From the NCBI RefSeq assembly GCF_056746865.1, contig NZ_CM163382.1: 64,000 nucleotides of DNA. The stretch is one strand, 5' to 3'. The notes beneath the pieces are model-generated. The model saw only the letters and a program-made list of their open reading frames with translations, ran no database searches and was not told where the DNA came from. How positions within the stretch are numbered: the stretch's first letter is position 1; each line of letters starts with the position of its first letter. The translations under genes were made by a program, and so were the position numbers. Positions 1 through 64,000 of the stretch are shown one piece after another.

Positions 1-233
1 TCCCGTTCAATGTCAGCTTCTGAAATGACTGCGTTGAGGTTATAGCGGTTGATAGCAATGGCAGTTCGCTCGTCCAACGGCGTGTTATCTGGTTTCCCTT
101 TCAGATTGCCGGTGATCAATAAATTCAGCGGCAATTCGATATCAGCAGCCACCCCATCAACTTTTGGTGTATACCGAACGCTGATTCTTTCTTTCGGCGC
201 GACACTGCCGCCATTGTTGTTCATTTTGCTCAT
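1..233 (-). CDS. tssB: T6SS sheath small subunit TssB, N-terminal part; gene runs off the window start
   Basis: Manual minus-strand translation from ATG at 233..231 gives MSKMNNNGGSVAPKERISVRYTPKVDGVAADIELPLNLLITGNLKGKPDNTPLDERTAIAINRYNLNAVISEADIER with no stop, the TssB/VipA-type N-terminus (GSVAPKERI...ELPL). Absent from the ORF track because it is cut by the window edge. Confidence 0.75.
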   Translation of the reverse strand, partial: MSKMNNNGGSVAPKERISVRYTPKVDGVAADIELPLNLLITGNLKGKPDNTPLDERTAIAINRYNLNAVISEADIER

Positions 234-359
234 AAAAATGTTCCCGTTCAGGCCATGAGCACAGCATTTTCGTACTGCATAAAAATACCGAAGATACCGT
301 TTCAGTGGCAGTTAGATAATGTAACCTTCCTTCTGTTGTGATCGGTATTCTACTCATGA

Positions 360-935
360 AATAAAATATTAAAAGAACTATTTATATTTTAGAAAGAGAT
401 GTATTCTTCCTTGCTAATATATTATAGTGAAATAAATTTTGGTATTTATAGACTTGATGAATATGATTTTACGGTCAATAAAATGCCATAATATATTGAT
501 TTATATGTATTTATTAAATTTATTAATAAGTTTTATGTATGGTTTTATCAATTGATTAATTGCTGGCAATACATCATAAGGAATTCCTTTAAGGAATGTC
601 TTAATTGCGTGCTGGAACGATGGCTGAGTAAGTGTCGTAATAATTTGTTTTTGACGCGGCTGTGGATTTTTATGGGGGGAAGGATACGTTATGGATAATT
701 CTGCTGTTGAAGTTGATATATTTTTAGCTTATGTGACCGTGTTCTGAAATTGACTAAAAATATATTTAAACACCATAAAAGAGTTTTTCAGTAGGTGCTA
801 ATTACGTGTGCCTGTAACTCGAATAAAGAAAAGGGTGTGGTTCCTGATGTGAGCCGCATCACACTCTAACCCGTCGGGGATTAACGACGGGTTGTTCGTA
901 AAACAGCAGTTGATAATTTCACAAGGAGTTCATAA
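360..935. promoter_or_regulatory. AT-rich divergent intergenic region between tssB and hcp; likely carries both promoters
   Basis: About 575 bp with no credible ORF and strongly AT-rich sequence between divergently oriented T6SS genes. Confidence 0.3.
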
Positions 936-1454
936 ATGCCAACCCCATGTTACATTTCAATTACAGGTCAGACCCAGGGGAACATCACTGCCGGTGCTTT
1001 CACCGCAGATTCTGTCGGCAATATCTACGTGCAGGGACACGAAGATGAAATGCTGGTGCAGGAGTTTCTGCATAACGTTACTGTTCCAACCGATCCACAG
1101 TCTGGTCAACCTTCCGGGCAGCGCGCGCACAAACCGTTCATTTTCACCGTGGCGCTGAACAAAGCCGTTCCGCTGCTGTACAACGCGCTGGCCTCCGGTG
1201 AAATGCTGCCGAAAGTGGAGCTGCACTGGTGGCGTACTTCAGTTGAAGGCAAGCAGGAGCACTACTTCACCACACGTCTTACTGACGCGACGATTGTGGA
1301 CATGAACCTGCACATGCCGCACTGCCAGGACCCTGCACAGCGTGAGTTTACGCAATTGCTCGCAGTATCACTGGCATACCGTAAGGTTGAGTGGGAGCAC
1401 ATCAAATCCGGTACTTCTGGTGCCGATGACTGGCGTGCACCGCTGGAAGCATAA
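936..1454 (+). CDS. hcp: T6SS tube protein Hcp (TssD)
   Basis: 172-aa ORF MPTPCYISITGQTQGNITAGAF...HWWRTSVEGKQEHYFTTRLTDATIVDM, a typical Hcp1-family sequence. Confidence 0.9.
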   Translation: MPTPCYISITGQTQGNITAGAFTADSVGNIYVQGHEDEMLVQEFLHNVTVPTDPQSGQPSGQRAHKPFIFTVALNKAVPLLYNALASGEMLPKVELHWWRTSVEGKQEHYFTTRLTDATIVDMNLHMPHCQDPAQREFTQLLAVSLAYRKVEWEHIKSGTSGADDWRAPLEA

Positions 1455-1462
1455 ATCTGAGT

Positions 1463-1500
1463 CAACAACATCCTGCCTTCGTGCAGGATGTTGTTTTTGT
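1463..1500 (+). terminator. Rho-independent terminator after hcp
   Basis: Inverted repeat caacaacatcctgc / gcaggatgttgtt followed by a T-run. Confidence 0.6.
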
Positions 1501-1674
1501 ACGTGTAAAAAATGAGTGTCAGTAAGGAGTTACGCTTTCATGAGGGAGATGGCGGATGCCGGAAACCCGGGCGGTAGCGTACCTGAAAATGTAAAGATGA
1601 GTGTAACGCTGCACTGGCACCCTTTGCTGCATGGTAAGAATCATTTGGTCCGTGAATAAATCAGGGAGGTCATT

Positions 1675-3633
1675 ATGTCCTTAAAAGGTCTGCGCTTTAC
1701 GCTGGAGATTGACGGCCAGGAGCCGGACACCTTTGCAGTGGTGCATTTCAGGTTAATCCAGAACCAGTCTTATCCGTTTGTGATGAGTGTGGATGTTGCC
1801 AGCGACTCTTTTATGCAGACGGCGGAGATGCTGCTGGAGAAGAAGGCGACGCTGACCATCTGGCAGGGCGTCATCCCGCTGCGTTATGTCACCGGCGTGG
1901 TGGCGGGTTTTGGCATGCAGGAGAACAATGGCTGGCAGATGCGTTATCACCTGCGTATTGAGCCGCCGTTATGGCGGTGCGGGCTGCGGCAGAACTTCCG
2001 TATCTTCCAGCAGCAGGATATCCGGACGATATCGGCCACGTTACTGAACGAGAACGGCGTCACGGAGTGGACACCGCTGTTTTATGAGGACCATCCGGCG
2101 CGGGAGTTCTGTGTCCAGTACGGGGAAAGCGACCTGGCGTTTCTGGCGCGGTTGTGGGCGGAGGAGGGAATTTTCTTCTTTGAGCGGTTTGCGGCGGACA
2201 GTCCGGAGCAGAAGCTGACGCTGTGCGACGATGTGGCGGGGCTGTCACAGGCGGGAGAGCTTCCGTTTAACCCGGACACATCGGCAGGAGCGGAGACAGA
2301 GTGTGTCAGTATGTTCCGTTATGAGGCGTATGTCCGCCCGTCGTCGGTGCAGAGCCAGGATTACACGTTTAAGGTGCCGGACTGGCCGGGGATGTATGAG
2401 CAGCAGGGTGAGAACCTGAACGGACAGCTGGAGCAGTATGAGATATTTGATTATCCGGGAAGGTTCAAGGATGAACAGCACGGCAAGGATTTCACGCTGT
2501 ACCAGATGGAGAGCCTGCGCAGTGATGCGGAAAAGGCCACAGGGCAGAGTAATTCACCGAAGCTGTGGCCGGGAACGCGGTTTACGCTGACGGGGCATCC
2601 GCAGAAGATGCTGAACCGTGAATGGCAGGTGGTACAGAGTATTCTGTCAGGGGACCAGCCGCAGGCGCTGCACGGCAGCCAGGGGAGAGGAACCACGCTG
2701 GGAAATCAGTTAGAGGTGATACCGGCGGACCGGACGTGGCGTCCACGGCTGCAAAGCAAACCGAAGGTGGACGGGCCACAGAGCGCCATTGTCACCGGTC
2801 CTGCGGGAGAGGAAATCTTCTGCGACGAACACGGACGTGTGCGAGTGCAGTTTCACTGGGACAGGTATAACCCGGCAACGGAGGCGAGTTCATGCTGGGT
2901 GAGGGTGTCGCAGGCGTGGGCGGGGCCGGGATTTGGTAACCTGGCGATACCGCGCATCGGCCAGGAAGTGATTGTAGACTTCCTGAACGGCGACCCGGAC
3001 CAGCCGATAATCATGGGGCGGACGTACCATGAGGACAACCGTTCGCCGGGGAGTCTGCCGGGGACGAAGACGCAGATGACGATACGGTCGAAGACCTATA
3101 AAGGAAGCGGCTTTAATGAACTGCGGTTCGAGGACGCGACGGACAAGGAAGAAATTTACCTGCACGCACAGAAAAATATGCAAGTCGTTGTGCTGAACAG
3201 CAAGGATAAGCGGGTCAACTATGACCGGACGGTCAGCATCGGGCATGATGAATCCCTGGTGGTGGCAAATGACCGGAAAGTGACGGTTGAAGGTAAACAG
3301 GACCATAAAACCACCAAAGACCATGTCAGCCTGACAGAGGGCAATCAGGGGCTGGAGGTGAAAGGCGATCTGGCACAGAAAATAAGCGGCGCGCTGGGTA
3401 TCAGCGTACAGGGCGATATTGTTTTACAGAGCGACAGCAAAATCAGTCTGCGGGTGGGCGGTTCATTTGTGGTGATCCATTCCGGCGGCGTGGATATTAA
3501 GGGCGCGAAAATCAATCTTAACGGCGGAGGCAGTCCGGGAGACGTGATCCTGCCGATGCGCCCGGTGATCCTGAAAGCCGCAGCCGGAAGCGGGACAATG
3601 TTTGTGGCGCACTGCCCGAAGGAGGATAAGTGA
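1675..3633 (+). CDS. vgrG: T6SS spike protein VgrG (TssI)
   Basis: 652-aa ORF with the VgrG N-terminal region (LRFTLEIDGQEPDTFAVVHF...) and gp27/gp5-like content; directly downstream of hcp. Confidence 0.9.
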   Translation: MSLKGLRFTLEIDGQEPDTFAVVHFRLIQNQSYPFVMSVDVASDSFMQTAEMLLEKKATLTIWQGVIPLRYVTGVVAGFGMQENNGWQMRYHLRIEPPLWRCGLRQNFRIFQQQDIRTISATLLNENGVTEWTPLFYEDHPAREFCVQYGESDLAFLARLWAEEGIFFFERFAADSPEQKLTLCDDVAGLSQAGELPFNPDTSAGAETECVSMFRYEAYVRPSSVQSQDYTFKVPDWPGMYEQQGENLNGQLEQYEIFDYPGRFKDEQHGKDFTLYQMESLRSDAEKATGQSNSPKLWPGTRFTLTGHPQKMLNREWQVVQSILSGDQPQALHGSQGRGTTLGNQLEVIPADRTWRPRLQSKPKVDGPQSAIVTGPAGEEIFCDEHGRVRVQFHWDRYNPATEASSCWVRVSQAWAGPGFGNLAIPRIGQEVIVDFLNGDPDQPIIMGRTYHEDNRSPGSLPGTKTQMTIRSKTYKGSGFNELRFEDATDKEEIYLHAQKNMQVVVLNSKDKRVNYDRTVSIGHDESLVVANDRKVTVEGKQDHKTTKDHVSLTEGNQGLEVKGDLAQKISGALGISVQGDIVLQSDSKISLRVGGSFVVIHSGGVDIKGAKINLNGGGSPGDVILPMRPVILKAAAGSGTMFVAHCPKEDK

Positions 3634-4472
3634 TGGAAACGGCACCCGTGCAGTACGCCATTGTGGATGGCGCTGTGGAGGAAGGATTGCTGGATTTTCT
3701 GAACGAGGTGAATCCCCCGCACTGTTGTCTGTATGCAGAACCCATACAACTGGATCTGGTCGCGCTAGCCCCCTATCTCGTGGAAGTCGTTCCGGAGGTT
3801 GAAGCATGGCTGAGTGTTAAGGCGTCGCCATGGGGAATATATCTGACTTCTGAGTCATCCATGCGTGAGCTACAGCAACACTTCAGACGTTATCTGTGGG
3901 TTAGGATCCCCGAACAGGAGAAACCTGTTCTCATGCGATTTTATGATCCCCGGAATATATGGGTATTAGTGGAAGTTCTGACCCCCCGCCAGCGTCTTTC
4001 TTTTATCAGTCCCGTCAGACAGCTAAGTACCCGTTATGGTGAAGAATGTCGTGAGGATAATTTTTCTTCCGTCCGTCCCGCAGAAACTATGAATATAAGG
4101 GCAGAACGGCCATCACAACTGACGCTGAGTTACAGACAATATAGCCAACTGGAACGAAAGGCACGGGATAATTATCTTGATATATTATCTGCATTTATCG
4201 AAGAAAATGTAGATAAAAACGGATGGGATGATTCATCAAAAGCTGAATCATCCCGAATTCTGGCAGAAGATTATTTCTCTTTTTGCCAGTCATTAAATAT
4301 AGCAGATGATCGTTCCGTCAGAACAATGACGCTTATATTACTGAAAAAAAATATAATCGATCTCAGATATATTCCGGATGACTGGTATGAACAACTCAGC
4401 AATCAGTCATACCCGGGACATATTCGGGTACATGAACTTGCACAACAGGAACTGGGATTTATCCCACAATAA
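3630..4472 (+). CDS. DUF4123-family T6SS effector adaptor (Tap/Tec-like)
   Basis: 280-aa ORF overlapping the vgrG stop (ATGA); N-terminal YAIVDGA motif typical of DUF4123 adaptors. Confidence 0.7.
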   Translation: MMETAPVQYAIVDGAVEEGLLDFLNEVNPPHCCLYAEPIQLDLVALAPYLVEVVPEVEAWLSVKASPWGIYLTSESSMRELQQHFRRYLWVRIPEQEKPVLMRFYDPRNIWVLVEVLTPRQRLSFISPVRQLSTRYGEECREDNFSSVRPAETMNIRAERPSQLTLSYRQYSQLERKARDNYLDILSAFIEENVDKNGWDDSSKAESSRILAEDYFSFCQSLNIADDRSVRTMTLILLKKNIIDLRYIPDDWYEQLSNQSYPGHIRVHELAQQELGFIPQ

Positions 4473-4493
4473 AAAGACAAACGGATAGATTAT

Positions 4494-6065
4494 ATGACAT
4501 CTCCATCTTCGACAGCCGGAAAGCCCTGTGTGGAATGCGGCATTCCTGATCCATGTATTTTTGATGTTATTAGTGATTTTCCAGAGGCCGGCGAGAAACA
4601 TTTCTGGTCAAAAGAAGGAGTGGCGCGTTTTAAGCTACTGGATGATGGTTCCGGATGTGATGGTATAATTACCATTACCTACCAGTGCGATAAAAGTGGA
4701 ACACATGAGGCATGGTTAGAGGAAGAATCAGAAAATAATCATAAGATACTGCAACCTTTCGGAATACCTAATAAGGTCACTTTGGATGATAACTTGTCTG
4801 AAGGTGAAATAATTGCTATGGGTACATTTCGAGTACCATGGGATTATTTGGGGGCAATATCCTCTCCACTTAAGAATCATTATGAACCTGCCCATTATTC
4901 AGTCAGAATTGACAGTTGTTACGAATGTGGCAATTATGTTGAAATTGATGTTTATCCTACAGTGGAAATTAGGTTTACTACAGGGTTCAGCTATGAGATT
5001 TCGTCATCAAAACAGACGAGAACAGTAAAAGAGCGGCGTGACGAAAGAATAAAAGCCAGGGACGCAATGGAGAACACCAAGCCCAGGGATAAAAATAAAC
5101 TCCGTAGCGGCTGGACAAATACCACTGCTGAGTTTGAGTGGATAAACAAGACTTCCCTGACTGTCGATTTTGGCGTAAAAATAGCTAATGTTGAACACAC
5201 AAGTGAATATGAAAAAGAGATAAAAAAACTTCGACAAACAAAGCAACTGGAACAGATAGGAAGAATTGACTCTCTGGTCAAGAATGTCAATAAATATTTT
5301 GCGCCAGATCCTGACAATAATAATGGTACGCGCAAATATGCATTGTTCAGTGCAAAAATAGAACCCGTTAAACTGGGTATATCGTATGCCTATCAATATA
5401 CCGATATCCAGGATGGCCCCTGTCATTTTTATGGTTTGTTTGGTGCCCCATTTTTTGAAGCGTCGTTCAGATTCGATATTATTTCATTTATATGTGCATA
5501 TTGTAAAGTCGAGTCATTGGTCAACAGATGTCGTGAATATCTCCGTAAAAACGGAGCCAGTGTTGAATGCTATATCGAGATTTCAGCGGAGATTAATCTT
5601 GATCTTGGCGCAGTATACGCTGAAAAGGATAAAAAATGGGAGTTTAATGTAAAGGAAAGTAACATCAAGCTCGGTTTAAAAGGTGTGGTGAGTGCGACGT
5701 TTGAGGCGAATGTTTTTGTTGTACAACTGACCGCCGAAGCGACTGCCTCTATAGAAGCGAAAGCTGGATTTGGATTTGATTCACATGATGACGGACTGGA
5801 CCTAGCATTATTTCATGACGGCATTAAAGGGAAGTTTGAATTTAAGATTGATGTGTCTCATGGTGAAGTTGATGAAAAAGGAAAGGGGAAGGAAAAGAGC
5901 GAAAAACCTGAGAAGAAAGATACCGTTGAGTGGCAGTTATGTGATCCTATGGAGGTAAAGGATTCACCATTACGGGTTAATTTATACGGTAAAGAACGCA
6001 CTGTGGAGAAAAAAGTAACACCGCCGAAGCCAGTGACAACGTGGACGATAGGTATGGATTATTAA
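4494..6065 (+). CDS. Candidate T6SS cargo effector, activity unknown
   Basis: 523-aa AT-rich ORF immediately after the DUF4123 adaptor. I recognise no catalytic motif; Lys/Glu-rich C-terminus. Confidence 0.45.
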   Translation: MTSPSSTAGKPCVECGIPDPCIFDVISDFPEAGEKHFWSKEGVARFKLLDDGSGCDGIITITYQCDKSGTHEAWLEEESENNHKILQPFGIPNKVTLDDNLSEGEIIAMGTFRVPWDYLGAISSPLKNHYEPAHYSVRIDSCYECGNYVEIDVYPTVEIRFTTGFSYEISSSKQTRTVKERRDERIKARDAMENTKPRDKNKLRSGWTNTTAEFEWINKTSLTVDFGVKIANVEHTSEYEKEIKKLRQTKQLEQIGRIDSLVKNVNKYFAPDPDNNNGTRKYALFSAKIEPVKLGISYAYQYTDIQDGPCHFYGLFGAPFFEASFRFDIISFICAYCKVESLVNRCREYLRKNGASVECYIEISAEINLDLGAVYAEKDKKWEFNVKESNIKLGLKGVVSATFEANVFVVQLTAEATASIEAKAGFGFDSHDDGLDLALFHDGIKGKFEFKIDVSHGEVDEKGKGKEKSEKPEKKDTVEWQLCDPMEVKDSPLRVNLYGKERTVEKKVTPPKPVTTWTIGMDY

Positions 6066-6131
6066 GTGATATTACAGAAATTAAAAGTGAACAGTATAAT
6101 GAGTATTTTCCCCTTTTGAGAGAGAATAATT

Positions 6132-7142
6132 ATGAAGGCAAAACATTTAATATCGGTTATTTTACTGTCAGGAGTTGTTATGGGAACTGGATTTTGCTCT
6201 AACGATAACCAGCAAAAAATTCGCAGTAAGTTTAATATTGAAGAGTCATATTGTGCCATTAAGACTAATGGCGTCCTCGGGTTCAGTAACCGAAGAAGTG
6301 CCTGGCGGGCAAATGGTGATTCAACCGGGGCCATATCCAGCACCAATGCCATGATGCTGATGGCGAATGGAGAAAATGAAATCAGTCTGGAGATTGGGGC
6401 ATTAGGATGGTTTTCTGACAAGCCTGCCAGTATGGAAGAACGGGGGCGTTTTTTTCCAAAAGCAGGATGCAGCCTGGATTTGGTTCGTTTTATTAAACAG
6501 GAGGAAACGCTGCTTTCTTCAATAAAAGTGACCATCAACCAGCAGGGCATACCTGAAGCCCGGCCAGACAGCGTGCATCCCGTTATCCGGAAAGAGATTT
6601 TGGCTGAGCAGGCGGAGCCAGGATTTATTGATCCAGATTATTTTGATGAAACCTATTTCCCGAAAGGGATGAAGGTGTATCAGTTCACTCAAAAAGTTAC
6701 CGTGACAGGGCTTCCTGAATGGGCCTGGACGCGGGCAACCCCCTATACCGGAAGCGACGAGCAGTTACGGAAGTTAAAAGCCGCCTATACCGAAATGGCA
6801 AGCATCATCAGTAGCCGGGACAGGGCACGTCTGAAAGCTTATAACAAAGAGGCGCTGAAGGCATGGTCAGCCACAACCGGTGACTCTGAGGATGACATAT
6901 TACTCTCACTCTTCTCAAAAGATAATGTGGAGGGAGGGAAAGCCAGAATGCAGCCCATCAGGTGGGACGATTATGCCGTCCGGGTTATGAATGGTGGACG
7001 TATGGTGCAGCTATATAATAAATCGAAACCAATATATTCCCCACTGACTTACCGTTTTACAGATGAAAGTGGTGAAGAGCGTATGGGGTATTACGCTCCG
7101 GTATTTTCGCTGATTGATGGTCAGTTTATCCCTGTTACTTGA
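6132..7142 (+). CDS. Candidate cognate immunity protein, secreted or lipoprotein
   Basis: 336-aa ORF with N-terminal signal peptide MKAKHLISVILLSGVVMGTGFC (lipobox-like Cys); position directly after the candidate effector. Confidence 0.4.
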   Translation: MKAKHLISVILLSGVVMGTGFCSNDNQQKIRSKFNIEESYCAIKTNGVLGFSNRRSAWRANGDSTGAISSTNAMMLMANGENEISLEIGALGWFSDKPASMEERGRFFPKAGCSLDLVRFIKQEETLLSSIKVTINQQGIPEARPDSVHPVIRKEILAEQAEPGFIDPDYFDETYFPKGMKVYQFTQKVTVTGLPEWAWTRATPYTGSDEQLRKLKAAYTEMASIISSRDRARLKAYNKEALKAWSATTGDSEDDILLSLFSKDNVEGGKARMQPIRWDDYAVRVMNGGRMVQLYNKSKPIYSPLTYRFTDESGEERMGYYAPVFSLIDGQFIPVT

Positions 7143-7172
7143 TTAACCTGTTGGGCTACAAATCAGGATGTC

Positions 7173-7216
7173 CGGTAAGGTGATTATTACTGAGTTAAGC
7201 ACCTTACCGTTTTTTA
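7173..7216 (+). terminator. Rho-independent terminator closing the hcp–vgrG–effector unit
   Basis: Stem cggtaaggtg / caccttaccg followed by TTTTTT. Confidence 0.5.
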
Positions 7217-8379
7217 AATTTTTTGTCGCTGATATTCCAGACAGGAAAACAATATGCCTTTAGCTGCCAGATTAAACGACAAAGGTACCGGCACAGGGAA
7301 AGATCACGTAACGCTGCTTTTTTGTACTAAATAATTCGCATTTTATGTTTAAAATTTGAGATATTCCTCATTACCTGAGGCTGTTTTTTATTACTTATAC
7401 ATGATCAAATACTCCTTACATAATTAAGGGGAACAAAATGGAACTTAAAAATTGATGGAACATATTTCTGTTATTCCCGATTACAGACAAGCCTGGAAAG
7501 TGGAACATAAATTGTCGGATATTCTACTGTTGACTATTTGTGCCGTTATTTCGGGTGCAGAAGGTTGGGAAGATATAGAGGATTTTGGGGAAACACATCT
7601 CGATTTTTTAAAACAATACGGTGATTTTGAAAATGGTATTCCTGTTCACGATACCATCGCCAGAGTTGTATCCTGTATCAGTCCTGCAAAATTTCACGAG
7701 TGCTTTATTAACTGGATGCGAGATTGCCATACTTCAGATGATAAAGACGTCATCGCAATTGATGGAAAAACGCTCCGGCACTCTTATGACAAGAGTCGCC
7801 GCAGGGGAGCGATTCATGTCATTAGTGCGTTCTCAACAATGCACAGCCTGGTCATCGGACAGATCAAGACGGATGAGAAAACCAATGAGATTACAGCTAT
7901 CCCAGAACTTCTTAACATGCTGGATATTAAAGGAAAAATCATCACAACTGATGCGATGGGTTGCCAGAAAGATATTGCAGAGAAGATACAAAAACAGGGC
8001 GGTGATTATTTATTCGCTGTAAAAGGAAATCAGGGGCGGCTTAATAAAGCCTTTGAGGAAAAATTCCCACTGAAAGAATTAAATAATCCAGAGCATGACA
8101 GTTACGCAATGAGTGAAAAGAGTCACGGCAGAGAAGAAATCCGTCTTCATATTGTTTGCGATGTCCCTGATGAACTTATTGATTTCACGTTTGAATGGAA
8201 AGGACTGAAGAAATTATGCGTGGCAGTCTCCTTTCGGTCCATAATAGCAGAACAAAAGAAAGAGCCAGAAATGACGGTCAGATATTATATCAGTTCTGCT
8301 GATTTAACCGCAGAGAAGTTCGCCACAGCAATCCGAAACCACTGGCACGTGGAGAATAAGCTGCACTGGCGTCTGGACG

Positions 8380-10270
8380 GTGTGCCGCAGGAACACAAGA
8401 TAGCTGCATAAGGATACGCAGTTAGCTTTTGTATAAGCTCATAAAGAGATGGTGGAAGGCCCACCGGGATCGGCTGTCGGAAGCAGATTCCAAACCACTT
8501 CATGCTGCTGTGGTAAAGAGCCATGGTAGTGAGCGATGAAGTAAAGCGTGAGTGAAAACTCAGCAGGTAAGATACTCATGAGACGAGTGAACCCGAACCC
8601 ATGTTGACGCGTCGTAAACCAGAGACTGACATCAAAACCGAAGGGGCGTCCAGCCTTCGGGATAAGTCTGCGAGTGAATTCCGAATGCTGCGCAGACGGT
8701 GTCCGGCGTAAAGTGGGCGTGACGGAGTATCAGGCTCTTCCTGGGAACTGCGGGAACCTGTCGTTGTGATGATAAGGGAGAAATGCAAGTCACTGAATTG
8801 GCGAGCATGAAAGTACCGATGCACAGCACAGGGACGGAGCCGTTCGTAGTAGTGATGAAGCTTCTGTAATGGAGGTGGAGCGAAGGGGCGGCATCAGACA
8901 GTCTTTGGACAGTGTTCAACTGAACATGTTCAGGAGGAGACAATGACAAAGACAAAAGCGTTTAACATTGATAAGTCACTGGTGGTCAGCGCGTACAGGC
9001 GAGTGAAGACCAGTGCAGGCGCGGCGGGAATTGATAAGCAATCGCTGGCGGACTTTGATAAACGGTTAGTTGATAATCTGTACAAAATCTGGAACCGACT
9101 TTCTTCAGGAAGTTATTTCCCACCGGCAGTGAAAGCGGTGGCAATTCCGAAGAAATTGGGTGGAGAGAGAATTCTGGGTATCCCGACAGTCAGCGATCGT
9201 ATCGCGCAGACGGTGGTAAAACTGGCCTTTGAGCCACAGGTTGAGCCACATTTTCTGGCAGACTCTTACGGCTACAGACCGAATAAATCGGCACTGGATG
9301 CTATAGGGGTAACGCGTAAGCGTTGCTGGTATTACGACTGGGTACTGGAATTTGACATCAAAGGGCTGTTCGATAACATCCCGCACGAACTGATAATGAA
9401 AGCCGTGGACAAACACAATCCGGCCCGGTGGGTAAAATTGTATATACAGCGGTGGCTGACAGCGCCGATGGTGATGTCAGACGGAGAAGTCAGAGCACGA
9501 ACAATGGGAACGCCGCAGGGAGGTGTCATAAGTCCGTTGCTGGCAAACCTGTTCATGCATTATGTGTTTGATAAATGGCTGGCAAAATATTATCCGAAAG
9601 TGCCGTGGTATCGATATGCTGATGATGGCATTTTGCATTGTCACAGCGAAGCAGAAGCGACTGAAATGCGAGAAGTATTACGCAAAAGATTTAGCGAATG
9701 CGGACTGGAAATGCATCCGGAGAAAACGCGAGTTATCTACTGCAAAGATGGAAGCCGGAAGGGTGATTATGAACATACCATGTTCGACTTTCTGGGGTAC
9801 ACATTCAGGCGACGCGTAGTAAAGAACGTTAAGCGAAACAGTCTGTTTGTAAGTTTTACCCCCGCAGCGAGCAAATCAGCGCTAAAGGCAATGCGTCGGG
9901 AAATCAAAGCGACAGGGATAAGGAAAAGAGTGGATTTAAGCATTGAGCAGATAGCGAAATGGATAAATCCAAAACTGAATGGCTGGATAAATTATTACGG
10001 GCGATATACCTGTTCGGAATTATACAGCGTGTTCAGATATATCAATAAAGCACTGGTGAGGTGGGGGCGTAAGAAATATAAAATGCTCAGCCGATACAAG
10101 ACAAGAGCCTCAAAATTTCTGGAAGAAATGGCGAAGCGAAGTCCACAGTTGTTTGCCCACTGGCGTCTGAAGATGAGAGGCGGACTTGTTTGATGGGAGC
10201 GGTATGAGCCGAGAGGTTCACGTACCGTTCTGCGAGAGGCTGCGGGGGAGGTTCCTGCGGCCTACTCACC
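8380..10270 (+). mobile_element. Group II intron (bacterial, with RT/maturase ORF)
   Basis: Boundaries from aligning interrupted copy 1 to uninterrupted copy 2: shared …cgtctggacg | intron starts GTGTGCCG … ends …cctactcacc | tggtaatgaatg resumes. Domain V-like GAGCCG…CGTACCGTTC lies just after the RT stop. Confidence 0.7.
8943..10193 (+). CDS. Group II intron-encoded reverse transcriptase/maturase
   Basis: 416-aa ORF with RT motifs (…RYADDG… YADD box) and a maturase X-domain motif (NGWINYYG). Confidence 0.85.
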
Positions 10271-10493
10271 TGGTAATGAATGAAGACGACTGCAAAATAA
10301 GAAGAGGAAATGCAGCAGAATTATTTTCAGGGATACGGCACATCGCTATTAATATTTTGACGAATGATAAGGTATTCAAGGCAGGGTTAAGACGTAAGAT
10401 GCGAAAAGCAGCCATGGACAGAAACTATCTGGCGTCAGTCCTTGCGGGGTGCGGGCTTTCGTAATCTTTCCCTGGATGTGAAAAGCAGCTGCG

Positions 10494-11779
10494 GACAGGG
10501 AAAGATCATCAGAAGTACACTTTTTGTACTAAACAATTCGCATTTTATGTTTAAAAATTGAGATATTCCTCATTACCTGAAGCTGTTTTTTATTGCTTAT
10601 ACATGATCAAATACTCCTTACATAATTAAGGAGAACAAAATGGAACTTAAAAAATTGATGGAGCATATTTCTATTATCCCCGATTACAGACAAGCCTGGA
10701 AAGTGGAACATAAATTATCGGATATTCTACTGTTGACTATTTGTGCCGTTATTTCTGGTGCAGAAGGTTGGGAAGATATAGAGGATTTTGGGGAAACACA
10801 TCTCGATTTTTTGAAGCAATATGGTGATTTTGATAATGGTATTCCTGTTCACGATACCATTGCCAGAGTTGTATCCTGTATCAGTCCTGCAAAATTTCAC
10901 GAGTGCTTTATTAACTGGATGCGTGACTGCCATTCTTCAGATGATAAAGACGTCATTGCAATTGATGGAAAAACGCTCCGACACTCTTATGACAAGAGTC
11001 GCCGCAGGGGAGCGATTCATGTCATTAGTGCGTTCTCAACAATGCACAGCCTGGTCATCGGACAGATCAGGACGGATGAGAAATCTAATGAGATTACAGC
11101 TATCCCTGAACTTATTAACATGCTGGATATTAAAGGAAAAATCATCACAACTGATGCGATGGGTTGCCAGAAAGATATTGCAGAGAAGATACAAAAACAG
11201 GGAGGTGATTATTTATTCGCTGTAAAAGGAAACCAGGGGCGGCTAAATAAAGCCTTCGAGGAAAAATTTCTGCTGAAAGAATTAAATAATCCAGAGCATG
11301 ACAGTTACGCAATTAGTGAAAAGAGTCACGGCAGAGAAGAAATCCGTCTTCACATTGTTTGCGATGTCCCTGATGAACTTATTGATTTCACGTTTGAATG
11401 GAAAGGTCTGAAGAAATTATGCGTGGCAGTCTCCTTTCGGTCAATAATAGCAGAACAAAAGAAAGAGCCCGAAATGACGGTCAGATATTATATCAGTTCT
11501 GCTGATTTAACCGCAGAGAAGTTCGCCACAGCAATCCGAAACCACTGGCACGTGGAGAATAAGCTGCACTGGCGTCTGGACGTGGTAATGAATGAAGACG
11601 ACTGCAAAATAAGAAGAGGAAACGCAGCAGAATTATTTTCAGGGATACGGCACATTGCTATTAATATTTTGACGAATGATAAGGTATTCAAGGCAGGGTT
11701 AAGACGTAAGATGCGAAAAGCAGCCATGGACAGAAACTACCTGGCGTCAGTCCTTGCGGGGAGCGGGCTTTCGTAATCT
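10494..11779 (+). mobile_element. H-repeat (ISAs1-family) element copy 2, intact
   Basis: Left IR acagggaaagatca and right IR tcttgccctg; direct orientation, about 20 bp after copy 1. Confidence 0.75.
10640..11776 (+). CDS. H-repeat-associated ISAs1-family transposase
   Basis: 378-aa [35 protein letters not shown]… uninterrupted. Confidence 0.85.
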
Positions 11780-11895
11780 TGCCCTGGTACAGTAAACAAA
11801 CGAAAGTTGTTATTTCAATGGTCAGGGCAAGAGCATGAAGTGTTTACTACACACTATGCTCTTGTCCTGGAGTCAGGTCTTGTTTGGAGGGATAA

Positions 11896-12399
11896 ATGGT
11901 AGATATTGTCGAGGCCGATAAAACGGATATTTATTTCATTCAGGAGAGTGTTTATGGCAAAATCGGGTTGCCAGCTTTTGGTAATACAATAGGACCATCC
12001 GCACAGCAAGTTGTTAAAAAGGTATTCGCTGTCGTTAAAGAACGAGATAAGACACATGCAAAACAGAGATTATTGTTGGAATATAATGGTAACAAACTCT
12101 GGATGAATGCTATTGATGGCAGTGAAGCTATCCTACCAACAGAATTTTCTAAGCGATACGAACTTTCATTATTTAATACTACTAATTTTGGAGAAGATCC
12201 TTTTCCTGATGTTAATTTATATAATAATATGAAATCAAGTTTTTTTGTAAGGTTTGGTGGAACATCCCATCCCGAGGCTTGGGCTATTTATAATGCAAGT
12301 ACGAAAGAGGTTAAATATATAGAAACTGCAAGAGAAATTGATAAAATATTCAGTGATTTTAACTTGAGTGGTACATTGCCAATTCACATTGGTCGATGA
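11896..12399 (+). CDS. Hypothetical protein, AT-rich cargo
   Basis: 167-aa ORF in a low-GC segment between H-repeat elements; no recognisable motif. Confidence 0.35.
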   Translation: MVDIVEADKTDIYFIQESVYGKIGLPAFGNTIGPSAQQVVKKVFAVVKERDKTHAKQRLLLEYNGNKLWMNAIDGSEAILPTEFSKRYELSLFNTTNFGEDPFPDVNLYNNMKSSFFVRFGGTSHPEAWAIYNASTKEVKYIETAREIDKIFSDFNLSGTLPIHIGR

Positions 12400-12465
12400 T
12401 TTTTTAAATTGTGTGATTAAATAATTGAACATTAATGATGATTTATAGCATTATTATTCTATAAC

Positions 12466-12978
12466 ATGAATAAACGGATTGAATGTGTTATGTTAAAAAT
12501 AAGTTTATACGTAATAATATTGTTATTTTCCTTTCAGATTAGTGCAGCCATTACTAGCAAGGAAAGTGAGGTTGTTTCACCATTATTAATGGATGTTAAT
12601 TCTTCACTAACAATGGAAAATATTTCTGAATTATCCACATCATCGGAACCATCGCAACAGGGGGTATTTCCTGTAATATGTACTCGACTTCATCCTGGCT
12701 CCGTAATGAAACGCCAGTTATTAACCGGCTGGGGGCCTGTTTTTATAATTGGTGATGATCCTTTTTCTCTGCGCTGGATGAGTGAACATCTGGAGATCCT
12801 TAAATCGCTAAATGCCCTTGGTTTGGTTGTTAATGTTGAATCAGTAGAACGAATGGAGGTATTACAGCAGCGGGCTGATGGGTTATTGTTATTGCCAGTT
12901 ATCTGCGATAATTTCGTGCAAACTCTGCAATTAAATGCTTATCCGGTATTAATCACAGAGATGGAAATATCACAATGA
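12466..12978 (+). CDS. Hypothetical secreted/membrane protein
   Basis: 170-aa ORF with a hydrophobic N-terminal segment (ISLYVIILLFSFQISAAITS); low GC. Confidence 0.35.
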   Translation: MNKRIECVMLKISLYVIILLFSFQISAAITSKESEVVSPLLMDVNSSLTMENISELSTSSEPSQQGVFPVICTRLHPGSVMKRQLLTGWGPVFIIGDDPFSLRWMSEHLEILKSLNALGLVVNVESVERMEVLQQRADGLLLLPVICDNFVQTLQLNAYPVLITEMEISQ

Positions 12979-12994
12979 TTAATAACATAATTAC

Positions 12995-13215
12995 TGCAAA
13001 TAATATCGTAATTTTGAAAATGGTAATTCTGTTCACGGCACCATAATTAGAGTTATGTCTTGTATCCGTTCAGTATAATTTCACGAATGCTTTATTAACT
13101 GGATGCGAGATTGCCATTCATCAAATGATAAAGACGTCATCGCAATTGATGGAAAAGCGCTTCCACACTCCTATGATAAAAGTGGTCGCAGGGGAGCGGG
13201 CTTTCGTAGTCTTAG
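12995..13215 (+). pseudogene. Internally deleted H-repeat transposase remnant (position equivalent to K-12 yafF)
   Basis: Matches the ENGIPVH…[10 protein letters not shown]…SRRRGA segment, then jumps to the element 3' end (…ggagcgggctttcgtagtct…); junction at a short ggggagcg microhomology. Confidence 0.6.
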
Positions 13216-13249
13216 CCCGACTCTCCCCGGCCCTAAACACAACACCCAC

Positions 13250-14020
13250 TCACCACAACCTAAACTCATCCGCATCCCGCCATGCCGGAAACTTTTCTCT
13301 ATATTCCCGCAATGCCGCCATCGACAGCTCCGCATCAATGCGCGTTGCCTGATGCGCGTCGGCGGTGGCGATAATCTCGCCCTGTGGATTAATCACCCGG
13401 CTGTCACCGCGATAATGGCAGCCGTTGCCATCGCTGCCGACGCGATTGCATCCCGCCACATACGCTTGATTCTCAATCGCGCGGGCCGTCAGCAATGCCT
13501 GCCAGTGCAGAGAGCGCGGAGCCGGCCAGTTGGCGACGTACAGGGCGAGGTCGTAATCGTTGAGATTGCGCGACCACACAGGAAAACGTAAGTCGTAGCA
13601 CACCAGCGGCAAAATACGCCAGCCGCGCCATTCCACAATCACTCGCGCATTGCCCGCTTTATAATGCAGATGCTCATCTGCCATGCGGAACAGATGACGC
13701 TTATCATAAAAATGTACCGTGCCGCCTGGCTCAACCAGCAAAAAGCGGTTAACCGAACCAGACTCCGTTTGTAATGCAACACTGCCTGCAATCAGCGCAT
13801 TGCACTGCTGCGCTTTGGCTGTCATCCAGTTCACTACGTCATCTTGTGCTAGCGACGAAGCTGCCGCTTCCATGGCAAAGCCGCTGGTAAACATCTCCGG
13901 TAGAACGATCACATCGCGTCCGGTAATATCTTCCAGTTGACGATCAAAATGACGCAGGTTGGCAGGACCATCCATCCACACCAGTGGTTGCTGCAAAAGC
14001 GTAATCTTCAAACCAGGCAC
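13250..14020 (-). CDS. yafV: Carbon–nitrogen hydrolase family protein (omega-amidase) YafV
   Basis: ORF 13250..14029; probable GTG start giving [22 protein letters not shown]…, 256 aa, as in K-12 YafV. Confidence 0.85.
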
Positions 14021-14173
14021 GGTGTACAACTCCTTTATGCGAAGGGTTTTATAACTTTAACACCTTATCAGGCAGTTGCCTTAGCGCAGAATAAATTGAT
14101 AACAAATGCTGATATTGGAAATATCTGATTTGCAAATTATCGTGTTATCGCCAGGCTTTAGGAGGTTAATAAC

Positions 14174-14647
14174 ATGGGCAGGATAAGCTCGGGAGGAATG
14201 ATGTTTAAGGCAATAACGACAGTCGCCGCTCTGGTCATCGCCACCAGTGCAATGGCGCAGGATGATTTAACCATTAGCAGCCTTGCAAAGGGCGAAACCA
14301 CCAAAGCTGCGTTTAATCAGATGGTGCAAGGGCATAAGCTGCCTGCATGGGTGATGAAAGGCGGTACTTATACTCCCGCACAAACCGTAACGTTGGGAGA
14401 TGAGACGTATCAGGTGATGAGCGCGTGCAAACCGCATGACTGTGGCTCGCAACGTATCGCTGTGATGTGGTCCGAGAAATCTAATCAGATGACGGGGCTG
14501 TTCTCGACTATTGATGAGAAAACGTCGCAAGAGAAACTCACCTGGTTGAATGTGAACGATGCGCTTTCGATTGATGGTAAAACGGTGCTGTTCGCGGCGT
14601 TGACCGGCAGCCTGGAAAACCATCCGGATGGTTTTAATTTTAAATAA
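14174..14647 (+). CDS. ivy: Inhibitor of vertebrate lysozyme Ivy
   Basis: 157-aa ORF with signal peptide and the CKPHDCG motif. Confidence 0.9.
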   Translation: MGRISSGGMMFKAITTVAALVIATSAMAQDDLTISSLAKGETTKAAFNQMVQGHKLPAWVMKGGTYTPAQTVTLGDETYQVMSACKPHDCGSQRIAVMWSEKSNQMTGLFSTIDEKTSQEKLTWLNVNDALSIDGKTVLFAALTGSLENHPDGFNFK

Positions 14648-14660
14648 TTAGCGGATAAAG

Positions 14661-14686
14661 AAACGGAGCCTTTCGGCTCCGTTATT
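14661..14686. terminator. Bidirectional terminator between ivy and fadE
   Basis: Hairpin aacggagcc tttc ggctccgtt between convergent genes. Confidence 0.5.
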
Positions 14687-14689
14687 CAA

Positions 14690-17134
14690 TTACGCGGCTT
14701 CAACTTTTCGCACTTTCTCCGGCAACTTTACCGGCTTCGTCGCAAGCTCTTCCGGATCAAAGTCATCGACATTAATACTGCGCAGACGGCTTTCTTCAGC
14801 TTTCACAAGAATAGCGGCTTCATCTTTATCAATCAGCCCCTTCGCCAGCGCGTTATGCGCCAGTTCATCCAGACGGGTAAACGGCAGGTTTTTACCCAGC
14901 TCTTTACAGATCCGCTGATGAATTGGGTCGGCGGCAATCACATCCACCAGCGCCTCTTCCAGTAAACCAACCGGGTTATGCTCGCTCGGGGTCAGGTACT
15001 GACCGCGACCAATACGTGAACGGGTGGCGTTCGGCACTTGTAAAATCTTCGCCACCTTATGATCCAGCTTGTCAGACGGTGCCAGATAATGACGTCCGGT
15101 CGGGAAGATCACCACATTCAGCAGCCCGGCAACCACGCGGTTCGGGAAGTTTTGCAGTAAATCGTCCATCGCCTGCTCTGCCTGATACAGCGCATCCTGT
15201 ACGCCCCAGTGCACCAGCGGCAGGTCGGCTTCATTACGGCCTTCGTCGTCATAACGCTTCAGAACGGCAGAGGCGAGGTAAAGCTGGCTTAAAATATCCC
15301 CCAGACGTGCCGAGATACGCTCGCGACGTTTCAAGCTGCCGCCCAGCACAGCCATCGAGACATCAGAAAGCAGGGCGAGGTTGGCGCTCAGGCGGTTCAG
15401 GTGCTGATAGTAGCGTTTAGTGGCATCGCCGGTTGGCGTGCTGCTGGTTAAACCGCGCGTCAGGCCCAGCCAGAAGCTGCGAACTTTGTTGCTACCGACG
15501 TGACCGATATGTTTGAACAGCAGTTTATCGAACGCGTTTACGTCATTGTTCTTCGCCGCTTCCATCTCTTCCAGCACGTACGGATGGCAACGAATCGCCC
15601 CCTGACCGAAGATCATCATGCTACGGGTCAGAATGTTGGCCCCTTCAACGGTGATGGCAATCGGTGCGCCCTGGTAAGCACGGGCCAGGAAGTTGCTCTG
15701 CCCGAGCATAATGCCTTTGCCACCAGTGATATCCATCGCATCAATAATCGACTGCTGCCCACGGTGGGTACAGTGATACTTAACGATAGCCGACAGCACG
15801 GCAGGTTTTTCACCGAGCATAATGCCGTAGGTAATCAGCGATGCCGCAGCATCCATTACATAAGCGTTTCCGGCAATACGCGCCAGCGGCTCTTCAATCC
15901 CTTCCATCTTACCAATAGAGATTTTGAACTGACGGCGGATGTGCGCATACGCACCCGTTGCCAGCGCTACCGATTTCACGCCGCCGGTTGAGTTGGAAGG
16001 CAGGGTGATACCGCGGCCTACCGAGAGGCACTCCACCAGCATCCGCCAGCCTTGTCCGGCCATTTTCGGCCCGCCGATAATGTAATCGATCGGTACGAAG
16101 ACATCTTTACCGCGCGTCGGTCCGTTCTGGAACGGCACGTTCAGCGGGAAGTGGCGACGACCAATTTCCACGCCCGGCGTGGTGGTCGGGATCAGCGCAC
16201 AGGTAATACCTAAATCTTCTGCGCCACCCAGCAGTTTTTCCGGGTCGGATAGTTTAAACGCCAGACCAAGCACGGTCGCAATCGGTGCGAGCGTAATGTA
16301 ACGTTTGTTCCAGGTCAGACGCATCCCCAGCACCTGCTGGCCCTGCCATTCCCCCATGCAGACAATTCCGGTATCCGGAATCGCGCCCGCATCGGAACCC
16401 GCTTCCGGGCTGGTCAGTGCAAAGCAAGGGATTTCCTGACCACGCGCCAGACGCGGCAGATAGTGATCTTTCTGCTCGTCAGTGCCGTAATGTTGCAGTA
16501 GCTCACCCGGGCCTAATGAGTTTGGCACACCGACGGTAATCGCCAGGATCCCGCTCACGCCGGAGAGTTTTTGCAGCACGCGAGACTGGGCATAAGCCGA
16601 GAACTCCAGCCCGCCGTACTCTTTTTTGATGATCATCGCGAAGAAACGATGCTCTTTAAGGTACGCCCACAACTCCGGCGGCAGATCCGCCAGCTCATGA
16701 GTAATCTGGAAATCATTCGCCATCCGGCAGGCTTCTTCTACCGGGCCGTCGAGAAACGCTTGCTCTTCTGCGGTCAGGCGCGGCTGCGGATAGTTATGCA
16801 GCTTTTTCCAGTCCGGCTTGCCCTGGAACAAGTCGCCCTCCCACCAGGTGGTGCCCGCATCAATCGCTTCTTTCTCAGTGCGCGACATCGGCGGCATTAC
16901 CTTACGGAAACCGCGAAATACCGGCGCGGAAATCATCGACTTACGCATAGGCGCAAAGTTAAATGGCACGAGGATAATGGCCAGAGGCACCAGTACCCAC
17001 GCCGACCACAGACCAGCAACGCCGAGGGCGGCTGTCCAGGCGAGCAAAATCAGACTGCTGATAAATAAGCTCACGCGGTGATAGAACAACGCGCCGAGCA
17101 GGACAACCGTAGCGAGAATACTCAAAATCATCAT
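14690..17134 (-). CDS. fadE: Acyl-CoA dehydrogenase FadE
   Basis: ORF 14690..17212; internal start [17 protein letters not shown]… gives the 814-aa FadE. Confidence 0.9.
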
Positions 17135-17373
17135 AACGAAAAGCCCCTTACTTGTAGGAGGTCTGACCACTTGTGATGATATGGTTGTAGTGGATGTAAA
17201 AACATTTAGCAATGTGTTTACAATATAATTACAACAAAGCTCACATTGTTGCTGTTTTTATCCGCACTTCAGGTCAAAAAGTCCTGGTCATAGCACCTGC
17301 CCGTACTTCTCGCTTTTGGCGGTATCCGGTACACTGCATTTTGTCTATTACATTTATGCTGAAGGATATCCTC

Positions 17374-17952
17374 ATGTACCAGGATCTTATTCGTAACGAA
17401 CTGAACGAAGCGGCGGAAACGCTGGCTAACTTTTTAAAAGATGACGCCAATATTCACGCCATTCAGCGCGCGGCGGTCCTGTTAGCAGACAGCTTTAAAG
17501 CTGGTGGCAAAGTGCTTTCCTGCGGCAACGGCGGCTCCCATTGCGACGCTATGCACTTTGCCGAAGAGTTGACCGGTCGCTACCGTGAAAACCGTCCGGG
17601 CTACCCGGCGATTGCCATTTCCGACGTTAGTCATATTTCCTGCGTCGGTAACGATTTTGGTTTCAATGATATTTTCTCCCGTTACGTTGAAGCGGTAGGT
17701 CGCGAAGGCGATGTACTGCTGGGGATCTCCACCTCAGGTAACTCTGCAAACGTGATCAAAGCGATCGCGGCGGCGCGTGAGAAGGGGATGAAAGTGATCA
17801 CCCTGACCGGTAAAGACGGCGGTAAAATGGCTGGCACAGCGGATATCGAAATTCGCGTACCGCACTTTGGTTATGCCGACCGCATTCAGGAGATCCACAT
17901 TAAAGTGATCCATATCCTGATCCAGTTAATTGAAAAAGAGATGGTTAAGTAA
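17374..17952 (+). CDS. gmhA: Phosphoheptose isomerase GmhA (LpcA)
   Basis: Start at [17 protein letters not shown]… within ORF 17212..17952, preceded by AAGGA; 192 aa. Confidence 0.9.
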
Positions 17953-17957
17953 GTCTG

Positions 17958-18094
<137 letters not shown>

Positions 18095-18157
18095 CTGAAA
18101 ATACTTAAATCAATCTTCGCCGGGGGCCATGCGCTCCCGCTGTTGTGGAGGTTACCC

Positions 18158-18925
18158 ATGTGCGAATTGCTCGGGATGAGCGCCAACGTCCCTACCGATA
18201 TCTGCTTTAGTTTCACCGGGCTTGTACAGCGTGGTGGTGGAACCGGGCCACATAAAGATGGCTGGGGCATCACCTTTTACGAAGGTAAAGGCTGTCGCAC
18301 ATTTAAAGATCCACAACCCAGCTTTAATTCCCCCATCGCCAAACTTGTCCAGGACTACCCGATAAAATCCTGTTCGGTTGTGGCTCATATTCGGCAGGCC
18401 AATCGGGGCGAGGTGGCGCTGGAAAATACTCACCCGTTTACCCGCGAGTTATGGGGACGCAACTGGACTTATGCCCATAACGGGCAACTGACGGGCTACA
18501 AATCACTGGAAACCGGCAACTTCCGCCCGGTCGGTGAAACCGATAGCGAAAAAGCCTTTTGCTGGCTCCTGCATAAATTAACGCAGCGTTACCCGCGCAC
18601 ACCGGGCAACATGGCGGCAGTGTTTAAATATATCGCCTCACTGGCGGATGAACTGCGGCAGAAGGGCGTTTTCAACATGCTGCTTTCAGACGGGCGCTAT
18701 GTAATGGCGTATTGCTCGACTAATTTACACTGGATCACCCGCCGCGCGCCGTTTGGCGTGGCAACGTTGCTGGATCAGGATGTGGAAATCGACTTCAGCT
18801 CGCAGACCACACCTAATGATGTGGTCACGGTGATTGCGACACAGCCGCTGACGGGCAATGAAACCTGGCAAAAGATTATGCCAGGCGAATGGCGCTTATT
18901 TTGCCTCGGGGAGCGTGTAGTTTGA
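18158..18925 (+). CDS. yafJ: Class II glutamine amidotransferase-like protein YafJ
   Basis: Start [19 protein letters not shown]… (N-terminal Cys nucleophile); 255 aa. Confidence 0.85.
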
Positions 18926-19636
18926 TGCCAGCTGTGGTTGCACAACTTCGTGGCTTAACGGCTTGCTGACCACGTAACGGCCATTGACCACAGAAACGGT
19001 CGGTGGCTTACGGGTTTGCTCAAAGTAGTCGTAGCCCGGTTTCAGTTGCTCCCAGAAGTCCTTAAAGTTGGAATACTTATGGCGCTTCATATTAGCGTCG
19101 GTCATACGGAACGGGTAAATACTCACTTGCACGCTCGGCTGACCAAACACCAGCGCACCAGTAACGAACTGGAAGATCTCATCAATACCCTGATTGGTCA
19201 TCGCGTAGCAGCCGATGGAAACACAATCGCCGTGGATCATCAGGTATTTCCCTTCATAACCATGCGCACGGTCATAGGCATTGGGGAATCCAATATTAAT
19301 CGCTTTGTAGTAACGGCTGTCTGGTTTTAACTGATTACGCTGGACGCTATAAAACCCTTCCGGGCTTTTGAAATCGCCCTGACGCTGTTTTGGTCCTAAG
19401 CCGCCGGAATATTTACAGATTTTATAGCTGTCGAGCAGTTGATATTGCTCGCCCATTTTGACGTAGAGATCGAGCGTACGTTCTTCCTTGAAGATCTGGA
19501 TGTAGACAGGGGATCCCATCAACTGCTGCTTATACTCTTTGCTCACTGGCGTGGTCGAGCTACTGCTGCCCAGCAAACCGGCAAACGAAACGCACGGGAT
19601 CAACAACATCGCAAGAATTAATGCGATTTTACGCAT
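18896..19636 (-). CDS. yafK: L,D-transpeptidase-fold periplasmic protein YafK
   Basis: 246-aa ORF with signal peptide [19 protein letters not shown] and YkuD-like content. Confidence 0.85.
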
Positions 19637-19927
19637 ACTGCTTATTCCTTGATAAAACGGTTACACACGCCAGGACGGCAAAATGGATCCCAAATCGGAA
19701 TAGTCTGGATTTGGAAGGCTCACATTATCACCAAAAGAGTTTTACGCAAGCCTGTCGGCGCAGGGTTTACAAATTTAGCACAGGGGCAGTTTTCATTAGT
19801 CCGAAAAGCGCATGTATCATTTATTTCCTAAGATTATGAAACCTCAATAGTAATATGCAAATAAGCAATTAATAATCCCGTTTACTCCTCCGGTCTTTTA
19901 AAATTCTCCCCTTCATTCAGCCGGTTT

Positions 19928-20686
19928 ATGTCCTTCATGTCTTCGTTCTTTCACGGCAGATTTCTGCATCCAGGCGTGTTTTCGTTATGCGTTTTGCTCC
20001 CTTTACTCGCCAGCGCCACCACATCACATATCTCTTTCAGCTACGCCGCCCGCCAGCGGATGCAAAACCGTGCGCGTTTATTAAAACAGTACCAAACCCA
20101 TCTGAAAAAACAGGCCAGCTATATTGTGGAAGGCAATGCCGAAAGCAGAAAGGCGCTGCGCCAGCACAACCGCGAACAGATAAAACAGCATCCAGAATGG
20201 TTTCCTGCGCCGCTCAAGGCGAGTGACAGACGCTGGCAGGCGCTGGCGGAGAACAACCATTTCTTAAGCAGCGACCATCTGCACAACATCACCGAAGTGG
20301 CGATTCACCGCCTGGAGCAGCAGCTTGGTAAGCCTTACGTCTGGGGCGGCACGCGGCCCGATCAAGGCTTCGACTGTAGCGGGTTGGTTTTTTATGCCTA
20401 CAACAAGATCCTCGAGGCGAAGCTCCCGCGCACGGCCAATGAGATGTATCACTACCATCGGGCAACGATTGTGGCGAATAACGACCTGCGCCGGGGAGAT
20501 TTGCTGTTTTTCCATATTCACAGCCGTGAGATTGCCGATCATATGGGCGTGTATCTGGGAGACGGTCAGTTTATCGAGTCGCCGCGCACCGGGGAAACCA
20601 TTCGGGTAAGTCGGTTAGCTGAACCTTTCTGGCAGGATCATTTTTTAGGCGCGCGCAGGATTTTGACGGAAGAGACGATTTTGTAG
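19928..20686 (+). CDS. yafL: NlpC/P60-family peptidoglycan endopeptidase YafL
   Basis: 252-aa ORF with signal peptide and NlpC/P60 signature (…GFDCSGLVFYAY…H…). Confidence 0.8.
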   Translation: MSFMSSFFHGRFLHPGVFSLCVLLPLLASATTSHISFSYAARQRMQNRARLLKQYQTHLKKQASYIVEGNAESRKALRQHNREQIKQHPEWFPAPLKASDRRWQALAENNHFLSSDHLHNITEVAIHRLEQQLGKPYVWGGTRPDQGFDCSGLVFYAYNKILEAKLPRTANEMYHYHRATIVANNDLRRGDLLFFHIHSREIADHMGVYLGDGQFIESPRTGETIRVSRLAEPFWQDHFLGARRILTEETIL

Positions 20687-20768
20687 GACGGATAAGGCGT
20701 TCACGCCGCATCCGGCAATAGTGCACCGATGCCTGATGCGACGCTGCCGCGTCTTATCATGCCTACGA
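20683..20768. repeat. REP element, overlaps the yafL stop codon
   Basis: gtaggacggataaggcgttcacgccgcatccggca… unit. Confidence 0.65.
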
Positions 20769-20862
20769 GTCTGCGAATTTTTTGCGAGCTGCTTTCCCGA
20801 TATAACACAACTTCATTGTCGACTTTTCCTTTTCTTCTTATCGTTGAGAAAAAGGAGTCGCC

Positions 20863-21360
20863 ATGTCTGAATATCGTCGTTATTACATCAAGGGGGGAAC
20901 ATGGTTTTTCACGGTAAATTTACGGAATCGTCGAAGCCAACTTTTGACCACCCAGTACCAGACACTCCGTAACGCCATTATTAAAGTTAAGCAGGCCAGA
21001 CCTTTTGAAATTAACGCCTGGGTAGTTTTGCCAGAGCATATGCACTGTATCTGGACATTACCCGAAAGTGATGATGATTTTTCCTCTCGCTGGCGGGAGA
21101 TTAAAAAGCAGTTCACCCATGCTTGCGGATTGAAAAATATCTGGCAACCGCGTTTTTGGGAGCATGCCATTCGCAATACAAAAGATTATCGCCATCATGT
21201 TGATTATATTTATATAAATCCAGTGAAACATGGCTGGGTAAAGCAGGTGAGTGATTGGCCATTCTCAACGTTCCATCGCGATGTAGCGCGAGGGTTATAT
21301 CCCATTGATTGGGCGGGAGACATAACGGATTTTAGTGCCGGGGAGCGTATTATTTTATAA
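20863..21360 (+). CDS. rayT: REP-associated tyrosine transposase RayT (YafM)
   Basis: 165-aa ORF MSEYRRYYIKGGTWFFTVNLRNRR…; IS200/IS605-like HuH fold; flanked by REP elements. Confidence 0.85.
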   Translation: MSEYRRYYIKGGTWFFTVNLRNRRSQLLTTQYQTLRNAIIKVKQARPFEINAWVVLPEHMHCIWTLPESDDDFSSRWREIKKQFTHACGLKNIWQPRFWEHAIRNTKDYRHHVDYIYINPVKHGWVKQVSDWPFSTFHRDVARGLYPIDWAGDITDFSAGERIIL

Positions 21361-21363
21361 TTG

Positions 21364-21510
21364 TGCGCGGATGCCTGATGCGACGCAGGCGCGTCTTATC
21401 ATGCCTACAAACTTGTGCCGGATCGGTGGGCCGGATAAGGCGTTCACACCGCATCCGGCAATTGTGCACCGGTGCCTGATGCGACGCTGGCGCGTCTTAT
21501 CATGCCTACA
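21364..21510. repeat. REP/BIME array, left part (interrupted by IS)
   Basis: REP units ending …cgtcttatcatgcctaca immediately before the IS left inverted repeat. Confidence 0.7.
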
Positions 21511-23050
<1,540 letters not shown>

Positions 23051-23059
23051 CAAAGGCCA

Positions 23060-25153
23060 TCAACTCAACGCCCCCATAATCTTCAACTCCAGCTCATCCG
23101 GCACTTCGTTATACGACAGCACATGCAGACCCGGCGCAAACAACCTTGCATAACGCGCCAGCAAAGGACGCAGCTGCGGCGGCACCAGCAGCACAGGGGC
23201 TTTCCCCGCTGCTTTCATCTGCTCCTTCACCTGCGGCATCGTACTCTGGAACTGGTTGAGCATATTCGGGTCAACCGGCACGCTGTCGAGCATCACTTTG
23301 CCGGCCTGTTGCGCCTGATTCACCACATTGGTCAGCAGATTTTCCAGCTCATTATTCAGCGTATACACCGTCAGCTCCTGTTTGCGAACGAACGGATGGG
23401 TAATGCTGCGCCGCAGCGCCAGGCGCACATCGGCCGCCAGCAGAATATGATCTTTGGTCAATGTGCTACTGGCGACCAGCACAGTGGCGATGGTGACGAT
23501 ATCGCGCAGGGAAACGCCTTCGGTCAGTAATGCACGGTACACTTTCAGCAACTGGCTGTAATTGAGCGCTGCGCTCAAATCTTCCGCCAGTCGCGGTGCC
23601 ATCGACGACAAACGATTATGCAACTGCGTAATATCGTCATAGTTAAATAAATCAGGAATATAGCTGCGCACAATCTTATTCACATGGGTGGCAATCACGC
23701 TGGCGCTGTCGATCACCTGATACCCCATATTCAGCGCCTTCGCTTTCTGCGCGGGCTGGATCCAGGTCACCGGCATCCCGTACGCCGGGTCGTTCCCCAG
23801 CACGCCGTCAATCTCGCCGTAGGTTTCGCTGGAGGGCAGGGCCATCAGTTTATCCGCCGGAATATCCGCTTCATCAGCCTTAATGCCATTGATGAAAATG
23901 GCGTACTGGCTGGGCTTGAGGCGGAAGTTTTCCCGAATACGGATCTCCGGCAGCAGCACGCCGTTGCCGTCGGAAATCACCTGCCGCACGCCGCGAATCC
24001 GCTGGGTGAGCGGGTTACCTTGGGCTTTATCGACTAGCGCCACCAGCTTGTAGCCGAGGCTTAAGCTGATGGGCTCGATCAGCGGAATGGTTTCCCAACT
24101 GACCTGTTGCTCGCTGGTTTCGGTGATGGTTCGGGTCAGCGTTTCGAGGCTTTTCTCCTCCGCCTCCGCCGCCTGCGGGCGTTTGCTCATCCGCCAGCCG
24201 GTAAAGCCAAGCAGGGCGCTGAACAGCAAAAATGGCAGATGCGGCATCCCCGGCACCACCGCCAGCACAAACATGATCCCGGTGGCGGTGTAGAGCACCG
24301 ACGGGCTTGCCAGCAGCTGGTGGCGCACGTCATGGGCGATATCGCCGTTGTCGCTGACGCGGGTGACGATAATTGCCGCTGCGGTGGAGAGCAGCAGGGA
24401 CGGGATCTGCGCCACCAGCCCGTCGCCGATGGTCATCAGCACATACTGCTGGAAGGCGGCGTCGGCGCTCAGGTTGTATTTGAAGATGCCGATACAGACG
24501 CCGCCGATCAGGTTGATCGCCAGAATCATCATCCCGGCGATGGCGTCCCCGCGCACAAACTTCGATGCCCCGTCCATCGCGCCGTAGAAATCGGCCTCGC
24601 TGGCAACATCTTTACGCCGGGTTTGCGCCTGCGCCTGGTTGATCAACCCAGCGTTAAGATCGGCGTCAATCGCCATCTGTTTACCGGGCATCGCGTCTAA
24701 GGTAAAGCGGGCAGAAACCTCGGAAATACGCTCGGCCCCTTTGGTGACGACGATAAAGTTGATGATCATCAGGATGATAAACACCACAAAGCCGACGACA
24801 AAGTTGCCGCCAATCACCACCTGACCAAATGACTCAATTACCTTACCCGCCGCGCCCGCGCCGAGATGCCCGTGCAGCAACACCACGCGCGTAGAAGCAA
24901 CGTTGAGCGTCAGGCGCATTAAGGTGGTGATCAGCAAAATGGTCGGGAACAGGCTGAATTCCAGCGGCCTTTTCGCTGACACCGCCACCAGCAGTACCAT
25001 CACCGCCAGCACAATGTTGAAGGTGAACAGAATATCCAGCAGCGCAGGCGGCAGCGGCAAAATAACCATCGCCAGAATACACAGGATCACCAGCGGCACG
25101 CCGAGATTGCCGCCGCGCAGTAGCGCGAGGAACGATTTAGTTGTTTTCGCCAT
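23060..25153 (-). CDS. lfhA: Flag-2 flagellar export apparatus protein FlhA homolog
   Basis: 697-aa ORF with FlhA N-terminal TM region and C-terminal cytoplasmic domain. Confidence 0.9.
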   Translation of the reverse strand: MAKTTKSFLALLRGGNLGVPLVILCILAMVILPLPPALLDILFTFNIVLAVMVLLVAVSAKRPLEFSLFPTILLITTLMRLTLNVASTRVVLLHGHLGAGAAGKVIESFGQVVIGGNFVVGFVVFIILMIINFIVVTKGAERISEVSARFTLDAMPGKQMAIDADLNAGLINQAQAQTRRKDVASEADFYGAMDGASKFVRGDAIAGMMILAINLIGGVCIGIFKYNLSADAAFQQYVLMTIGDGLVAQIPSLLLSTAAAIIVTRVSDNGDIAHDVRHQLLASPSVLYTATGIMFVLAVVPGMPHLPFLLFSALLGFTGWRMSKRPQAAEAEEKSLETLTRTITETSEQQVSWETIPLIEPISLSLGYKLVALVDKAQGNPLTQRIRGVRQVISDGNGVLLPEIRIRENFRLKPSQYAIFINGIKADEADIPADKLMALPSSETYGEIDGVLGNDPAYGMPVTWIQPAQKAKALNMGYQVIDSASVIATHVNKIVRSYIPDLFNYDDITQLHNRLSSMAPRLAEDLSAALNYSQLLKVYRALLTEGVSLRDIVTIATVLVASSTLTKDHILLAADVRLALRRSITHPFVRKQELTVYTLNNELENLLTNVVNQAQQAGKVMLDSVPVDPNMLNQFQSTMPQVKEQMKAAGKAPVLLVPPQLRPLLARYARLFAPGLHVLSYNEVPDELELKIMGALS

Positions 25154-26276
25154 CCAGTTTAAGCACCTCTTTGGGAATGGAAATATGTCTGTTCAGGGCC
25201 GGGCGCGGCTGTGCACCATCGCGCCAGTGTTTCATTTGCAGGACGTAGGTCAGAACGTGGGCGATAGCCCGGTAAAGCTGAAAAGGAATTTGCTGATTCA
25301 CCTGAGTGGTGTAGTAAACCGAGCGCGCCAGCCGCGGGAACTCGACCACTTCCACCTGACTTTCAGCAGCGACCTGGCGAATATAGAGGGCGATTTCATC
25401 GGTGCCTTTCGCCACCACAAACGGCGCGGCGGCACGCGACTGGTCATACTGCAACGCCACGGCGTAGTGGGTCGGGTTGGTGATCACCACGTTGGCCTTT
25501 GGCACCACTTTGCGAATTTGCCCCATCGCCAGTTGCCGTTGCAGCCGCCGCACGCGCGCCTTCACTTCCGGCTTGCCTTCCTGATTTTTGTACTCTTCTT
25601 TCAGTTCTTGTTTGGTCATCTTCAGCCCTTTGGTGAACAGGGCTTTCGCCAGCGGCACGTCGAGAAGCGCAAAGAAAATAAACAGGATGACAAAGTTGCG
25701 CATCACGCTGGCGTAGAGCGACAAACCGTCATTCATCGCCAGTTTGAACGGCAGCGCCTGCAGGCCGAGAAAGGCGGCAAAGTTATTGCGCAGGCTTACC
25801 CACAGCATCACCAGCACCACGGCAGACTTCACCGTCATCTTTCCCGTTTCCGCCAGATGTTCACTGGAAAACAGCCGCCTAATCCCTTTTAACGGACTGA
25901 TTTTGCTGAAATCCGGGAGGATTTTTTTCGGCAGAAACAGCCAGCCGCCGGGCACCAGTGAGGAGAGCAGCGCGGCGGCGGGCATTGGCAGCAAGGTAAG
26001 AATAAACTTGCCGAGAATTAACAGGTGATGGCGCAGAAACTGGCCGATAGCGTCCGGGTTATTAATCTCCTGCGCGTACTGATGCACGCTGATAAAACTC
26101 TCGCGCACAAAATCGGCATACCACGGGAAGCTGCTGGAGATCACCACAAACGCCGCAAACAGGCTCGCCGCCAGCCCCATATCCTTCGAGCGCGGCAGTT
26201 GCCCCTCTTCACGCGCTTTACGCAGCTTTTGCGCCGAGGGTTTCTCTGTTTTTTCTTCGCTGCTGCTATCCGCCAT
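25137..26276 (-). CDS. lfhB: Flag-2 export apparatus protein FlhB homolog
   Basis: 379-aa ORF with FlhB features, including the NPTH autocleavage site. Confidence 0.9.
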   Translation of the reverse strand: MADSSSEEKTEKPSAQKLRKAREEGQLPRSKDMGLAASLFAAFVVISSSFPWYADFVRESFISVHQYAQEINNPDAIGQFLRHHLLILGKFILTLLPMPAAALLSSLVPGGWLFLPKKILPDFSKISPLKGIRRLFSSEHLAETGKMTVKSAVVLVMLWVSLRNNFAAFLGLQALPFKLAMNDGLSLYASVMRNFVILFIFFALLDVPLAKALFTKGLKMTKQELKEEYKNQEGKPEVKARVRRLQRQLAMGQIRKVVPKANVVITNPTHYAVALQYDQSRAAAPFVVAKGTDEIALYIRQVAAESQVEVVEFPRLARSVYYTTQVNQQIPFQLYRAIAHVLTYVLQMKHWRDGAQPRPALNRHISIPKEVLKLDGENN

Positions 26277-27048
26277 AGTGACCTTTCAGCGCGTCGAGTT
26301 GTTGCAGGACAAAATTCGCCAGATGCAGATAGTGATCCGGCAGGTTGTAAAGCAGGGTGGCAAAGCAGACCAGCCCCACCAGCATGTTGATGGGAAAGCC
26401 GAGCGAAAAGAGGTTCAGCGGCGGCGCAATGCGGTTAAGCAGGCCAAAGCAGCCCTGCACAATCAGCATGATAAAAGTGGTCGGCAGCGCCAGCAGCGAT
26501 GCGGACGCCAGCACCCAGCTAAAGGCCAGCGCGATGGTGCGCAGGGTTTGCGGATGCAGCGCGTTGCCGATCGGCCAGTAGGTGAAGCCCTTATACAAAA
26601 CGCTCACCAGCAGCAGATGCCCGTCCATGGCAAAAAATAGCAGGATCGCATAGACGTTAATTAACTCCGCCAGCACGGTGGTCGATGCGCCGCTGCTCGG
26701 GTCGTTCATCACCGCCATGCTCATCCCCATATTGAACGAGAGAATTTGCCCGGCGAGTTGTAGCGCGAGAAACAGAAACTGAAACATCAGCCCGAACAAC
26801 ATGCCCCATAAAATTTGCTCCACCGTCAGGATCAGGCTGTTGAGCGATAGCAAATCATGGGGAATGGGATGGGGGATCAACGGCGTGATGATGATCGCCA
26901 GCGCCAGCGACAAAATAATCCTCACACGAACGGTCAGGGCGCTGTTATCCAGCACCGGCACATAGCGCAGAAACGCCATAATGCGCACGAAGGGGAACCA
27001 CAGCCCCAGCGCCAGATCCATCAGTTGCGTAACGTCGCTTGTGCGCAT
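26266..27048 (-). CDS. lfiR: Flag-2 export apparatus protein FliR homolog
   Basis: Polytopic membrane ORF; start taken at MRTSDVTQLMDLALGLWFPF just after the fliQ stop. Confidence 0.8.
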   Translation of the reverse strand: MRTSDVTQLMDLALGLWFPFVRIMAFLRYVPVLDNSALTVRVRIILSLALAIIITPLIPHPIPHDLLSLNSLILTVEQILWGMLFGLMFQFLFLALQLAGQILSFNMGMSMAVMNDPSSGASTTVLAELINVYAILLFFAMDGHLLLVSVLYKGFTYWPIGNALHPQTLRTIALAFSWVLASASLLALPTTFIMLIVQGCFGLLNRIAPPLNLFSLGFPINMLVGLVCFATLLYNLPDHYLHLANFVLQQLDALKGHYGG

Positions 27049-27049
27049 C

Positions 27050-27322
27050 TTAATGCACCAGCAGGGCGGCCTGGGTAAACAGGTGAATGCAGAGATCATG
27101 CAACTGGATAATCATCCATTTGCCGCACACGCCCAGCACCACCAGCGTGACAATCAGCCTTGGCAAAAAGCTCAGGGTCTGTTCATTAATCTGCGTCACC
27201 GCCTGGAACACGCTCACCAGCAGGCCGACCAGCAGGCTTGGCACCACCAGTACCGAAACCAGCAAAATCACTACTTTAATGCCGCTGGCGACAATGTCGG
27301 CGGCTACGTCTACGGTCAACAT
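27050..27322 (-). CDS. lfiQ: Flag-2 export apparatus protein FliQ homolog
   Basis: 90-aa two-TM ORF MLTVDVAADIVASGIKVV…. Confidence 0.85.
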   Translation of the reverse strand: MLTVDVAADIVASGIKVVILLVSVLVVPSLLVGLLVSVFQAVTQINEQTLSFLPRLIVTLVVLGVCGKWMIIQLHDLCIHLFTQAALLVH

Positions 27323-27324
27323 AA

Positions 27325-28077
27325 TCAGCCCAGCCCCAGCCCGCGAATGCTGGTGGTGAGCGTACCGATGGTCAGCGACCAGCCGTCGATCAGCACAAAC
27401 AGCATCAGCTTAAAGGGCAGCGAAACGATCAGCGGCGACAGCATCATCATCCCCATCGCCATCAATACGCTGGCGACAATCAGGTCGATAACCAGAAACG
27501 GGATGTAAATCATAAAGCCAATCTGGAAAGCGGTTTTCAGCTCGCTCAACACATAGGCGGGCACCACAATCGAGAGATCCTGATCGGCAGCATTGCCCTT
27601 TGCGCCGCCGATGGTCATGATTTGCGCCATCGCTTTTTTGTCGGTCTGCGCCAGCATAAAGCGTTTCAGCGGCGTCGCGGCGGTGCTTAACGCATCGGTC
27701 AGGGTTATCTGATCGTTTTCAAACGGCACCACCGCGTGGTCGTAAATATTGAGCCAGACAGGGCGCATCACCAGCATGGTGAGGGAGAGCGCAATACCAA
27801 TCAGAATGCGGTTTGGCGGCGTTTGTTGCAGCCCCAGCGCCTGGCGCAGCAGCGACAGCACGATAATAAAGCGCGTAAAGCAGGTCATCATCAGCACCAT
27901 CGTCGGCAGCAAACCGACGAGGGTCATCAGAATCAGCACCTGGATTTTGACGCTGTACTCCTGAGTGTTGCCGTGGGTGACCACGTTAAGCAGCGCAATA
28001 TCGCCCCCCTGGGCCAACGCCACCGGCGCAAGCGCCAGCAGCCCAAGGCCCAGCGTCAGTTGAGTGCGGCGTTTCAT
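27325..28077 (-). CDS. lfiP: Flag-2 export apparatus protein FliP homolog
   Basis: 250-aa ORF with signal peptide and FliP-like TM core. Confidence 0.9.
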   Translation of the reverse strand: MKRRTQLTLGLGLLALAPVALAQGGDIALLNVVTHGNTQEYSVKIQVLILMTLVGLLPTMVLMMTCFTRFIIVLSLLRQALGLQQTPPNRILIGIALSLTMLVMRPVWLNIYDHAVVPFENDQITLTDALSTAATPLKRFMLAQTDKKAMAQIMTIGGAKGNAADQDLSIVVPAYVLSELKTAFQIGFMIYIPFLVIDLIVASVLMAMGMMMLSPLIVSLPFKLMLFVLIDGWSLTIGTLTTSIRGLGLG

Positions 28078-28445
28078 GGTGCCAGGTCGTTGATATCGCG
28101 GGTGTTAAACTCCAGCACGCGCAGGCCGTACTTCTCGTTGACCACCACCACTTCTGCTTTGCCCAGCAGGATATTGTTCACTTTAATATCCAGCGGCTCC
28201 CCGGCGAGTTTATCCAGCTCAATCACCGTGTCGTCGTCGATGTTTAGCAGGTCGGCTAACATAATTTCCACCGACGACACTTCCAGCGTTAAGGTCACCG
28301 GAATGCGTTTCAACAGCGTCATCGAGTCGGAAAAGCGGTCTTCCAGGCGGGTGACCAGCGTTTCAGCGTCGGCGGATTTCGCGACAGGCGCAACTTCATC
28401 GGTGAGGCCAAAATCCCCGGCTAAAATATCTTCTTGCTTACTCAT
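28074..28445 (-). CDS. lfiN: Flag-2 C-ring protein FliN homolog
   Basis: Start MSKQEDILAGDF… overlapping the fliM stop; C-terminal SpoA-type domain. Confidence 0.8.
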   Translation of the reverse strand: MSKQEDILAGDFGLTDEVAPVAKSADAETLVTRLEDRFSDSMTLLKRIPVTLTLEVSSVEIMLADLLNIDDDTVIELDKLAGEPLDIKVNNILLGKAEVVVVNEKYGLRVLEFNTRDINDLAP

Positions 28446-29289
28446 GGCTATTCTCATTTTTGCCCGCCAGCTCCGACAAAAACAGTTTGTCTTTGTCTTC
28501 CACAATCAGGGCGCTAAATAATTCAGATTGCCCAATCGCCACCGGGAACGTTTCTCCCAGCGAGATGGGTAAAATATCCCCGGCTTTTATCTGCGTGAGA
28601 TCCGCGACATTCAGCGACAGCTCGGCGATTTTGACGTTCAGGGTCAGCGGCAGGGAGCGGATGATTTCTTTAATCAGGGCCGGTTTATTAACGGATTTCG
28701 CCACCTGCTGCGGTTTACTGTGCTCGCTGTGGCGGATCAGATTCAAAATAAAATCGGTGTGGGCGTCGTCGAGCAAAATACGAAAACTGCTCTCTTCATC
28801 GTCCGCAAGGGTAAAGGTTAATTGATACGCCCAGTGGGTAATCACCGTGCTGCTGTCCAGTTTTAATTTCAGCGCAATACCGGAGGTTTGCAGATTAAAT
28901 ATCAGCGTGCAGATATCCAGCGCCAGACGGTTTTTTAAACGCGTTTCGGTTTTGGTCGGCAACCCGTTATGGGCTTTCGCCTCTTCAAGAGACGACTCCA
29001 GACCATAAAAATTGCCCAGCAGCATTAACAATAAGGAGCGATCAATATCAAACGCCAGATGCCCGACCTGGGAAACCATCAGTTCGGCGTTTTTATTAAT
29101 AATATCCATTTCGCAGCCAATCTTTTTTAAGGTGATATTGCTGCGATGCTTTTTGAGAAAGTAGCTGCCAAGATGCGAATCAATCACGTCAAAATTCCCC
29201 GTAAACAGGGTCGGCAGGCGATGGTAGGGGCGTCCGAGCCGATTACCTTCTAATTTAAAGATGCCTGGCGTTTTACTGTACTTCAGCAT
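28438..29289 (-). CDS. lfiM: Flag-2 C-ring protein FliM homolog
   Basis: 283-aa ORF; position and FliM-like content. Confidence 0.8.
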   Translation of the reverse strand: MLKYSKTPGIFKLEGNRLGRPYHRLPTLFTGNFDVIDSHLGSYFLKKHRSNITLKKIGCEMDIINKNAELMVSQVGHLAFDIDRSLLLMLLGNFYGLESSLEEAKAHNGLPTKTETRLKNRLALDICTLIFNLQTSGIALKLKLDSSTVITHWAYQLTFTLADDEESSFRILLDDAHTDFILNLIRHSEHSKPQQVAKSVNKPALIKEIIRSLPLTLNVKIAELSLNVADLTQIKAGDILPISLGETFPVAIGQSELFSALIVEDKDKLFLSELAGKNENSHE

Positions 29290-29440
29290 GGCTTACTTTC
29301 TCTGCTGTAATGGTATGGGTGTTTCTGTGCACGCAAATCCGGCTGTGACACAAGGTGAGGTATTAAATAGAGGGGGAGTGAAAGGGGCAAATTATTAATA
29401 GGGTGAAGATATAATTAAATTATTAATGGGTGATATATCA

Positions 29441-29552
<112 letters not shown>

Positions 29553-29676
29553 GCATGTAACTGGTTGTTTAATAACAATTAATATTTTTATTATCGTTTA
29601 ATTCGAACTTGTTAATCCCGCCGGTGATACGCTTCAGAACATCCTGATTAATGTCGCTACTTATATCGTTCACCCT

Positions 29677-30657
29677 ATGTCTGAACTTATTGCAACTGCC
29701 GCTTCCAGCATTAACGCTTTTACTCTGGCAAAGCGTGTCGCCGCATTTAACGTGCCGGTGCTCATTCAGGGCGAAACCGGTGCGGGCAAAGAGTGCGTGG
29801 CGAAATATATTCACTCCGTAGCCTTTGGTGAAAACGCGCCCTATATCGGCGTGAACTGCGCGGCGATCCCGGAAAATATGCTGGAAGCGACCTTATTTGG
29901 CTACGACAAAGGCGCATTTACCGGCGCAATTGCCAGCGTACCAGGCAAAATGGAACTGGCGAATAACGGCACCTTATTGCTCGATGAAATTGGCGATATG
30001 CCGCTGGCGCTACAGGCCAAAATATTACGCGTATTGCAGGAACAGCAGGTTGAGCGATTAGGCAGTAACCGACAAATTAAACTCAATTTTCGCCTGATTG
30101 CCTGCACCAATAAAAACCTTGAGCAGGAAGTCGCCGCCGGGCGTTTTCGTGAAGATCTCTATTATCGTCTGGCGGTTATTCCTATTACCATGCCGCCGCT
30201 GCGTGAACGCCTGAACGATATTATCCCGCTGGCAGAGTCATTTATTAAAAAATACTCCACAGTGCTGGTGAAAAATATCACCCTTTCAGAATCTACTCGC
30301 CGGGCGCTGCTCAATTACCGCTGGCCCGGCAACGTGCGCCAGCTGGAGAACGCCATTCAGCGTGGAATGATTTTAAATCGCGACGGCGTGATTTTCCCGG
30401 ATGCCTTAGGCCTGCCGGAAATAGACGTTGCCGATCACAGTGAACTGCAATGGCCTGTTCAGCCCTCCGTATCTGTTGCGGAAACCAGCGATTTAGGCCA
30501 GGCCGGACGTAGCGCCCAGTATCAATATATCGCCGACCTGATGCGTAAATATCAGGGCAACCGCAGCAAAATTGCCGACCTGTTAGGCATTACCCCGCGC
30601 GCACTGCGCTATCGACTGGCCTCCATGCGCAAGCAAGGTATCGAAGTTTTCTCCTGA
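29677..30657 (+). CDS. lafK: Sigma-54-dependent transcriptional activator LafK (AAA+ plus HTH, no receiver domain)
   Basis: 326-aa ORF beginning in the sigma-54 interaction domain (Walker A GETGAGKE, GAFTGA) with a C-terminal Fis-type HTH. Confidence 0.85.
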   Translation: MSELIATAASSINAFTLAKRVAAFNVPVLIQGETGAGKECVAKYIHSVAFGENAPYIGVNCAAIPENMLEATLFGYDKGAFTGAIASVPGKMELANNGTLLLDEIGDMPLALQAKILRVLQEQQVERLGSNRQIKLNFRLIACTNKNLEQEVAAGRFREDLYYRLAVIPITMPPLRERLNDIIPLAESFIKKYSTVLVKNITLSESTRRALLNYRWPGNVRQLENAIQRGMILNRDGVIFPDALGLPEIDVADHSELQWPVQPSVSVAETSDLGQAGRSAQYQYIADLMRKYQGNRSKIADLLGITPRALRYRLASMRKQGIEVFS

Positions 30658-30671
30658 CCCGGAAGTTAAAA

Positions 30672-31013
30672 ATGAGCATTACCACAATCAACAGCACCAT
30701 GCAGGCGCAAATCATGCAGGACGTGCAGCGGATGCAGGCCAACGCCCAGGCACCGGTGCTGCCCGCCATGACCTTCAGTTCCACCGACCCGGACGTTTCG
30801 TTTAACCGCATTATGTCCGGCGCGCTCGGTCACGTTGACCAGTTCCAGCAGGTGGCGGAGCAGCAGCAAACAGCTATCGACACGGGCAAAAGTGATGATT
30901 TAGCAGGTGCGATGATCGCCAGCCAGCAGGCGTCGCTCTCTTTCTCCGCGCTGGTGCAGGTGCGCAACAAAATCGCCACCGGATTTAACGATCTGATGAG
31001 TATGTCGATCTAA
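30672..31013 (+). CDS. lfiE: Flagellar hook–basal body protein FliE homolog
   Basis: 113-aa ORF; FliE-like size and position before fliF. Confidence 0.8.
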   Translation: MSITTINSTMQAQIMQDVQRMQANAQAPVLPAMTFSSTDPDVSFNRIMSGALGHVDQFQQVAEQQQTAIDTGKSDDLAGAMIASQQASLSFSALVQVRNKIATGFNDLMSMSI

Positions 31014-31017
31014 CCCT

Positions 31018-32664
31018 ATGAATGCACAAATAAAGAAGTTAACCCAGGCGTTTCCGGCGTTTCGACTGCGTCTTGCAGATAACAAACGCTGGGCATTGAT
31101 GGCGGGAGTGGGGCTTGCCGTTGCGGCGACGGCGATTATCGTTAGTGTGCTGTGGACCGGTAATCGCGGCTACGTCTCGCTCTACGGACGCCAGGAAAAT
31201 CTGCCCGTGTCGCAGATTGTCACCGTGCTGGACGGTGAAAAGCTCAGCTACCGCATTGACCCGCAGAGCGGGCAAATTCTGGTGCCGGAAGACGCGTTGT
31301 CGAAAACGCGCATGACCCTTGCCGCCAAAGGTGTGCAGGCGATATTGCCCAGCGGCTACGAGCTGATGGACAAAGACGAAGTGCTCGGCAGCAGCCAGTT
31401 CGTGCAGAACGTGCGCTACAAACGCAGCCTCGAAGGGGAGCTGGCGCAGAGCATTATGTCGCTGGACGCGGTGGAGAGCGCACGGGTGCATCTGGCGCTC
31501 AACGAAGAAAGCTCGTTTGTGGTCAGCGATGAGCCACAAAACAGCGCCTCGGTAGTGGTGCGCCTGCACTATGGCGCGAAGCTGAATATGGACCAGGTCA
31601 ACGCCATTATGCATCTGGTGTCCGGCAGTATTCCGGGGCTACAGGCCAGCAAAGTCAGCGTCGTCGATCAGGCGGGAAATCTGCTGACCGACGGCATTGG
31701 CGCAGGCGAGGCGGTTTCTGCCGCAACCCGTAAACGCGATCAGATCCTCAAAGATATTCAGGACAAAACCCGCGCCAGCGTGGCGAACGTGCTGGATTCG
31801 CTGGTTGGTACGGGGAATTACCGCGTCAGCGTGATGCCGGATCTCGACCTCAGTACCATCGACGAAACCCAGGAACACTACGGCGACGCGCCGAAAATCA
31901 ACCGCGAAGAGAGCGTGCTGGACAGCGACACCAATCAGGTGGCGATGGGCGTGCCCGGTTCACTCAGCAACCGTCCGCCAGTTGCGGCGAATCAGATGAC
32001 CAACGGTACGGAAGAAAACCGCTCACCGGAAGCGTTATCCAAACACAGCGAAAGCAAGCGCGATTACTCTTACGACCGCAGCGTCCAGCATATTCAGCAT
32101 CCTGGTTTTGCGGTGAAACGCCTCAACGTGGCGGTGGTGCTCAATCAAAACGCCCCGGCGCTGAAAAACTGGAAGCCGGAGCAGACTGCGCAACTGACCG
32201 CGTTGCTGAACAATGCCGCCGGGATCGACGTCCAGCGCGGTGACAATCTCACCTTATCGCTGCTTAACTTTGTCCCGCAGGCGGTGCCGGTCGAACCAAT
32301 TATTCCGCTGTGGAAAGATGACAGCGTGCTGGCCTGGGTACGCCTGATTGGCTGCGGCCTGCTGGCGCTGTTGTTGCTGTTCTTTGTGGTGCGCCCGGTA
32401 ATGAAACGCCTGACGGCGGTGCGTGCGCCGGTTATCACACCAGAACCGGAAGCTGTCAGCGAACCGTGGATTGCCATGCCGGAAGAGGAGCGCAAAAACG
32501 TCGACCTGCCGTCGCTGCCCGGCGATGACAGCCTGCCGTCCCAGAGTTCCGGCCTCGAAGTAAAACTCGAGTTCCTGCAAAAACTGGCCATGAGCGACAC
32601 CGATCGCGTAGCCGAAGTTCTCAGACAATGGATCACCAGCAATGAGCGAATTGACAACAAATAA
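31018..32664 (+). CDS. lfiF: Flagellar MS-ring protein FliF homolog
   Basis: 548-aa ORF with N-terminal TM and FliF-like content. Confidence 0.9.
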   Translation: MNAQIKKLTQAFPAFRLRLADNKRWALMAGVGLAVAATAIIVSVLWTGNRGYVSLYGRQENLPVSQIVTVLDGEKLSYRIDPQSGQILVPEDALSKTRMTLAAKGVQAILPSGYELMDKDEVLGSSQFVQNVRYKRSLEGELAQSIMSLDAVESARVHLALNEESSFVVSDEPQNSASVVVRLHYGAKLNMDQVNAIMHLVSGSIPGLQASKVSVVDQAGNLLTDGIGAGEAVSAATRKRDQILKDIQDKTRASVANVLDSLVGTGNYRVSVMPDLDLSTIDETQEHYGDAPKINREESVLDSDTNQVAMGVPGSLSNRPPVAANQMTNGTEENRSPEALSKHSESKRDYSYDRSVQHIQHPGFAVKRLNVAVVLNQNAPALKNWKPEQTAQLTALLNNAAGIDVQRGDNLTLSLLNFVPQAVPVEPIIPLWKDDSVLAWVRLIGCGLLALLLLFFVVRPVMKRLTAVRAPVITPEPEAVSEPWIAMPEEERKNVDLPSLPGDDSLPSQSSGLEVKLEFLQKLAMSDTDRVAEVLRQWITSNERIDNK

Positions 32665-33652
32665 GAGCAACAGCTACCTGGAACAGGCGGCGATCCTGCT
32701 ACTGTGCCTTGGCGAAGAAGCGGCGGCGACGGTGATGCAAAAACTCAGCCGCGAAGAAGTGGTGCGCCTGAGCGAAAACATGGCGCGGCTTTCCGGTGTC
32801 AAAACCAGCATGGCGCGTAAAGTAATCAACAACTTCTTTGATGAATTCCGCGAACAGAGCGGCATCAACGGCGCATCGCGATCCATGTTGCAGGGGATCC
32901 TCAACAAAGCCCTCGGCACCGAGATCGCCAGCAGCGTGATCAACGGCATCTACGGCGATGAGATCCGCTCGCGGATGGCGCGACTGCAATGGGTGGAACC
33001 ACGCCAGCTGGCGATGCTGATCTCCGAAGAGCATCTGCAATTGCAGGCGGTATTCCTCGCGTTTCTGACGCCGGAAATCTCGGCGGCGGTGCTATCGTAT
33101 CTCAACGAATCGGTGCAAAACGAAATTCTCTACCGGGTGGCGAAACTCAACGACGTTAACCGCGACGTGGTGGATGAGCTGGATCGCCTGATCGAACGCG
33201 GCCTGTCGGTGCTCTCTGAACATGGCTCGAAGGTGAAAGGCATCAAACAGGCGGCGGATATCGTCAACCGCTTCCAGGGTAACCAGCAGGTGATCCTCGA
33301 CCAGATGCGCGAGCGCGACGAGGACGTGCTGGAGCAGCTCCAGGATGAGATGTACGACTTCTTTATCCTCAGCCGCCAGAACGAAGAGGTGCGTCGACGT
33401 CTGCTCGACGAAGTGCCGATGGAAGACTGGGCGGTGGCGCTGAAAGGCACCGAAGCCCTGTTGCGCCGCTCGATTTACGCGGTAATGCCAAAACGGCAGG
33501 CGCAGCAACTGGAAGCCATCACCGCGCGCCTGGGGCCGGTGCCGGTCAGCCGTATCGAACAGATCCGCCGCGAAATCATGGGCATTGCCCGTGAACTGGA
33601 AGAGGCGGGCGAAATTCAGCTACAGCTCTTTGCGGAACAGACGGCGGAGTAA
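32642..33652 (+). CDS. lfiG: Flagellar motor switch protein FliG homolog
   Basis: 336-aa ORF with FliG-like content. Confidence 0.9.
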   Translation: MSELTTNKSNSYLEQAAILLLCLGEEAAATVMQKLSREEVVRLSENMARLSGVKTSMARKVINNFFDEFREQSGINGASRSMLQGILNKALGTEIASSVINGIYGDEIRSRMARLQWVEPRQLAMLISEEHLQLQAVFLAFLTPEISAAVLSYLNESVQNEILYRVAKLNDVNRDVVDELDRLIERGLSVLSEHGSKVKGIKQAADIVNRFQGNQQVILDQMRERDEDVLEQLQDEMYDFFILSRQNEEVRRRLLDEVPMEDWAVALKGTEALLRRSIYAVMPKRQAQQLEAITARLGPVPVSRIEQIRREIMGIARELEEAGEIQLQLFAEQTAE

Positions 33653-33654
33653 CC

Positions 33655-34365
33655 ATGACCATTGAAACACTGCGCGGGCGCTATCGCCTGCATCGTTTCC
33701 CGCCGCGCCAGCGTGCGGTGACCGGAGAACCGCTCACCGCCAGCATCAGCGCCGCCGATTACCAGCGCCAGTTGATGGACGGTTTTCAGGAAGGGCTGCA
33801 AAAAGGCTTTGCTCAGGGAATGACCGAAGGCCAAGAGCAGGGCTTTAGCGAAGGTCATCAGCAAGGTTTTGCCGAGGGGCGACGCCAGGGTTACACCGAA
33901 GGCAGCCTCGCCGGGCAGCAGGAAGGGCGCAAACAGTTTGTTGAGGCGGCGCAGCCGCTGGAAGCTATAAGCGGAAAAGTGAACGACTTTCTCGCCCATA
34001 TCGAACGTAAACAGCGGGAAGATTTGCTGCAACTGGTGGAAAAAGTCACCCGCCAGGTGATCCGCTGCGAACTGGCGCTGCAACCGACGCAGTTGCTGGC
34101 GCTGGTGGAAGAGGCACTGGCGGCCTTCCCGGCGATGCCGGAGACCCTGCAAGTGATGCTGAGTACGGAAGAGTTTAACCGCCTGCGCGACGCGGTGCCG
34201 GAAAAGGTCAGCGAATGGGGGCTGACGCCTTCGCCGGATCTGCCGCCGGGCGAATGCCGGGTCATTACCGATAAATCTGAACTGGATATCGGCTGCGAGC
34301 ACCGCCTTGAACAGTGCATGACCGCGCTGAAAGAAACACTCACGCCGGAGTCGCAGGGTGAGTGA
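33655..34365 (+). CDS. lfiH: Flagellar export ATPase regulator FliH homolog
   Basis: 236-aa ORF with FliH-like repeats (…QGF.EGH.QGF.EG…). Confidence 0.8.
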   Translation: MTIETLRGRYRLHRFPPRQRAVTGEPLTASISAADYQRQLMDGFQEGLQKGFAQGMTEGQEQGFSEGHQQGFAEGRRQGYTEGSLAGQQEGRKQFVEAAQPLEAISGKVNDFLAHIERKQREDLLQLVEKVTRQVIRCELALQPTQLLALVEEALAAFPAMPETLQVMLSTEEFNRLRDAVPEKVSEWGLTPSPDLPPGECRVITDKSELDIGCEHRLEQCMTALKETLTPESQGE

Positions 34366-35695
34366 TTTTTCCGCTTTCGATAACGCCCTGCGCTCGCTGG
34401 AGTCGATCCCGCTGGCCCGCGTCGCCGGGCGGCTGGTGCGTCTGAACGGCATTCTGCTGGAGAGCGTCGGCTGCCCGCTAATGACCGGGCAACTGTGCCG
34501 CATCGAAAGCGCCAATCACACGCTGATCGACGCGCAGGCAGTGGGCTTTAATCGCGACATCACCTACTTAATGCCGTTTAAACAGCCGGTCGGCCTGATG
34601 GCAGGCGCACGCGTCTTCCCGGAAGAAAAAGCCCACGACATCCTGATTGGCGAAAGCTGGTTAGGCCGCGTGGTTAACGGTCTCGGCGAACCGCTGGATG
34701 GCAAAGGCCGCCTGAACGGTAACGACCTTCTGCCGCCGCTGCCACCCTCAGTCAATCCCTTAACCCGCCGTTCAGTGGACGAACCGCTAGACGTGGGCGT
34801 GAAAGCGATTAACGGCCTGCTGACCATCGGCAAAGGCCAGCGTGTCGGGCTGATGGCGGGCAGCGGCGTCGGGAAAAGCGTGCTGCTGGGGATGATCACC
34901 CGCCAGACCAAAGCCGACATTGTGGTGGTCGGGTTGATTGGCGAACGCGGGCGCGAAGTAAAAGAGTTTATCGACCACTCGCTGGGCGCGGACGGGCTGG
35001 CAAAGTCTATCGTCGTCGTCGCACCCGCCGATGAATCGCCGCTAATGCGACTGAAAGCCACCGAACTGTGCCACTCCATCGCCGCCTGGTTTCGCGACCG
35101 CGGGCATCACGTCTTACTGCTGGTGGATTCCCTGACCCGCTACGCGATGGCTCAGCGGGAAATTGCTCTCTCGCTCGGCGAACCACCCGCCACCAAAGGC
35201 TATCCGCCATCGGCATTCGGCATGATCCCCAAACTGGTCGAGAGCGCAGGCAACAGCGAAAGCGCGGGATCGATGACCGCTATCTACACCGTGCTGGCGG
35301 AAGGCGACGACCAGCAAGATCCGATTGTCGACTGCGCCCGTGCGGTGCTGGACGGGCATATCGTATTAACCCGCAAGCTGGCGGAAGCGGGGCATTATCC
35401 GGCCATTGATATCGGCCAGTCGATCAGCCGCTGCATGAACCAGGTGACCAGCCTGGATCATCAGCAATCTGCCCGCGCGTTAAAGCAAAACTACGCCGCC
35501 TATATGGAGATCAAACCGCTGATCCCACTCGGCGGCTACGTGGCAGGTGCCGACGCCAGCGTCGACAAAGCGGTGAAAATGTTCCCGGCTATCGAGCGAT
35601 TTTTGCGCCAGGATATGCGCGAACCCGCCGCCCTGGAACTGGTGCAAAGCCGCCTGCAAATCCTCTTTCCTGGTGTCAAAAAGGCAGAACAGTAA
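34358..35695 (+). CDS. lfiI: Flagellum-specific ATPase FliI homolog
   Basis: 445-aa ORF with Walker A GSGVGKS. Confidence 0.9.
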   Translation: MSDFSAFDNALRSLESIPLARVAGRLVRLNGILLESVGCPLMTGQLCRIESANHTLIDAQAVGFNRDITYLMPFKQPVGLMAGARVFPEEKAHDILIGESWLGRVVNGLGEPLDGKGRLNGNDLLPPLPPSVNPLTRRSVDEPLDVGVKAINGLLTIGKGQRVGLMAGSGVGKSVLLGMITRQTKADIVVVGLIGERGREVKEFIDHSLGADGLAKSIVVVAPADESPLMRLKATELCHSIAAWFRDRGHHVLLLVDSLTRYAMAQREIALSLGEPPATKGYPPSAFGMIPKLVESAGNSESAGSMTAIYTVLAEGDDQQDPIVDCARAVLDGHIVLTRKLAEAGHYPAIDIGQSISRCMNQVTSLDHQQSARALKQNYAAYMEIKPLIPLGGYVAGADASVDKAVKMFPAIERFLRQDMREPAALELVQSRLQILFPGVKKAEQ

Positions 35696-35697
35696 CT

Positions 35698-36132
35698 ATG
35701 CGACAAATCATCGACACCCTGGCGCAGTTGCAGCGCCTGCGGGATAAATCGGTCAAAGACAAAACCGTCGAGCTGGCAAAGCAAAAACAGATTTGTGCGG
35801 GCTATGACAACAATATCAAAGCATTAGGCTACCTGGTGGAGAAAACGTCTGCAGGCGCGGCGGCCTCGGTGGAATCGCTGAAAAACGTTAGCGGCTACAA
35901 AGGCACCCTGCGCAAGGTGATCGCCTGGCAGGAGCAGGAAAAAACGCTGGCCGACATCAAAGCCACGCGAATGCAGAAAAACCTGACGGCGGCGGCGTGC
36001 GAAGAGAAAGTGGTGGCCCTGACGCTGGACGACAAACGCCGCGAGCAGCAGGAAAGCGCCACCGCGAAAGCGCAGAAAGCGGTGGATGACATCGCCGTTC
36101 AGTGCTGGCTGCGGCATAAGTTAGCGGAGTAA
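35698..36132 (+). CDS. lfiJ: Flagellar export protein FliJ homolog
   Basis: 144-aa coiled-coil ORF directly after fliI. Confidence 0.75.
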   Translation: MRQIIDTLAQLQRLRDKSVKDKTVELAKQKQICAGYDNNIKALGYLVEKTSAGAAASVESLKNVSGYKGTLRKVIAWQEQEKTLADIKATRMQKNLTAAACEEKVVALTLDDKRREQQESATAKAQKAVDDIAVQCWLRHKLAE

Positions 36133-36134
36133 CC

Positions 36135-36539
36135 ATGAAAACGGTCATCACCTTCGGCACCTTTGATGTGTTTCACGTCGGTCATCTGCGCCTTTTACAA
36201 CGCGCCCGCAAGCTGGGCGAGCGGCTGCTGGTCGGCGTATCGTCCGACGCCCTGAACATCGCCAAAAAGGGCAGGGCACCGGTTTACCATCAGGATGACC
36301 GCATGGCGATTATCGCCGGTCTGGCGTGCGTGGATGGCGTTTTTCTGGAGGAATCGCTGGAGCAGAAAGCGGAGTATTTGCGGGGGTACGGTGCGGATAT
36401 TTTGGTGATGGGCGATGACTGGGCGGGGAAGTTTGACGATTTCTCGTGTGTCTGTGAGGTGGTCTATTTTCCCCGTACGCCATCGGTATCGACGACGGGG
36501 ATCATTGAGGTGATTAGGGGTAAATCAGCCACCTACTGA
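36135..36539 (+). CDS. Glycerol-3-phosphate cytidylyltransferase-like protein (TagD family)
   Basis: 134-aa ORF MKTVITFGTFDVFHVGHLRLLQRARKLG…VMGDDWAGKFD…EVVYFPRTPSVSTTGI; TagD hallmarks (HxGH, MGDDW.GKFD, RT.G.STT). Starts 3 bp after fliJ. Confidence 0.8.
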   Translation: MKTVITFGTFDVFHVGHLRLLQRARKLGERLLVGVSSDALNIAKKGRAPVYHQDDRMAIIAGLACVDGVFLEESLEQKAEYLRGYGADILVMGDDWAGKFDDFSCVCEVVYFPRTPSVSTTGIIEVIRGKSATY

Positions 36540-36594
36540 TTTAATTCCCGCGGTGAGAGAAGATGATGCCGTCTGCCGTTTGGCTATGTTAAAT

Positions 36595-36698
36595 ATGTTT
36601 AAAAAATCGCGTTTTTTCGACATATCCCCAAAACATGTCGATGGCATAAACGTATTCCAACGACATGTTTAAAAATCGCATTTTATCGACATATCCCT
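36595..36698. repeat. Two copies of a ~35-bp direct repeat between convergent genes
   Basis: atgtttaaaaaatcgcgttttttcgacatatcccc (36595..36629) and atgtttaaaaatcgcattttatcgacatatccc (36665..36698). Confidence 0.6.
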
Positions 36699-39154
36699 GA
36701 CGATTCCTTGCCCGCCAGCGCCTCCACAATCACCATCGCCGCCCGTTCTCCCGCCTTGCCATCCATAAACGCATCGCAATAGTGATGACGAATCTCCTTA
36801 AGCCGCGCCAGCAACGCACCCCAGTCAAACGCCTCTGACAACAAATAACGCAGTTCCGCAACATCATGAGCCACCGGCAATATTTCGCGGATTTGCTGGT
36901 CGGCGCTTTCGGGCGTGGAGTAACTTTTCTCACCGTCGAGCAACGCTGCCATTTCCGGAAAGTCGAGCAGGATTACCCGCTTATCAACGTGGATAGCATC
37001 GAAAATAAAGCCGCTGTTATCGGTCAGCACGTAATCGGCCTTTGCCAGTAGCGCCAGCGTGTGGTGGACGGAGTCGGTGCGCTGTTTTAAGTGCCTGCGC
37101 GCCAGGGCCAGCGATGCAGCTTCTTCCGGGCGCGAGCAGGTGCCGTGGTGCAGTTTGCAAATCAGATTCACATTGCCACTTAAGCGCCCCAATTTTTCTG
37201 CCCAGTGGGGCAGGGAGCTTAATGCGCCAAACGTGGGGGCGTAGAGCACCGTAGGTTTACGGGAATCGGGTTGAATATTTTCTGGCAGAATGCGGTCAAA
37301 CGTGCCGTTATGCCAGGCGTCGAAGCGCGGGTTGCCGACTGCTTTTGCATTGCCGAAATGCGCCAGCGCCCGCTGGCTGTAGTGGCTGTAACACAAAATG
37401 CGTTGATAAAAACGGTTCCAGTCGGCGTGGTTCCACGTCTCTTTGGCTAAGCCATACATGGCGCGAACGTTCACCGCTGCCAGGCCATTGAGCGCGGGCG
37501 TGTGGTAGGGGCTGACCAGGCATTTCACCCGCTGACCGTGTGCCTGCATTTCAGATAAGCGCATTCCTTTGAGCTGCGGATCGTCGATGCTTTTTAGCGT
37601 CTCCAGCATTTCATCCAGAAACGGTTTAAACACGCGGTCGTTGATCACCAGCGTGCAGCCTTGCCCCTGCGCCTGTAGGGCGGTGATGATTGGGCGGTAG
37701 AGCGCGTAATGGAAAGAAGTTTCCATAAAAAAGCCGATGGTGTCGGCGATGGGTAACGCGGATGGCTTTGTGATAGCAGGTAACTTATTGAAATAGTGAG
37801 CAATATTATCAGTCATTTTTTTCTCGATATCGCTAAAGCCTGGTCGCTGATAACTAAGGCTCGGGTAACAGGCCAGCCATTTGTCGGCGCGTAGCAGCGG
37901 CTGCCAGCCGTCTTCCAGCGAATGCTCATCGTTGCTCATCTGCTGCGCCAGTTGCGGGTAGTAGCGGCGGTTCACCAGATAAGCGCATACCTTGCGGCAG
38001 TCCCGCGCGTGCACCAGCCCCGGCAAACTTTTTAGCATCGTTCCCTGCGAAATTTCGCCGCCGAGGATCATCACCTGCCAGGGAATTTTCGCCAGGCTCG
38101 CCAGCAGCGTGTTCAGCACCTGAATATGTTTCTCCTGCTTGAGAATAACCGCGTCATCTTCCAGCAGCAGATAGTTTTGCCAGCCGTGCTGTTGCGCCAG
38201 GCGCAGCGCCTGCAAGTGCGACTGACGTCGTCCCCGTTGGCCGTTTTGATCTTCACTGGCGGCAAGGCGGGTGATCTTCTCAGGTGGAATATGCAGCAAT
38301 GCCAGTTCTTCACGGATCTGTTGTAAGCGATCCGGGCGTTTATCCAGATTCACAACAACTACCTGATCGATCGTCTGATGGTTGATCCCTTGGTGATGAG
38401 TGGCGTTATGTAGACTCAGATAAGCATTGCGCAGCAGCGGATCGCTGACGATATCTGTAAGCGCCGCGTTTACAGGCGTGCTGGCCCCGAGAATAAAGTC
38501 TTTATCAAAGGTGTTGTGGCTGTGCGAGATACACAGAATCGTGCGCTCGCCGGGCAGTTGTAGCGGGTTAACGCTGAAATTGTCGGTGAAACTTTTCTCT
38601 TCGCCTAAATTGCAATCATCGTCGTAACGGTGCTTTTTCAGGTAGTTACGGTGATAGCAAAAGGTGCCGTTGAGGATGTTATGTGGGCCAAAGCTGCGGC
38701 TTTGAAAGATGCGATTGATGTGGCTGTACCAGATGGGGATCTGGTCGGAGCCGGAGATGAGCGCCCGGTGTTTTTGCATCTTGGCGATGGTCCAGGAGAT
38801 TTTATCTGCCGGGTAGTAGTCGTCATCGTCCATGCAGAGGATGTATTCGCCGCGCGCCAGTTCGTTGAGCATATTGCGTTTTTTGCCCAGCGGCAGTTTT
38901 TCCGGGTGATGAATATAGCGGATGTTAAAGGCTTCCGGCGTGCCATTGGTCAGGCGGTCGATGATGTGTTGATGGCTTTGCGGGGAATCGTCGAGGATGA
39001 TGAGTTCGCGGCGGTCTGCCGGGTAGTCCTGATAGCGGTACATATAAAGCAGGTACGGCAGGAATGCGCTGCGGTTCCAGGTTGGCGTGACGACGCTGAT
39101 GAACGGTTTTTCGCGCTGGGTGGCGAGTGTTTTGATAATGGTTGGTGTTGGCAT
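36683..39154 (-). CDS. Multidomain transferase: GT2 + GT25-like + TagF-like CDP-glycerol glycerophosphotransferase
   Basis: ORF 36683..39226; start taken at MPTPTIIKTL (39154) because the upstream extension translates a GC-rich repeat. N-term GT2 (VVTPTWNR…ILDDSP…MDDDDYY), middle GT25-like (VVVNLDKRPDRL), C-term TagF-like (VLYAPTFG…KLHHG…LTDNSGFIFDA). Confidence 0.75.
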   Translation of the reverse strand: MPTPTIIKTLATQREKPFISVVTPTWNRSAFLPYLLYMYRYQDYPADRRELIILDDSPQSHQHIIDRLTNGTPEAFNIRYIHHPEKLPLGKKRNMLNELARGEYILCMDDDDYYPADKISWTIAKMQKHRALISGSDQIPIWYSHINRIFQSRSFGPHNILNGTFCYHRNYLKKHRYDDDCNLGEEKSFTDNFSVNPLQLPGERTILCISHSHNTFDKDFILGASTPVNAALTDIVSDPLLRNAYLSLHNATHHQGINHQTIDQVVVVNLDKRPDRLQQIREELALLHIPPEKITRLAASEDQNGQRGRRQSHLQALRLAQQHGWQNYLLLEDDAVILKQEKHIQVLNTLLASLAKIPWQVMILGGEISQGTMLKSLPGLVHARDCRKVCAYLVNRRYYPQLAQQMSNDEHSLEDGWQPLLRADKWLACYPSLSYQRPGFSDIEKKMTDNIAHYFNKLPAITKPSALPIADTIGFFMETSFHYALYRPIITALQAQGQGCTLVINDRVFKPFLDEMLETLKSIDDPQLKGMRLSEMQAHGQRVKCLVSPYHTPALNGLAAVNVRAMYGLAKETWNHADWNRFYQRILCYSHYSQRALAHFGNAKAVGNPRFDAWHNGTFDRILPENIQPDSRKPTVLYAPTFGALSSLPHWAEKLGRLSGNVNLICKLHHGTCSRPEEAASLALARRHLKQRTDSVHHTLALLAKADYVLTDNSGFIFDAIHVDKRVILLDFPEMAALLDGEKSYSTPESADQQIREILPVAHDVAELRYLLSEAFDWGALLARLKEIRHHYCDAFMDGKAGERAAMVIVEALAGKESSGICR

Positions 39155-39197
39155 GGTGTTTGGGTGAGTTAATGGGTGAATGTGATGAATGTGCGTG

Positions 39198-39315
39198 CTG
39201 ATGCCCTCACCCCGACCCTCTCCCACAGGGAGAGGGAGAAAACCAGCGCTGATTTTAACACCGTGCTCGATCGGTTCCCTCGCCCCTTTGGGGAGAGGGG
39301 TAGGGGGAGGGGAAA
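39198..39315. repeat. GC-rich palindromic intergenic repeat (boxC-like; name uncertain)
   Basis: ctgatgccctcaccccgaccctctcccacagggagaggg … cccctttggggagaggggtagggggagggg; related copy at 46549..46668. Confidence 0.6.
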
Positions 39316-39332
39316 AGCGCGCACAGAGCGAC

Positions 39333-40262
39333 TCACGTCAGCAGCGAAAACGCTGAAAGCAGCGGCTCTGCCGCACATAACGACTGAATTTGCTGGCGAA
39401 TCGACGCAGCATTTTCACTCTCTCGCCAGCGTTCAAACACCGCAAAAAGGGCGAAAATATCCTCCTGTCGCAGCGGTGAACCATCCAGCGTCCATAAACT
39501 GATTAACGTGCGGATAAGATAAAAATCGCACACCAGCGGGCAATAATCTGCTCCGTCTGCCTGCCCAATCACCTCATGGTAAACGCGGTAAATCAGCCAG
39601 TTACGCATCATCCAGGGCGCGGTAGCAAAATGCTGTTGCCAGGTGGTTTGCCACTGTGCCTGAAGCTGATGTTGTAACAGGGCTTCGCTGTTGGCGTCAT
39701 GTAGCGCCAGCAAAGGCATCTGCAACGGCAGCGAAGTTTTGCGCGGGCTTTCCGGCAAAATCGACCAGTCAAACGCACAACTGCCGAGCAGCGTCATCAA
39801 CTGGCGCGCCAGTTGTGGCACGGGCGGCAACTGGGCGAACTGTGCCTGTAGCGTGCCTTTTTTCGCATGATCGGCCAGCGCCTGCGGCAGCGTCGTCAAA
39901 CGGGCAAGAATATCTCCGTCTCTGCCCGGCATTTTACTGGCGCGGGAGAGTAAAATCCCGATGGCATACAGGGAAAGCTCTGGGGTTAAATCGGGGAGCG
40001 TGAGGGTACTCAAAATCACCTGGTTTACTATCGCATCGCGCGCGGAAAGCTCTGCGGCATTTTCTTCCACAGGACGGTAGGTGAGCTGTAAATCAAAGGC
40101 CCTGGCATCGTTGAGTACCGCTTCGCAGCTGGCTGGCTCTGTCAGCATCAGGCTCTGGCGAATCTCGTTTTTCCACACCTTGCGGATGTACAAAGGCGAA
40201 TCGGGATATTGCGTCATAAAATTGCGCACGTATTCCGGTTCGTAACATTCAATAAAACTCAT
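39333..40262 (-). CDS. Hypothetical protein in the lfgA–lfgM–lfgN transcription unit
   Basis: ORF 39333..40301; probable start MSFIECYEPEYV at 40262 preceded by GGAAG. No recognisable motif. Confidence 0.45.
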   Translation of the reverse strand: MSFIECYEPEYVRNFMTQYPDSPLYIRKVWKNEIRQSLMLTEPASCEAVLNDARAFDLQLTYRPVEENAAELSARDAIVNQVILSTLTLPDLTPELSLYAIGILLSRASKMPGRDGDILARLTTLPQALADHAKKGTLQAQFAQLPPVPQLARQLMTLLGSCAFDWSILPESPRKTSLPLQMPLLALHDANSEALLQHQLQAQWQTTWQQHFATAPWMMRNWLIYRVYHEVIGQADGADYCPLVCDFYLIRTLISLWTLDGSPLRQEDIFALFAVFERWRESENAASIRQQIQSLCAAEPLLSAFSLLT

Positions 40263-40388
40263 AGGTGGCTTCCAGTCTTTATTACTTTGCGGAATATGCA
40301 ATAAGCGTGCCGGGAATTTTTATAATCAAAAACAAAGGATTGTGAATCAGGCGGAAAATCCGTTTCCGCTATGGGGAAGGTGTTCGCG

Positions 40389-40817
40389 TTATTCCTGATA
40401 CAGAAAATCTGCTTCGTTGCCTAAAAACGACTGGATAAATTCATACTGGCGAATCAACAGATCACCGTTTTTGTCGTTGTAGGTTTTGCAGCGTTCCGCT
40501 TTTTGCTCAAGGCGTTGCCACAACTGTTGTGCTGCCGCTTTTTGTACCGCCGGAAGCCAGGCAAACACCTGCGCCAGACCGTCACGATTTACGCTAACAC
40601 CGAGCATTTTCAGCAGGCTATGCCGCTGATGGCTATGTCCATGCAACTGCTCATAGTGATGGGTTATCTCATCGTTTACCGCCAGCAACTCTTCGCTGGC
40701 GCGGCGAATCATGCAGATCCGCTGACGTTGGAGAAGTTCGCGCAGGGAATCATACAGCGCGTCGTCGTCACGAATTCCCTGCAACAACGCCTTCACCTGT
40801 TGTAACCGGATACTCAC
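40389..40817 (-). CDS. lfgN: Flagellar chaperone FlgN homolog
   Basis: 142-aa helical ORF directly after flgM; FlgN-like. Confidence 0.65.
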   Translation of the reverse strand: MSIRLQQVKALLQGIRDDDALYDSLRELLQRQRICMIRRASEELLAVNDEITHHYEQLHGHSHQRHSLLKMLGVSVNRDGLAQVFAWLPAVQKAAAQQLWQRLEQKAERCKTYNDKNGDLLIRQYEFIQSFLGNEADFLYQE

Positions 40818-40829
40818 TTCATCGGCCTC

Positions 40830-41108
40830 TTAGTTCTGGAAAAAACTCAGCATATCGCTGGCTAACTGTTCGGTGTCCACTTGCAGGCTGCCGGAGGCCA
40901 GCATCGCCTGCATTTGCGCCACTTTATCGCTGTCGATATCGCTCTCTTGCTGGTCGTTCAGTGTTTGCTGGGCAGACTGCAATCCCGCCTGGGTAATGTC
41001 GTCGGCGCTTAGCGTCGTGGCGGTGGTCGCCGTGCTTTTGCGCGACTGGCTGGAGCCTGCCGTTGTGGCTGTCGGGCGATTGCCTGGCATAGTCGGGGTG
41101 ATTTTCAT
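40830..41108 (-). CDS. lfgM: Anti-sigma-28 factor FlgM homolog
   Basis: 92-aa ORF, Ser/Thr-rich N-term and FlgM-like C-terminal helix region. Confidence 0.75.
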   Translation of the reverse strand: MKITPTMPGNRPTATTAGSSQSRKSTATTATTLSADDITQAGLQSAQQTLNDQQESDIDSDKVAQMQAMLASGSLQVDTEQLASDMLSFFQN

Positions 41109-41188
41109 CGCAACCTCGTCTCGGTATTTAGGTGGGTTACTCCAGTAAAGCGGTTAACAGGCGGCAAAACTTTAATCGCCTGCGCAAA

Positions 41189-41926
41189 TTACTCCGCGCT
41201 TACCGTCGTCACCACGCCGCTTTCCGCCACCATCGCGCTGATGACCCGCTGGCTGCTGGCGTTACGCACTTTCACCATCTCGCCTTTGCGACCATTTTTC
41301 AGCGCCACGCCGGGCATCGAGGCGGTGATCCCCGCGCTCTGGTAAACAATCATCACCGGCTGATCGCGTTCGACCAGCACTGGCGAAACCAGCTCTTCTT
41401 TGGTGATGGGCCTGCCCGGTTGCAGCGCGTGTTTACTGCTGAAACCAATCGCGTCATCGGGATCCATCAACACATTGCGGCGCTGGGCGCTGACGTTGTA
41501 GGGCTTCAACTCCACATCATTTGCCGTGAGCGGCGTGTCGCGGGCAACCAGTGACTTCGCCATTACCACCGGCACCAGAACATCCGGGCGCACCGCCACG
41601 TTCATCTGCCAGCTTTGCGGGCAACTGACGGTGAAGTTCATCCGGTTGAGGGTGATTTCCGCAGGCGAAGTGAGCGTGACGCCGGGTGTAGTCGCACAGG
41701 GGGCGGCGGTCGCAATCTGCGAGGGAATATAGACCTTAAAGGTGTAGCGATAGTCATGCCAGCGCCGCTGTTGCGCCAGCGATTCAATTTCCTGGCTCGC
41801 GGCATTTAGCACCTGGGCGTTGACTTGTTCCCGCGCGCTGTGTTGCACGGGGTGGACGGCGGCGTAGCCCGGTAAGGCCAGCACCAGGAGGAAGAACAAC
41901 TTCCGCCTGCAAAATTGAAAACTCAT
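41189..41926 (-). CDS. lfgA: Flagellar P-ring assembly chaperone FlgA homolog
   Basis: 245-aa ORF with signal peptide and FlgA-like C-terminal region. Confidence 0.8.
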   Translation of the reverse strand: MSFQFCRRKLFFLLVLALPGYAAVHPVQHSAREQVNAQVLNAASQEIESLAQQRRWHDYRYTFKVYIPSQIATAAPCATTPGVTLTSPAEITLNRMNFTVSCPQSWQMNVAVRPDVLVPVVMAKSLVARDTPLTANDVELKPYNVSAQRRNVLMDPDDAIGFSSKHALQPGRPITKEELVSPVLVERDQPVMIVYQSAGITASMPGVALKNGRKGEMVKVRNASSQRVISAMVAESGVVTTVSAE

Positions 41927-41955
41927 AAACCCTTTCTCATCAGTGACTTAAAAAA

Positions 41956-41971
41956 TGGCACGGCGATTGCT
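41956..41971 (+). promoter_or_regulatory. Sigma-54 (-24/-12) promoter upstream of lfgB
   Basis: TGGCAC GGCGA TTGCT, exact TGGCAC-N5-TTGC match, about 37 bp upstream of the lfgB ATG. Confidence 0.7.
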
Positions 41972-42007
41972 TAGCGTATGCGGATTGAAGCAGGAGTGAC
42001 GCAGGAA

Positions 42008-42343
42008 ATGGGGATCAGTTTTCAACAGGCATTGGGAGTGCATCCGCAGGCAGTGAAGTTACGTCTTGAGAGGACCGAGCTACTGACTGCGAATCTGGCG
42101 AACGTCGATACGCCAAATTTCAAGGCTAAAGATATTGATTTTGCCAGGGAGATGCAACGGGCAAATAACGCGGCGGTGGATGTCCAGTACCGCGTACCGA
42201 TGCAGCCGTCAGAAGATGGCAACACCGTGGAACTGAACAGCGAACAGGCACGGTTTTCACAAAATAGTATGGATTATCAAAGCAGTCTGACCTTTCTGAA
42301 TCTGCAAATCAGCGGCATCAGAGAGGGCATTGAAGGGAAATAA
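42008..42343 (+). CDS. lfgB: Flagellar rod protein FlgB homolog
   Basis: ORF 41978..42343; start placed at MGISFQQ… (42008) because the sigma-54 promoter predicts transcription starting near 41983. Confidence 0.75.
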   Translation: MGISFQQALGVHPQAVKLRLERTELLTANLANVDTPNFKAKDIDFAREMQRANNAAVDVQYRVPMQPSEDGNTVELNSEQARFSQNSMDYQSSLTFLNLQISGIREGIEGK

Positions 42344-42345
42344 GC

Positions 42346-42777
42346 ATGTCATTTACTGATATCTATCAGATTTCCGGCTCGGCGATGACGGCGCAAACCA
42401 TTCGTCTGAATACCGTTGCCAGTAACCTGGCGAATGCCAATGCACCTGCCGGCAGCGAGGCGCAGGCGTATAAAGCGCGCAGCCCGGTGTTTGCGGCGGT
42501 GTATCACCACAGCTTGCTGGCGGGAACGCATCGTCATGCCATTGATGGTGCCAGCGTGCAGGTGCAGGACGTGCTGCAAACCGGCGGGGCGGTGAAACGC
42601 TATGAACCGCATTCGCCGCTGGCGGATGCTAACGGGGATGTCTGGTATCCCGACGTCAACGTGGTGGAACAGATGGCGGACATGATGTCGGCCTCGCGCG
42701 ATTTTGAAACCAACGTCGATGTGCTCAACAACGTGAAAAGTATGCAGCAAAGCCTGCTGAAACTGGGAGAAGCCTGA
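42346..42777 (+). CDS. lfgC: Flagellar rod protein FlgC homolog
   Basis: 143-aa ORF with conserved rod N-terminal motif (…TIRLNTVASNLANANA…). Confidence 0.9.
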   Translation: MSFTDIYQISGSAMTAQTIRLNTVASNLANANAPAGSEAQAYKARSPVFAAVYHHSLLAGTHRHAIDGASVQVQDVLQTGGAVKRYEPHSPLADANGDVWYPDVNVVEQMADMMSASRDFETNVDVLNNVKSMQQSLLKLGEA

Positions 42778-43490
42778 TGAATACCCTGGCGCTGAATGCG
42801 CAATCGCCGCAGCCGACCGCCACGGCGGAAAGCAACAACGTGGCAGCCAGCGACACGACAAGCAGCAGCGATAGCTCGCCCGTCGATACCTTCCTGACGC
42901 TGTTTGTCGCTGAGATCCAAAACCAGGACCCGACCGACCCGACTGACGCCACCGAATATATCGACCAGCTTTCTTCGATGGCGCAGGTGGCGATGATGGA
43001 AGAGATGAGCGTGCAGGCCAACACCAACGCGGTGCTGATGAGCAACATTCAGGTGATGGCGCTCGGCAACCTGGTGGGTGACGACATTATGGTGCAGACC
43101 ACCGCCTTGCAGGTGAGCGACCAGACCATTAATGGTCGCGCCACGCTTGACGACGCCTGTACCACCGCCGATCTCCACTTTACCGATGCCGCAGGCGATG
43201 ACTACACCGTCTCGCTGATCCCGCAGGGCAGTTCGTCCGTCGGGCCAGGCCAGGTCGATTTCTCGATTAATCCGGCGGATTACGGTATCCCGCCCGGTGA
43301 TTACGACGTCTCGGTGGTGACCAACACCGGGGAAGAAGAGGTGCCGATTGAAGTTTCCGGCGAAGTGGAAGATGTACGCATCCCGCTCGACGGCGGCTCT
43401 CCGGTGCTCAATGTTGCAGGCGTGGGCGAAGTGCCGTTCACCATGATTAGCCAGTTTGGCGTACCCGATGCCGACAGTGATGTGGCGTGA
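42777..43490 (+). CDS. lfgD: Flagellar hook cap protein FlgD homolog
   Basis: 237-aa ORF; FlgD-like N-terminal region and position. Confidence 0.8.
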   Translation: MNTLALNAQSPQPTATAESNNVAASDTTSSSDSSPVDTFLTLFVAEIQNQDPTDPTDATEYIDQLSSMAQVAMMEEMSVQANTNAVLMSNIQVMALGNLVGDDIMVQTTALQVSDQTINGRATLDDACTTADLHFTDAAGDDYTVSLIPQGSSSVGPGQVDFSINPADYGIPPGDYDVSVVTNTGEEEVPIEVSGEVEDVRIPLDGGSPVLNVAGVGEVPFTMISQFGVPDADSDVA

Positions 43491-43499
43491 TGTCCGGTG

Positions 43500-43597
43500 C
43501 CAAATTGCCTGATGCGCTTCGCTTATCAGGCCTACATGAAACTGCATGGTTTTGTAGGCCGGATAAGGCGTTCACGCCGCATCCGGCAAAACAACGG
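43500..43597. repeat. REP elements between lfgD and lfgE
   Basis: gcctgatgcg…cttatcaggcctaca … gtaggccggataaggcgttcacgccgcatccggca. Confidence 0.65.
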
Positions 43598-43633
43598 GCA
43601 CGCTGTCAAAATTTGAATTAACAGGACGAAACA

Positions 43634-44836
43634 ATGAGTTATGAAATTGCCGCAACGGGGCTGAATGCCGTTAACGAACAGCTCGACGGGATCAGTAACA
43701 ACATCGCCAACGCCGGAACGGTAGGCTATAAGTCGATGACCACCCAGTTTTCAGCCATGTATGCCGGAAGTCAGGCGATGGGCGTCAGCGTGGCAGGCAC
43801 CGCGCAAAGCATTTCGCGCGGCGGTTCGCTGGTCTCCACCGGTAACGCGCTGGATCTGGCGATTAACAACGATGGCTTTTTTGTGACCTGCGACAGCGCG
43901 GGCAACATTTCTTATACCCGCGCCGGATCGTTTGAAACCGACAAAAACGGCTATATTGTCAACGCCTCAGGCGCTTATTTGCAGGGTTATCCGGTCGATG
44001 ACACTGGCACCCTGCAAACCGGTACGGTCACCGATATCCAGATCAAAACCGGCAATATCCCGGCGCAGGCCAGCAGCAGCCTGACCTTTACCGCTAACTT
44101 CGATGCCAGCGACGACGCTATCGACCGCACCACCGTACCATTCGACCCGACCAACAGCAGCTCGTACACCGACAGCTACACCACCACGGTGTATGACTCA
44201 TTGGGTAACGAACATTCGGTATGCCAGTACTTCACCAAAACCAGCGACAACACCTGGGAAGTGCAGTACACCTTCGACGGCCAGCAGCAGACCGGCGTTC
44301 CGGCGACGACATTAACCTTCGACCCGAATACCGGGAAGCTGACCTCGCTAACTACGCCGCAAACCATTGAGTTTCAGACCGACGCCGCCGCGCCCATCGA
44401 CTTAACCGTCGATTACTCCACCTGTACGCAATACGGCTCTGACTTCTCGGTCACCACCAACTCTGCCAACGGCTACGCTTCCGCGACTCAGAACGGTGTG
44501 CAGGTTGATGACGATGGCAAAGTTTACGCCACCTACAGCAACGGCGAGCGCATGTTGCAGGGCCAGGTGGTGCTGGCGACTTTCCCGAATGAAAACGGCC
44601 TGGAGGCAGTGAGCGGCACCGCGTGGGTACAAACCGGGGAATCCGGCACCCCGCTGATTGGCGTTCCAGGCTCCGGTACCTGCGGTACGCTCACGTCCGG
44701 CGTGCTCGAAAGCTCTAACGTCGATATAACCAGCGAGTTAGTCAACCTGATGACCGCCCAGCGTAACTATCAGGCCAACACCAAAGTTATCGCCACCAGC
44801 ACGCAGCTCGATGACGCGCTGTTCCAGGCGATGTAA
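43634..44836 (+). CDS. lfgE: Flagellar hook protein FlgE homolog
   Basis: 400-aa ORF with flagellar axial-protein N-terminus (…NNIANAGTVGYK…) and C-terminus (…ANTKVIATS…). Confidence 0.9.
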   Translation: MSYEIAATGLNAVNEQLDGISNNIANAGTVGYKSMTTQFSAMYAGSQAMGVSVAGTAQSISRGGSLVSTGNALDLAINNDGFFVTCDSAGNISYTRAGSFETDKNGYIVNASGAYLQGYPVDDTGTLQTGTVTDIQIKTGNIPAQASSSLTFTANFDASDDAIDRTTVPFDPTNSSSYTDSYTTTVYDSLGNEHSVCQYFTKTSDNTWEVQYTFDGQQQTGVPATTLTFDPNTGKLTSLTTPQTIEFQTDAAAPIDLTVDYSTCTQYGSDFSVTTNSANGYASATQNGVQVDDDGKVYATYSNGERMLQGQVVLATFPNENGLEAVSGTAWVQTGESGTPLIGVPGSGTCGTLTSGVLESSNVDITSELVNLMTAQRNYQANTKVIATSTQLDDALFQAM

Positions 44837-45573
44837 TGGACCGTTTGATTTATACCGCCCTGAGCGGTGCTTCTCAGACCCTGTACGAGCAGCAGATCAG
44901 CGCCAACAACCTGGCGAACGTCAACACCAACGGTTTTCGCGCCGATATGGCAATGGCAACCAACGACAAGGTGAAAGGCGGCGGCTTCGACACGCGCTAT
45001 ATGGCGCAGGAAGGGGCCAGCGGCGTGAACGACAGCACAGGTGTTGCGGAGAAAACCGAACGCCCGCTGGACGTGGCGATTCAGGGCGCGGGTTACATTG
45101 CGGTGCAGGATAAAAACGGCAACGAAGTCTATACCCGCAACGGCAACATTCAGCAGGATGACCAGGGGCAACTGACCATCGACGGCAATCTGGTGCTGGG
45201 GGATAACGGCCCGATCATTCTGCCGCCGAACGCCATTGCTTCGTTTGGCAGCGACGGCACGCTGTCGGTGACGCCCGATGACGGCGACGTGACTGCAACC
45301 ATGGATATCGACCGCCTGAAGCTGGTGGATATTCCTGTCGCTAACCTGGCGAAAAATCCTGAAGGGATGCTGATAACTGCCGACGGCGTTCCGGCCCAGC
45401 GCGATGAAAATATCAAAGTCAGTGGCGGTTTTCTCGAAGGCAGCAACGTCTCGGCGGTGAGCGAGATGATGTCGTCCATCGCCATGAACCGCCAGTTTGA
45501 AGCGCAGATCAAGATGATGAAAACCGCCGAAGATATCAGCGACGCGGGCAACCGCTTATTGCGCGGCTCGTAA
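44836..45573 (+). CDS. lfgF: Flagellar proximal rod protein FlgF homolog
   Basis: 245-aa ORF with rod N-terminal motif (…ANNLANVNTNGFRA…). Confidence 0.85.
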   Translation: MDRLIYTALSGASQTLYEQQISANNLANVNTNGFRADMAMATNDKVKGGGFDTRYMAQEGASGVNDSTGVAEKTERPLDVAIQGAGYIAVQDKNGNEVYTRNGNIQQDDQGQLTIDGNLVLGDNGPIILPPNAIASFGSDGTLSVTPDDGDVTATMDIDRLKLVDIPVANLAKNPEGMLITADGVPAQRDENIKVSGGFLEGSNVSAVSEMMSSIAMNRQFEAQIKMMKTAEDISDAGNRLLRGS

Positions 45574-45579
45574 CCGCAC

Positions 45580-45718
<139 letters not shown>

Positions 45719-45751
45719 CCGCGGCCGAAAAACAACACGGAATTTACCACC

Positions 45752-46537
45752 ATGAACGCAGCACTATGGATCAGCAAAACCGGCCTCTCGGCGCAGGATG
45801 CTGAAATGAGCGCGATTGCCAACAACATCGCCAACGTTAACACCACCGGCTTCAAGCGTGACCGGGTGATGTTTCAGGATCTGTTCTACCAGACCCAGGA
45901 AGCGCCGGGCGCGATGCTCGATCAGAACAACATCATGCCGACCGGGCTGCAATTCGGTAGCGGCGTGCGCATTGTCGGCACCCAGAAAACCTTCACCGAA
46001 GGCAACGTCGAAACCACCGACAACGCCATGAATGTCGCCATTATGGGGCAGGGGTTTTTGCAGGTGCAAAAGGCCAACGGCGATATCGCCTATACCCGCG
46101 ACGGCAACTTGCAGGTGAACGCCGACGGCGTACTGACCAACTCGCAGGGCTTGCCGTTGCAGCCGGAAATCGACGTTCCGGCGGGGGCGACCAACGTCGC
46201 GTTTGGCGAGGACGGCACGGTGACGGCGATCTTACCCGGCGACAGCGATGTGACCGAGTTAGGGCAACTGACACTGGTGAACTTCGCCAACCCAGCGGGG
46301 CTTTCTGCCGAGGGCGACAACCTGTATCTGGAAACCGCCGCCAGCGGTCAGCCGACCGAAGGTGTGCCGGGCGAAGATGGGCTTGGCACCTTGCAGGACA
46401 ACGCGCTCGAAGGCTCGAACGTGGATATCGTCAACGAAATGGTGGCGATGATTACGGTGCAACGCGCGTACGAGATGAACGCCAAAATGGTGTCGGCAGC
46501 GGACGATATGTTGCAGTACATCAGCCAGACGCTGTAA
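45752..46537 (+). CDS. lfgG: Flagellar distal rod protein FlgG homolog
   Basis: Start MNAALWISKTGLSAQD… within ORF 45626..46537 (the upstream extension translates REP sequence); 261 aa. Confidence 0.9.
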   Translation: MNAALWISKTGLSAQDAEMSAIANNIANVNTTGFKRDRVMFQDLFYQTQEAPGAMLDQNNIMPTGLQFGSGVRIVGTQKTFTEGNVETTDNAMNVAIMGQGFLQVQKANGDIAYTRDGNLQVNADGVLTNSQGLPLQPEIDVPAGATNVAFGEDGTVTAILPGDSDVTELGQLTLVNFANPAGLSAEGDNLYLETAASGQPTEGVPGEDGLGTLQDNALEGSNVDIVNEMVAMITVQRAYEMNAKMVSAADDMLQYISQTL

Positions 46538-46548
46538 GGGAGTGGGGG

Positions 46549-46668
46549 CAACGTGCGGTCTGATGCCCTCACCCCGGCCCTCTCCCACAGGGAGAGGGGG
46601 AAAAGCGGTGCACGATGTAACAACGCGCACAGGTCAGTCCCCTCTCCCTTGAGGGAGAGGGTTAGGGT
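46549..46668. repeat. GC-rich palindromic intergenic repeat (same family as 39198..39315)
   Basis: ctgatgccctcaccccggccctctcccacagggagaggg … cccctctcccttgagggagagggttagggtgaggggg. Confidence 0.6.
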
Positions 46669-46743
46669 GAGGGGGAACAAACAGCTCCGCACCCACTAAA
46701 CAACCGGCCACCCCCGTGGCCTGCAACACTAAACAGGCAGAAC

Positions 46744-47409
46744 GTGAAAAATTATCTCTGGCTGGTGGCGCTGCTTCCACTCCTTAGCGGGTGTGAATCA
46801 CAGGCCATTCTGGTCAAAAAAGACGACGCATACTTTGCGCCACCCAAAACCGAAGCGCCGCCTCCGGCAGACGGGCGTGCCGGGGGCGTGTTTGAAACTG
46901 GCTACAACTGGTCGCTAACCGCCGACCGGCGGGCTTACCGCGTGGGCGATATCCTGACGGTGATCCTCGAAGAATCTACCCAGTCGAGCAAACAGGCGAA
47001 AACCAACTTCGGCAAAAACAACACCGTCGATATCGGCGCGCCGACCATTTTTGGTCACACCAAAGATAAGCTTTCCGGCTCTATCGACGCCAACCGCGAC
47101 TTTGACGGCAGCGCCACTTCCCAGCAGCAGAACAGCCTGCGCGGGGAGATCACCGTTTCCGTCCATGCGGTGCAGCCCAACGGCATTCTGGAAATTCGCG
47201 GCGAAAAATGGCTCACCCTCAACCAGGGTGATGAGTACATCCGCTTAAGCGGCCTGGTGCGCGCCGACGATATCCAGAACGACAACTCGGTTTCCTCCCA
47301 GCGGATCGCCGACGCCCGCATTTCCTATGCCGGACGCGGCGCGTTAAGCGACGCCAACGCCGCAGGCTGGCTGACGCGGTTGTTTAACCATCCTCTGTTC
47401 CCGATTTAA
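46744..47409 (+). CDS. lfgH: Flagellar L-ring lipoprotein FlgH homolog
   Basis: 221-aa ORF with lipoprotein signal (LLPLLSGC) and FlgH-like content. Confidence 0.9.
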
Positions 47410-48524
47410 TGCCGGAGAGTGCAATGCAAAACTGGATAAAGGCCGCAGCGATCGCTGTAAGCCTGGCGCTGCCCGGCGTGGCGCTGGCGCAATCGCTGGA
47501 GTCGCTGGTCAACGTACAGGGCGTGCGTGAAAACCAACTGGTCGGCTACAGCCTGGTGGTCGGCCTCGACGGCACGGGTGATAAAAACCAGGTCAAATTC
47601 ACCAACCAGACCATCACCAATATGCTGCGCCAGTTTGGCGTGCAGCTGCCGAATAAAATCGACCCGAAGGTGAAAAACGTCGCGGCGGTGGCGGTGAGCG
47701 CCACGCTGCCGCCGATGTACTCGCGCGGGCAGACCATTGACGTCACCGTTTCGTCGATTGGCGATGCCAAAAGTATTCGCGGCGGCACTTTATTGCTTAC
47801 GCAGCTGCACGGCGCAGATGGCGAAGTGTATGCCCTGGCGCAGGGAAGTGTGGTGGTGGGCGGGATGAATGCCACCGGGGCCAGCGGTTCCAGCGTGACG
47901 GTTAACACACCGACCGCCGGGTTAATTCCCAACGGCGCGACGGTGGAGCGTGAGATCCCCAGCGATTTTCAGATGGGCGACACCATCACCCTCAACCTGA
48001 AACGCCCGTCGTTTAAAGATGCCAACAATATTGCGGCGGCGATCAACGCTTCGTTTGGCGGCATCGCCACCGCGCAGAGTTCCACCAACGTTACCGTGCG
48101 CGCGCCCACCAGCCCCGGCGCGCGGGTGGCGTTTATGTCGCAACTGGATGATGTACAGGTGCAGGCAGAGAAAATCCGCGCCCGCGTGGTGTTTAACTCG
48201 CGCACTGGCACGGTGGTAATGGGCGATGGCGTTGCGCTGCACGCGGCGGCGGTGTCGCACGGCAGTTTGACCGTCTCGATTAACGAAACCAGCAACGTCA
48301 GCCAGCCGAATGCCTTTGCGGGCGGGCGCACGGCGGTAACGCCGCAGAGCAATATCGCGGTGAATCACGCCCGTCCGGGGGTGGTGAGTTTGCCGGAGTC
48401 GAGCAGCCTGAAAACGTTGGTTAATGCGTTGAACAGTTTAGGCGCGACGCCGGATGACATTATGTCGATTTTGCAGGCGCTGCATGAAGCGGGCGCGCTG
48501 GATGCCGACCTGGAGGTGATCTGA
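47409..48524 (+). CDS. lfgI: Flagellar P-ring protein FlgI homolog
   Basis: 371-aa ORF with signal peptide and FlgI-like content. Confidence 0.9.
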
Positions 48525-48823
48525 TGAAAGTTAACGGCAGCGGCGGGATTGATGGCAGCGACGCATTAATGGGGCCGAAGGTTCAGGCCAATGATATCAA
48601 GCAGGCTGCGGAACAGTTTGAGGCGATTTTTTTACGCAACATGTTGAAAGAGATGCGTAAAACCAACGAGTTGTTCGATTCGAAAGATAACCCGTTTAAC
48701 AGCGATTCGGTGCGCATGATGCAGGGGTTTTATGACGATGAGTTGTGTAACACCCTGGCGCAGCAGCACGGGATTGGGATTGCGGCGATGATTGTGAAGC
48801 AGTTGTCGCCGAAGCATAAATGA
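48524..48823 (+). CDS. lfgJ: FlgJ-like rod-binding protein (no peptidoglycan hydrolase domain)
   Basis: 99-aa ORF at the FlgJ position with a rod-binding-type sequence (…AAEQFEAIFLRNMLKEMRKT…) and no muramidase region. Confidence 0.75.
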   Translation: MKVNGSGGIDGSDALMGPKVQANDIKQAAEQFEAIFLRNMLKEMRKTNELFDSKDNPFNSDSVRMMQGFYDDELCNTLAQQHGIGIAAMIVKQLSPKHK

Positions 48824-48835
48824 GGCTCCGACGTT

Positions 48836-48933
48836 CGGTGCCTGATGCGACGCTGGCGCGTCTTATCAGGCCTACGAGTCGCCCGTATGTAGGCCGGATA
48901 AGGCGTTCACGCCGCATCCGGCACCCGGTTTAC
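48836..48933. repeat. REP elements between lfgJ and lfgK
   Basis: cctgatgcgacgctggcgcgtcttatcaggcctac … gtaggccggataaggcgttcacgccgcatccggca. Confidence 0.7.
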
Positions 48934-48998
48934 GGAACTTAAGAATCCCCAACCTAACGCCGCTTTTAACCGGCACGATTTACCGGTAAGGATCCAAC

Positions 48999-50375
48999 AT
49001 GGACATGATTAACATCGGCTACAGCGGCGCATCAACCGCGCAGGTGGAGCTGAACGTCACGGCGCAAAACACCGCCAACACCATGACCACGGGCTACACC
49101 CGTCAGGTGGCGGAGATCAGCACCATCGGTGCCAGCGGCGGTTCGCCGAACAGCGCCGGTAACGGCGTGCAGGTCGATAGCATTCGCCGCGTCTCCAACC
49201 AGTATCAGGTGAATCAGGTGTGGTATGCCGCCAGCGATTACGGCTATTACAGCACCCAGCAAGGGTATCTCACGCAACTGGAAGCGGTACTGAGCGACGA
49301 TAACAGCAGCCTGAGCGGCGGCTTCGATAACTTTTTCGCCGCCCTTAACGAAGCGACCACCAGCCCCGATGATTCCGCCCTGCGCGAGCAGGTGATCAGC
49401 GAAGCCGGGGCGCTGTCGCTGCGTATCGACAACACGCTGGATTACATCGACTCGCAAAGCACGGAAATCATCAGCCAGCAGCAGGCGATGGTGTCGCAAA
49501 TTAATACGCTCACCAGCGGTATCGCCAGCTATAACCAGCAAATCGCTCAGGCCGAAGCCAACGGCGATAACGCCTCCGCGCTGTACGACGCCCGCGACCA
49601 GATGGTGGAAGAACTCAGCGGGATGATGGATGTGCAGGTCAATATCGACGACCAGGGCAACTACAACGTTACCCTGAAAAACGGTCAACCGCTGGTGAGC
49701 GGGCAGCAAAGCTCGACCATCGCGCTGGAAACCAACGCCGACGGCACGCCGACCATGTCGCTGACCTTCGCCGGAACCACCTCGACGATGACCACCGACA
49801 CTGGAGGTTCATTAGGCGCACTGTTTGATTATCAAAACGACGTGCTGACGCCGCTGACCGACACCATCAACAGCATGGCGTCGCAGTTTGCCGATGCGGT
49901 CAACAATCAACTGGCGCAGGGCTACGATCTCAACGGCAACCCCGGCGAGCCGCTGTTTATTTATGACGCCAGCAACGCCGATGGCCCGCTGACCGTCAAC
50001 CCGGATATCACCGCCGATGAGCTGGCGTTTTCCAGTTCACCGGACGAAAGCGGTAACAGCGACAACTTACAGGCGCTGATCAATATCTCCACCGAACCGC
50101 TGGAGATAGCCAACCTCGGCAGCGTGACGGTCGGGCAGGCGTGCTCGTCAATCATCAGCAATATCGGCATTTACAGCCAGCAAAACCAGACGGAAGTCGA
50201 TGCCGCGTCCAATGTCTATTCCGCAGCGCAAAACCAGCAGAGCAGCGTCAGCGGCGTCAGCATGGACGAAGAGGCGGTTAACCTGATCACCTATCAACAA
50301 ATTTATGAAGCCAATCTGAAAGTCATTTCCGCCGGGGCCGAGATTTTCGATTCGGTGCTGGAAATGTGCAGCTAA
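48999..50375 (+). CDS. lfgK: Hook-associated protein 1 FlgK homolog
   Basis: 458-aa ORF with axial-protein termini and position after flgJ. Confidence 0.85.
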   Translation: MDMINIGYSGASTAQVELNVTAQNTANTMTTGYTRQVAEISTIGASGGSPNSAGNGVQVDSIRRVSNQYQVNQVWYAASDYGYYSTQQGYLTQLEAVLSDDNSSLSGGFDNFFAALNEATTSPDDSALREQVISEAGALSLRIDNTLDYIDSQSTEIISQQQAMVSQINTLTSGIASYNQQIAQAEANGDNASALYDARDQMVEELSGMMDVQVNIDDQGNYNVTLKNGQPLVSGQQSSTIALETNADGTPTMSLTFAGTTSTMTTDTGGSLGALFDYQNDVLTPLTDTINSMASQFADAVNNQLAQGYDLNGNPGEPLFIYDASNADGPLTVNPDITADELAFSSSPDESGNSDNLQALINISTEPLEIANLGSVTVGQACSSIISNIGIYSQQNQTEVDAASNVYSAAQNQQSSVSGVSMDEEAVNLITYQQIYEANLKVISAGAEIFDSVLEMCS

Positions 50376-50389
50376 GCGGGAGCGCGAAA

Positions 50390-51319
50390 ATGCGAGTAAC
50401 CACCCAACAAACCTACGTCTCGATGACGCAAAGTTTTAATAATCTCTCCGGCGATCTGGCGCATGTGGTCGAGCAGATGGCAACCGGCAAGGAAATTTTG
50501 CAGCCGTCGGATGACCCGATCGCCGCCACGCGCATCACCCAGTTGAACCGCCAACAGTCGGCGATTGAGCAGTATCAGAGCAATATCGACTCCGCGTCGG
50601 CGGGGTTAAGTCAGCAGGAATCAATCCTTGATGGCGTCAACAACAGCCTGCTGGCGGTGCGCGACGACCTGCTGGAAGCGGCGAATGGCACCAATACCGC
50701 CGATTCGCTCGCAAGTCTCGGGCAGGATATTGAGTCGCTCACCGAATCAATGGTCGTGGCGCTGAACTATCAGGACGAAGACGGGCATTACGTGTTTGGC
50801 GGTACCATCAACGATCAGCCGCCGATTGTGGCGGTGGACGATGACGGCGATGGCGTGACCGACAGCTACAGCTATCAGGGCAACAGCGACCACCGCCAGA
50901 CCACGGTGTCGAACGGCGTGGAAGTGGATACCAACGTGGCGGCGAGCGATTTCTTCGGCAGCAATTTAGATGTGCTCAACACACTGAATACCCTGTCGCA
51001 GGAGTTGCAAGACCCAAACGTTGACCCGGCCGATCCGCAGGTGCAGAGCGATATTCAGAACGCCGTTGATGTGGTGGACACCGCCTCGGATAACCTCAAC
51101 GCCTCGATTGCGTCGCTCGGCGAGACGCAGAACACCATGTCGATGTTGAGCGATGCGCAGACCGATATCTCTACCTCTAATGATGAGCTGATTGGTTCAT
51201 TACAGGATCTCGATTACGGCCCGGCGTCGATCACCTTTACCGGACTGGAAGTAGCAATGGAAGCTACCCTCAAGACTTACTCGAAAGTGAGTGAGTTGAA
51301 TTTGTTCAGCGTTCTCTAA
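50390..51319 (+). CDS. lfgL: Hook-associated protein 3 FlgL homolog
   Basis: Start MRVTTQQTYVSM… within ORF 50366..51319; flagellin-like N-terminus. Confidence 0.8.
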   Translation: MRVTTQQTYVSMTQSFNNLSGDLAHVVEQMATGKEILQPSDDPIAATRITQLNRQQSAIEQYQSNIDSASAGLSQQESILDGVNNSLLAVRDDLLEAANGTNTADSLASLGQDIESLTESMVVALNYQDEDGHYVFGGTINDQPPIVAVDDDGDGVTDSYSYQGNSDHRQTTVSNGVEVDTNVAASDFFGSNLDVLNTLNTLSQELQDPNVDPADPQVQSDIQNAVDVVDTASDNLNASIASLGETQNTMSMLSDAQTDISTSNDELIGSLQDLDYGPASITFTGLEVAMEATLKTYSKVSELNLFSVL

Positions 51320-51335
51320 CTCTTTCAGGAACAGT

Positions 51336-52313
51336 ATGCAGGTCGGACTTACATCTTCGTCACTCGCCACCGGCGGCGCGCATAGCGCTGCGGTATCGTC
51401 GTCAACCGTTGCGCCCACTCAGGCGGTGCGGCAAAAACTCCCGGCGACGGCGAGTGAATATCCGGCCTCGCCGCTGATTACCACTCGCCCGCAGCGTTAC
51501 AGCGTGCAGCTTAACGACCAGCTCACCACGTTGCAGCAGGCGGATCACTATCTCGGGCAACTGGAGCAGCAGTTGCTCGATTATCGTCACAGCCAGCGCA
51601 AAGGCGGGCAGGCGCAGAGTTCGGCGCTGATGCAGATGCTGGACAAACGCACCGCGCTTTCCGGCGGTGCGGTGGACCGCCAGTTGCAGCCAGTGTTGCA
51701 GGGGGAAGCGCGGGTGACTTTTCACTCGCCGGATCTGGCGAATCTGGTACACAATCCCACGCCGGGAACGCGCATGTTCAGCGTCTCTGACGGGCGGCAG
51801 ACTCAGCTTTCGGCGGTGATGCTGTCTGAGGATGACAGCGCTGGGCAGTACCAGACGCGGCTGACCAACGCCCTGCGCCGCGTGGGCGTGCAGATGCATC
51901 AAAACGCCGATGGTATAAGTTTCTCCACCACTGAAAAACAGTGGCCCAACATTGAAAGCACCCTAAGCGTGCGCACCGATGGTGATAAATCAGCGTTTAT
52001 GCCACTAAAAACCTTTGCCGAACCGTCGCAGGCGGACCGCTTAGTGCAAAGCCTGCAACAGGGCGGAGCGGGGATTTCTCAGACGTTAGAAAGCATTAAT
52101 CAGCAGCGTGTGCAGATGGCGGTACAGCAGGAAAAGGCGCGGCAGTTGATCGACGGCATGTCGCGCTTCCCGCAAACGGAAAGCGCCGTGCAGGCGTCGG
52201 AAAATCTCGGCGGCGTGCTGGATAGCGCCAATCATAACTATCAGGTTTTATTGCAGGCGGTGAACGGTCAGGCGCGAATTTCCAGCCAGACGGTGAGGAG
52301 TTTATTGGGTTAG
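51336..52313 (+). CDS. lafW: Lateral-flagellar protein LafW-like (function uncertain)
   Basis: 325-aa ORF after flgL; assignment by position in the Flag-2 gene order. Confidence 0.5.
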   Translation: MQVGLTSSSLATGGAHSAAVSSSTVAPTQAVRQKLPATASEYPASPLITTRPQRYSVQLNDQLTTLQQADHYLGQLEQQLLDYRHSQRKGGQAQSSALMQMLDKRTALSGGAVDRQLQPVLQGEARVTFHSPDLANLVHNPTPGTRMFSVSDGRQTQLSAVMLSEDDSAGQYQTRLTNALRRVGVQMHQNADGISFSTTEKQWPNIESTLSVRTDGDKSAFMPLKTFAEPSQADRLVQSLQQGGAGISQTLESINQQRVQMAVQQEKARQLIDGMSRFPQTESAVQASENLGGVLDSANHNYQVLLQAVNGQARISSQTVRSLLG

Positions 52314-52334
52314 GGTTATTGTCATTGTTGCTTT

Positions 52335-52376
52335 TATAGCTATTAAGCTATAGTTTATCTATAGCATAAAAGCTAT
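52335..52376. promoter_or_regulatory. Tandem palindromic operator-like sites upstream of the toxin gene
   Basis: TATAGCtattaaGCTATA and TATAGCataaaaGCTAT, two inverted-repeat pairs ending about 10 bp before the toxin ATG. Confidence 0.55.
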
Positions 52377-52385
52377 GAGGGACCG

Positions 52386-52730
52386 ATGATGTGGGACGTC
52401 GAGACAACGGAGACTTTCGACAACTGGTTTGATGCCCAGACTGTTGCGCTGAAAGAAGATTTACTTGCTGCAATGCTGATTCTTGCTGAGTATGGCCCAC
52501 AGTTGGGCAGACCCTTTGCGGATACGGTTAATGATTCACAGTTTTCAAATATGAAAGAATTACGCGTCCAACATCAGGGAAACCCGGTACGTGCTTTTTT
52601 TGCTTTCGATCCTGCGCGCCGTGGCATTGTATTATGTGCGGGTGATAAAACGGGGTTAAATGAGAAAAAGTTTTATCGCGATATGATCAAGCTCGCTGAT
52701 TCTGAATACCGTAAGCATCTGAAAAAGTAA
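52386..52730 (+). CDS. Type II toxin, RelE/ParE superfamily (HigB-like)
   Basis: 114-aa ORF MMWDVETTETFDNWFDAQ…GNPVRAFFAFDPARRGIVLCAGDKTG…, the toxin class usually encoded upstream of an HTH antitoxin. Confidence 0.7.
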   Translation: MMWDVETTETFDNWFDAQTVALKEDLLAAMLILAEYGPQLGRPFADTVNDSQFSNMKELRVQHQGNPVRAFFAFDPARRGIVLCAGDKTGLNEKKFYRDMIKLADSEYRKHLKK

Positions 52731-52739
52731 GGAACGATA

Positions 52740-53039
52740 ATGGCTACTCTAAAAGAACTGATGGCAAAGCAAAGCCCTGAAAGCCAGGTGCGTATTGCGG
52801 CAAAAGTTGAGGAAATGCGCCAGACCATCGCCTTGCATCAGCTGAGAGAAGAACTCAATATTTCGCAAACGGAAATGGCGGCAGCGATGGGCATTAAGCA
52901 ACCGACTCTTGCAAAAATGGAGCAGGCAGATAACGATCCTCGGTTGTCTACGCTAAAACGCTATGTTGCGGCTTTAGGTGGGGAATTGAGTATCGACGTT
53001 AAACTGCCGAATGGTAAGAGAATTGCATTTCAGATTTAA
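52740..53039 (+). CDS. HTH (XRE-family) antitoxin, HigA-like
   Basis: 99-aa ORF 10 bp after the toxin; HTH segment LNISQTEMAAAMGIKQPTLAKME. Confidence 0.7.
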   Translation: MATLKELMAKQSPESQVRIAAKVEEMRQTIALHQLREELNISQTEMAAAMGIKQPTLAKMEQADNDPRLSTLKRYVAALGGELSIDVKLPNGKRIAFQI

Positions 53040-53057
53040 TTTTGGGGTGCATTTTAT

Positions 53058-53092
53058 GAACCGGATTAGATAAAACGGTATCTAATCCGGTA
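53058..53092. terminator. Bidirectional hairpin between the antitoxin gene and the lafZ-like gene
   Basis: accggattagata aaacgg tatctaatccggt, perfect 13-bp stem. Confidence 0.5.
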
Positions 53093-53096
53093 AACA

Positions 53097-53990
53097 TCAG
53101 CATTTCTGCACAGTATTTAACAACTTCTCTAAATTCTGATACATCGCGCTATTAATATCGCTATTCTGCCAGCTATCCACATTAAAAGTTAATTGCCAGC
53201 TACCGTTGCACTGGTTGCGCAGAACAATATCACTCTCCAGTCGGTTACGAACATATTTATAATAGGTTGTCATTGTCATATTATGCGCTGACAATAAATT
53301 ATCGAGTTTGTCTTTTCCTGGTGCGAGGGTTTGTGACAGTAACGGTACGGAATTATTTTCCTTTCCAGAACTAAGATGAAATATTTTTATTCTTGGACTG
53401 TTAATTGACTCTTTTACCAGTTGCGGGGCGTCAGGTGTACTTTTCAAGTGTGAATACCCCACGGTTGAGCCAACCAATATAACAGCTGCGGCCAACGCTA
53501 ACCCCATCAGTCCTTTATGTTTTTTTCTAACAGGCACATACGGTGTTGTCGAAGATATCTCTTCTGGGGCTGTATCCTGTATCTGGTCGGTAATAATCAG
53601 CGCTTCTGCAGGCGATGACTCCGGCAAAGACACATACTCTTTATTGCATAAGTAACCTTTCTTCGGAATTGTTTTAATAATGTTCTGTTGTTTGCCATCA
53701 TCGTCGATAGCAACGCGCAACGCATGGATCGCCGTCGGCAGGCTGTTTCCGCCGACAATACGGTTCTTCCATACTTCGGCACATAAATAAGATCGCGATA
53801 AAACCACATCGGCATTTTTTGCTAATGTTTCCAGCAAAATAAAATGGTATTCGCCGAGACGACGTGTTTCACCCGTTTCGCAATGTATTAAGGCATTAAG
53901 CGACGGGTCCATCCGCCAGTTGTTGATAATAATACTCATAGTTGAGTTTACCTTAGCAAGGGATAAATGTTTCCTGATAGTGCTTTGCAT
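53097..53990 (-). CDS. lafZ: ToxR/CadC-like membrane-anchored transcriptional regulator (LafZ-like)
   Basis: 297-aa ORF: N-terminal winged-helix OmpR/PhoB-type DNA-binding region, a single TM segment (GLMGLALAAAVILVGSTVGY) and a C-terminal periplasmic part. AT-rich. Confidence 0.6.
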   Translation of the reverse strand: MQSTIRKHLSLAKVNSTMSIIINNWRMDPSLNALIHCETGETRRLGEYHFILLETLAKNADVVLSRSYLCAEVWKNRIVGGNSLPTAIHALRVAIDDDGKQQNIIKTIPKKGYLCNKEYVSLPESSPAEALIITDQIQDTAPEEISSTTPYVPVRKKHKGLMGLALAAAVILVGSTVGYSHLKSTPDAPQLVKESINSPRIKIFHLSSGKENNSVPLLSQTLAPGKDKLDNLLSAHNMTMTTYYKYVRNRLESDIVLRNQCNGSWQLTFNVDSWQNSDINSAMYQNLEKLLNTVQKC

Positions 53991-54424
53991 AAAGCACAGT
54001 CTTATACGTCCCTGAGAAGATGATTTTTCTGCGTGATAATTAATATTTTATGGTGATAAGATTATTCTTAATCACTATATAGCGTGGAAATGTAACGAAA
54101 TGACAGGACAGGTACAATAGCCAAATGTGTACTATTTGCAACGCAATGTAAATTTTGGCATCAGTACATTGAGAACAAAACGCGATAATTGATGACAATC
54201 TTAACTATATCAAGCGTTTGATAAAGACATATTTTGATACCTGGCCATGTGGCAGATATTGCTAATAATCTTTTTATCTGAATTTAAACTCTGCTTTTTT
54301 TAGCTAAAAGTGGCATCGGATAATACGTGGCGAAAAAATTTTAACGGCGATTTTAAGTTTGCTCCTGAGGTGTCGTTTTTACAGGGTATCGAAACGAAAA
54401 CGATTAATCCCAAGGAGCAGTATC

Positions 54425-55339
54425 ATGTTATCTATTAACACCAATAACGCCTCAATGGCCGCCGTTAATGCAATCAGCAAAAGCAGCTCTTCTCTGTCTA
54501 CATCTATGGAACGCCTGGCGACAGGTAACCGGATTAACTCTTCTGCCGATGACGCCGCAGGCAAACAAATTGCTAACCGTCTGACAGCACAGTCCAGCGG
54601 TATGGGTGTTGCGCTGAGCAACATCAATGATGCCACCGCGATGCTGCAAACCGCTGACAGCATGTTCGACGAAATGTCTGACGTGCTGGGTCGTATGAAA
54701 GACCTGTCAACTCAGGCAGCGAACGGCACCTACAGCGACGACGACCTGCAGGCGATGCAGGACGAATACGACGAACTGGGCCAGCAGATGTCTGACATGC
54801 TGCAAAACACCACTTACGGCGGCACCAACCTGTTCGGTGTTTCCGGTACCAGCAACACCGGTACTGACGGTCTGTTCCAGAGCGCGGTAACTTTCCAGGT
54901 GGGCGCGGAATCTTCCGACACCATGACCGTGAATATTTCAAGCCAGCTGAATACCCTGGTGACGGATCTTTCTGCAATCAGCAACTCCTTTAGTGCGGAT
55001 CAGGCTGACACCACTGGCACCGCAGGCGTTTCTGGCGGTACTGAGCTGACTGCGTCTGGCTCGGCTAACCAGATGATCACCAGCATCTCTACCGCGATGG
55101 ATGACGTGTCTCAGATCCAGTCCAAGCTGGGTGCCTCTATCAACCGTCTGAACGACACTGCCAACAACCTGACCAGTATGCAAGACAACACCGAAGTCGC
55201 TATCGGTAACATCATGGATACCGACTACGCGACGGAAGCGTCCAATATGACCAAACAGCAAGTGCTGATGCAGACTGGCATCACCATGCTGAAACAGTCC
55301 AACAGCATGTCCAGCATGGTTTCCAGCCTGCTGCAGTAA
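54425..55339 (+). CDS. lafA: Lateral flagellin
   Basis: Start MLSINTNNASMAAVNAISKS… within ORF 54359..55339; flagellin N- and C-terminal domains (…LMQTGITMLKQSNSMSSMVSSLLQ). Confidence 0.9.
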   Translation: MLSINTNNASMAAVNAISKSSSSLSTSMERLATGNRINSSADDAAGKQIANRLTAQSSGMGVALSNINDATAMLQTADSMFDEMSDVLGRMKDLSTQAANGTYSDDDLQAMQDEYDELGQQMSDMLQNTTYGGTNLFGVSGTSNTGTDGLFQSAVTFQVGAESSDTMTVNISSQLNTLVTDLSAISNSFSADQADTTGTAGVSGGTELTASGSANQMITSISTAMDDVSQIQSKLGASINRLNDTANNLTSMQDNTEVAIGNIMDTDYATEASNMTKQQVLMQTGITMLKQSNSMSSMVSSLLQ

Positions 55340-55382
55340 TGGCGGACTTGCCGATGCGGCGTAAACGCCTTATCCGGCCACG

Positions 55383-55432
55383 AACAACACCGCCTGCGGG
55401 CGGTGTTGTGCTTTCAGCGGCAGGCTTTTTTC
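55383..55432 (+). terminator. Putative terminator after lafA
   Basis: Hairpin aacaacaccgcc tgc gggcggtgttgt, then a second GC stem with a T-run. Confidence 0.45.
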
Positions 55433-55496
55433 CGCCAGAACGGAAACGTCATTTCCGCCTGTTTTTCAATCTATTGATTATTCACATAAAAAATAT

Positions 55497-55512
55497 TGGC
55501 ACGCCTTTTGCC
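55497..55512 (+). promoter_or_regulatory. Sigma-54 (-24/-12) promoter upstream of lafB (fliD)
   Basis: TGGCAC GCCTT TTGCC, exact TGGCAC-N5-TTGC match, about 32 bp upstream of the lafB ATG. Confidence 0.7.
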
Positions 55513-55543
55513 ATTAACCTGACATCGTTACCCGGAGTCATCA

Positions 55544-56860
55544 ATGATTAACCCAAGAACCATTGCGCAAGAAATTGCTTATGCGGATGTCGCCACCCAG
55601 GCGGCAAATTTGCAGGAGAAGCAGACCGAGCTGGACGCTGAAAGCAGCGGCCTGGACTCGCTCAGCTCGGCGTTAAGCGATTTCCAGAGCGCCGTTGACG
55701 CGCTGAACAGCGATACCGACGGCCCGGTGACTTTTGCCGCCACCAGCAATAATGACTCGGCGACCGTTTCCGCTAACTCGCAGGCACAGGCGGGAAGCTA
55801 CTCGTTTTTCGTTGAGCAACTGGCGCAGGGGCAGCAAACCACGTTCAGTATGGGCGACGACGCCTTTTCCGCTACCGGTACTTTTGAACTGACGATGGGC
55901 GACAGCACCATGGATATCGATCTGTCGGCGGCAGATCAGAACGGTGACGGCGACGGTTTTATCGACGCCAGCGAACTGGTGAACGCGATTAACGACTCCG
56001 ATGATAATCCAGGCGTTTCAGCGGCGTTGGTGAAAACCGACGGCACCACCACCATTATGCTCACCTCCGATAGCACCGGGGCGCAGAGCGCGTTTTCGGT
56101 GAGCGTAACGGGGCATGATGCCAGCAACGATAGCACCAGCGCGCCCGTTGCCACGGTTGTTTCCTCAGCCCAGGACGCGATTATTCATCTCGGTAGCGCC
56201 ACGGGCCCGGCGATCACCAACAGCAGCAATACGTTTGATGATGTGATCCCCGGCGTCACCATGACTTTTACCGAAGTCAGCGATTCTGACAGCGACCTCA
56301 CCACTTTTAACATCAGCGAAGATTCCAGCTCCAGCCAGGAGAAAGTACAGACTTTTGTCGATGCCTATAACACCTTGATTGATACGGTTGATTCGCTAAC
56401 CACTCACGGTGATGACAGTACCAGCGCCGGGGTATTTGCAGGCGACGCCGGACTCAGTTCACTGGCGAACCAGCTCGATGACATCGCCCATGCCAGCTAC
56501 AACGGCGTGTCGATTGTTGACTATGGCATCACCCTCGATTCTCACGGCCACTTACAGATTGACTCCGACCAGTTCAACGACGAAATGGCGAAAAATCCTG
56601 ACGGTCTGACCTCTATTTTCGTTGGCGACAACAGCATGGTAGCGCAGATGGACGACCTGATTAACACCTACACGGACTCCAGCAACGGCATCATCACCCT
56701 GCGCCAGCAGAACATTGACGATCAGATGAGCAAAATTCAGGACGAAGGCGATCAGCTTACTGATACCTATAACGCCAACTACGACCGTTATCTGGAGGAG
56801 TACACCAACACGCTGGTCGAGGTGTACACCATGAAAGCCAGCATGGCGGCATTCGCGTAA
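55544..56860 (+). CDS. lafB: Flagellar filament cap protein FliD homolog
   Basis: 438-aa ORF with FliD-like termini. Confidence 0.85.
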   Translation: MINPRTIAQEIAYADVATQAANLQEKQTELDAESSGLDSLSSALSDFQSAVDALNSDTDGPVTFAATSNNDSATVSANSQAQAGSYSFFVEQLAQGQQTTFSMGDDAFSATGTFELTMGDSTMDIDLSAADQNGDGDGFIDASELVNAINDSDDNPGVSAALVKTDGTTTIMLTSDSTGAQSAFSVSVTGHDASNDSTSAPVATVVSSAQDAIIHLGSATGPAITNSSNTFDDVIPGVTMTFTEVSDSDSDLTTFNISEDSSSSQEKVQTFVDAYNTLIDTVDSLTTHGDDSTSAGVFAGDAGLSSLANQLDDIAHASYNGVSIVDYGITLDSHGHLQIDSDQFNDEMAKNPDGLTSIFVGDNSMVAQMDDLINTYTDSSNGIITLRQQNIDDQMSKIQDEGDQLTDTYNANYDRYLEEYTNTLVEVYTMKASMAAFA

Positions 56861-56882
56861 CTCAGAAGGAATATCCCTAAAG

Positions 56883-57275
56883 ATGTACCAAGTACAGGAC
56901 GGCTATTCGCAATATAAAGAGGTCGATCTCGCGGCGCGTACTGCGGCGGCCTCTCCGCTTGAACTGGTGCTGGTGCTGTTCGCCGGGCTTCTCGACGAGC
57001 TGGAACGCGCCAAAAGCCATATTGAAGGGCGGCGTTTCGAGAAGAAAGCCCAGAGCATCAATAAATGCATCGACATTCTCAATGCGCTCACCAGTTCGCT
57101 GGAGTTTGAAACCGGCGGCGAGCTGGTGGTCAACCTTTCGCGACTCTATGACCACTGTGTGTATCGCTTGTATGAGGCCAGCGGCGAACTGTCGGCAGAG
57201 AAAATCGATGAAGTGATGCTGATCTTAAGCAACCTGCGCGAAGGCTGGGAAGGGCTTTCGGGCAAGCTGGGTTAA
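56883..57275 (+). CDS. lafC: Flagellin chaperone FliS homolog
   Basis: 130-aa ORF MYQVQDGYSQYKEVDLAARTAAASPLELVLVLF…, FliS-like. Confidence 0.85.
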   Translation: MYQVQDGYSQYKEVDLAARTAAASPLELVLVLFAGLLDELERAKSHIEGRRFEKKAQSINKCIDILNALTSSLEFETGGELVVNLSRLYDHCVYRLYEASGELSAEKIDEVMLILSNLREGWEGLSGKLG

Positions 57276-57279
57276 GACG

Positions 57280-57591
57280 ATGGAAAAACAACGCAGGCAA
57301 CTTTTCGCACTGGTTGAGGCGATGAACGAAGCCCTCGACAAGCAACGCTGGCGACGGCTTCCGGCACTGCATCAGCAGTTGATGCGCCAGTTTCACGATT
57401 ACGTGGCGGCGGAAACCGACGCGGCGCAGTTGTGTGCGGTGAAGGCGCAGCTGTACGGCGCGTTTAATGCCCTGATTAAACGGCGCGAGCAGCGTGCAGA
57501 AGTGTTGAAGGCGCGTATGGAACAGCATCAGCGGCATCAGGAAGGCGTACTGGCCTACTCAATTGTTAATTTACTTTCGGAGAAGTCATGA
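57280..57591 (+). CDS. lafD: FliT-like small helical protein
   Basis: 103-aa helical ORF after fliS. Confidence 0.5.
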   Translation: MEKQRRQLFALVEAMNEALDKQRWRRLPALHQQLMRQFHDYVAAETDAAQLCAVKAQLYGAFNALIKRREQRAEVLKARMEQHQRHQEGVLAYSIVNLLSEKS

Positions 57592-58646
57592 ATCCGGCAT
57601 TGCTTGCCACGCTCGGAACGCTTGCGGAAACGGCGTCGCTGAAAACGGACATCTTACCGCCGGTGAGCGGTGAAAACGCGCCCGCGTTTACCCTGCCGAA
57701 AATGGCGGGCGCGGCGGTGGCAGAGCGCGTTCATAGCGCTAAAACCAGTCAGCAACAGGCGACGCGCCCGCAGGAGAACGATCCGGTGGCGATGCAGGCG
57801 CTAATGGCGCTGTTACTTCCGCAACCTGCCGCGCCGCATCAGGAGACGCCGCAGCCGCGAAACGCCGCAACATCGCCAGTTATTCAGCAATTGACGAAAG
57901 CGGTGGTGCAAAACGCGCCGCAACGCTCGACACAACAGCAGGAACTCACGCCGTTGCCGCCACAGTTGCAGGAACTGATCGGTCAGTTGCCGCAGGCGAA
58001 ACCCGAACAGCAGGCCAGACTGGCGACTTACGCCAGTGAAGATTTACATGCCATTGCGCCGACGCAGCCGCGCGTCTCAACACAGCCAGCTCGCCCGAAA
58101 ACTGAACTAACCCGTGTGACCGCGCGCCCGCAGGTCGAGCGTAAAACGGAAAAAGTGACGGACAGCGAACCGGTTATTGCGCGTGCGGTGTTGCAGGTTA
58201 AGACGCCGGAACTGGTCAGCGATCATCAGGAGATTGTCGCCAAACCAGCCACGCTTTCGATGGACGAACTGGGTGAAAAACTGACGACGCTTTTGAAAGA
58301 TCAGATCCACTTTCAGCTCAACAAACAACAGCAGATCTCCACCATCCGTCTCGATCCACCGTCGCTTGGCAAGCTTGAGATCGCCGTACAACTCGACAAC
58401 GGCAAACTGATGGTGCACATCGGCGCGAATCAAAGCGAAGTTTGCCGCGCGTTACAGCAGTTTAGCGACGATCTCCGCCAGCATCTGACGGCGCAAAATT
58501 TTATGGAGGTGAACGTACAGGTTTCCTCCGAAGGGCAGTCGCAGCAACAACAGTCGGGCCATCAGCAGGAAGAGGTGAGTGCCGCCTTACAGCTTGATGA
58601 TGCGCCTCAATTTCAACAGAACGAATCCGTTTTGATCAAAGTGTAA
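57588..58646 (+). CDS. lafE: Hook-length control protein FliK homolog
   Basis: 352-aa ORF with Pro/Gln-rich middle and FliK-type C-terminal domain (…ISTIRLDPPSLGKLEIAVQLDNGKLMVHIGANQ…). Confidence 0.8.
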   Translation: MNPALLATLGTLAETASLKTDILPPVSGENAPAFTLPKMAGAAVAERVHSAKTSQQQATRPQENDPVAMQALMALLLPQPAAPHQETPQPRNAATSPVIQQLTKAVVQNAPQRSTQQQELTPLPPQLQELIGQLPQAKPEQQARLATYASEDLHAIAPTQPRVSTQPARPKTELTRVTARPQVERKTEKVTDSEPVIARAVLQVKTPELVSDHQEIVAKPATLSMDELGEKLTTLLKDQIHFQLNKQQQISTIRLDPPSLGKLEIAVQLDNGKLMVHIGANQSEVCRALQQFSDDLRQHLTAQNFMEVNVQVSSEGQSQQQQSGHQQEEVSAALQLDDAPQFQQNESVLIKV

Positions 58647-58653
58647 AGGCAAT

Positions 58654-59121
58654 ATGAAGAAAATCGTGGTGGCGGGCGTGGTCAGCGCCGTTCTGGCGTT
58701 GGTGGTGGGGGCCGGAGCTGGATGGGGTGTCTGGCATCATTATGCCGGAAAAGGAAAACCGACGGCCGTTGCACGGGCGGAAACGGTGGAAACCCTGGAT
58801 GAAAGCAAAAGCGTGTTTGTGACGTTGCCGGAAACCATTGTCACGCTGCATGACAACAACGGTGCGGACCATTATTTGTCGGCGGAATTAGTGATGGTGG
58901 TCGCCAGTGATAAAGAAGCGGAAAAAATAAAACATCAGGAGCCGCTGTATCAAAGTATTGCAGTTGAATGCCTGACGGAAATGAAATTTGAAGATTTGCG
59001 CGGCATGAAAATATCCGCCATCCGCAAACTGATTTCTGATGCGTTAAAGAAAGATCTTCAGCGTCGCAAAATGAGCGCACCGTATAAGGATTTGCTGGTG
59101 AAAAAAGTGGTCTTCCAGTAA
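58654..59121 (+). CDS. lafF: Flagellar basal-body protein FliL homolog
   Basis: 155-aa ORF with N-terminal TM and FliL-like body. Confidence 0.8.
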   Translation: MKKIVVAGVVSAVLALVVGAGAGWGVWHHYAGKGKPTAVARAETVETLDESKSVFVTLPETIVTLHDNNGADHYLSAELVMVVASDKEAEKIKHQEPLYQSIAVECLTEMKFEDLRGMKISAIRKLISDALKKDLQRRKMSAPYKDLLVKKVVFQ

Positions 59122-59140
59122 TCACCAGGCGGATATAAAC

Positions 59141-59857
59141 ATGCTACAGGACGTATTCGAGTCAGAAGAATTTGCTGCCGCGCCGGTATTAACCCCGCAG
59201 CAGGAGAGCCACTACTTGCAGGCCTATCTACCGTTGGTGCGTAAAGTGGTGCGGCAACTTGCTCCGCAGTGTAATTGCATTATTGACCGTCAGGATATGG
59301 AACAAACGGCGTTAATGGGGCTGCTTAATGCCATTCGTCGCTATGGGCTGCCGGACGAAGGTTTTGCGGGCTATGCCGTGCACCGGATTCGCGGCGCGAT
59401 CCTGGATGAGCTGCGCGCTCTCGACTGGCGACCGCGCCAGCTGCGACAGAAATATCATCAGATGAAAGATCTGATTCGTGAGACGCGCAAAAAACTGGGG
59501 CACGAACCGGAGTGGTCAGAACTGGCCGTGGAAGGGATTTCGCATGAAGATTATCTCGAATATCAGCAACTGGAAGGGGCGGAAACGCTCGCCAGCCTTG
59601 ACGAACTGCTGAACGGTGAAGGGCCAGGCATTCCACTTGCTGGCAGGGAACTGGAAGATCAGTTTGTTACCCAGCAAATGCTGCAATACGCGCTTTCACA
59701 ATTAAGCGAAAAAGAGCAACTGATCCTCTCCATGTATTACCAGCATGAGATGAATCTCAAAGAGATTGCGCTGGTATTAGGGCTAACCGAAGCCCGAATT
59801 TGTCAACTGAATAAACAGATCGCGCAGAAAATTCGTGATTTTGTCTATCCGAATTAA
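59141..59857 (+). CDS. lafS: Flagellar sigma-28 factor (FliA homolog)
   Basis: 238-aa ORF with sigma-70 family regions 2 and 4 (…RIRGAILDELRALDWRPR… ; …LKEIALVLGLTEARICQLNKQ…). Confidence 0.85.
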   Translation: MLQDVFESEEFAAAPVLTPQQESHYLQAYLPLVRKVVRQLAPQCNCIIDRQDMEQTALMGLLNAIRRYGLPDEGFAGYAVHRIRGAILDELRALDWRPRQLRQKYHQMKDLIRETRKKLGHEPEWSELAVEGISHEDYLEYQQLEGAETLASLDELLNGEGPGIPLAGRELEDQFVTQQMLQYALSQLSEKEQLILSMYYQHEMNLKEIALVLGLTEARICQLNKQIAQKIRDFVYPN

Positions 59858-59869
59858 AGTGAAGAAATC

Positions 59870-60733
59870 ATGCAAAAAATATTAGGTTTACTGGTGGTGC
59901 TCGGCTGCGTATTTGGCGGTTATTTTGAAGCGGGCGGGCAATTAGTGGCTATCTGGCAACCGGCGGAAATGATCATTATTTTGGGGGCGGGTTTCGGGGC
60001 AATGATTATTGGTAATCCGAAACATGTGCTGAAAGAGATTGCTCATCAAATTAAAGGCGTGATCAGTAAAAAACAGCTCGGGCCGGAGTTTCAGCGCCAG
60101 CTATTAATGTGTCTGTATGAGTTGCTCGAAATGGTGCAAAACGGTGGTCTGCGCATGTTGGATCAGCATATTGAGCAGCCGGAAGAGAGCACCATTTTCC
60201 AGAAATACCCGCTGGTGTTAACCCAGAAGCGGCTGGTGACCTTTATTGCCGATAACTTTCGCCTGATGGCGATGGGCAAAATCGACGCCCACGAACTGGA
60301 AGGGATTCTCGATCAGGAGCTGGACACCGCCGAAGAGTCGCTGCTAACGCCGTCACGCTCGCTGCAACGTACCGCCGAGGCGATGCCAGGGTTTGGCATT
60401 TGCGCGGCGGTGCTGGGCATCATCATCACCATGCAGTCGATTGATGGGTCTATCGCCCTGATTGGCCTGAAAGTGGCGGCAGCGCTGGTGGGGACGTTTT
60501 TAGGCGTCTTTATCTGCTACTGCCTGATGGACCCGCTCGCCAACGCCATGGAACAACAGGCGCGGGCGGAACATTCTTTGCTGGAATGCGTGCGCACCGT
60601 GCTGGTGGCGCAGGCAGGCGGCAAACCGACGCTGCTGGCAGTGGACGCCGGGCGTAAGCTGCTGCATCTGGCGTCCAAACCGACCTTCGCCAACCTCGAC
60701 GCGTGGGTGAATGCGATGCTGGAGCAAGAATAA
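59870..60733 (+). CDS. lafT: Flagellar motor stator protein MotA homolog
   Basis: 287-aa four-TM ORF with MotA-like content. Confidence 0.85.
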   Translation: MQKILGLLVVLGCVFGGYFEAGGQLVAIWQPAEMIIILGAGFGAMIIGNPKHVLKEIAHQIKGVISKKQLGPEFQRQLLMCLYELLEMVQNGGLRMLDQHIEQPEESTIFQKYPLVLTQKRLVTFIADNFRLMAMGKIDAHELEGILDQELDTAEESLLTPSRSLQRTAEAMPGFGICAAVLGIIITMQSIDGSIALIGLKVAAALVGTFLGVFICYCLMDPLANAMEQQARAEHSLLECVRTVLVAQAGGKPTLLAVDAGRKLLHLASKPTFANLDAWVNAMLEQE

Positions 60734-60735
60734 GC

Positions 60736-61659
60736 ATGAGAAAGACGGGCAACCGCCGCGAGCGTGGGGCAAAAACCACCATCGTCCGGCGGCAGATCAA
60801 AAAAAATCATGCCGGGCATCACGGCGGGGCGTGGAAGGTGGCGTTCGCCGACTTTACTTTGGCAATGATGGCGCTATTTATGACGCTGTGGATTGTCAAC
60901 AGCGTCAGTAAATCCGAGCGTGAAAGCATTATCGCCGCGCTGCACGGGCAGTCGATTTTTAACGGTGGCGGGCTGTCGCCGTTAAATAAAATCAGACCGT
61001 CTCATCCGCCAAAACCTGCCACCGTGGCGGTGCCGGAAGAGACGGAGAAAAAAGCGCATGACGTCAACGAGAAAACGGCGCTGCTGAAGAAGAAATCCGC
61101 TACTGAGCTTGGCGAGCTGGCAACCAGTATCAACACCATTGCCCGTGATGCGCATATGGAAGCGAATCTGGAGATGGAGATTGTTCCCCAGGGACTGCGC
61201 GTGCTGATTAAAGATGACCAGAACCGCAATATGTTTGAACGCGGCAGCGCGCAGATTATGCCGTTCTTTAAAACTTTGCTGGTGGAGTTAGCACCGGTTT
61301 TTGATTCGCTCGACAATAAGATCATCATCACCGGGCATACCGATGCGATGGCCTACAAAAACAATATCTACAACAACTGGAACCTTTCGGGCGATCGCGC
61401 GCTTTCAGCTCGTCGGGTGCTGGAAGAGGCCGGAATGCCGGAAGATAAAGTGATGCAGGTAAGTGCAATGGCGGACCAGATGCTGCTGGATGCCAAAAAT
61501 CCGCAAAGCGCGGGCAACCGGCGCATTGAGATTATGGTGCTGACCAAAAGTGCGTCCGATACGCTGTATCAATACTTTGGTCAGCATGGGGATAAAGTGG
61601 TGCAACCGCTGGTGCAAAAGCTGGATAAGCAGCAGGTGCTTTCGCAGCGAACGCGTTAA
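60736..61659 (+). CDS. lafU: Flagellar motor stator protein MotB homolog (OmpA-like C-terminus)
   Basis: Start MRKTGNRRER… within ORF 60703..61659; TM/plug region (…FADFTLAMMALFMTLWIV…) and peptidoglycan-binding motif (…ITGHTDA…NW.LS..RA…). Confidence 0.85.
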   Translation: MRKTGNRRERGAKTTIVRRQIKKNHAGHHGGAWKVAFADFTLAMMALFMTLWIVNSVSKSERESIIAALHGQSIFNGGGLSPLNKIRPSHPPKPATVAVPEETEKKAHDVNEKTALLKKKSATELGELATSINTIARDAHMEANLEMEIVPQGLRVLIKDDQNRNMFERGSAQIMPFFKTLLVELAPVFDSLDNKIIITGHTDAMAYKNNIYNNWNLSGDRALSARRVLEEAGMPEDKVMQVSAMADQMLLDAKNPQSAGNRRIEIMVLTKSASDTLYQYFGQHGDKVVQPLVQKLDKQQVLSQRTR

Positions 61660-61697
61660 ATGCTGAATCTTTATGCATTTCTCAAACTCTGAAATCA

Positions 61698-61713
61698 CTG
61701 TATACTTTACCAG
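61698..61713 (+). promoter_or_regulatory. LexA (SOS) box upstream of dinB
   Basis: CTGtatactttacCAG, CTG-N10-CAG with AT-rich centre, about 17 bp upstream of the dinB ATG. Confidence 0.7.
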
Positions 61714-61729
61714 TGTTGAGAGGTGAGCA

Positions 61730-62785
61730 ATGCGTAAAATCATTCATGTGGATATGGACTGCTTTTTCGCAGCGGTGGAGATGCGCGACAATCCTGCCCT
61801 GCGCGATATCCCTATTGCTATTGGCGGCAGCCGCGAACGTCGGGGGGTGATCAGCACCGCCAATTATCCCGCGCGTAAATTTGGCGTACGTAGCGCTATG
61901 CCGACAGGGATGGCGCTCAAATTTTGCCCACATCTCACGCTGCTTCCAGGGCGCTTTGACGCCTACAAAGAAGCCTCAAATCATATCCGCGAAATTTTCT
62001 CGCGCTATACCTCGCGCATTGAACCGTTATCACTGGATGAAGCCTATCTCGACGTCACCGATAGTGTGCATTGCCACGGTTCTGCGACCCTCATCGCCCA
62101 GGAAATCCGCCAGACAATCTTCAACGAGCTGCAACTGACGGCGTCTGCGGGCGTTGCGCCGGTAAAGTTTCTCGCTAAAATCGCTTCCGACATGAATAAA
62201 CCCAACGGTCAGTTTGTGATTACTCCGGCAGAAGTTCCGGCATTTCTGCAAACCTTACCGCTGGCAAAAATTCCTGGCGTCGGCAAAGTCTCGGCGGCAA
62301 AACTGGAAGCGATGGGGCTGCGGACCTGCGGTGATGTGCAAAAGTGTGATCTGGTGACTCTGCTCAAACGTTTTGGCAAATTTGGCCGCATTTTGTGGGA
62401 GCGTAGTCAGGGGATTGACGAGCGCGACGTTAACAGCGAACGGTTGCGAAAATCCGTCGGCGTGGAACGCACGATGGCGGAAGATATTCATCACTGGTCT
62501 GAATGTGAAGCGATTATCGAGCGGCTGTACCCGGAACTTGAACGCCGTCTGGCAAAGGTAAAACCTGATTTACTGATTGCCCGTCAGGGAGTGAAATTAA
62601 AGTTCGACGATTTCCAGCAAACCACTCAGGAGCACGTCTGGCCACGGCTGAATAAAGCTGATCTAATCGCCACCGCGCGTAAAACCTGGGATGAACGCCG
62701 CGGCGGGCGCGGTGTGCGACTGGTGGGGCTGCATGTGACGTTGCTTGACCCTCAAATGGAAAGACAACTGGTGCTGGGATTATGA
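61730..62785 (+). CDS. dinB: DNA polymerase IV
   Basis: 351-aa [36 protein letters not shown]…, Y-family polymerase. Confidence 0.95.
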
Positions 62786-62836
62786 TGTATACTATTATGT
62801 CTATTCTGGTGTGCATTATTATGAGGGGATCACTGT

Positions 62837-63130
62837 ATGCATCGAATTCTTGCGGAAAAATCGGTCAATATCACTGAGTTACGTAAAAACCCAGCTAAAT
62901 ACTTTATTGATCAACCAGTTGCGGTTCTTTCTAATAATCGCCCCGCAGGATATCTCTTAAGTGCCAGCGCATTCGAAGCGTTAATGGACATGCTTGCTGA
63001 ACAAGAGGAGAAAAAGCCTATAAAGGCGCGCTTCCGTCCAAGTGCTGCAAGATTAGAGGAAATTACACGCCGAGCTGAAAAATATCTTAATGATATGACG
63101 GATGATGATTTCAATGACTTTAAGGAATAA
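62837..63130 (+). CDS. yafN: YafN antitoxin (Phd/YefM-like)
   Basis: 97-aa ORF downstream of dinB; size and position as K-12 YafN. Confidence 0.85.
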   Translation: MHRILAEKSVNITELRKNPAKYFIDQPVAVLSNNRPAGYLLSASAFEALMDMLAEQEEKKPIKARFRPSAARLEEITRRAEKYLNDMTDDDFNDFKE

Positions 63131-63132
63131 GG

Positions 63133-63531
63133 ATGCGGGTATTCAAAACAAAACTCATTCGCCTGCAACTTACAGCAGAGGAACTTGAAGCGTTAACGGC
63201 GGATTTTATTTCCTATAAGCGTGACGGTGTTTTGCCAGATATATTTGGTCGCGATGCACTCTACGACGACTCGTTTACCTGGCCATTAATCAAATTTGAG
63301 CGAGTTGCTCATATTCATCTGGCAAATTAGAATAATCCATTTCCGCCACAGTTGCGCCAATTCAGCAGAACGAATGACGAAGCGCATTTGGTATATTGTC
63401 AGGGTGCGTTTGATGAGCAAGCATGGTTGCTCATTGCCATTCTGAAACCTGAACCTCATAAACTGGCTCGAGATAACAACCAAATGCATAAAATTGGGAA
63501 AATGGCAGAAGCGTTTCGCATGCGTTTTTGA
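63133..63531 (+). pseudogene. yafO: yafO toxin gene interrupted by an in-frame amber codon
   Basis: 65 codons, then TAG at 63328..63330, then 66 further sense codons in the same frame to TGA at 63529..63531; total 132 codons, the size of K-12 YafO. Confidence 0.75.
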
Positions 63532-63540
63532 ATTTATATT

Positions 63541-63993
63541 ATGAATAACATACATATAAGAAACTATCAGCCTGGCGATTTTCAGCAACTATGCGCTATT
63601 TTCCTTCGAGCGGTTACGATGACTGCCAGTCAGCACTATTCTCCACAGCAAATTGCCGCCTGGGCGCAGATTGACGAATCTCGCTGGAAAGATAAACTCG
63701 CGAAATCACAAGTGCGGGTTGCAGTCATTAATGCACAACCGGTTGGTTTTATTTCCCGCATTGAACATTATATCGATATGTTATTTGTTGACCCTGAATA
63801 CACCCGCCGTGGGGTTGCCAGCGCTTTGTTAAAACCTTTGATTAAGTCTGAATCCGAACTTACGGTGGACGCCAGCATAACCGCAAAGCCCTTTTTTGAA
63901 CGTTATGGTTTTCAGACAGTTAAGCAGCAGTGCGTTGAATGCCGGGGAGCGTGGTTTACTAATTTTTATATGCGATATAAACCGCAACATTAA
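63541..63993 (+). CDS. yafP: GNAT-family N-acetyltransferase YafP
   Basis: 150-aa ORF with GNAT-like core (…RRGVASALL…). Confidence 0.85.
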   Translation: MNNIHIRNYQPGDFQQLCAIFLRAVTMTASQHYSPQQIAAWAQIDESRWKDKLAKSQVRVAVINAQPVGFISRIEHYIDMLFVDPEYTRRGVASALLKPLIKSESELTVDASITAKPFFERYGFQTVKQQCVECRGAWFTNFYMRYKPQH

Positions 63994-64000
63994 ATCCAGC

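Follow-up and report, generated by a model that had tools for sequence, protein, structure and literature searches.

The first 3633 nucleotides of the window, the whole 64,000-nucleotide stretch of contig NZ_CM163382.1 that was analysed, are read with a probability of about 0.93 as the junction of two divergent operons in the chromosomal E. coli T6SS2 island, a V. cholerae-like T6SS-i1 system that lies between aspV–yafT and yafV in the B2/ExPEC lineage. The main value of the finding is as a landmark, by which the window is located at the aspV hot spot of B2/ExPEC-type E. coli. The T6SS2 island at aspV is already known, well studied and carried by many E. coli, and this one is ordinary apart from its cargo pair. 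The useful increment is that cargo: an unstudied putative effector–immunity pair with a diverged form in Nissle 1917 and other ST73 strains.

The original prediction placed a partial tssB on the minus strand and hcp–vgrG on the plus strand at the window start, and all three genes lie as described, with family scores far beyond chance (Table 1). The tssB fragment matches Pfam T6SS_VipA (3.8e-14) and TIGR03358 (1.3e-17). Its start codon, at 233-231, agrees with the PGAP call in genomes identical to the window, in which the full 167-aa gene is present, and the minus-strand reading of 1-233 begins MSKMNNNGGSVAPKERISVRYTPKVDG. A 66-aa ORF at 157-357, which overlaps tssB in another frame, is probably spurious. 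Four published APEC T6SS2 primers, for vipA, Phcp2B, hcp2B and vgrG, match sites in the window with 0-2 mismatches: the vipA RT-PCR primer at 69-87 on the minus strand (1 mismatch), Phcp2B-F at 726-748 (2 mismatches), and the hcp2B and vgrG RT primers exactly at 1198-1217 and 3065-3085. The Hcp accession, WP_001142963.1, is shared with APEC O1.

Table 1. Coordinates of island features in the window, from left to right.
Feature	Position	Strand	Basis or remark
tssB (vipA2), 5′ part	1-233	-	First 77 of 167 codons; contractile sheath small subunit; runs off window start
Divergent control region	234-935	.	702 bp, 33% GC; between tssB main operon and hcp-vgrG operon
CpxR-P segment, counterpart of that in Phcp2B (putative)	726-750	+	In APEC DE719, segment needed for CpxR-P binding
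Stem-loop, conserved hcp leader	867-894	+	10-bp stem, 8-nt loop
hcp (APEC hcp2B), Hcp tube protein, 172 aa	936-1454	+	T6SS_HCP 1.5e-32; TIGR03344 209 bits
Perfect 13-bp hairpin with U-rich tail	1464-1495	+	10 nt past hcp stop
vgrG (vgrG2/tssI), 652 aa	1675-3633	+	Phage_GPD, Phage_base_V, Gp5_trimer_C; TIGR03361 597 bits
DUF4123 (Tap-1/TEC/Tla-type) adaptor gene	3633-4472	+	Pfam DUF4123 1.7e-25; PGAP start
Putative cargo effector, 523 aa, 40% GC	4494-6065	+	No family match
Putative immunity protein, 336 aa, N-terminal signal peptide	6132-7142	+	No family or PDB match
Island right end, ISEc1 (H-repeat) copies and ORFs	7289-13198	+	Collinearity with K-12 resumes at 13191
ISEc1 copy (H-repeat) split by group II intron	7289-10475		Intron ~8380-10267
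Intact ISEc1	10492-11787		
167-aa ORF	11896-12399		
PFL_4695-family ICE protein	12490-12978		
ISAs1 fragment	13004-13198		
yafV, first core-genome gene right of island	13250-14020	-	Annotation of identical genomes

Since only 233 bp of tssB are visible, and since orphan vgrG islands exist in E. coli (for example at the Nissle yncG–yddH site), the tssB could in principle be an isolated fragment beside an orphan hcp–vgrG islet that lacks a core cluster upstream, which would have refuted the original prediction. Such a reading is extremely improbable. The two E. coli genomes examined, FDAARGOS_1290 (100% identical over window 1-25000) and strain 3347558 (100% over window 1-21997), both carry the full cluster up to yafT–aspV–dnaQ, as expected from the claim that the structural genes lie upstream. 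The order reads tssB, tssC, tssE, tssF, tssG, tagH, tssJ, tssK, icmH/dotU (tssL), tssH, vasI, tssA, tssM, vasL and a second hcp, followed by a yafT homologue, the tRNA-Asp gene aspV, which had been predicted as the anchor, and dnaQ. Ten further core genes (tssA, C, E, F, G, H, J, K, L and M) are contiguous, intact and unflagged there. Furthermore, 552 of 5426 complete E. coli genomes carry a single copy of the tssB–hcp spacer, at 91.5-100% identity, and tssB and tssC adjoin it in both annotated loci that contain it (strain 3347558 and APEC O1). Completeness of the cluster is thus read from identical genomes rather than from this molecule, as the window ends 270 bp short of the tssB end. The island would span ~32.9 kb, from the yafT stop to window ~13190, with its right-hand 13.2 kb inside the window. 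By this comparison the strain is predicted to carry a complete T6SS2 (i1), a system that in APEC, NMEC and EHEC has been connected with virulence and with competition between bacteria.

The subtype, which the original prediction left open, is T6SS-i1, or 'T6SS2' in E. coli nomenclature (PMC12282107), as judged from best-hit comparisons and the literature. The closest solved relatives of the sheath and tube proteins are from V. cholerae, of the i1 subclass, rather than from i2 (EAEC Sci-1) or i3 (P. aeruginosa H1): TssB matches VipA at 1e-45 vs 3e-6 for HsiB1, and TssC matches VipB at 2e-233 (779 bits vs 352 bits for P. aeruginosa TssC1). That B2 strains commonly carry T6SS1 too (PMC2941450, PMC12282107) speaks for reading the island as T6SS1 (subclass i2, Sci-1-like, usually at metV). 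This reading has a negligible chance of being correct, as the Hcp matches V. cholerae Hcp at 9.6e-86 but EAEC Sci-1 Hcp1 at only 2e-21, the genes follow a V. cholerae-like order that includes tagH, vasI and vasL, the APEC T6SS2-specific primers match, and the site is aspV rather than metV. The EHEC and LF82 islands also lie at aspV (PMC5363993, PMC2941450).

Among characterised systems, the T6SS2 of APEC and NMEC (XM/DE719, APEC O1, RS218) shares with the window its site from aspV–yafT to yafV, its gene order, its divergent operons and its Hcp2B. It consists of a main operon, vipA2 to hcp2A, and a divergent hcp2B–vgrG2–DUF2169–xmtU–xmtV operon. Nucleotide identity between APEC O1 and the window is 95% over 1-3180, and about 92% in the spacer. 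The aspV T6SS of EHEC O157:H7 EDL933 (z0243–z0275, described in the KatN paper) is the A/B1/E-lineage form of T6SS2. It resembles the window in its aspV anchor, its tssB-to-tssK order, its divergent hcp–vgrG and an AT-rich spacer of about 700 bp, and the EHEC locus is H-NS repressed (PMC5363993). Yet it represents a diverged allele lineage: its hcp is 83% identical to that of the window at the nucleotide level, its tssB and tssC are separated by an extra small ORF, and its vgrG encodes 713 aa, compared with 652 aa in the window, and is followed by Rhs core proteins. EHEC-type hcp was found in 2240 genomes vs 551 for the window type. Hcp secretion and contact-dependent killing are documented for the APEC and EHEC homologues only (PMC5874247, PMC5363993).

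The gap between the divergent genes had been described as a 575-bp AT-rich region. It is AT-rich, with an AT-rich core (358-830) of 28% GC against 52% for the whole window, but its length is 702 bp because the tssB start codon lies at 233-231; the figure of 575 bp fits a count from about 360, where the out-of-frame 66-aa ORF begins. The spacer aligns with the O157 lineage only at its gene-proximal ends, 224-407 and 829-935. In APEC and EHEC, the homologous loci form two oppositely transcribed operons that are silenced by H-NS and induced by serum, with phosphorylated CpxR acting as an activator of the hcp2B operon (PMC5874247, PMC5363993; H-NS, CpxR and operon data for APEC in PMC5874247 and PMC6534853). 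By analogy, the spacer is presumed to be an H-NS-silenced promoter region.

Within the putative CpxR-P segment, the window carries two substitutions relative to APEC, GTAAT to GTGAC, whereas APEC O1 has GTAAT. The APEC deletion probe that fails to bind starts TTGACTAAAAATATATTTAAAC, which corresponds to window 751-772. As both substitutions fall in the segment needed for CpxR-P binding in APEC, CpxR control may differ at this locus. When 1-1750 was scanned for sigma-70 promoters and terminators, the count did not stand out from that of shuffled sequence (6 vs 3.3 ± 2.2), and no promoter was therefore assigned in that interval. Small ORFs in the spacer were only short, of low complexity and unsupported. 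In V. cholerae, the regulator VasH drives hcp from sigma-54 promoters. Unlike that system, the window has no sigma-54 motif in the spacer, as a search of the whole of 1-4927 that allowed up to 2 mismatches gave no match, and the cluster contains no vasH.

Two RNA hairpins flank hcp. The leader region 840-940 folds at -28.8 kcal/mol (z -2.3), and an AAGGAG ribosome-binding site at 923-928 lies 3′ of its stem-loop. In the O157 lineage, both bases of one pair in this stem are replaced (C-G to U-A), a weak signal drawn from only 3 aligned sequences. The hairpin past the hcp stop folds at -20.3 kcal/mol (z -3.5), a value matched by 0 of 200 shuffles, and its stem is intact in the O157 lineage, where two pairs are changed on both sides. 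Its likely role is to terminate transcription in part or to stabilise the RNA, setting a high Hcp:VgrG ratio. An Rfam search of window 1-14000 (E of 1 or less) returned only group II intron domains, and was empty in the spacer and leaders.

The vgrG gene, to judge from nucleotide alignments, is a chimera of a conserved core (1675 to ~3180) and a cargo-specific C-terminus (~3181-3633). Identity to APEC O1 vgrG collapses after nucleotide 3180, and the last 450 nt are 94-99% identical to the orphan vgrG of Nissle 1917, which likewise encodes 652 aa. The protein comprises gp27-like, gp5 OB and beta-helix domains. PGAP flags the gene as 'incomplete, missing C-terminus' in several records and as a pseudogene in the identical genomes, a flag that looks like an artefact of the chimeric C-terminus. 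A truncated pseudogene is ruled out by end-to-end alignment with the short solved VgrGs 7q5p (645 aa) and P. aeruginosa VgrG1 (643 aa), covering query residues 39-623, and by the equal length of the Nissle orphan VgrG.

The same flag is the starting point for a wider alternative, in which the locus is a decaying or silent relic with a truncated vgrG, no PAAR tip and permanent H-NS silencing, and the system no longer fires. No PAAR gene was found in window 1-13200, IS elements and a group II intron crowd the right end, homologous clusters show hardly any expression in vitro (PMC5363993, PMC5874247), and K-12 shows that the aspV site can lose the whole island. However, all 13 core genes are annotated intact in the identical genomes, the Nissle orphan VgrG is itself annotated intact, about 174 complete genomes carry the locus at 99% conservation or more, and a PAAR tip could be encoded at another site in the genome. 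Together with the VgrG alignment, these observations make a relic unlikely.

Beyond nucleotide ~3180 the window and APEC differ in cargo. APEC encodes a DUF2169 adaptor, the PAAR-like effector XmtU and the immunity protein XmtV, and both Hcp2B and VgrG2 are required there to deliver the downstream antibacterial effector. The window instead encodes a DUF4123 adaptor with the 523-aa and 336-aa proteins. The adaptor start overlaps the vgrG stop (TGATG), which indicates translational coupling of the two genes; the adaptor also has a weak Tla1 match (4.5e-10) that lies below the cutoff. A DUF4123 gene directly downstream of vgrG, followed by putative effector and immunity genes, is the layout of an adaptor module. 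It follows the vgrG, DUF4123, effector, immunity logic of V. cholerae, in which Tap-1/TEC loads TseL onto VgrG1, although the putative effector of the window is unrelated to TseL. The two further ORFs behind the adaptor point the same way and move together with the vgrG C-terminus as a unit, and the cargo module is present in 322 of 5426 genomes.

The nearest counterpart is the orphan PAAR–vgrG–DUF4123–effector–immunity island at the yncG–yddH site of Nissle 1917 and other ST73 strains, in which the adaptor is 94%, the effector 76% and the immunity protein 84% identical to those of the window. Unlike the window module, it lies elsewhere on the chromosome, stands apart from any core cluster and has a PAAR gene in front of it. 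A literature search covering Nissle and E. coli T6SS2 turned up nothing relevant on DUF4123 modules. The N-terminal MKxKxLISVILLSG of the immunity protein, which lies upstream of the PGAP start, is kept in the Nissle homologue. For the 523-aa protein, no Pfam, NCBIfam or PDB sequence match and no meaningful fold match was obtained, and comparison with recognised T6SS effector and toxin families did not place it in any of them.

From gene layout and sequence, the 523-aa and 336-aa proteins are probably an effector and its immunity protein. The fuller proposal, that they represent an uncharacterised, Enterobacterales-only T6SS effector–immunity family, loaded by DUF4123 onto a dedicated VgrG C-terminus and acting in the target cell envelope, is put at even odds. 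The 523-aa protein could be a beta-rich membrane-inserting or pore-forming toxin. The family occurs both in the T6SS2 island and in the ST73 orphan island, including that of the probiotic Nissle 1917. The effector–immunity pair of the orphan island has diverged and may therefore constitute a distinct immunity group. The pair could matter for gut colonisation and strain–strain competition.

In the proposed mechanism, the main operon would be transcribed leftward from a promoter in the 702-bp spacer through tssB, tssC, the baseplate, membrane complex and ClpV genes and hcp2A, and the rightward operon would express hcp2B–vgrG2 and the cargo genes. The hairpin after hcp would lower read-through, yielding far more Hcp than VgrG. 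Contraction of the TssB/TssC sheath would then expel the Hcp tube tipped by a VgrG trimer, whose module-specific C-terminus (residues ~503-652) would recruit the DUF4123 adaptor, which in turn would load the 523-aa effector. The 336-aa signal-peptide protein would act in the periplasm to protect sister cells. A recombination breakpoint at ~3180, together with the similarity to the orphan vgrG module of Nissle, suggests that the cargo arrived by homologous recombination in the 5′ 1.5 kb common to all vgrG copies, a conserved segment that may serve as a recombination handle for effector-module swaps.

At its right end, the island shares with APEC the 167-aa ORF, the PFL_4695 protein, the ISAs1 fragment and yafV, and adds the two ISEc1 copies. 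The predicted H-repeat cluster before yafV is real, and from 13191 onward the window is 97.6% identical to K-12. The accompanying claim that K-12 retains small remnants of the island (yafT, ykfM, yafU and yafF) holds for yafF only. The yafT gene is intact in both strains, with 84% aa identity, and is hence conserved rather than a remnant. In blastn (word size 7) and blastp searches, neither ykfM nor yafU resembled hcp2A, vasL or anything else in the island, and by these searches they are alternative content at the island site. The yafF relic corresponds to K-12 239098-239377 and matches the 3′ end of ISEc1 (window 11496-11775) at 98.9% identity.

Several complete E. coli chromosomes match the initial 25 kb of the window at 100% identity. 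In FDAARGOS_1290 and in strain 3347558, the genes that come after tssB, on its strand, are tssC, tssE, tssF, tssG, tagH, tssJ, tssK, icmH/dotU (tssL), tssH (clpV), vasI, tssA, tssM, a VasL-domain gene and a second hcp; farther on come a yafT homologue, tRNA-Asp (aspV), dnaQ and rnhA. The original prediction that the structural T6SS genes lie upstream of the window is borne out by these clusters; as the core genes adjoin tssB, the latter is not an isolated fragment. Only vgrG carries a pseudogene flag among the core genes of the identical genomes. The island measures ~32.9 kb from the yafT stop codon to window position ~13190, and its right-hand 13.2 kb fall inside the window. The one difference between strain 3347558 and the window is an additional ~2.3 kb in the strain at 21997/21998, an ISEc31 carrying a group II intron; this insertion is missing from the window and is usable as a strain marker.

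The best solved relatives of TssB, TssC and Hcp are the sheath and tube proteins of V. cholerae. TssB matches VipA at 1e-45, TssC matches VipB at 2e-233 (scoring 779 bits, where P. aeruginosa TssC1 scores 352), and Hcp matches its V. cholerae counterpart at 9.6e-86, compared with 2e-21 for EAEC Sci-1 Hcp1. The gene order of the cluster, including tagH, vasI and vasL, is likewise V. cholerae-like. In the E. coli literature this system is T6SS2, subclass i1 (PMC12282107), and both the 37-kb cluster of EHEC EDL933 and PAI I of LF82 are located at aspV (PMC5363993, PMC2941450). Published APEC T6SS2 primers match the window (see table), and its hcp and vgrG are therefore hcp2B and vgrG2 in APEC nomenclature; the window lineage and APEC O1 also share an Hcp protein accession. 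Window positions 1-3633 are thus part of a well-known, experimentally studied island, and hold no surprise for a specialist.

Judged by hcp identity across 5426 complete genomes, the island exists as two allele lineages. An hcp of 95% identity or more marks 551 genomes as the window's B2/ExPEC-type lineage, to which APEC O1 and IMT5155 belong; a further 2240, O157 among them, carry one that is 80-90% identical. The AT-rich spacer between tssB and hcp is recognisable in only 552 of the 5426. Against O157-lineage sequence, alignment is confined to the parts next to the two genes, at 68% over 224-407 and at 80% from 829 onwards. The O157-lineage form of the island also has an additional hypothetical ORF of 74 aa that separates tssB from tssC (7545-7769 in comparison locus L004, strain 9000); the window lineage is without it, and its tssB-tssC gap is just 22 bp.

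ORFs and family matches uphold the coordinates originally predicted for hcp and vgrG, as well as the identity of tssB, whose minus-strand translation over 1-233 begins MSKMNNNGGSVAPKERISVRYTPKVDGVAADIELPLNLLITGNLKG. The spacer had been put at 575 bp. PGAP calls for the identical genomes place the tssB start codon at 233-231, as found here, and the spacer therefore spans 234-935, or 702 bp; a length of 575 bp agrees with counting from ~360, the start of an out-of-frame ORF of 66 aa. The GC content is 33% in the spacer and 28% in its core (358-830), against 52% in the whole window.

Features of the T6SS2 island tail and its right-hand end, in window coordinates
Feature	Position	Strand	Evidence or remark
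tssB, first 77 codons	1-233	-	runs off window start; Pfam T6SS_VipA 3.8e-14; TIGR03358
APEC T6SS2 primer vipA	69-87	-	1 mismatch
APEC T6SS2 primer Phcp2B	726-748		2 mismatches
RNA hairpin in hcp leader, conserved	867-894		one two-sided pair change, three sequences; weak evidence
hcp, 172 aa	936-1454		T6SS_HCP 1.5e-32; TIGR03344 209 bits
APEC T6SS2 primer hcp2B	1198-1217		exact
Perfect 13-bp stem with U-rich tail, conserved	1464-1495		just past hcp stop; -20.3 kcal/mol, z -3.5
vgrG, 652 aa	1675-3633		Phage_GPD, Phage_base_V and Gp5_trimer_C domains; TIGR03361 597 bits
APEC T6SS2 primer vgrG	3065-3085		exact
DUF4123 adaptor	3633-4472		ATG overlaps vgrG stop (TGATG)
523-aa ORF	4494-6065
336-aa ORF	6132-7142
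Transposase halves of split ISEc1	7452-8411 and 10186-10464
Group II intron	8451-8568		Rfam RF01999 match within the intron
RT/maturase ORF of group II intron	8943-10193
Group II intron domain V/VI	10195-10270		RF00029
Second ISEc1 copy, intact	10492-11787

Searches of the spacer returned no sigma-54 motif, no Rfam family and no convincing small ORF, and a sigma-70 scan gave counts no better than those of shuffled sequences. Experiments on the APEC homologue have shown divergent transcription of the two operons, repression of both by H-NS, their induction by duck serum, and binding of CpxR-P to the hcp2B promoter (PMC5874247, PMC6534853). H-NS represses the EHEC system likewise (PMC5363993). 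In APEC, CpxR-P no longer bound once a segment equivalent to window 726-750 had been removed; there the window reads GTGAC and APEC reads GTAAT. Of the two conserved hairpins, the one beyond hcp keeps its stem intact in the O157 lineage despite two pairs changed on both sides, and may favour Hcp over VgrG by partial termination or by stabilising the RNA.

The window and APEC O1 are 95% identical over nucleotides 1-3180, and their similarity ends inside vgrG, at about residue 502, in the β-helix. Past this point APEC O1 encodes a DUF2169 adaptor, the PAAR-like effector XmtU and an immunity protein (PMC5874247), whereas the window has a different VgrG C-terminus, a DUF4123 adaptor, and the 523-aa and 336-aa ORFs. 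This cargo module was found in 322 of the 5426 genomes. Nissle 1917 and other ST73 strains carry the same block as an orphan island between yncG and yddH, in the order PAAR, vgrG (652 aa), DUF4123, effector and immunity gene; identity to the window is 94-99% in the vgrG 3′ end, 94% in the adaptor, 76% in the effector and 84% in the immunity protein. The first 1.5 kb of all vgrG copies share 93-99% identity, an evident stretch in which homologous recombination could exchange modules. XmtU/XmtV were probably replaced by a DUF4123-dependent pair through recombination within vgrG.

In Nissle 1917 (L006, NZ_CP148105.1 2591951-2611907) and other ST73 strains, the yncG-yddH site holds two tandem orphan PAAR-vgrG modules, one a diverged homologue of the window's DUF4123 module and the other with vgrG followed by a peptidase M35 gene. 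Fragments of ISEc1 flank this orphan island.

A C-terminally incomplete vgrG was considered and rejected. Solved short VgrGs (643-645 aa) align with the 652-aa VgrG up to its residue 623, the Nissle homologue is of equal length, and the 'missing C-terminus' flag of PGAP is for these reasons read as an artefact of the chimeric tail. PGAP is inconsistent on the identical sequence (NZ_CP071073.1 / NZ_CP070048.1), calling it a pseudogene in some records and an intact tssI/VgrG in others; the recombinant C-terminus is the probable cause.

The 523-aa protein has no match in Pfam, NCBIfam or PDB sequences. Homologues, none of them named, fall into 37 clusters (35-100% identity) and come from Escherichia, Salmonella, Citrobacter, Enterobacter, Buttiauxella, Rahnella, Pectobacterium, Dickeya and Klebsiella. 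The 336-aa protein has no family match either; its hydrophobic N-terminus, MKAKHLISVILLSGVVMGTGF, is kept in the Nissle homologue, upstream of the start chosen by PGAP. This conservation speaks for a Sec signal peptide, a putative periplasmic immunity protein and a putative envelope target. The putative DUF4123-dependent effector-immunity pair is uncharacterised and lies just outside the interval originally described.

K-12 and the window's lineage are collinear as far as the end of yafT (DNA ~87% identical, protein 84%), and again from window 13191, at yafV, onwards at 97.6% identity. Between yafT and yafV K-12 has ykfM, yafU and yafF, which had been listed among the small remnants. This holds for yafF: K-12 239098-239377 is 98.9% identical to the ISEc1 3′ end at window 11496-11775, and yafF is, by this match, a genuine relic. 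For ykfM and yafU, neither nucleotide nor protein comparison gave a similarity to hcp2A, to vasL or to the rest of the island; they are rejected as T6SS debris and represent alternative content.

An ISEc1/ISAs1 H-repeat element at 7289-10475 has its transposase gene interrupted by a group II intron (~8380-10267). The right end of the island (11896-13198) comprises a 167-aa ORF without a family, an integrating-conjugative-element protein of the PFL_4695 family (TIGR03765 at 1.9e-35) and an ISAs1 fragment of 195 bp. All three also adjoin yafV in APEC O1 and are therefore an old, fixed part of the island.

Beyond the island, K-12 has the dinJ-yafQ toxin-antitoxin pair in its dpaA-yafL interval; the window, at 19776-20009, is without it and measures ~230 bp there against ~840 bp in K-12. 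A full-length Flag-2 (lateral flagella, including flhA/flhB) locus of ~38 kb occupies window ~22800-60900, bounded by rayT and lafU/dinB. Of this locus K-12 retains just the pseudogenes lfhA and lafU, and its homology to the window stops at 24763 and returns at 60888. Within the Flag-2 locus, a perfect sigma-54 consensus, TGGCACGGCGATTGCT, is found at 41956-41971.

Follow-up and report, generated by a model that had tools for sequence, protein, structure and literature searches.

A VgrG-linked gene pair of Escherichia coli: distant relationship to the Photorhabdus L–S family and probable role as a type VI effector with its periplasmic partner

Two adjacent genes that follow vgrG and a DUF4123 adaptor gene in a 64,000-nucleotide stretch of E. 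coli DNA (hereafter the window; contig NZ_CM163382.1 of assembly GCF_056746865.1) probably encode a polymorphic T6SS cargo effector, here called L, and a cognate periplasmic protein, S, that would neutralize it. We base this reading on sequence comparison and on analogy with Photorhabdus homologs. It fits the VgrG–DUF4123–L–S synteny, which is invariant across genera, the periplasmic location predicted for S and its frequent occurrence in arrays of diverged copies, and a cassette that appears swappable and whose Photorhabdus homologs bind pairwise. The initial annotation of this DNA called the pair unrecognized, which is no longer tenable, as an effector–immunity proposal for these E. coli genes was published in 2024 (Casiano González et al., PeerJ 2024; PMC11114119) and the L–S family itself had been described earlier (Altae-Tran et al., QRB Discovery 2020; PMC10392669). 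Because the candidate pair is already in print, our gain is consolidation rather than discovery: new here are the L–S homology of the E. coli pair, the position of the specificity loop, a breakpoint near codon 80 of L, the conserved synteny and the predicted folds.

Locus layout and distribution

The window carries hcp, vgrG, the DUF4123 gene, a 523-residue frame and a 336-residue frame with a signal peptide in that order (Table 1), as first annotated; open reading frames and domain matches agree on it. L thus sits by vgrG and the DUF4123 gene with the candidate immunity gene directly downstream, the linkage of a T6SS effector–immunity pair. Given 37 homolog clusters for L across Enterobacterales and 193 for S, both frames are, by homology, conserved proteins and not chance open reading frames. 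E. coli 042 matches the window at 100% from 3600 to 7300, and in that genome RefSeq names the hcp product 'Hcp family type VI secretion system effector' and the product of 3630-4472 'DUF4123 domain-containing protein'. PF13503 is recorded on the same-position protein in Pectobacterium, Klebsiella, Photorhabdus and Serratia loci, and the DUF4123 gene product of the window gives a weak Tla1 match (E 4.5e-10). RefSeq flags vgrG of 042 as a pseudogene, probably in error; the frame is intact in the window, and its product is 96.9% identical to the 652-residue VgrG of strain SYNB1934, which is annotated as intact. We presume that this VgrG is the carrier of the cargo.

Table 1. Features of the spike and cargo region, in window coordinates
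Feature	Position	Strand	Basis or comment
hcp (TssD tube protein)	936..1454	+	NCBIfam TIGR03344, E 3.4e-62; opens spike/cargo operon
vgrG (TssI spike), 652 aa	1675..3633	+	TIGR03361, E 2.5e-179; intact frame
DUF4123 (Tap/TEC-type) adaptor/chaperone gene	3630..4472	+	Start overlaps vgrG stop; RefSeq name
L, 523 aa, candidate VgrG-loaded cargo effector	4494..6065	+	= ECUMN_0232; WP_001306805.1
L codons 1-80, proposed loading (adaptor/VgrG-binding) domain	4494..4733	+	C-x2-C-x5-C motif (C12, C15, C21)
L codons ~453-479, hypervariable Lys/Glu-rich loop	5850..5930	+	Counterpart of the Photorhabdus L specificity insert
Sigma-70-like promoter match	6071..6100	+	ATTACA-18-TATAAT, 10/12 positions; within the 66-bp L–S spacer; consensus match only
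S, 336 aa, candidate periplasmic immunity protein	6132..7142	+	= ECUMN_0233; WP_000536467.1 with truncated start
S signal peptide, aa 1-21	6132..6194	+	N-terminal hydrophobic segment conserved in 22 homologs

The AT-richness noted initially is borne out in part. Both genes had been described as markedly AT-rich relative to vgrG (57.5% GC; whole window, 52.3%). This holds for L at 40.4%, but S at 46.6% is only modestly low, and the fall begins inside the DUF4123 gene, the second half of which is at 39.0%.

In every related locus with sufficient upstream flank, the genes follow the order VgrG–DUF4123–(PAAR)–L–S(n)–(PAAR) on one strand throughout; the genera covered are Escherichia, Klebsiella, Pectobacterium, Serratia, Photorhabdus, Lelliottia, Siccibacter and Brenneria. 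Several tandem S copies are frequent among the fetched loci. Within E. coli, the L–S pair is carried by 329 of 5,426 complete genomes (~6%), among them phylogroup D/B2 uropathogens and the Nissle-derived strain SYNB1934, and the VgrG–DUF4123–L–S module occupies two different chromosomal sites. The E. coli genes were at one time put forward as a UTI biomarker. The pair is also found in plant-associated Pectobacterium and Dickeya, and relatives are recorded from Photorhabdus and Xenorhabdus, which are insect pathogens.

Relation to the Photorhabdus L–S family

Remote-homology and structure searches with the 523-residue protein, as the initial annotation had proposed, reached Photorhabdus L but returned no annotated relative of its fold. 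Profile comparison, with homology along the full length of both partners, places the E. coli pair as a distant member of the alternating 'L–S' protein pairs described in Photorhabdus (PMC10392669). E. coli L is recovered as an L-family member by hhalign (99.7% probability, E 8.7e-26, residues 3-529 vs 5-494) and by hmmsearch (E 2.2e-25), S aligns with Photorhabdus S at 99.8% probability (E 2.9e-29), and a Foldseek search with the predicted L structure returns Photorhabdus relatives at E 1e-16, while sequence identity is about 19% for L and 21-23% for S. The family architecture is shared as well. Photorhabdus L has ~530 residues, no signal peptide and, ~45 residues short of its C-terminus, a polar insert that is hypervariable; S has ~300 residues and a signal peptide; and both genes lie downstream of vgrG (idsB) and DUF4123 (idsC). 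E. coli L, at 523 residues, likewise has no signal peptide or membrane segment, has the insert at the same distance from its end and keeps the VgrG–DUF4123–L–S order, and the 336-residue E. coli S combines homology to Photorhabdus S with a conserved N-terminal Sec signal peptide. The two differ in that E. coli carries one pair per module and Photorhabdus tandem arrays of up to eight pairs, in that the 042 module has no PAAR inside, and in that divergence between the E. coli alleles covers most of L past residue 80 and is not confined to the insert.

A hypervariable loop and a breakpoint within L

A Lys/Glu-rich tail had been noted at the C-terminus of L. The stretch exists (residues 450-482 are 52% K/E/D/R), but it is an internal loop ~45 residues from the C-terminus. 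By alignment and by analogy, it is the hypervariable specificity loop of the L–S family: it aligns with the 19-residue insert at aa 488-506, hypervariable among the eight L copies of P. thracensis, and a polar insert of variable length is present at this position in 29/29 aligned superfamily members. Column entropy at aa 451-480 peaks at 2.1-2.2 bits, among the highest in the family (residues 101-110 reach 2.6), identity between E. coli alleles is 47% in the loop window, and residues 458-469 have pLDDT < 50 in the predicted model. We make no claim of positive selection on the loop, dS being saturated from one E. coli allele to the other. In yeast two-hybrid assays of two Photorhabdus pairs, adjacent L and S bind specifically, and exchange of the 17-19-aa insert alone alters S binding specificity (PMC10392669).

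Comparison of two E. coli alleles, the 042 type and the Nissle type, locates a second boundary. Codons 1-80 of L are 93-100% identical with a dS of 0.08-0.18, resembling vgrG and the DUF4123 gene; beyond codon 80, dS is at least 0.8 in all measurable windows and mostly saturated, and S has a dS of 0.54. Since VgrG, DUF4123 and the first 80 residues of L are common to the alleles and deep divergence follows, the sequences imply that a loading domain at the N-terminus precedes a toxin–immunity cassette that can be swapped. The cassette swap suggested by the initial annotation is therefore real, but its boundary falls inside the candidate effector gene, near codon 80, and not at a gene border. 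Two residues of the N-terminal Cys motif, C15 and C21, are invariant in the superfamily, and AlphaFold2 docking predicted DUF4123 contacts on L residues 6-40 (PMC11114119). The codon-80 breakpoint would mark the end of the delivery domain.

Properties of L and S

No catalytic motif was recognizable in L, as initially annotated. Pfam (searched with single sequences and with all alignment members), NCBIfam, PHROGs and the PDB (by sequence and by profile) returned no significant match for L or S. GxSxG, HxKxxxxD, MIX and PAAR motifs were sought in L and not found; a regular-expression search for hRxGhhYhh, the central motif in the N-terminal region of MIX effectors, gave no match, and Tle phospholipase features were likewise missing, with neither GxSxG nor HxKxxxxD and no Pfam or NCBIfam match to DUF2235 or lipase domains. 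L has a polar N-terminus (MTSPSSTAGK), no signal peptide and no transmembrane segment (maximum 19-residue hydropathy, 1.19). Its predicted fold is β-rich, has no annotated relative and contains long amphipathic β-hairpins. Across the 29-member superfamily alignment, the sole invariant positions are C15, C21, C142, P319 and D328, with H441 almost invariant in a superfamily that is otherwise 27% conserved per column.

The predicted structure of S comprises a β-sandwich and a C-terminal NTF2-like domain, a fold that polymorphic toxin systems reportedly employ in several of their immunity families (Zhang et al. 2012). The signal peptide noted initially proved to be conserved across the S family, where it typically ends in ANA or ASA, and no transmembrane segment lies elsewhere in the protein (Kyte-Doolittle maximum 1.72 at aa 5-23). 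The shorter RefSeq start, at window position 6180, loses it. SignalP 6 has been cited for this signal peptide, and S was suggested to be a lipoprotein (PMC11114119). We rejected the latter as a family feature: Cys22 is not conserved (the other E. coli allele has Tyr there), and S does not fit the canonical lipobox pattern; together these points make a lipoprotein unlikely for the family on sequence grounds. S also outnumbers L. The fetched loci give an S:L match ratio of 125:74 with up to 8 tandem S copies (overlapping loci and truncated frames included), a Pectobacterium locus has one L followed by three S paralogs at 69-73% identity, and strain SCU-176 has kept S without L after an IS1 deletion.

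The UMN026 locus

[quoted passage not shown] In UMN026 the order after vgrG is unchanged, the DUF4123 protein leading the trio; the L and S genes also have identical lengths (1,572 and 1,011 bp), and the first 18 residues of the third protein, MKAKHLISVILLSGVVMG, are identical to those of S in the window. Judged by gene lengths, order and printed signal peptide, UMN026, another phylogroup D strain, carries this very locus. Their study does not treat L–S homology, the hypervariable loop, allele structure or fold, and its proposal is based solely on bioinformatics and competitions between wild-type strains, T6SS, effector and immunity mutants not being included. UMN026 transcribes these genes and outcompeted an isolate without them but not an isolate with them; the competitions also gave 'killing' of the Gram-positive E. 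faecalis, which would not fit a toxin that acts in the periplasm. By RT-PCR, ECUMN_0233 was expressed where vgrG and ECUMN_0231 were not, and the promoter match in the L–S spacer (Table 1) may represent a separate promoter for the candidate immunity gene. L–S contact in E. coli was predicted by AlphaFold2 docking (PMC11114119). The literature we searched contained no functional study of this protein family, the Nissle and vgrG-island contexts included, and no secretome or mutant data on T6SS-dependent secretion of L.

Comparison with known systems and alternative readings

V. cholerae TseL/TsiV1 and VasX/TsiV2 and P. aeruginosa Tle1 exemplify VgrG cargo effectors that depend on a DUF4123 (Tap-1/TEC) protein and are countered by periplasmic immunity proteins. 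The E. coli pair has the same vgrG–DUF4123–effector–immunity layout and, like them, pairs an effector candidate that has no signal peptide with an exported immunity candidate; a separate immunity-gene promoter is a further possible point of comparison. Unlike TseL, VasX and Tle1, L has no lipase, colicin-like or other recognized toxin domain, its fold has no annotated relative, and its predicted specificity is concentrated in a short loop.

The Ids system (IdsA-F) of Proteus mirabilis offers a different precedent, in which hcp, vgrG and DUF4123 precede a variable pair whose allele-specific binding defines identity; as with L–S, the second partner is also found in additional copies. Ids encounters do not kill (Gibbs et al. 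2008, as related in PMC10392669), and those who described L–S preferred recognition over killing (PMC10392669). Under such a model, whether or not a T6SS-transferred L is bound by the S of the recipient would alter the behavior of that cell and not kill it. Allele-specific pair binding, a localized hypervariable determinant and the ids-like idsB/vgrG and idsC/DUF4123 context speak for it, and up to eight tandem L–S pairs per genome resemble a barcode of identity. Many S-family proteins bear the NCBI name 'IdsF', although the link to P. mirabilis IdsF is by name alone. We nonetheless consider non-lethal recognition unlikely. IdsD and IdsE are membrane proteins with no sequence homology to L or S (PMC10392669), whereas L and S are soluble, L having no transmembrane segment and S none besides its signal peptide. 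Arrays in which several S copies follow one L, and the retention of S where L is gone, are typical of defense against a toxin. The 315-aa 'IdsF' proteins that clustered with an L-like representative are not L-like by BLASTP and are S homologs, a single-peptide-pattern scan of the genome collection returned no Proteus locus, and the pef operon (PefD/PefE) was rejected as a relative, PefD being a PAAR-HNH nuclease.

Periplasmic immunity proteins are most often paired with peptidoglycan hydrolases and phospholipases, which raises the question of whether L is an unrecognized envelope hydrolase, acting for example on peptidoglycan or lipid through Cys142, His441 and Asp328, with S as its immunity protein. 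The conservation of this constellation against so variable a background counts in favor of such an enzyme and against a non-enzymatic reading. Conversely, no enzyme-like motif is conserved and the model has long amphipathic β-hairpins, so that non-enzymatic action seems most likely for L and an enzymatic toxin quite unlikely.

That L is instead a structural or accessory spike component (a co-adaptor or a VgrG/PAAR cap), with S linked by chance, would agree with its constant association with VgrG, DUF4123 and usually a PAAR gene, with the co-inheritance of its N-terminus with VgrG and DUF4123, and with its lack of a toxin motif. We hold this to be very improbable. Structural parts are not hypervariable, nor do they come as eight tandem copies with a separate partner for each; they do not bind a secreted protein in an allele-specific manner, and most T6SS loci do without L, since its family has only 80 representatives among 1.84 billion proteins. 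Least credible is an anti-eukaryotic effector serving urinary-tract or gut virulence, with S not an immunity protein. In its favor, the genes are reportedly enriched among UTI isolates (Nielsen 2017, as cited in PMC11114119), T6SS-2 is said to be often tied to virulence (Journet & Cascales 2016, as cited there) and relatives occur in insect pathogens. Against it, the genes showed no association with UTI symptoms (PMC11114119), the pair also resides in the probiotic Nissle lineage as well as in Pectobacterium and Dickeya from plants, and antibacterial effectors are marked by just such a dedicated, co-varying binding partner exported by Sec.

Proposed mechanism and significance

For the effector–immunity pair that we favor, the loading, secretion, toxicity, compartment and mode of action that we infer for L would run as follows. 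L would be made in the cytoplasm without a signal peptide, held through its Cys-rich first ~80 residues by the DUF4123 adaptor and mounted on the 652-residue VgrG, and T6SS-2 would fire it into the periplasm of a neighboring Gram-negative cell. There, the β-rich body (residues ~130-500) may damage the envelope non-enzymatically, by permeabilizing a membrane or by blocking an envelope component. Sister cells would be protected because Sec-exported S binds L, with specificity conferred mainly by the polar loop at aa ~453-479.

Should L prove to be a toxin, it would act in a new way, as no known fold or motif matches, and its short specificity loop would provide a compact handle for studying and engineering effector–immunity recognition. 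With the E. coli and Photorhabdus pairs linked, experimental work can also draw on a binding assay and on the exchange of a delimited loop. A bolder proposal, which we regard as speculative and unlikely, is that L founds a new class of non-enzymatic T6SS toxins, in which a β-rich protein of barrel-like shape would insert into some component of the Gram-negative envelope, or jam it, and antidote recognition resides almost wholly in a loop of ~20-30 residues. If that were true, L–S would constitute a naturally 'programmable' toxin/antidote (or kin-recognition) barcode in UPEC, the Nissle lineage, and insect and plant pathogens.

Results

Over window positions 3600-7300, the sequence is 100% identical to that of the enteroaggregative E. 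coli strain 042 (chromosome, NC_017626.1 266483-270183). This part of the chromosome is the end of T6SS-2 that carries hcp and vgrG, with tssB–tssM directly upstream on the opposite strand. The initial annotation had placed hcp, vgrG, a DUF4123 gene, and two further ORFs in order, and this layout is correct. The product of the first ORF, the candidate cargo effector, is called L here, and that of the second, the candidate immunity protein, S.

Features of the T6SS-2 hcp/vgrG end and adjoining DNA, in window coordinates
Feature	Position	Strand	Remark
hcp	936-1454	+	
vgrG	1675-3633	+	652 aa
DUF4123 gene	3630-4472	+	start overlaps vgrG stop
L	4494-6065	+	523 aa
Putative sigma-70-like promoter	6071-6100		ATTACA-18-TATAAT
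S	6132-7142	+	336 aa; separated from L by a 66-bp spacer
ISAs1-family transposase gene and group II intron	7452-10464		transposase 3' remnant after intron
Intron RNA domain, RF01999 (Rfam)	8451-8568		
Intron-encoded reverse transcriptase/maturase	8943-10193		
Intron RNA domain, RF00029 (Rfam)	10195-10270		
ISEc1	10640-11776		intact
PFL_4695-family gene	12466-12978		TIGR03765, E 2e-35

Downstream of L–S, the island is disrupted by mobile DNA, namely an ISAs1 transposase gene interrupted by a group II intron, followed by an intact ISEc1. A gene for a PFL_4695-family integrating-conjugative-element protein, lying among IS remnants on the way from the T6SS island to yafV, points to more mobile-element debris at this hotspot.

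Both ORFs are real genes. Full-length homologues of L, at 35-77% identity, occur in Escherichia, Salmonella, Citrobacter, Enterobacter, Buttiauxella, Rahnella, Pectobacterium, Dickeya, and Klebsiella; all carry a hypothetical annotation and lack Pfam domains. S has 193 homologous clusters, whose alignment conserves a hydrophobic signal peptide at the N-terminus, usually with ANA or ASA at its end, which bears out the signal peptide first proposed for S and supports its start at 6132. The RefSeq annotation of E. coli 042 is faulty at two genes. It starts S at 6180, giving a 320-aa product without the conserved signal peptide, and it treats vgrG as a pseudogene lacking its C-terminal end, even though the ORF of 652 aa is intact; the ~97% identical 652-aa VgrG of strain SYNB1934 is annotated as intact. 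The L–S pair is carried by 329 of 5,426 complete E. coli genomes.

The pair had been described as unrecognised, which is not so for the E. coli genes or for their wider family (PMC10392669). Casiano González et al. (PeerJ 2024; PMC11114119) studied three genes that lie behind vgrG in UPEC UMN026, within its T6SS-2 cluster: ECUMN_0231, ECUMN_0232 (1,572 bp), and ECUMN_0233 (1,011 bp, with MKAKHLISVILLSGVVMG as its signal peptide). The window genes agree with them in length, order, and printed signal peptide. Those authors proposed a chaperone/effector/immunity system from the DUF4123 domain, Bastion6 prediction, SignalP, AF2 docking, RT-PCR, and competitions between wild-type strains, so the candidate was already in the literature. 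In the competitions, UMN026 lowered a gene-lacking isolate and E. faecalis but not a gene-carrying isolate. The genes were over-represented among UTI isolates according to Nielsen et al. 2017, as cited in that paper, which draws no link to the L–S family. A good sigma-70-like promoter match in the spacer upstream of S is compatible with independent expression of S, as hinted by the RT-PCR in UMN026 isolates.

Searched with a profile, 1.84 billion representative proteins yielded only 80 relatives of L, among them ~510-600-aa proteins of Morganella, Photobacterium, Photorhabdus, Xenorhabdus, Serratia, and Salinivibrio. The Photorhabdus thracensis matches are the proteins named "L" by Altae-Tran et al. 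2020 (PMC10392669). In the arrangement they described, idsB (vgrG) and idsC (DUF4123) are followed by tandem pairs, each made up of a cytoplasmic L of ~530 aa and an S of ~300 aa with a signal peptide. Profile–profile comparison of the E. coli and Photorhabdus families gave 99.7% probability (E 8.7e-26) for L and 99.8% (E 2.9e-29) for S, confirming at the level of sequence profiles that homology spans the full length of both partners. The P. thracensis locus runs vgrG – DUF4123 – PAAR and then at least eight L–S pairs, as counted from two overlapping stretches.

Photorhabdus L carries a 17-19-aa hypervariable C-terminal insert; by yeast two-hybrid, adjacent L and S bind specifically, and the insert alone sets the specificity (PMC10392669). 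Among eight Photorhabdus L copies, variation is focused at residues 488-506, with scattered substitutions elsewhere. This segment aligns (hhalign) to residues ~453-479 of E. coli L, where, within the enterobacterial family, column entropy is among the highest and model confidence is lowest; residues 101-110 and the last ~20 are as variable or more so. All 29 aligned superfamily sequences have a variable-length polar insert at this very position, between a conserved L-V-x-[FY]-H-x-G-I strand and a W…S-x-[YL]-R strand. The Lys/Glu-rich stretch noted initially is present, but it is no plain tail; as the counterpart of the Photorhabdus insert, it is the family's predicted specificity loop.

The pair has two major E. 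coli alleles: 173 genomes match the window at ≥99% identity (allele 1), and 148 at about 81.6% (allele 2), including SYNB1934, a Nissle 1917 derivative, and clone D i14. Allele 2 occupies a different site, an orphan island adjoining ansP/yncG (SYNB1934, NZ_CP080246.1 3268470-3283074) with the order PAAR – vgrG – DUF4123 – L – S – PAAR – vgrG – M35 peptidase; the Nissle lineage thus has at least two tandem VgrG cargo modules. The alleles were compared codon by codon in each segment.

Divergence between the two E. coli alleles
Segment	Amino acid identity	dS
VgrG	96.9%	0.18
DUF4123	94.3%	0.10
L codons 1-80	93-100%	0.08-0.18
L from codon ~81	47% at 81-120 and 441-480	about 0.8 to saturation
S	84%	0.54

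The initial suggestion of a swapped cargo cassette holds insofar as L and S diverge, but the shift in identity and dS places the exchange boundary inside L, at codon ~80, rather than between genes. Within its first ~80 residues, L has a C-x2-C-x5-C motif, of which C15 and C21 are invariant across the superfamily. This segment, which travels with the spike and adaptor, is best explained as a putative loading domain; AF2 docking of ECUMN_0231 on ECUMN_0232 puts the contacts at residues 6-40 (PMC11114119). The AT-richness claimed for both genes is real for L (40.4% GC) but slight for S (46.6%), and GC already falls within the DUF4123 gene, from 51% in its first half to 39% in its second. As that gene is nonetheless 94% identical between alleles, the compositional boundary is not the recombination boundary.

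We scanned fetched loci with our own HMMs for L, S, VgrG, DUF4123, and PAAR. In eight genera, wherever the flank sufficed, the genes keep the order VgrG – DUF4123 – (PAAR) – L – S(n) – (PAAR) along a single strand. S matches outnumber L matches by 125 to 74, a count that includes truncated ORFs and overlapping loci, many of the loci having been chosen via an S match. Many loci have a single L followed by 2-5 copies of S, and one has eight copies with L remnants only. Pectobacterium has a single L followed by three S paralogues that are 69-73% identical and all carry a signal peptide. E. coli SCU-176 has lost DUF4123, L, and the 3' end of vgrG through an IS1 rearrangement but still has S. Such arrays, and S kept without L, are the pattern expected for immunity genes.

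Four loci, Photorhabdus heterorhabditis among them, hold 4-8 tandem S genes after a single L or L remnants only; these arrays, much more extreme than in E. coli, suggest a build-up of immunity-like genes. At the SCU-176 locus (2202-6987), two IS1 copies flank an inverted segment of hcp and truncated vgrG, and an intact allele 2 S adjoins a PAAR – vgrG – DUF2169 – PAAR-like module as an orphan immunity-like gene.

Discussion

We consider L–S to be, quite probably, a polymorphic T6SS cargo effector and its cognate periplasmic immunity protein, judging from comparative sequence evidence. That evidence strengthens a reading already plausible in the initial annotation, although its novelty does not stand given the earlier publication.

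How L would be toxic is the weakest step. Searches of Pfam, NCBIfam, PHROGs, and the PDB with the sequences or profiles of L, S, and distant relatives gave no significant match, and a sequence scan of L found no hydrophobic segment and none of the motifs GxSxG, HxKxxxxD, MIX, or PAAR, in agreement with the first impression that L has no recognisable catalytic motif. Its modelled fold, with a β-sheet that may form a barrel around two helices, is without an annotated relative. We lean towards non-enzymatic action on the envelope, by permeabilisation or by blocking an envelope component, because what the superfamily conserves is structural, not catalytic, no enzyme fold could be detected, the body of L is predicted to form long amphipathic β-hairpins, and the immunity protein is periplasmic. 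A live alternative is an unrecognised hydrolase using C142, H441, and D328; C142, however, is more probably part of a structural cluster, metal or disulfide, together with C15 and C21.

Foldseek matched the L model to uncharacterised 650-1,080-aa proteins (A0A226GVR6, A0A226GSR8, A0A1A9I4X3, and others; E 1e-9 to 1e-14) from Flavobacterium, Niabella, Colwellia, and others, and more weakly to 1,020-1,080-aa proteins that carry fibronectin type III annotations. Proteins beyond Enterobacterales and beyond VgrG–DUF4123 contexts may also use the β-rich body as a module.

For the system as a whole, the main rival to an effector–immunity pair is the non-lethal recognition pair proposed by the discoverers of L–S, which we regard as improbable; the S arrays and orphan S genes have the pattern expected of immunity. 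Structural or anti-eukaryotic roles for L are unlikely.

What remains of moderate interest is the mode of action of L, its fold, and a compact hypervariable specificity loop. The family also bears on the Proteus mirabilis self-recognition system, Ids. NCBI gives the name "IdsF" to many proteins of ~312-315 aa from Serratia, Pectobacterium, Brenneria, Lonsdalea, and Pluralibacter. These are true homologues of S, with 32% identity to the Photorhabdus protein (E 1e-47), and in Serratia fonticola one such gene (9001-9948 of the locus analysed) comes directly after an L-family gene, with vgrG–DUF4123 ahead of both. In P. mirabilis, the original IdsF is needed for self-recognition, and we know of no function reported for it. 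If it belongs to the S family, the Ids operon would include an S-like periplasmic protein.

Follow-up and report, generated by a model that had tools for sequence, protein, structure and literature searches.

A probable ISAs1-family insertion-sequence graveyard at the distal end of an Escherichia coli type VI secretion island

Introduction

Why do several differently decayed pieces of related insertion sequences (IS) lie side by side where an Escherichia coli type VI secretion island meets the core genome, and have exchanges between them shaped that boundary? We analysed a window of 64,000 nucleotides (RefSeq assembly GCF_056746865.1, contig NZ_CM163382.1), in which the original prediction had placed a cluster of H-repeats at the junction of island and core and suggested repeated H-repeat-mediated recombination. 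Published work describes the aspV type VI secretion island in strains LF82 and 042 (PMC2941450, PMC2808357). With a probability of roughly 80%, we regard the cluster as a graveyard of ISAs1-family IS at the distal end of this island, without a function of its own.

Setting and composition of the cluster

The entire stretch is identical across about 169 annotated genomes, and the PGAP annotation of an identical genome lists, on the upstream side of the cluster, tssE, tssC, tssB, hcp, a truncated vgrG and a DUF4123-effector cassette and, on the downstream side, yafV-ivy-fadE, with yafV in the same position as in K-12. The gene order on both sides therefore bears out the proposed island/core junction. 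All IS pieces lie in direct orientation (Table 1), and pairwise alignment and family searches recovered the three differently decayed H-repeat copies that had been announced. The features originally described are confirmed to be present in the sequence, and a chance origin is ruled out for each of them. Every component of the cluster is of an already known kind, and the region, where the island ends, is an ordinary pile-up of known IS copies.

Table 1 Features of the cluster and its flank (positions in the window).
Feature	Position	Strand	Basis or remark
H-repeat copy 1, ISEc1-like, ISAs1 family	7294..10474	+	1,290 nt without the intron; alignments, PGAP
Copy 1 terminal repeats	7294-7311 (left); 10457-10474 (right)		inverted pair
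A5 run in copy 1	7447..7451	+	A6 in copy 2; alignment column 163
Group II intron, 1,891 nt, starting GTGTG	8380..10270	+	Rfam and exon alignment
ltrA, intron-encoded reverse transcriptase/maturase, 416 aa	8943..10193	+	PF00078, PF08388, TIGR04416; named ltrA by PGAP
24-nt relic of an older H-repeat, GATGTGAAAAGCAGCTGCGGACAG	10475..10498	+	between copies 1 and 2
H-repeat copy 2, canonical ISEc1, 1,291 bp	10496..11786	+	alignment, PGAP
Copy 2 transposase ORF, 378 aa, intact	10640-11776	+	PF13808, PF01609, NF033564
47-bp palindrome, two outward-facing ISEc26-type terminal repeats 13 nt apart	11823..11869	.	inverted pair
167-aa ORF	11896..12399	+	ORF list, conservation
Isolated DUF2859/PFL_4695-family 'integrating conjugative element protein' gene	12466..12978	+	PF11072, TIGR03765; PGAP start 12490
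H-repeat copy 3 remnant	12998..13219	+	alignment; PGAP ISAs1 pseudogene fragment with internal stop
yafV (2-oxoglutaramate amidase)	13250..14020	-	PF00795, PGAP; first core gene right of the island

Copy 2 closes a vgrG/effector array at its distal end, as H-repeats do in Rhs elements; unlike the Rhs loci, the window has a tandem, directly oriented series of three copies plus a 24-nt relic, and an intron interrupts one of the copies. Elsewhere, H-repeats are found at effector-cassette boundaries in LF82, in Escherichia whittamii and in the yncG-yddH island of Nissle. The DUF2859 gene between the palindrome and copy 3 lies in a stretch of low local G+C (composition profile).

Copies 1 and 2

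Copy 2 is intact, as had been claimed. Its length and ends equal those of the ISEc1 copies of K-12 yhhI and strain 55989, its DNA is 97.8% identical to the yhhI copy, and PGAP annotates here an intact 'ISAs1-like element ISEc1 family transposase'. With the ISEc1/H-repeat elements of Rhs loci (for example yhhI, ybfD, ydcC and the yafF pseudogene in K-12) it shares the 1,291-bp length, the CAGGG...CCCTG ends and a DDE transposase. Of the copies, copy 2 alone could still yield a full-length transposase.

Copy 1 is 96-97% identical to copy 2 across about 1.29 kb (pairwise alignment), and PGAP splits it into two ISAs1 pseudogene pieces. The loss of one A and the presence of an intron, both foreseen for this copy, were upheld by the alignment and by Rfam matches. 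As a result of the 1-nt loss, the frame from the ATG at 7438 ends at a TGA at 7453-7455; this stop overlaps an in-frame ATG at 7455 (Met7), which is also the start of the PGAP pseudogene. A full-length transposase could come from copy 1 only by a restart at Met7 combined with splicing of the intron. Copy 1 is itself a mosaic: its leftmost 25-38 nt are of an older type (O), as found in S88, LF82 and E. whittamii, with 11 consecutive old-type sites followed by mostly ISEc1-type sites.

A fourth H-repeat relic, additional to the three copies first recognised, lies between copies 1 and 2. It matches the 3' interior of the O-type H-repeat of S88 at 24 of 24 positions, its final 3 nt also belong to the left terminal repeat of copy 2, and over the stretch compared the interior in E. 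whittamii is of the same O type.

A palindrome built of two IS ends

The short inverted pair downstream of copy 2 had been thought to resemble two solo terminal repeats. It is indeed a pair of IS ends, although most probably from ISEc26, another ISAs1-family element, and not from the H-repeat (ISEc1): arm 1 matches the ISEc26 right end at 17 of 17 positions and the left end at 16 of 17, and arm 2 matches an ISEc26 terminus at 13 of 14; the chance expectation for an exact 17-mer in the window is about 7e-6. The arms thus equal the 17-nt terminal repeats of ISEc26, which is known as the yncI pseudogene of K-12 and as an intact element beside yafV in O157:H7, with a decayed form beside yafV in B1 strains; here just 47 bp are left, without the transposase gene and at a position that differs from that of every full ISEc26 observed.

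Alternatively, the palindrome could lack an IS origin and act in regulation, as an operator or terminator of either the 167-aa ORF or the transposase gene upstream. Its two 21-nt arms form a strong hairpin (DNA folding energy -16.3 kcal/mol, z-score -5.5), it ends 26 nt upstream of the 167-aa ORF, no target-site duplication is visible and it has no other copies, being found once per genome, with a conservation of 95% or more, across 546 E. coli genomes. A search of about 100,000 species representatives found it in just one species besides E. coli, namely E. whittamii, where it occupies the orthologous locus. The 167-aa ORF is conserved together with it (541-758 E. coli genomes and E. whittamii), and searches of Pfam, NCBIfam, PADLOC and PDB sequences gave no match for it. 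We nevertheless consider a purely regulatory origin improbable, as both arms match ISEc26 termini with their CAGGG ends facing outward as in a real IS, and neither a T-run terminator signature nor a sigma-70-like promoter match was found at the palindrome; the two readings are also compatible, as former IS ends could later have taken on a regulatory role.

With its outward-facing terminal repeats from a known IS, which enclose very little interior sequence, the palindrome also recalls MITEs and solo-repeat derivatives of IS. It differs from these in being single-copy, and its assignment as a dispersed MITE was rejected, there being one copy per genome and no evidence that it has ever moved.

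The remnant beside yafV

The third copy had been described as an internal fragment fused to the 3' end of the element through a microhomology, ending at about 13215; this holds in all but the end, which lies at 13219. The segment is related to the H-repeat: positions 12998-13198 correspond to IS positions of about 319-519, with 84% identity to copy 1 (7611-7811) and about 83% to copy 2 (10814-11014), and the best match of this internal fragment elsewhere in E. coli has E = 7e-46. The deletion junction is the 8-nt GGGGAGCG at 13191-13198; it is followed at 13199-13219 by the final 21 nt of the element in degenerate form. The remnant lies 30 nt from yafV, and its right junction is identical to that of K-12 yafF, confirming its placement where K-12 carries yafF; K-12 yafF retains the 3' 280 bp, whereas the window remnant retains the internal fragment. 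A remnant of this type with the same junction occurs in 966 E. coli genomes. In E. whittamii, the remnant and its junction fall inside a 4.6-kb collinear alignment of 91.9% identity, which extends across yafV and ivy, and the remnant is therefore ancient.

The remnant may not be the product of a deletion within a single copy; it could be the junction of two H-repeats, a divergent upstream one and a yafV-side one, joined at a G(G/A)GAGCG microhomology. The identity of the internal fragment to ISEc1 reaches only about 83%, the full-length or partial copies that end in this stub in B1 and K-12 strains are 96-99% ISEc1-type, and the B1 copy bears the GGAGAGCG variant seen at most remnant junctions. 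However, the remnant form is already present in E. whittamii, which makes later replacement the simpler explanation of the ISEc1-type bodies, and a strain with both parental copies intact was not found. We regard the two-copy origin as doubtful, though worth keeping in mind beside the deletion within one copy.

Recombination at the island/core junction

Variable gene clusters can be recombined at their ends through IS copies, as in the H-repeat-mediated rfb recombination of Salmonella group D2. The comparison with K-12 and other strains revealed the same yafV-side junction in K-12 and recombinant remnants elsewhere, and the crossover mosaics, the shared stub and the mosaic copy 1 together lend support to the earlier suggestion that repeated H-repeat-mediated recombination shaped this end of the island. 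An ISEc1-type 3' body sits on the same yafV-side stub in 2,521 genomes. K-12 yafF, L37 and the full-length copy of O104:H4 and CPww7 are 96-99% ISEc1-type (K-12 yafF is 98.9% identical to copy 2, against about 83% for copy 3) and end in the degenerate terminus and flank of copy 3, the terminus cgtaGtctta(g/c)cccg plus flank being common to the window-, K-12- and B1-type arrangements. In Z226-6 and S1-INA-02-B, the remnants are ISEc1-type up to IS position ~445-456 and copy-3-type beyond; this switch of type in mid-fragment points to a crossover inside the fragment.

An insertion hot spot beside yafV, with independent ISAs1-family insertions followed by random decay and no recombination between copies, would account for the occurrence of two family members by lineage (ISEc1-type in K-12 and B1, intact ISEc26 in O157), for the O157 ISEc26 end lying a few nt from the ISEc1 stub, and for the ISEc1 left end standing at nearly the same relative position in two older elements (the window and an RhsE-type tandem). 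The shared junctions and the mosaics go most of the way to refuting this reading, and we hold it to be highly unlikely: the right junction falls on the same nucleotide in window-, K-12- and B1-type arrangements although the bodies differ by up to 17%, the remnants change type in mid-fragment and copy 1 is a mosaic too. The comparisons thus support the view that recombination between copies has probably rebuilt the junction repeatedly; they also support short-homology or IS-adjacent deletions, as distinct from classical homologous recombination, for some of the events.

The direct repeats would act as portable homology. A crossover that pairs an upstream ISEc1-type copy with the remnant, or with the 21-23-nt terminal stub of the remnant, would delete the intervening DNA, and such events would generate the K-12 yafF, L37 and B1/O104:H4 arrangements; a crossover within the internal fragment would generate the Z226-6 and S1-INA-02-B mosaics, and short-homology and IS-adjacent deletions the remaining junctions. 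As 18-23 nt of homology is marginal for RecA-dependent exchange, the stub events may represent RecA-independent slippage. That the copies have acted is plain from the strains compared; how they acted we infer. Direct IS copies as portable homology, with deletion or swapping of the DNA between them, are shared with the group D2 rfb case, whereas the outcome here is decay and resizing of a type VI island/core junction, seen through comparative evidence only.

A layered history

Alignment with the sister species E. whittamii shows that the oldest layer is common to both. This layer comprises an old H-repeat, the ISEc26-type repeat pair, the 167-aa ORF, the lone DUF2859 gene and the remnant H-repeat abutting yafV, which would already have lost 751 bp between two GGGGAGCG octamers (GGAGAGCG in most strains). 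In the later layer, specific to the lineage of the window, a modern ISEc1 (copy 2) occupies the place of the 3' region of the old element, of which 24 nt are left, with its last 54 nt and about 50 nt of flank missing. Copy 1, mostly ISEc1-type with an old-type left end, would then have lost one A and received the group II intron. The anatomy of this later layer is evident in the alignments, and we infer the order of events for copy 1, the relic and copy 2, for which no intermediate strain was found in the strain comparison. H-repeat transposition is reported not to have been observed (PMC3032704), and the insertion steps therefore assume a putative activity. The polarity, with the window type ancestral and the K-12 type derived, is suggested by one outgroup genome, and interspecies transfer is possible.

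The intron in copy 1

The intron interrupts the transposase gene between ...CTGGACG and TGGTAATG..., with Rfam matches to RF01999 (8451-8568, 105.5 bits) and to RF00029, domains V/VI (10195-10270, 58.3 bits). When it is removed, the flanking exons of copy 1 rejoin to exactly the sequence of copy 2, which carries the identical homing site, empty, 3.2 kb away. The ltrA product has reverse transcriptase and maturase domains (TIGR04416, 412 bits against a cutoff of 300), and a profile search detected no endonuclease domain in its 416 residues. The intron is of an already known self-splicing type; E.c.I2 and E.c.I9 are reported to target the Rhs IS (ISEc1-5) (PMC3522654). Like these, it is a bacterial group II intron with a reverse transcriptase-maturase ORF in an ISEc1 transposase gene, and it occurs once per genome, leaving free homing sites unoccupied; its inferred 3' end reads ...CACC, in contrast to the usual ...AY.

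Organisation of the island end

Known ISAs1-family elements, all pointing the same way, are stacked in this region at the edge of an island. Three H-repeat copies had been predicted here, and their number and direct orientation were confirmed by reading positions 6800-14200, with a repeat finder and by pairwise alignments. In one of the genomes identical over 6900-14100, the PGAP annotation places tssE, tssC, tssB, hcp, a 3'-truncated vgrG, a DUF4123 protein and two hypotheticals upstream, followed by H-repeat pieces, ltrA, an intact ISEc1 transposase, a hypothetical, an 'integrating conjugative element protein', an ISAs1 fragment, yafV, ivy and fadE. The tss genes on one side and yafV-ivy-fadE on the other show that the cluster lies at the distal end of the aspV island for type VI secretion, whose aspV end is outside the window. 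The same tss to yafV-ivy-fadE layout is found in S88 and LF82 and, together with the PGAP annotation, bears out the prediction that the cluster marks the junction of the type VI secretion island with the core genome. This island has been described for LF82, 042 and others (PMC2941450, PMC2808357), and a yhhI transposase inside it was already noted in the paper on LF82 PAI I (PMC2941450). There is no new kind of element or mechanism here; public genome annotations already include the arrangement, and yafF has an existing annotation as a pseudogene and matches ISAs1-family (H-repeat) sequence.

Features of the H-repeat cluster in the window, and ISEc1-type bodies on the yafV-proximal stub in other strains
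Feature	Position or strain	Length, strand or sequence	Remark
Copy 1	7294-10474
Copy 1 left terminal repeat	7294-7311	CAGGGAAAGATCACGTAA	Inverted partner at 10457-10474
Group II intron	8380-10270	1,891 nt, plus strand	Splits transposase gene between ...CTGGACG (8379) and TGGTAATG... (10271)
Fourth H-repeat relic	10475-10498	GATGTGAAAAGCAGCTGCGGACAG	Between copies 1 and 2, 21-24 nt
Copy 2	10496-11786	1,291 bp	Length and termini exactly as in K-12 yhhI and the 55989 ISEc1 copies
Palindrome	11823-11869	47 bp
ORF of 167 aa	11896-12399
DUF2859/PFL_4695 gene	12466-12978
Copy 3 (remnant)	12998-13219
Copy 3 internal fragment	12998-13198		Counterpart of copy 2 10814-11014, IS positions ~319-519; ~83-84% identity to copies 1 and 2 over 201 nt
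Copy 3 octamer	13191-13198	GGGGAGCG	Followed by GGCTTTCGTAGTCTTAGCCCG, a degenerate form of the terminal 21 nt of the element
yafV	13250-14020	Minus strand
ISEc1-type body on stub	K-12	280 bp
ISEc1-type body on stub	Strain L37	972 bp	Interrupted by IS1
ISEc1-type body on stub	O104:H4 and CPww7	Full length	After vgrG, Rhs core, ydcD and a decayed ISEc26

The junction with yafV

Copy 3 matches ybfD-type copies with an E value of 7e-46 and is annotated by PGAP as an ISAs1 pseudogene. Its homology to copies 1 and 2 agrees with the proposal that it is an internal fragment fused to the 3' end of the element across the octamer GGGGAGCG. As this octamer occurs twice in copy 2, at 11007-11014 and 11758-11765, the remnant corresponds to an element without the 751 bp between the two 8-nt repeats. 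The IS-derived sequence stops at 13219, 30 nt from the stop codon of yafV (13250). In K-12 the order is yafU, yafF, yafV, and yafF consists of the 3' 280 bp of an H-repeat with 98.9% identity to copy 2. The terminus of yafF, ...GGGGAGCGGGCTTTCGTAGTAATACCCCG, is followed by the flank ACTCTCCCCG... as in copy 3, and therefore the right junction falls at the same nucleotide in both strains, which places the remnant at the site of K-12 yafF, as predicted. The bodies at this shared junction differ, being ISEc1-type in K-12 and an internal fragment of the 83% type in the window.

Over positions 6900-14100 the window shares 100% identity with its best-matching complete genomes; at least 80% of this stretch lies in one place in 169 genomes. 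The window-type remnant is more widely distributed, being found at a coverage of at least 80% in 966 genomes, which include the B2 strains S88 and LF82 as well as strains whose upstream island is unrelated, D10 being an example. In most remnant-bearing genomes the junction octamer reads GGAGAGCG. The E. whittamii locus is collinear with the window, with the remnant, its junction, the DUF2859 gene, the 167-aa ORF, the palindrome and an older H-repeat upstream; the 4.6-kb alignment has 91.9% identity and continues through yafV and ivy. Barring interspecies transfer, this layer hence predates the divergence of the two species. An ISEc1-type body is joined to the same stub in 2,521 genomes, and its length varies among strains (see table). 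In the remnants of Z226-6 and S1-INA-02-B the sequence is ISEc1-type up to IS position ~445-456 and of the copy 3 type thereafter, the mark of a crossover inside the fragment. In the O157:H7 stretch (L016) the ISEc1 stub is absent, and an intact ISEc26 of 1,305 bp lies a few nucleotides away. At the island end of B1 and O104:H4 strains (stretch L014, 4801-7292), vgrG, Rhs, ydcD and a decayed ISEc26 precede a full-length ISEc1 fused to the yafV stub, a gene order that is the same as the RhsE distal structure of K-12.

Taken together, these classes show, by sequence comparison, one ancient insertion, whose terminal stub has persisted and onto which different bodies have been recombined. The shared right junction, the swapped bodies and the mosaic remnants support the original prediction of repeated H-repeat-mediated recombination at the island end, which is likely to have reshaped the island/core junction more than once. 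Some of the junctions are short-homology deletions, across 8 nt at GGGGAGCG and 18-23 nt at the stub, and other junctions may be IS-adjacent deletions. A deletion between copy 2 and the remnant would produce a K-12-type junction within GGGGAGCGGGCTTTCGTA. The importance of these results is mostly one of bookkeeping: they account for the origin of the K-12 pseudogene yafF, they identify the last ~20 nt of the ancient H-repeat as a fixed landmark in at least ~3,500 of the 5,426 complete E. coli genomes, and they supply precise breakpoints for aligning aspV type VI secretion islands. The region is also a clean natural example of IS copies serving as portable homology at an island edge.

Copies 1 and 2 and the piece between them

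Elements of the ISAs1 family are ~1.2-1.5 kb long and have terminal inverted repeats beginning CAGGG, and both copy 1 and copy 2 have a length and terminal repeats of this kind. Copy 2 was correctly described as intact, as it retains its full 1,291 bp and a 378-aa ORF, in which the DDE_Tnp_1_assoc and DDE_Tnp_1 domains of a DDE transposase were detected (PF13808 at 9.5e-34, PF01609 at 9.2e-30). This ORF scores 413.8 bits against the ISAs1 equivalog NF033564 (cutoff 70) and is labelled by PGAP as an intact 'ISAs1-like element ISEc1 family transposase'. No target-site duplication was found flanking copy 1, copy 2 or three reference copies; according to PMC3032704, H-rpt transposition has not been observed.

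The terminal repeats of copy 1 were recovered by the repeat finder as 18 nt with 89% complementarity, and the copy without its intron measures 1,290 nt and shares 96% identity with copy 2 in pairwise alignment. The predicted loss of one A is evident from the alignment, in which the run at 7447-7451 is A5 in copy 1 and A6 in copy 2. As a consequence, the ATG at 7438 reads only five codons before the TGA at 7453-7455. This TGA overlaps the in-frame codon for Met7 of the transposase (ATG at 7455), at which the PGAP pseudogene starts. At 7438-7457 the short upstream frame left by the 1-nt loss thus closes in TGATG. Given splicing of the intron, a restart at Met7 could still yield a copy 1 transposase lacking six residues. 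The left end of copy 1 (7294-7331; alignment positions 14-38) carries 11 consecutive old-type bases at the sites that separate copy 2 from the E. whittamii element, and this old-type end is common to S88, LF82 and E. whittamii. Beyond alignment position 38, copy 1 is mostly ISEc1-type. The old-type left end, followed by a mostly ISEc1-type remainder, indicates that copy 1, too, is a mosaic produced by recombination or gene conversion.

The spacer that separates copies 1 and 2 agrees at 24/24 positions with the 3' interior of the older H-repeat in S88, as compared with 20/24 for the window's own H-repeat copies, and E. whittamii has the same O-type interior. The spacer is in effect a fourth H-repeat piece, derived from the older element. 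To the right of copy 2, the older element lacks its last 54 nt, and ~50 nt of the flank are gone as well. Whether ISEc1 inserts site-specifically into older ISAs1 elements was also considered, as the breaks in two nested cases fall at almost identical relative positions. This explanation is unproven, and it is opposed by the second nested case being the RhsE tandem, which is present in K-12 too, and by three other ISEc1 copies with unrelated flanks. The order of the events that gave copy 1, the relic and copy 2 is one that we infer.

The group II intron in copy 1

The presence of an intron in copy 1 was substantiated by two Rfam models, both matched over the full model length, and by its coding capacity. 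Group-II-D1D4-2 (RF01999) matches 8451-8568 with 105.5 bits (gathering score 36), and Intron_gpII (RF00029), which covers domains V/VI, matches 10195-10270 with 58.3 bits (gathering score 40). Domain IV encodes a 416-aa RT/maturase with PF00078 and PF08388, which scores 412 bits against TIGR04416 (cutoff 300). Group II introns have the consensus boundaries 5' GUGYG and 3' AY. The 5' end of this intron is GTGTG at 8380; rejoining of the exons to the copy 2 sequence requires a 3' end at 10270, ...CACC, and not ...AY. With an AY-type end (AC at 10269), the spliced mRNA would retain one C too many and be shifted in frame. This 3' boundary is a minor unexplained point.

Full-length copies of the intron with at least 99% identity were found in 172 genomes, approximately the number that hold the whole arrangement (169), with a median of one place per genome. 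The RT/maturase ORF of the intron is nevertheless intact. In copy 2, 3.2 kb away, the exon junction is identical and free of an intron (11560-11600 compared with 8350-8379 and 10271-10310), so that the region is also a clear case, in nature, of a group II intron whose identical homing site lies free 3.2 kb away. According to Leclercq and Cordaux, the Rhs IS (ISEc1-5) is the target of E.c.I2 and E.c.I9, which are present at only 14-20% of the sites open to them (PMC3522654). The intron described here shows the same behaviour, having an ISEc1 target and leaving a free site, and it is likened to E.c.I2 and E.c.I9 by behaviour rather than by sequence. A literature search joining H-rpt with group II introns returned no match.

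The palindrome between copy 2 and the low G+C segment

The palindrome folds as DNA with -16.3 kcal/mol (z-score -5.5). Its first arm matches the right terminal repeat of ISEc26 at 17/17 positions and the left at 16/17, and its second arm matches an ISEc26 end at 13 of the first 14 nt; the chance expectation of an exact 17-mer in the window is ~7e-6. The CAGGG ends point outward, as in a complete IS. From these matches and this orientation, the palindrome is read as two ISEc26-type ends that enclose 13 nt. The original prediction of a mini inverted-repeat pair resembling two solo terminal repeats therefore stands as regards a pair of IS ends, and is revised as regards the parent, which is ISEc26: the arms agree with ISEc1 ends at only 13-15 of 21 positions. 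In O157:H7 the ISEc26 left end (L016, 1222-1270) itself forms a strong hairpin of ~48 nt from the terminal CAGG, similar to the palindrome in size and layout. The palindrome may thus be a solo ISEc26 left end or a left-plus-right pair.

A dispersed or mobile MITE was rejected, since each of 546 E. coli genomes has the palindrome at a single place, and among 100,044 species genomes the exact pattern was found solely at the orthologous E. whittamii locus. The flanks, ...CAATGGT and GGAGTCA..., contain no direct repeat that would be a target-site duplication. A terminator or promoter was likewise discarded, as the site has no T-run and no sigma-70-like match.

Genes and effector cassettes around the cluster

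The segment 11896-12978 is low in G+C, comprises the 167-aa ORF and a lone DUF2859 gene, and is conserved at this position across hundreds of E. coli genomes as well as in E. whittamii. The DUF2859 gene matches TIGR03765; as for its being part of an integrating conjugative element, it stands alone between IS remnants with no ICE genes nearby. The 167-aa ORF gave nothing useful against PDB sequences or in tblastn against plasmids, and neither it nor the 523-aa and 336-aa ORFs matched Pfam, NCBIfam or PADLOC.

The latter two ORFs belong to the left flank of the cluster, where 4494-7142 (upstream to ~1675) holds the 3'-truncated vgrG, a DUF4123 adaptor gene and then the 523-aa and 336-aa ORFs, presumably an effector-immunity pair. 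A paralogous cassette with 88.8% identity, of the DUF4123-effector type and also ending in an ISAs1 fragment, is present in the yncG-yddH vgrG island of E. coli Nissle. It is the only related sequence without an H-repeat, and as a paralogue it was rejected as a true empty site for copy 1. In LF82 and E. whittamii, further H-repeats lie at boundaries between effector cassettes. We consider it improbable that H-repeats are the standard right-hand 'punctuation' of vgrG/Rhs effector cassettes, with their recombination, perhaps transposase-aided, as the usual means of exchanging or losing type VI effector-immunity modules in E. coli and its relatives, and that the palindrome has been kept since before the split of E. 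coli and E. whittamii for an acquired function, e.g. control of the 167-aa ORF or transposase binding. In an identical genome (stretch L001, 22964-24833), ~9 kb to the right of yafV, rayT, which encodes a REP-associated tyrosine transposase, lies beside ISEc31 and the lateral flagellar flhA.

Follow-up and report, generated by a model that had tools for sequence, protein, structure and literature searches.

A probable E.c.I2 group II intron of bacterial class D in an ISEc1 transposase gene, beside an unoccupied homing site

Two H-repeat elements lie in tandem on the + strand of the 64,000-nt stretch of DNA analysed here (the window), within a type VI secretion/Rhs-type island adjoining yafV. 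One of them is interrupted in its transposase gene, which raises the question of what the interrupting DNA is and whether it may still splice and move. A sequence-only reading had proposed a mobile element nested in a mobile element, i.e., a 1891-bp group II intron with exact boundaries and a 416-aa reverse transcriptase (RT)/maturase in the ISAs1-family transposase gene of copy 1, next to a copy 2 that encodes an uninterrupted transposase of 378 aa, and all of these points are borne out below. Copy 1 (7294-10474, + strand; delimited by alignment with copy 2 and by the limits of ISEc1 matches of ~1290 bp elsewhere) measures 1290 bp once the intron is subtracted and is bounded by terminal inverted repeats read directly as CAGGGAAAGATCA (left) and TAATCTTTCCCTG (right). 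Copy 2 (10496-11786, + strand) is 1291 bp long, is annotated at identical loci as 'ISAs1-like element ISEc1 family transposase' and contains an intact transposase gene at 10640-11776 (NF033564, 414 bits vs the cut-off of 70). The inverted repeats of the host element, CAGGGAAAGAT(C/T)A by direct reading, are those of the ISAs1 family and ISEc1, and ISEc1 is also the name given by the NCBI pipeline (PGAP).

The flanking exons, the alignment of which to copy 2 had been named as the refuting test, do align. Copy 1 parallels copy 2 up to ...CTGCACTGGCGTCTGGACG, with 8379 as the last base, homology picks up again at TGGTAATGAATG (10271), and the two stretches are contiguous in copy 2 at 11582|11583, which is the empty site. 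Since the bases flanking either side differ, only one placement of the junction is possible, and the insert occupies exactly 8380-10270, i.e., 1891 nt relative to copy 2. It begins with GTGTGCCG (RNA 5' end GUGUG) and lies in the sense orientation relative to the transposase gene. The 5' exon (7455-8379, + strand) runs from Met7 to the first base of Val315 of the transposase, and the 3' exon (10271-10464, + strand) runs from codon 315 to the stop codon TAA at 10462-10464; without splicing, the open reading frame (ORF) of copy 1 continues into the intron and stops at 8409-8411.

Two Rfam families match the insert above their gathering scores: group-II-D1D4-2 (RF01999) at 8451-8568 (105.5 bits, E = 1e-20) and Intron_gpII (RF00029) at 10195-10270 (58.3 bits vs the gathering score of 40), the latter ending at the 3' junction. 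Minimum-energy folding of the single sequence, with the ORF removed, gave the EBS1 hairpin and domain V correctly and mispaired domain VI with the 5' end. Comparative folding with RNAalifold on six relatives, together with pair counts, was used in its place, and all six domains of a group II intron fold, as the sequence-only reading had proposed to check. Compensatory changes are found in 79 of the 141 pairs of domains I-IV in the alignment of six relatives, where 96.8% of the cells are paired vs about 40% with the partners slid, and none of 500 shuffles reached as high a value. Domain I (8385-8753; also matched by RF01999) is closed by a helix of 8385-8390 with 8748-8753, and is followed by domain II (8754-8835), domain III (8839-8892) and domain IV (8893-10194), all on the + strand. 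Domain IV is supported by the single-sequence fold and by RNAalifold helix 20; its basal stem, read from the sequence, pairs AUCAGAC (8893-8899) with GUUUGAU (10188-10194), and a hairpin at about 8901-8953 spans the ribosome-binding site and the start codon of the intron-encoded protein.

Domain V (10197-10230, + strand) is GAGCGGUAUGAGCCGAGAGGUUCACGUACCGUUC, a 34-nt element with the catalytic AGC triad at 10198-10200 and the 2-nt bulge of group II introns, and the 5' GUGUG conforms to the GUGYG of the same introns. The sequence-only reading had correctly placed domain V between the RT stop codon and the 3' junction; the string quoted for it, GAGCCG...CGTACCGTTC, covers only the inner part, in a slightly wrong register. 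Both domain V and domain VI (10234-10267, + strand) are conserved with compensatory pairs among the six relatives. In domain VI, A10264 is unpaired in the consensus of the six relatives and is the predicted branch point, with 6 nt remaining to the 3' splice site. The intron ends in CUACUCACC, i.e., in ...CACC and not in the usual ...AY, and CACY is common to all six relatives. A 3' end moved to 10269, which would yield the canonical ...AC, was rejected: the empty site allows no shift, a pyrimidine follows CUCAC in six of six relatives although their exons are unrelated, and it is the next base, after this pyrimidine, that covaries with EBS3.

The exon-binding sites also agree with these boundaries. 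EBS1 (CGUCCAG, 8647-8653, + strand) is located in the 9-nt loop of a hairpin at 8638-8660 and forms seven of seven Watson-Crick pairs with IBS1 (CUGGACG, exon positions -7 to -1, 8373-8379, + strand). This loop tracks the 5' exon in RmInt1, in a Marinobacter intron and in variants of the E. coli intron E.c.I9, and six of seven positions pair in a Methylobacter intron. IBS2 is tentatively assigned to CUGG (-14 to -11, 8366-8369, + strand), which is complementary to the CCAG at 8619-8622 of the EBS2 loop CCAGAG (8619-8624, + strand). A plain complementarity search had offered other EBS2 candidates (e.g., CAGACG at intron position 314), and comparison with relatives, in which the equivalent loop tracks the exon (CCAUAC/GUAUGG in Marinobacter, AUGAA/UUCAU in RmInt1), settled the choice. 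EBS3 is A332 (8711, + strand) in the coordination loop; it aligns with G329, the published EBS3 of RmInt1, and its predicted partner is IBS3, the U at 10271. As in IIB-type introns, the nucleotide in this column can pair with the first base of the 3' exon in six of six relatives. All three assignments correspond to those published for RmInt1, i.e., IBS1 at -7 to -1, IBS2 (UUCAU) and EBS3 (G329).

The protein encoded within the intron (8943-10193, + strand) is 416 aa long and consists of an RT domain with the YADD motif and a maturase X domain (RVT_1, E = 2.7e-39; GIIM, E = 7e-16), the motif NGWINYYG included, and it scores 412 bits against TIGR04416 of NCBIfam (cut-off 300). Pfam gave no match to an HNH or other DNA-binding/endonuclease (En) domain in the 416 aa, and the protein stops 28 aa past GIIM; an En domain is absent from all class C, D, E and F introns (PMC4424553). 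The RmInt1 protein is 57% identical over the full length. On this identity, on the nucleotide alignment and on the shared helices, both the protein and the ribozyme, which is of IIB type, group with bacterial class D.

RmInt1 of Sinorhizobium meliloti, a class D intron of IIB3 type with its homing site in ISRm2011-2, is the closest studied relative. Both introns reside inside insertion-sequence transposase genes and encode endonuclease-less RT/maturases of about 416-419 aa; their ribozymes align over the whole length at the nucleotide level with the same helices, and they share a 7-nt IBS1, EBS3 at the homologous position of the coordination loop and an identical 3' end. They differ in the family of the host element, in their EBS/IBS sequences and in the register of IBS2, which is apparently shifted (-14 to -11 in the window intron vs -13 to -9 in RmInt1). 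RmInt1 is also highly mobile in experiments, whereas in E. coli genomes the window intron hardly moves.

We consider it very probable, on sequence and anatomy, that 8380-10270 is a full-length E.c.I2, an endonuclease-less class D intron at its cognate ISEc1 site that works in the manner of RmInt1, is inherited vertically and disrupts its host element. From this anatomy and from RmInt1 we infer how splicing and mobility would proceed. The transposase transcript would carry the intron, and the intron protein would be translated from domain IV and assist folding of the ribozyme. The exons would be held by EBS1, EBS2 and EBS3 through CUGGACG, CUGG and U+1, respectively, and the bulged A10264 would attack the 5' splice site, releasing a protein-bound lariat. 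The lariat-protein particle could then reverse-splice into an empty ISEc1 site, where cDNA synthesis would be primed by the nascent DNA strand at the replication fork. Because the protein is without endonuclease, priming would have to come from that strand and, with RmInt1 as the closest studied relative, mobility via replication-fork priming, as described for endonuclease-less introns and RmInt1 (PMC4424553; PMC1802570), is probable. In its lineage, the intron would be passed on almost wholly by vertical inheritance at a single locus, new insertions being rare, and its main effect on the host element would be disruption of the transposase.

The sequence-only reading had further suggested that splicing might restore the transposase at the RNA level. 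Removal of the intron in silico does restore the reading frame across the exon junction 8379|10271, which becomes CTGGACG|TGGTAATG. What that reading missed is a 1-nt deletion in copy 1 within the A-run at 7447-7451 (A5; A6 in copy 2), which damages the start of the gene (7438-7457, + strand). As a result of the deletion, the frame of the original ATG at 7438 ends at the TGA at 7453-7455, and the long ORF does not begin until the ATG at 7455-7457, which overlaps this stop codon (TGATG); the start of the pseudogene annotated by PGAP is the equivalent of 7455. With the frameshift at codon 5, a product initiated at Met7 is the only one possible. RmInt1 joins only 0.07% of its exons in vivo (PMC3123198). 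The frameshift and this precedent make rescue of the transposase at the RNA level a weaker prospect than first implied.

How such an intron behaves in nature may be read from its distribution. The search for additional copies proposed by the sequence-only reading covered 5426 complete E. coli genomes and found 172 carriers, in 171 of which the best place matches the 6.3-kb arrangement of the window at >=99%. The arrangement beside yafV is the same in 166 of the 172, and the intron ORF is intact and 99.8-100% identical in all 172. A second copy is present in only two carriers, M11957 and CP141089, and its locus was mapped for M11957: it is inserted at exactly the same position of another ISEc1, which lies at a separate locus. 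From the record coordinates, assuming the standard E. coli orientation, the copy at the yafV locus would be on the lagging-strand template, the preference of RmInt1, and the second copy of M11957 apparently on that of the leading strand; a sample of two is too small to say anything about orientation.

The uniformity of the carriers lends some weight to the reading that the intron is structurally intact and a dead passenger, which neither splices nor moves and merely marks an inactivated ISEc1 of one E. coli lineage. The site in copy 2 is identical in sequence, with flanks equal to those of copy 1 from about -112 to +40, and was never filled in the loci inspected; with such a perfect target left empty 1.3 kb downstream on the same strand, the activity of the intron must be very low or absent. 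The host gene is additionally frameshifted near its start, and in one strain an IS3 element is inserted within the intron. On the other side, low site occupancy is the published norm for enterobacterial introns, whose homing sites are mostly unoccupied (PMC3522654). The ORF has remained intact across the 172 genomes, the catalytic hallmarks (GUGUG, the AGC triad, the bulged A, the perfect EBS1-IBS1 pairing and YADD) are all present, and the second copy in M11957 sits in another ISEc1, again at the cognate site. We therefore regard a dead passenger as rather unlikely.

The second copy of M11957 suggests recent retrohoming, and it is also the point at which another explanation has to be weighed, i.e., that the intron passed from one ISEc1 to another by homologous recombination or gene conversion, in which case second copies are no evidence for natural RNA-mediated mobility. 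ISEc1 copies are ~97% identical and offer long homologous exon tracts on both sides of the intron, and second copies are as rare as noted above. However, the recipient element in M11957 has kept its A6 run intact and still differs from copy 1 by SNPs of its own, on the 3' side 41 and 44 nt and on the 5' side 136 nt from the junction, so that any conversion tract would need to be confined to little more than the intron itself. Retrohoming produces just such an insertion, exact and with no co-conversion, and recombination appears improbable as the source of this copy.

Introns are named in the intron database by near-identity, above about 90-95%, to a reference sequence. The insert in the window appears to be a catalogued E. 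coli intron at a known target, already known and ordinary, and its name rests on length, locus, target and a published identity of 99%. E.c.I2-1 in strain UMN026 is a 1891-nt intron at 269264-271154 on the + strand, 99% identical to the reference and located 'in a Rhs region' (PMC3522654). E.c.I2 is assigned to bacterial class D (PMC3522654, Table S2) with the Rhs IS as its target, given as 'Rsh IS (= ISEc1-5)' (PMC3522654), and it is catalogued in the Zimmerly database (Dai and Zimmerly, 2002, as cited in PMC3522654). Strain 118UI carries a 100% identical copy of the window intron at 269263-271153 (by arithmetic), nearly the coordinates in UMN026. The window intron agrees with E.c.I2 in length (1891 nt), in class (D), in its position at ~0.27 Mb in a Rhs region and in its target, the Rhs IS/ISEc1, where it lies inside the transposase ORF, and no difference was detected in published length, class, locus or target.

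E.c.I9, the other intron that targets H-repeats, is likewise of class D with a Rhs IS target, shares the 5' GUGUGCCG and 3' CUCACY ends, and is 86% identical to the window intron over short stretches. E.c.I9 of ATCC 8739 is, however, 1887 nt long, reaches an overall identity of only about 69-75% and differs in its EBS1. Its insertion point is outside the transposase gene, 15 nt in from the left end of the H-repeat, at the inverted repeat of that end (GATCAYN|...); E.c.I9 persists mainly as fragments of roughly 100-190 nt in thousands of genomes. Because length, locus type and target of the insert fit E.c.I2, it is very improbable that the insert is E.c.I9 or a new relative. An origin of the RT gene from a retron or defence-type RT instead of an intron has a negligible chance of being correct, as the weak NCBIfam matches to Drt3a, Drt2 and retron RTs fall far below their cut-offs while the TIGR04416 score exceeds its own, the protein has a GIIM maturase domain and the flanking ribozyme domains are found by Rfam and backed by covariation.

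The relatives of the window intron invite a broader comparison. An intron on a plasmid of Methylobacter sp. YRD-M1 (NZ_CP091425.1) is 71% identical in nucleotide sequence and 69% in its protein, also of 416 aa, and is likewise inserted in codon phase 1 of an ISAs1-family transposase gene. It lies 8 codons further upstream: of a pair of similar H-W-x-[LIV]-[DE] motifs, the Methylobacter intron follows the first, HWGIE, and the window intron the second, HWRLD, and the EBS1 of the Methylobacter intron is retuned to its own site (UUCUAU with AUAGAA). The three introns use at least three target sites, i.e., the left inverted repeat and the two motifs beside the catalytic glutamate. It is conceivable that E.c.I2, E.c.I9 and the Methylobacter intron belong to a class D sub-lineage specialised on ISAs1-family elements of distant Gammaproteobacteria by retuning of EBS1/EBS2, and that the intron and the TGATG of copy 1 together form a splicing-dependent brake on ISEc1 transposition; we advance this only as a speculation of low probability.

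PGAP divides this locus into an 'ltrA' gene and a pair of pseudogenes labelled 'partial ISAs1 transposase'; for the annotation of E. coli genomes, all three are best described as one ISEc1 interrupted by E.c.I2, and the value of the finding lies mostly in this correction. As a relative of RmInt1 that is native to E. coli, E.c.I2 could be used to study endonuclease-independent retrohoming, although this is not a new idea. The locus illustrates neatly, in a natural setting, an occupied homing site next to an unoccupied one, and it fits the published picture in which group II introns of enterobacteria fill few of the sites available to them.

In the window, two H-repeat (ISEc1, ISAs1 family) elements lie head to tail (7294-10474 and 10496-11786), as read directly from the sequence and from alignment of the two copies. 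Copy 1 equals copy 2 as far as ...CTGCACTGGCGTCTGGACG (8379) and the match picks up again at TGGTAATGAATG (10271), while in copy 2, whose 378-aa protein fits the ISAs1 transposase model NF033564 (414 bits), both flanking stretches are contiguous, with the junction between 11582 and 11583. The insert in copy 1 occupies exactly 8380-10270 (1891 nt) and contains an ORF of 416 aa (8943-10193); because its terminal bases differ from the flanking bases, the junction cannot slide and the limits are exact. The alignment bears out the sequence-only reading, which had drawn the boundaries of a 1891-bp insert by comparing the two copies.

The insert is a group II intron, as that reading had proposed. Two Rfam models exceed their gathering scores: group-II-D1D4-2 with 105.5 bits (8451-8568) and, for domains V-VI, Intron_gpII with 58.3 bits (10195-10270), whose match ends on the insert's last base. 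At 412 bits, where the cut-off is 300, the ORF clears the NCBIfam equivalog model of group II RT/maturases. The solved structures closest to its product are group II intron RTs, and a domain search found RVT_1 and GIIM, no further domain behind them and no endonuclease domain. The intron was compared with five relatives: E.c.I9 (E. coli ATCC 8739), RmInt1 (Sinorhizobium meliloti GR4) and the Methylobacter, Marinobacter and Methylomagnum plasmid introns. The 5' 560 nt are alignable throughout, and RNAalifold on this alignment gave 141 pairs. By an independent count, 96.8% of cells are paired, versus ~40% with the partners slid, and 79 pairs have changes on both sides; 0 of 500 shuffles reached the observed values. 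All six domains, whose assignment had been suggested as a check, could thus be mapped with covariation: domain I at 8385-8753, II at 8754-8835, III at 8839-8892, IV at 8893-10194, V at 10197-10230 (AGC at 10198-10200) and VI at 10234-10267 (bulged A at 10264).

The intron ends in ...CUACUCACC, and this CACY ending, common to all six introns compared, departs from the textbook group II ending AY. The 3' boundary is fixed by covariation of a single unpaired domain I column (window 8711), which complements the first 3'-exon base in 6/6 introns and aligns with RmInt1 G329, the published EBS3 (PMC3123198). EBS1 (CGUCCAG, 8647-8653) lies in a 9-nt hairpin loop and forms 7/7 pairs with the last seven 5'-exon bases. 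In the equivalent loop the Marinobacter intron has UGUCCCA (exon UGGGACA), RmInt1 has UUUCGUC (exon GAUGAGA), E.c.I9 copies have CGUGAU or GAUGAU, facing the H-repeat left end in its two variants, and the Methylobacter intron has UUCUAU (exon AUAGAA; 6/7 positions paired). EBS2 (CCAG, 8619-8622) is complementary to exon CUGG at -14 to -11; in the homologous loop the Marinobacter intron has CCAUAC, opposite exon GUAUGG, and RmInt1 has AUGAA, opposite UUCAU, which is exactly the published IBS2 (PMC3123198).

The intron is not new: it is already catalogued and routinely annotated at a known target, although the observation and interpretation of the sequence-only reading were both right. E.c.I2 targets the Rhs IS (= ISEc1-5), while E.c.I9 targets another position of the same IS (Leclercq and Cordaux, 2012; PMC3522654). 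E.c.I2-1 of UMN026 is a class D intron of 1891 nt at 269264-271154 (plus strand) "in a Rhs region", 99% identical to the database reference (PMC3522654), and strain 118UI has a 100% identical copy of the window intron at 269263-271153 (coordinates by arithmetic). Agreement in length and target and these near-identical coordinates make the identification as E.c.I2 well supported, if indirect. E.c.I9 itself is clearly distinct: it is 1887 nt long and ~69-75% identical, and its insertion point is 15 nt in from the left end of the H-repeat.

The H-repeat left ends in the window look like empty E.c.I9 homing sites, at 7300-7315 in copy 1 (GATCACG/TAACGC, site between 7308 and 7309) and 10500-10515 in copy 2 (GATCATC/AGAAGT), and the EBS1 loops of E.c.I9 variants fit one or the other (CGUGAU, strain 200164; GAUGAU, ATCC 8739). 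A ~100-nt domain I fragment, 85-86% identical to intron positions 54-156 (window 8433-8535), is present in about 2000 of the 5426 E. coli genomes, BL21 and O157:H7 among them. These fragments appear to be E.c.I9 remnants, of which examples of 159-193 bp have been described (PMC3522654).

The intron splits codon Val315 behind its first base (before VVMNEDD), shortly downstream of the conserved H-x-E-N motif. The sequence-only reading had suggested that splicing could restore the transposase; this is formally correct, since in-silico removal restores an ORF differing from copy 2 by 9 residues. In copy 1 the A-run at 7447-7451 is, in addition, one A short, so that the original start now runs into TGA 7453-7455 and only a Met7-initiated product (ATG 7455) is possible. 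The resulting 5-codon mini-ORF has a TGA overlapping the next ATG (TGATG; region 7438-7457), the classic termination-reinitiation arrangement. Given this start-proximal frameshift and in vivo exon ligation of only 0.07% in RmInt1 (PMC3123198), rescue by splicing is likely marginal in practice.

The intron is present at ≥99.8% identity in 172/5426 complete E. coli genomes, strain 042 among them, in 174 places, all chromosomal, and PGAP everywhere annotates the locus as ltrA flanked by two partial ISAs1 transposase pseudogenes. Its exact protein sequence occurs in 9445 blocks of a large assembly index. All carriers but one (171/172) match the 6.3-kb arrangement at ≥99% in their best place, and 166 share the whole arrangement adjoining yafV (13250-14029, minus strand), so inheritance of the intron is essentially confined to one locus. 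Almost every genome has H-repeats (5342, with a median of 5 places). The 4.9-Mb E. coli record NZ_CP141089.1, filed among plasmids and evidently a chromosome, contains a 100% identical E.c.I2; two places match the intron query, and the second could be another copy or just a fragment. In E. coli SCU-105 (L003, NZ_CP051738.1; locus 3170-4398), an IS3-family element lies within E.c.I2, downstream of the 5' junction and ahead of the RT gene, giving three nesting levels, IS in intron in IS.

Directly adjoining yafV, a short, degenerate third H-repeat transposase fragment (13004-13198) probably marks an old island edge. Hypothetical proteins of 523 and 336 aa are encoded 5' of the H-repeats (4494-7142 and upstream), and in identical loci a DUF4123 protein and a VgrG/TssI gene precede them; the region therefore looks like type VI secretion effector/immunity cargo, and the published "Rhs region" label is loose here. 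Rfam matches outside the intron are the Hfq-binding sRNA isrC (22578-22700, minus strand, 150 bits) and six naRNA4/REP-type elements on the plus strand (17963-18040, 20686-20763, 21429-21506, 22791-22969, 45586-45662).

The search for additional copies and empty sites that had been suggested turned up both. The copy 2 homing site is identical to that of copy 1 from about -112 to +40 and is empty in every locus inspected, and E. coli M11957 carries a second intron ~340 kb away, inserted at the identical position of another ISEc1. In this recipient element the A6 run is intact and the element's own SNPs persist to within 41 nt of the intron. Retrohoming in nature is the best reading of the second copy, with short-tract recombination a conceivable alternative. 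One of the E.c.I9-like fragments lies just upstream of this H-repeat (L013, about 2258-2310). From record coordinates, the yafV-locus copy is on the lagging-strand template and the second M11957 copy apparently on the leading-strand template, two cases being too few to test a bias.

The Methylobacter sp. YRD-M1 intron (L006, plasmid NZ_CP091425.1, 1088-4099; 71% nucleotide and 69% protein identity to E.c.I2) lies in an ISAs1 transposase of divergent sequence, and its insertion point, after HWGIE (a motif resembling HWRLD), is 8 codons upstream of that of E.c.I2; related introns thus use two similar sites in one protein family. Class D introns all lack the endonuclease domain (PMC4424553), and RmInt1, whose protein is 57% identical to that of the window intron, reverse-splices into single-stranded DNA at replication forks, primed mainly by nascent lagging strands (PMC1802570). 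The window intron would most likely take an RmInt1-like route, with reverse splicing at replication forks and nascent-strand priming.
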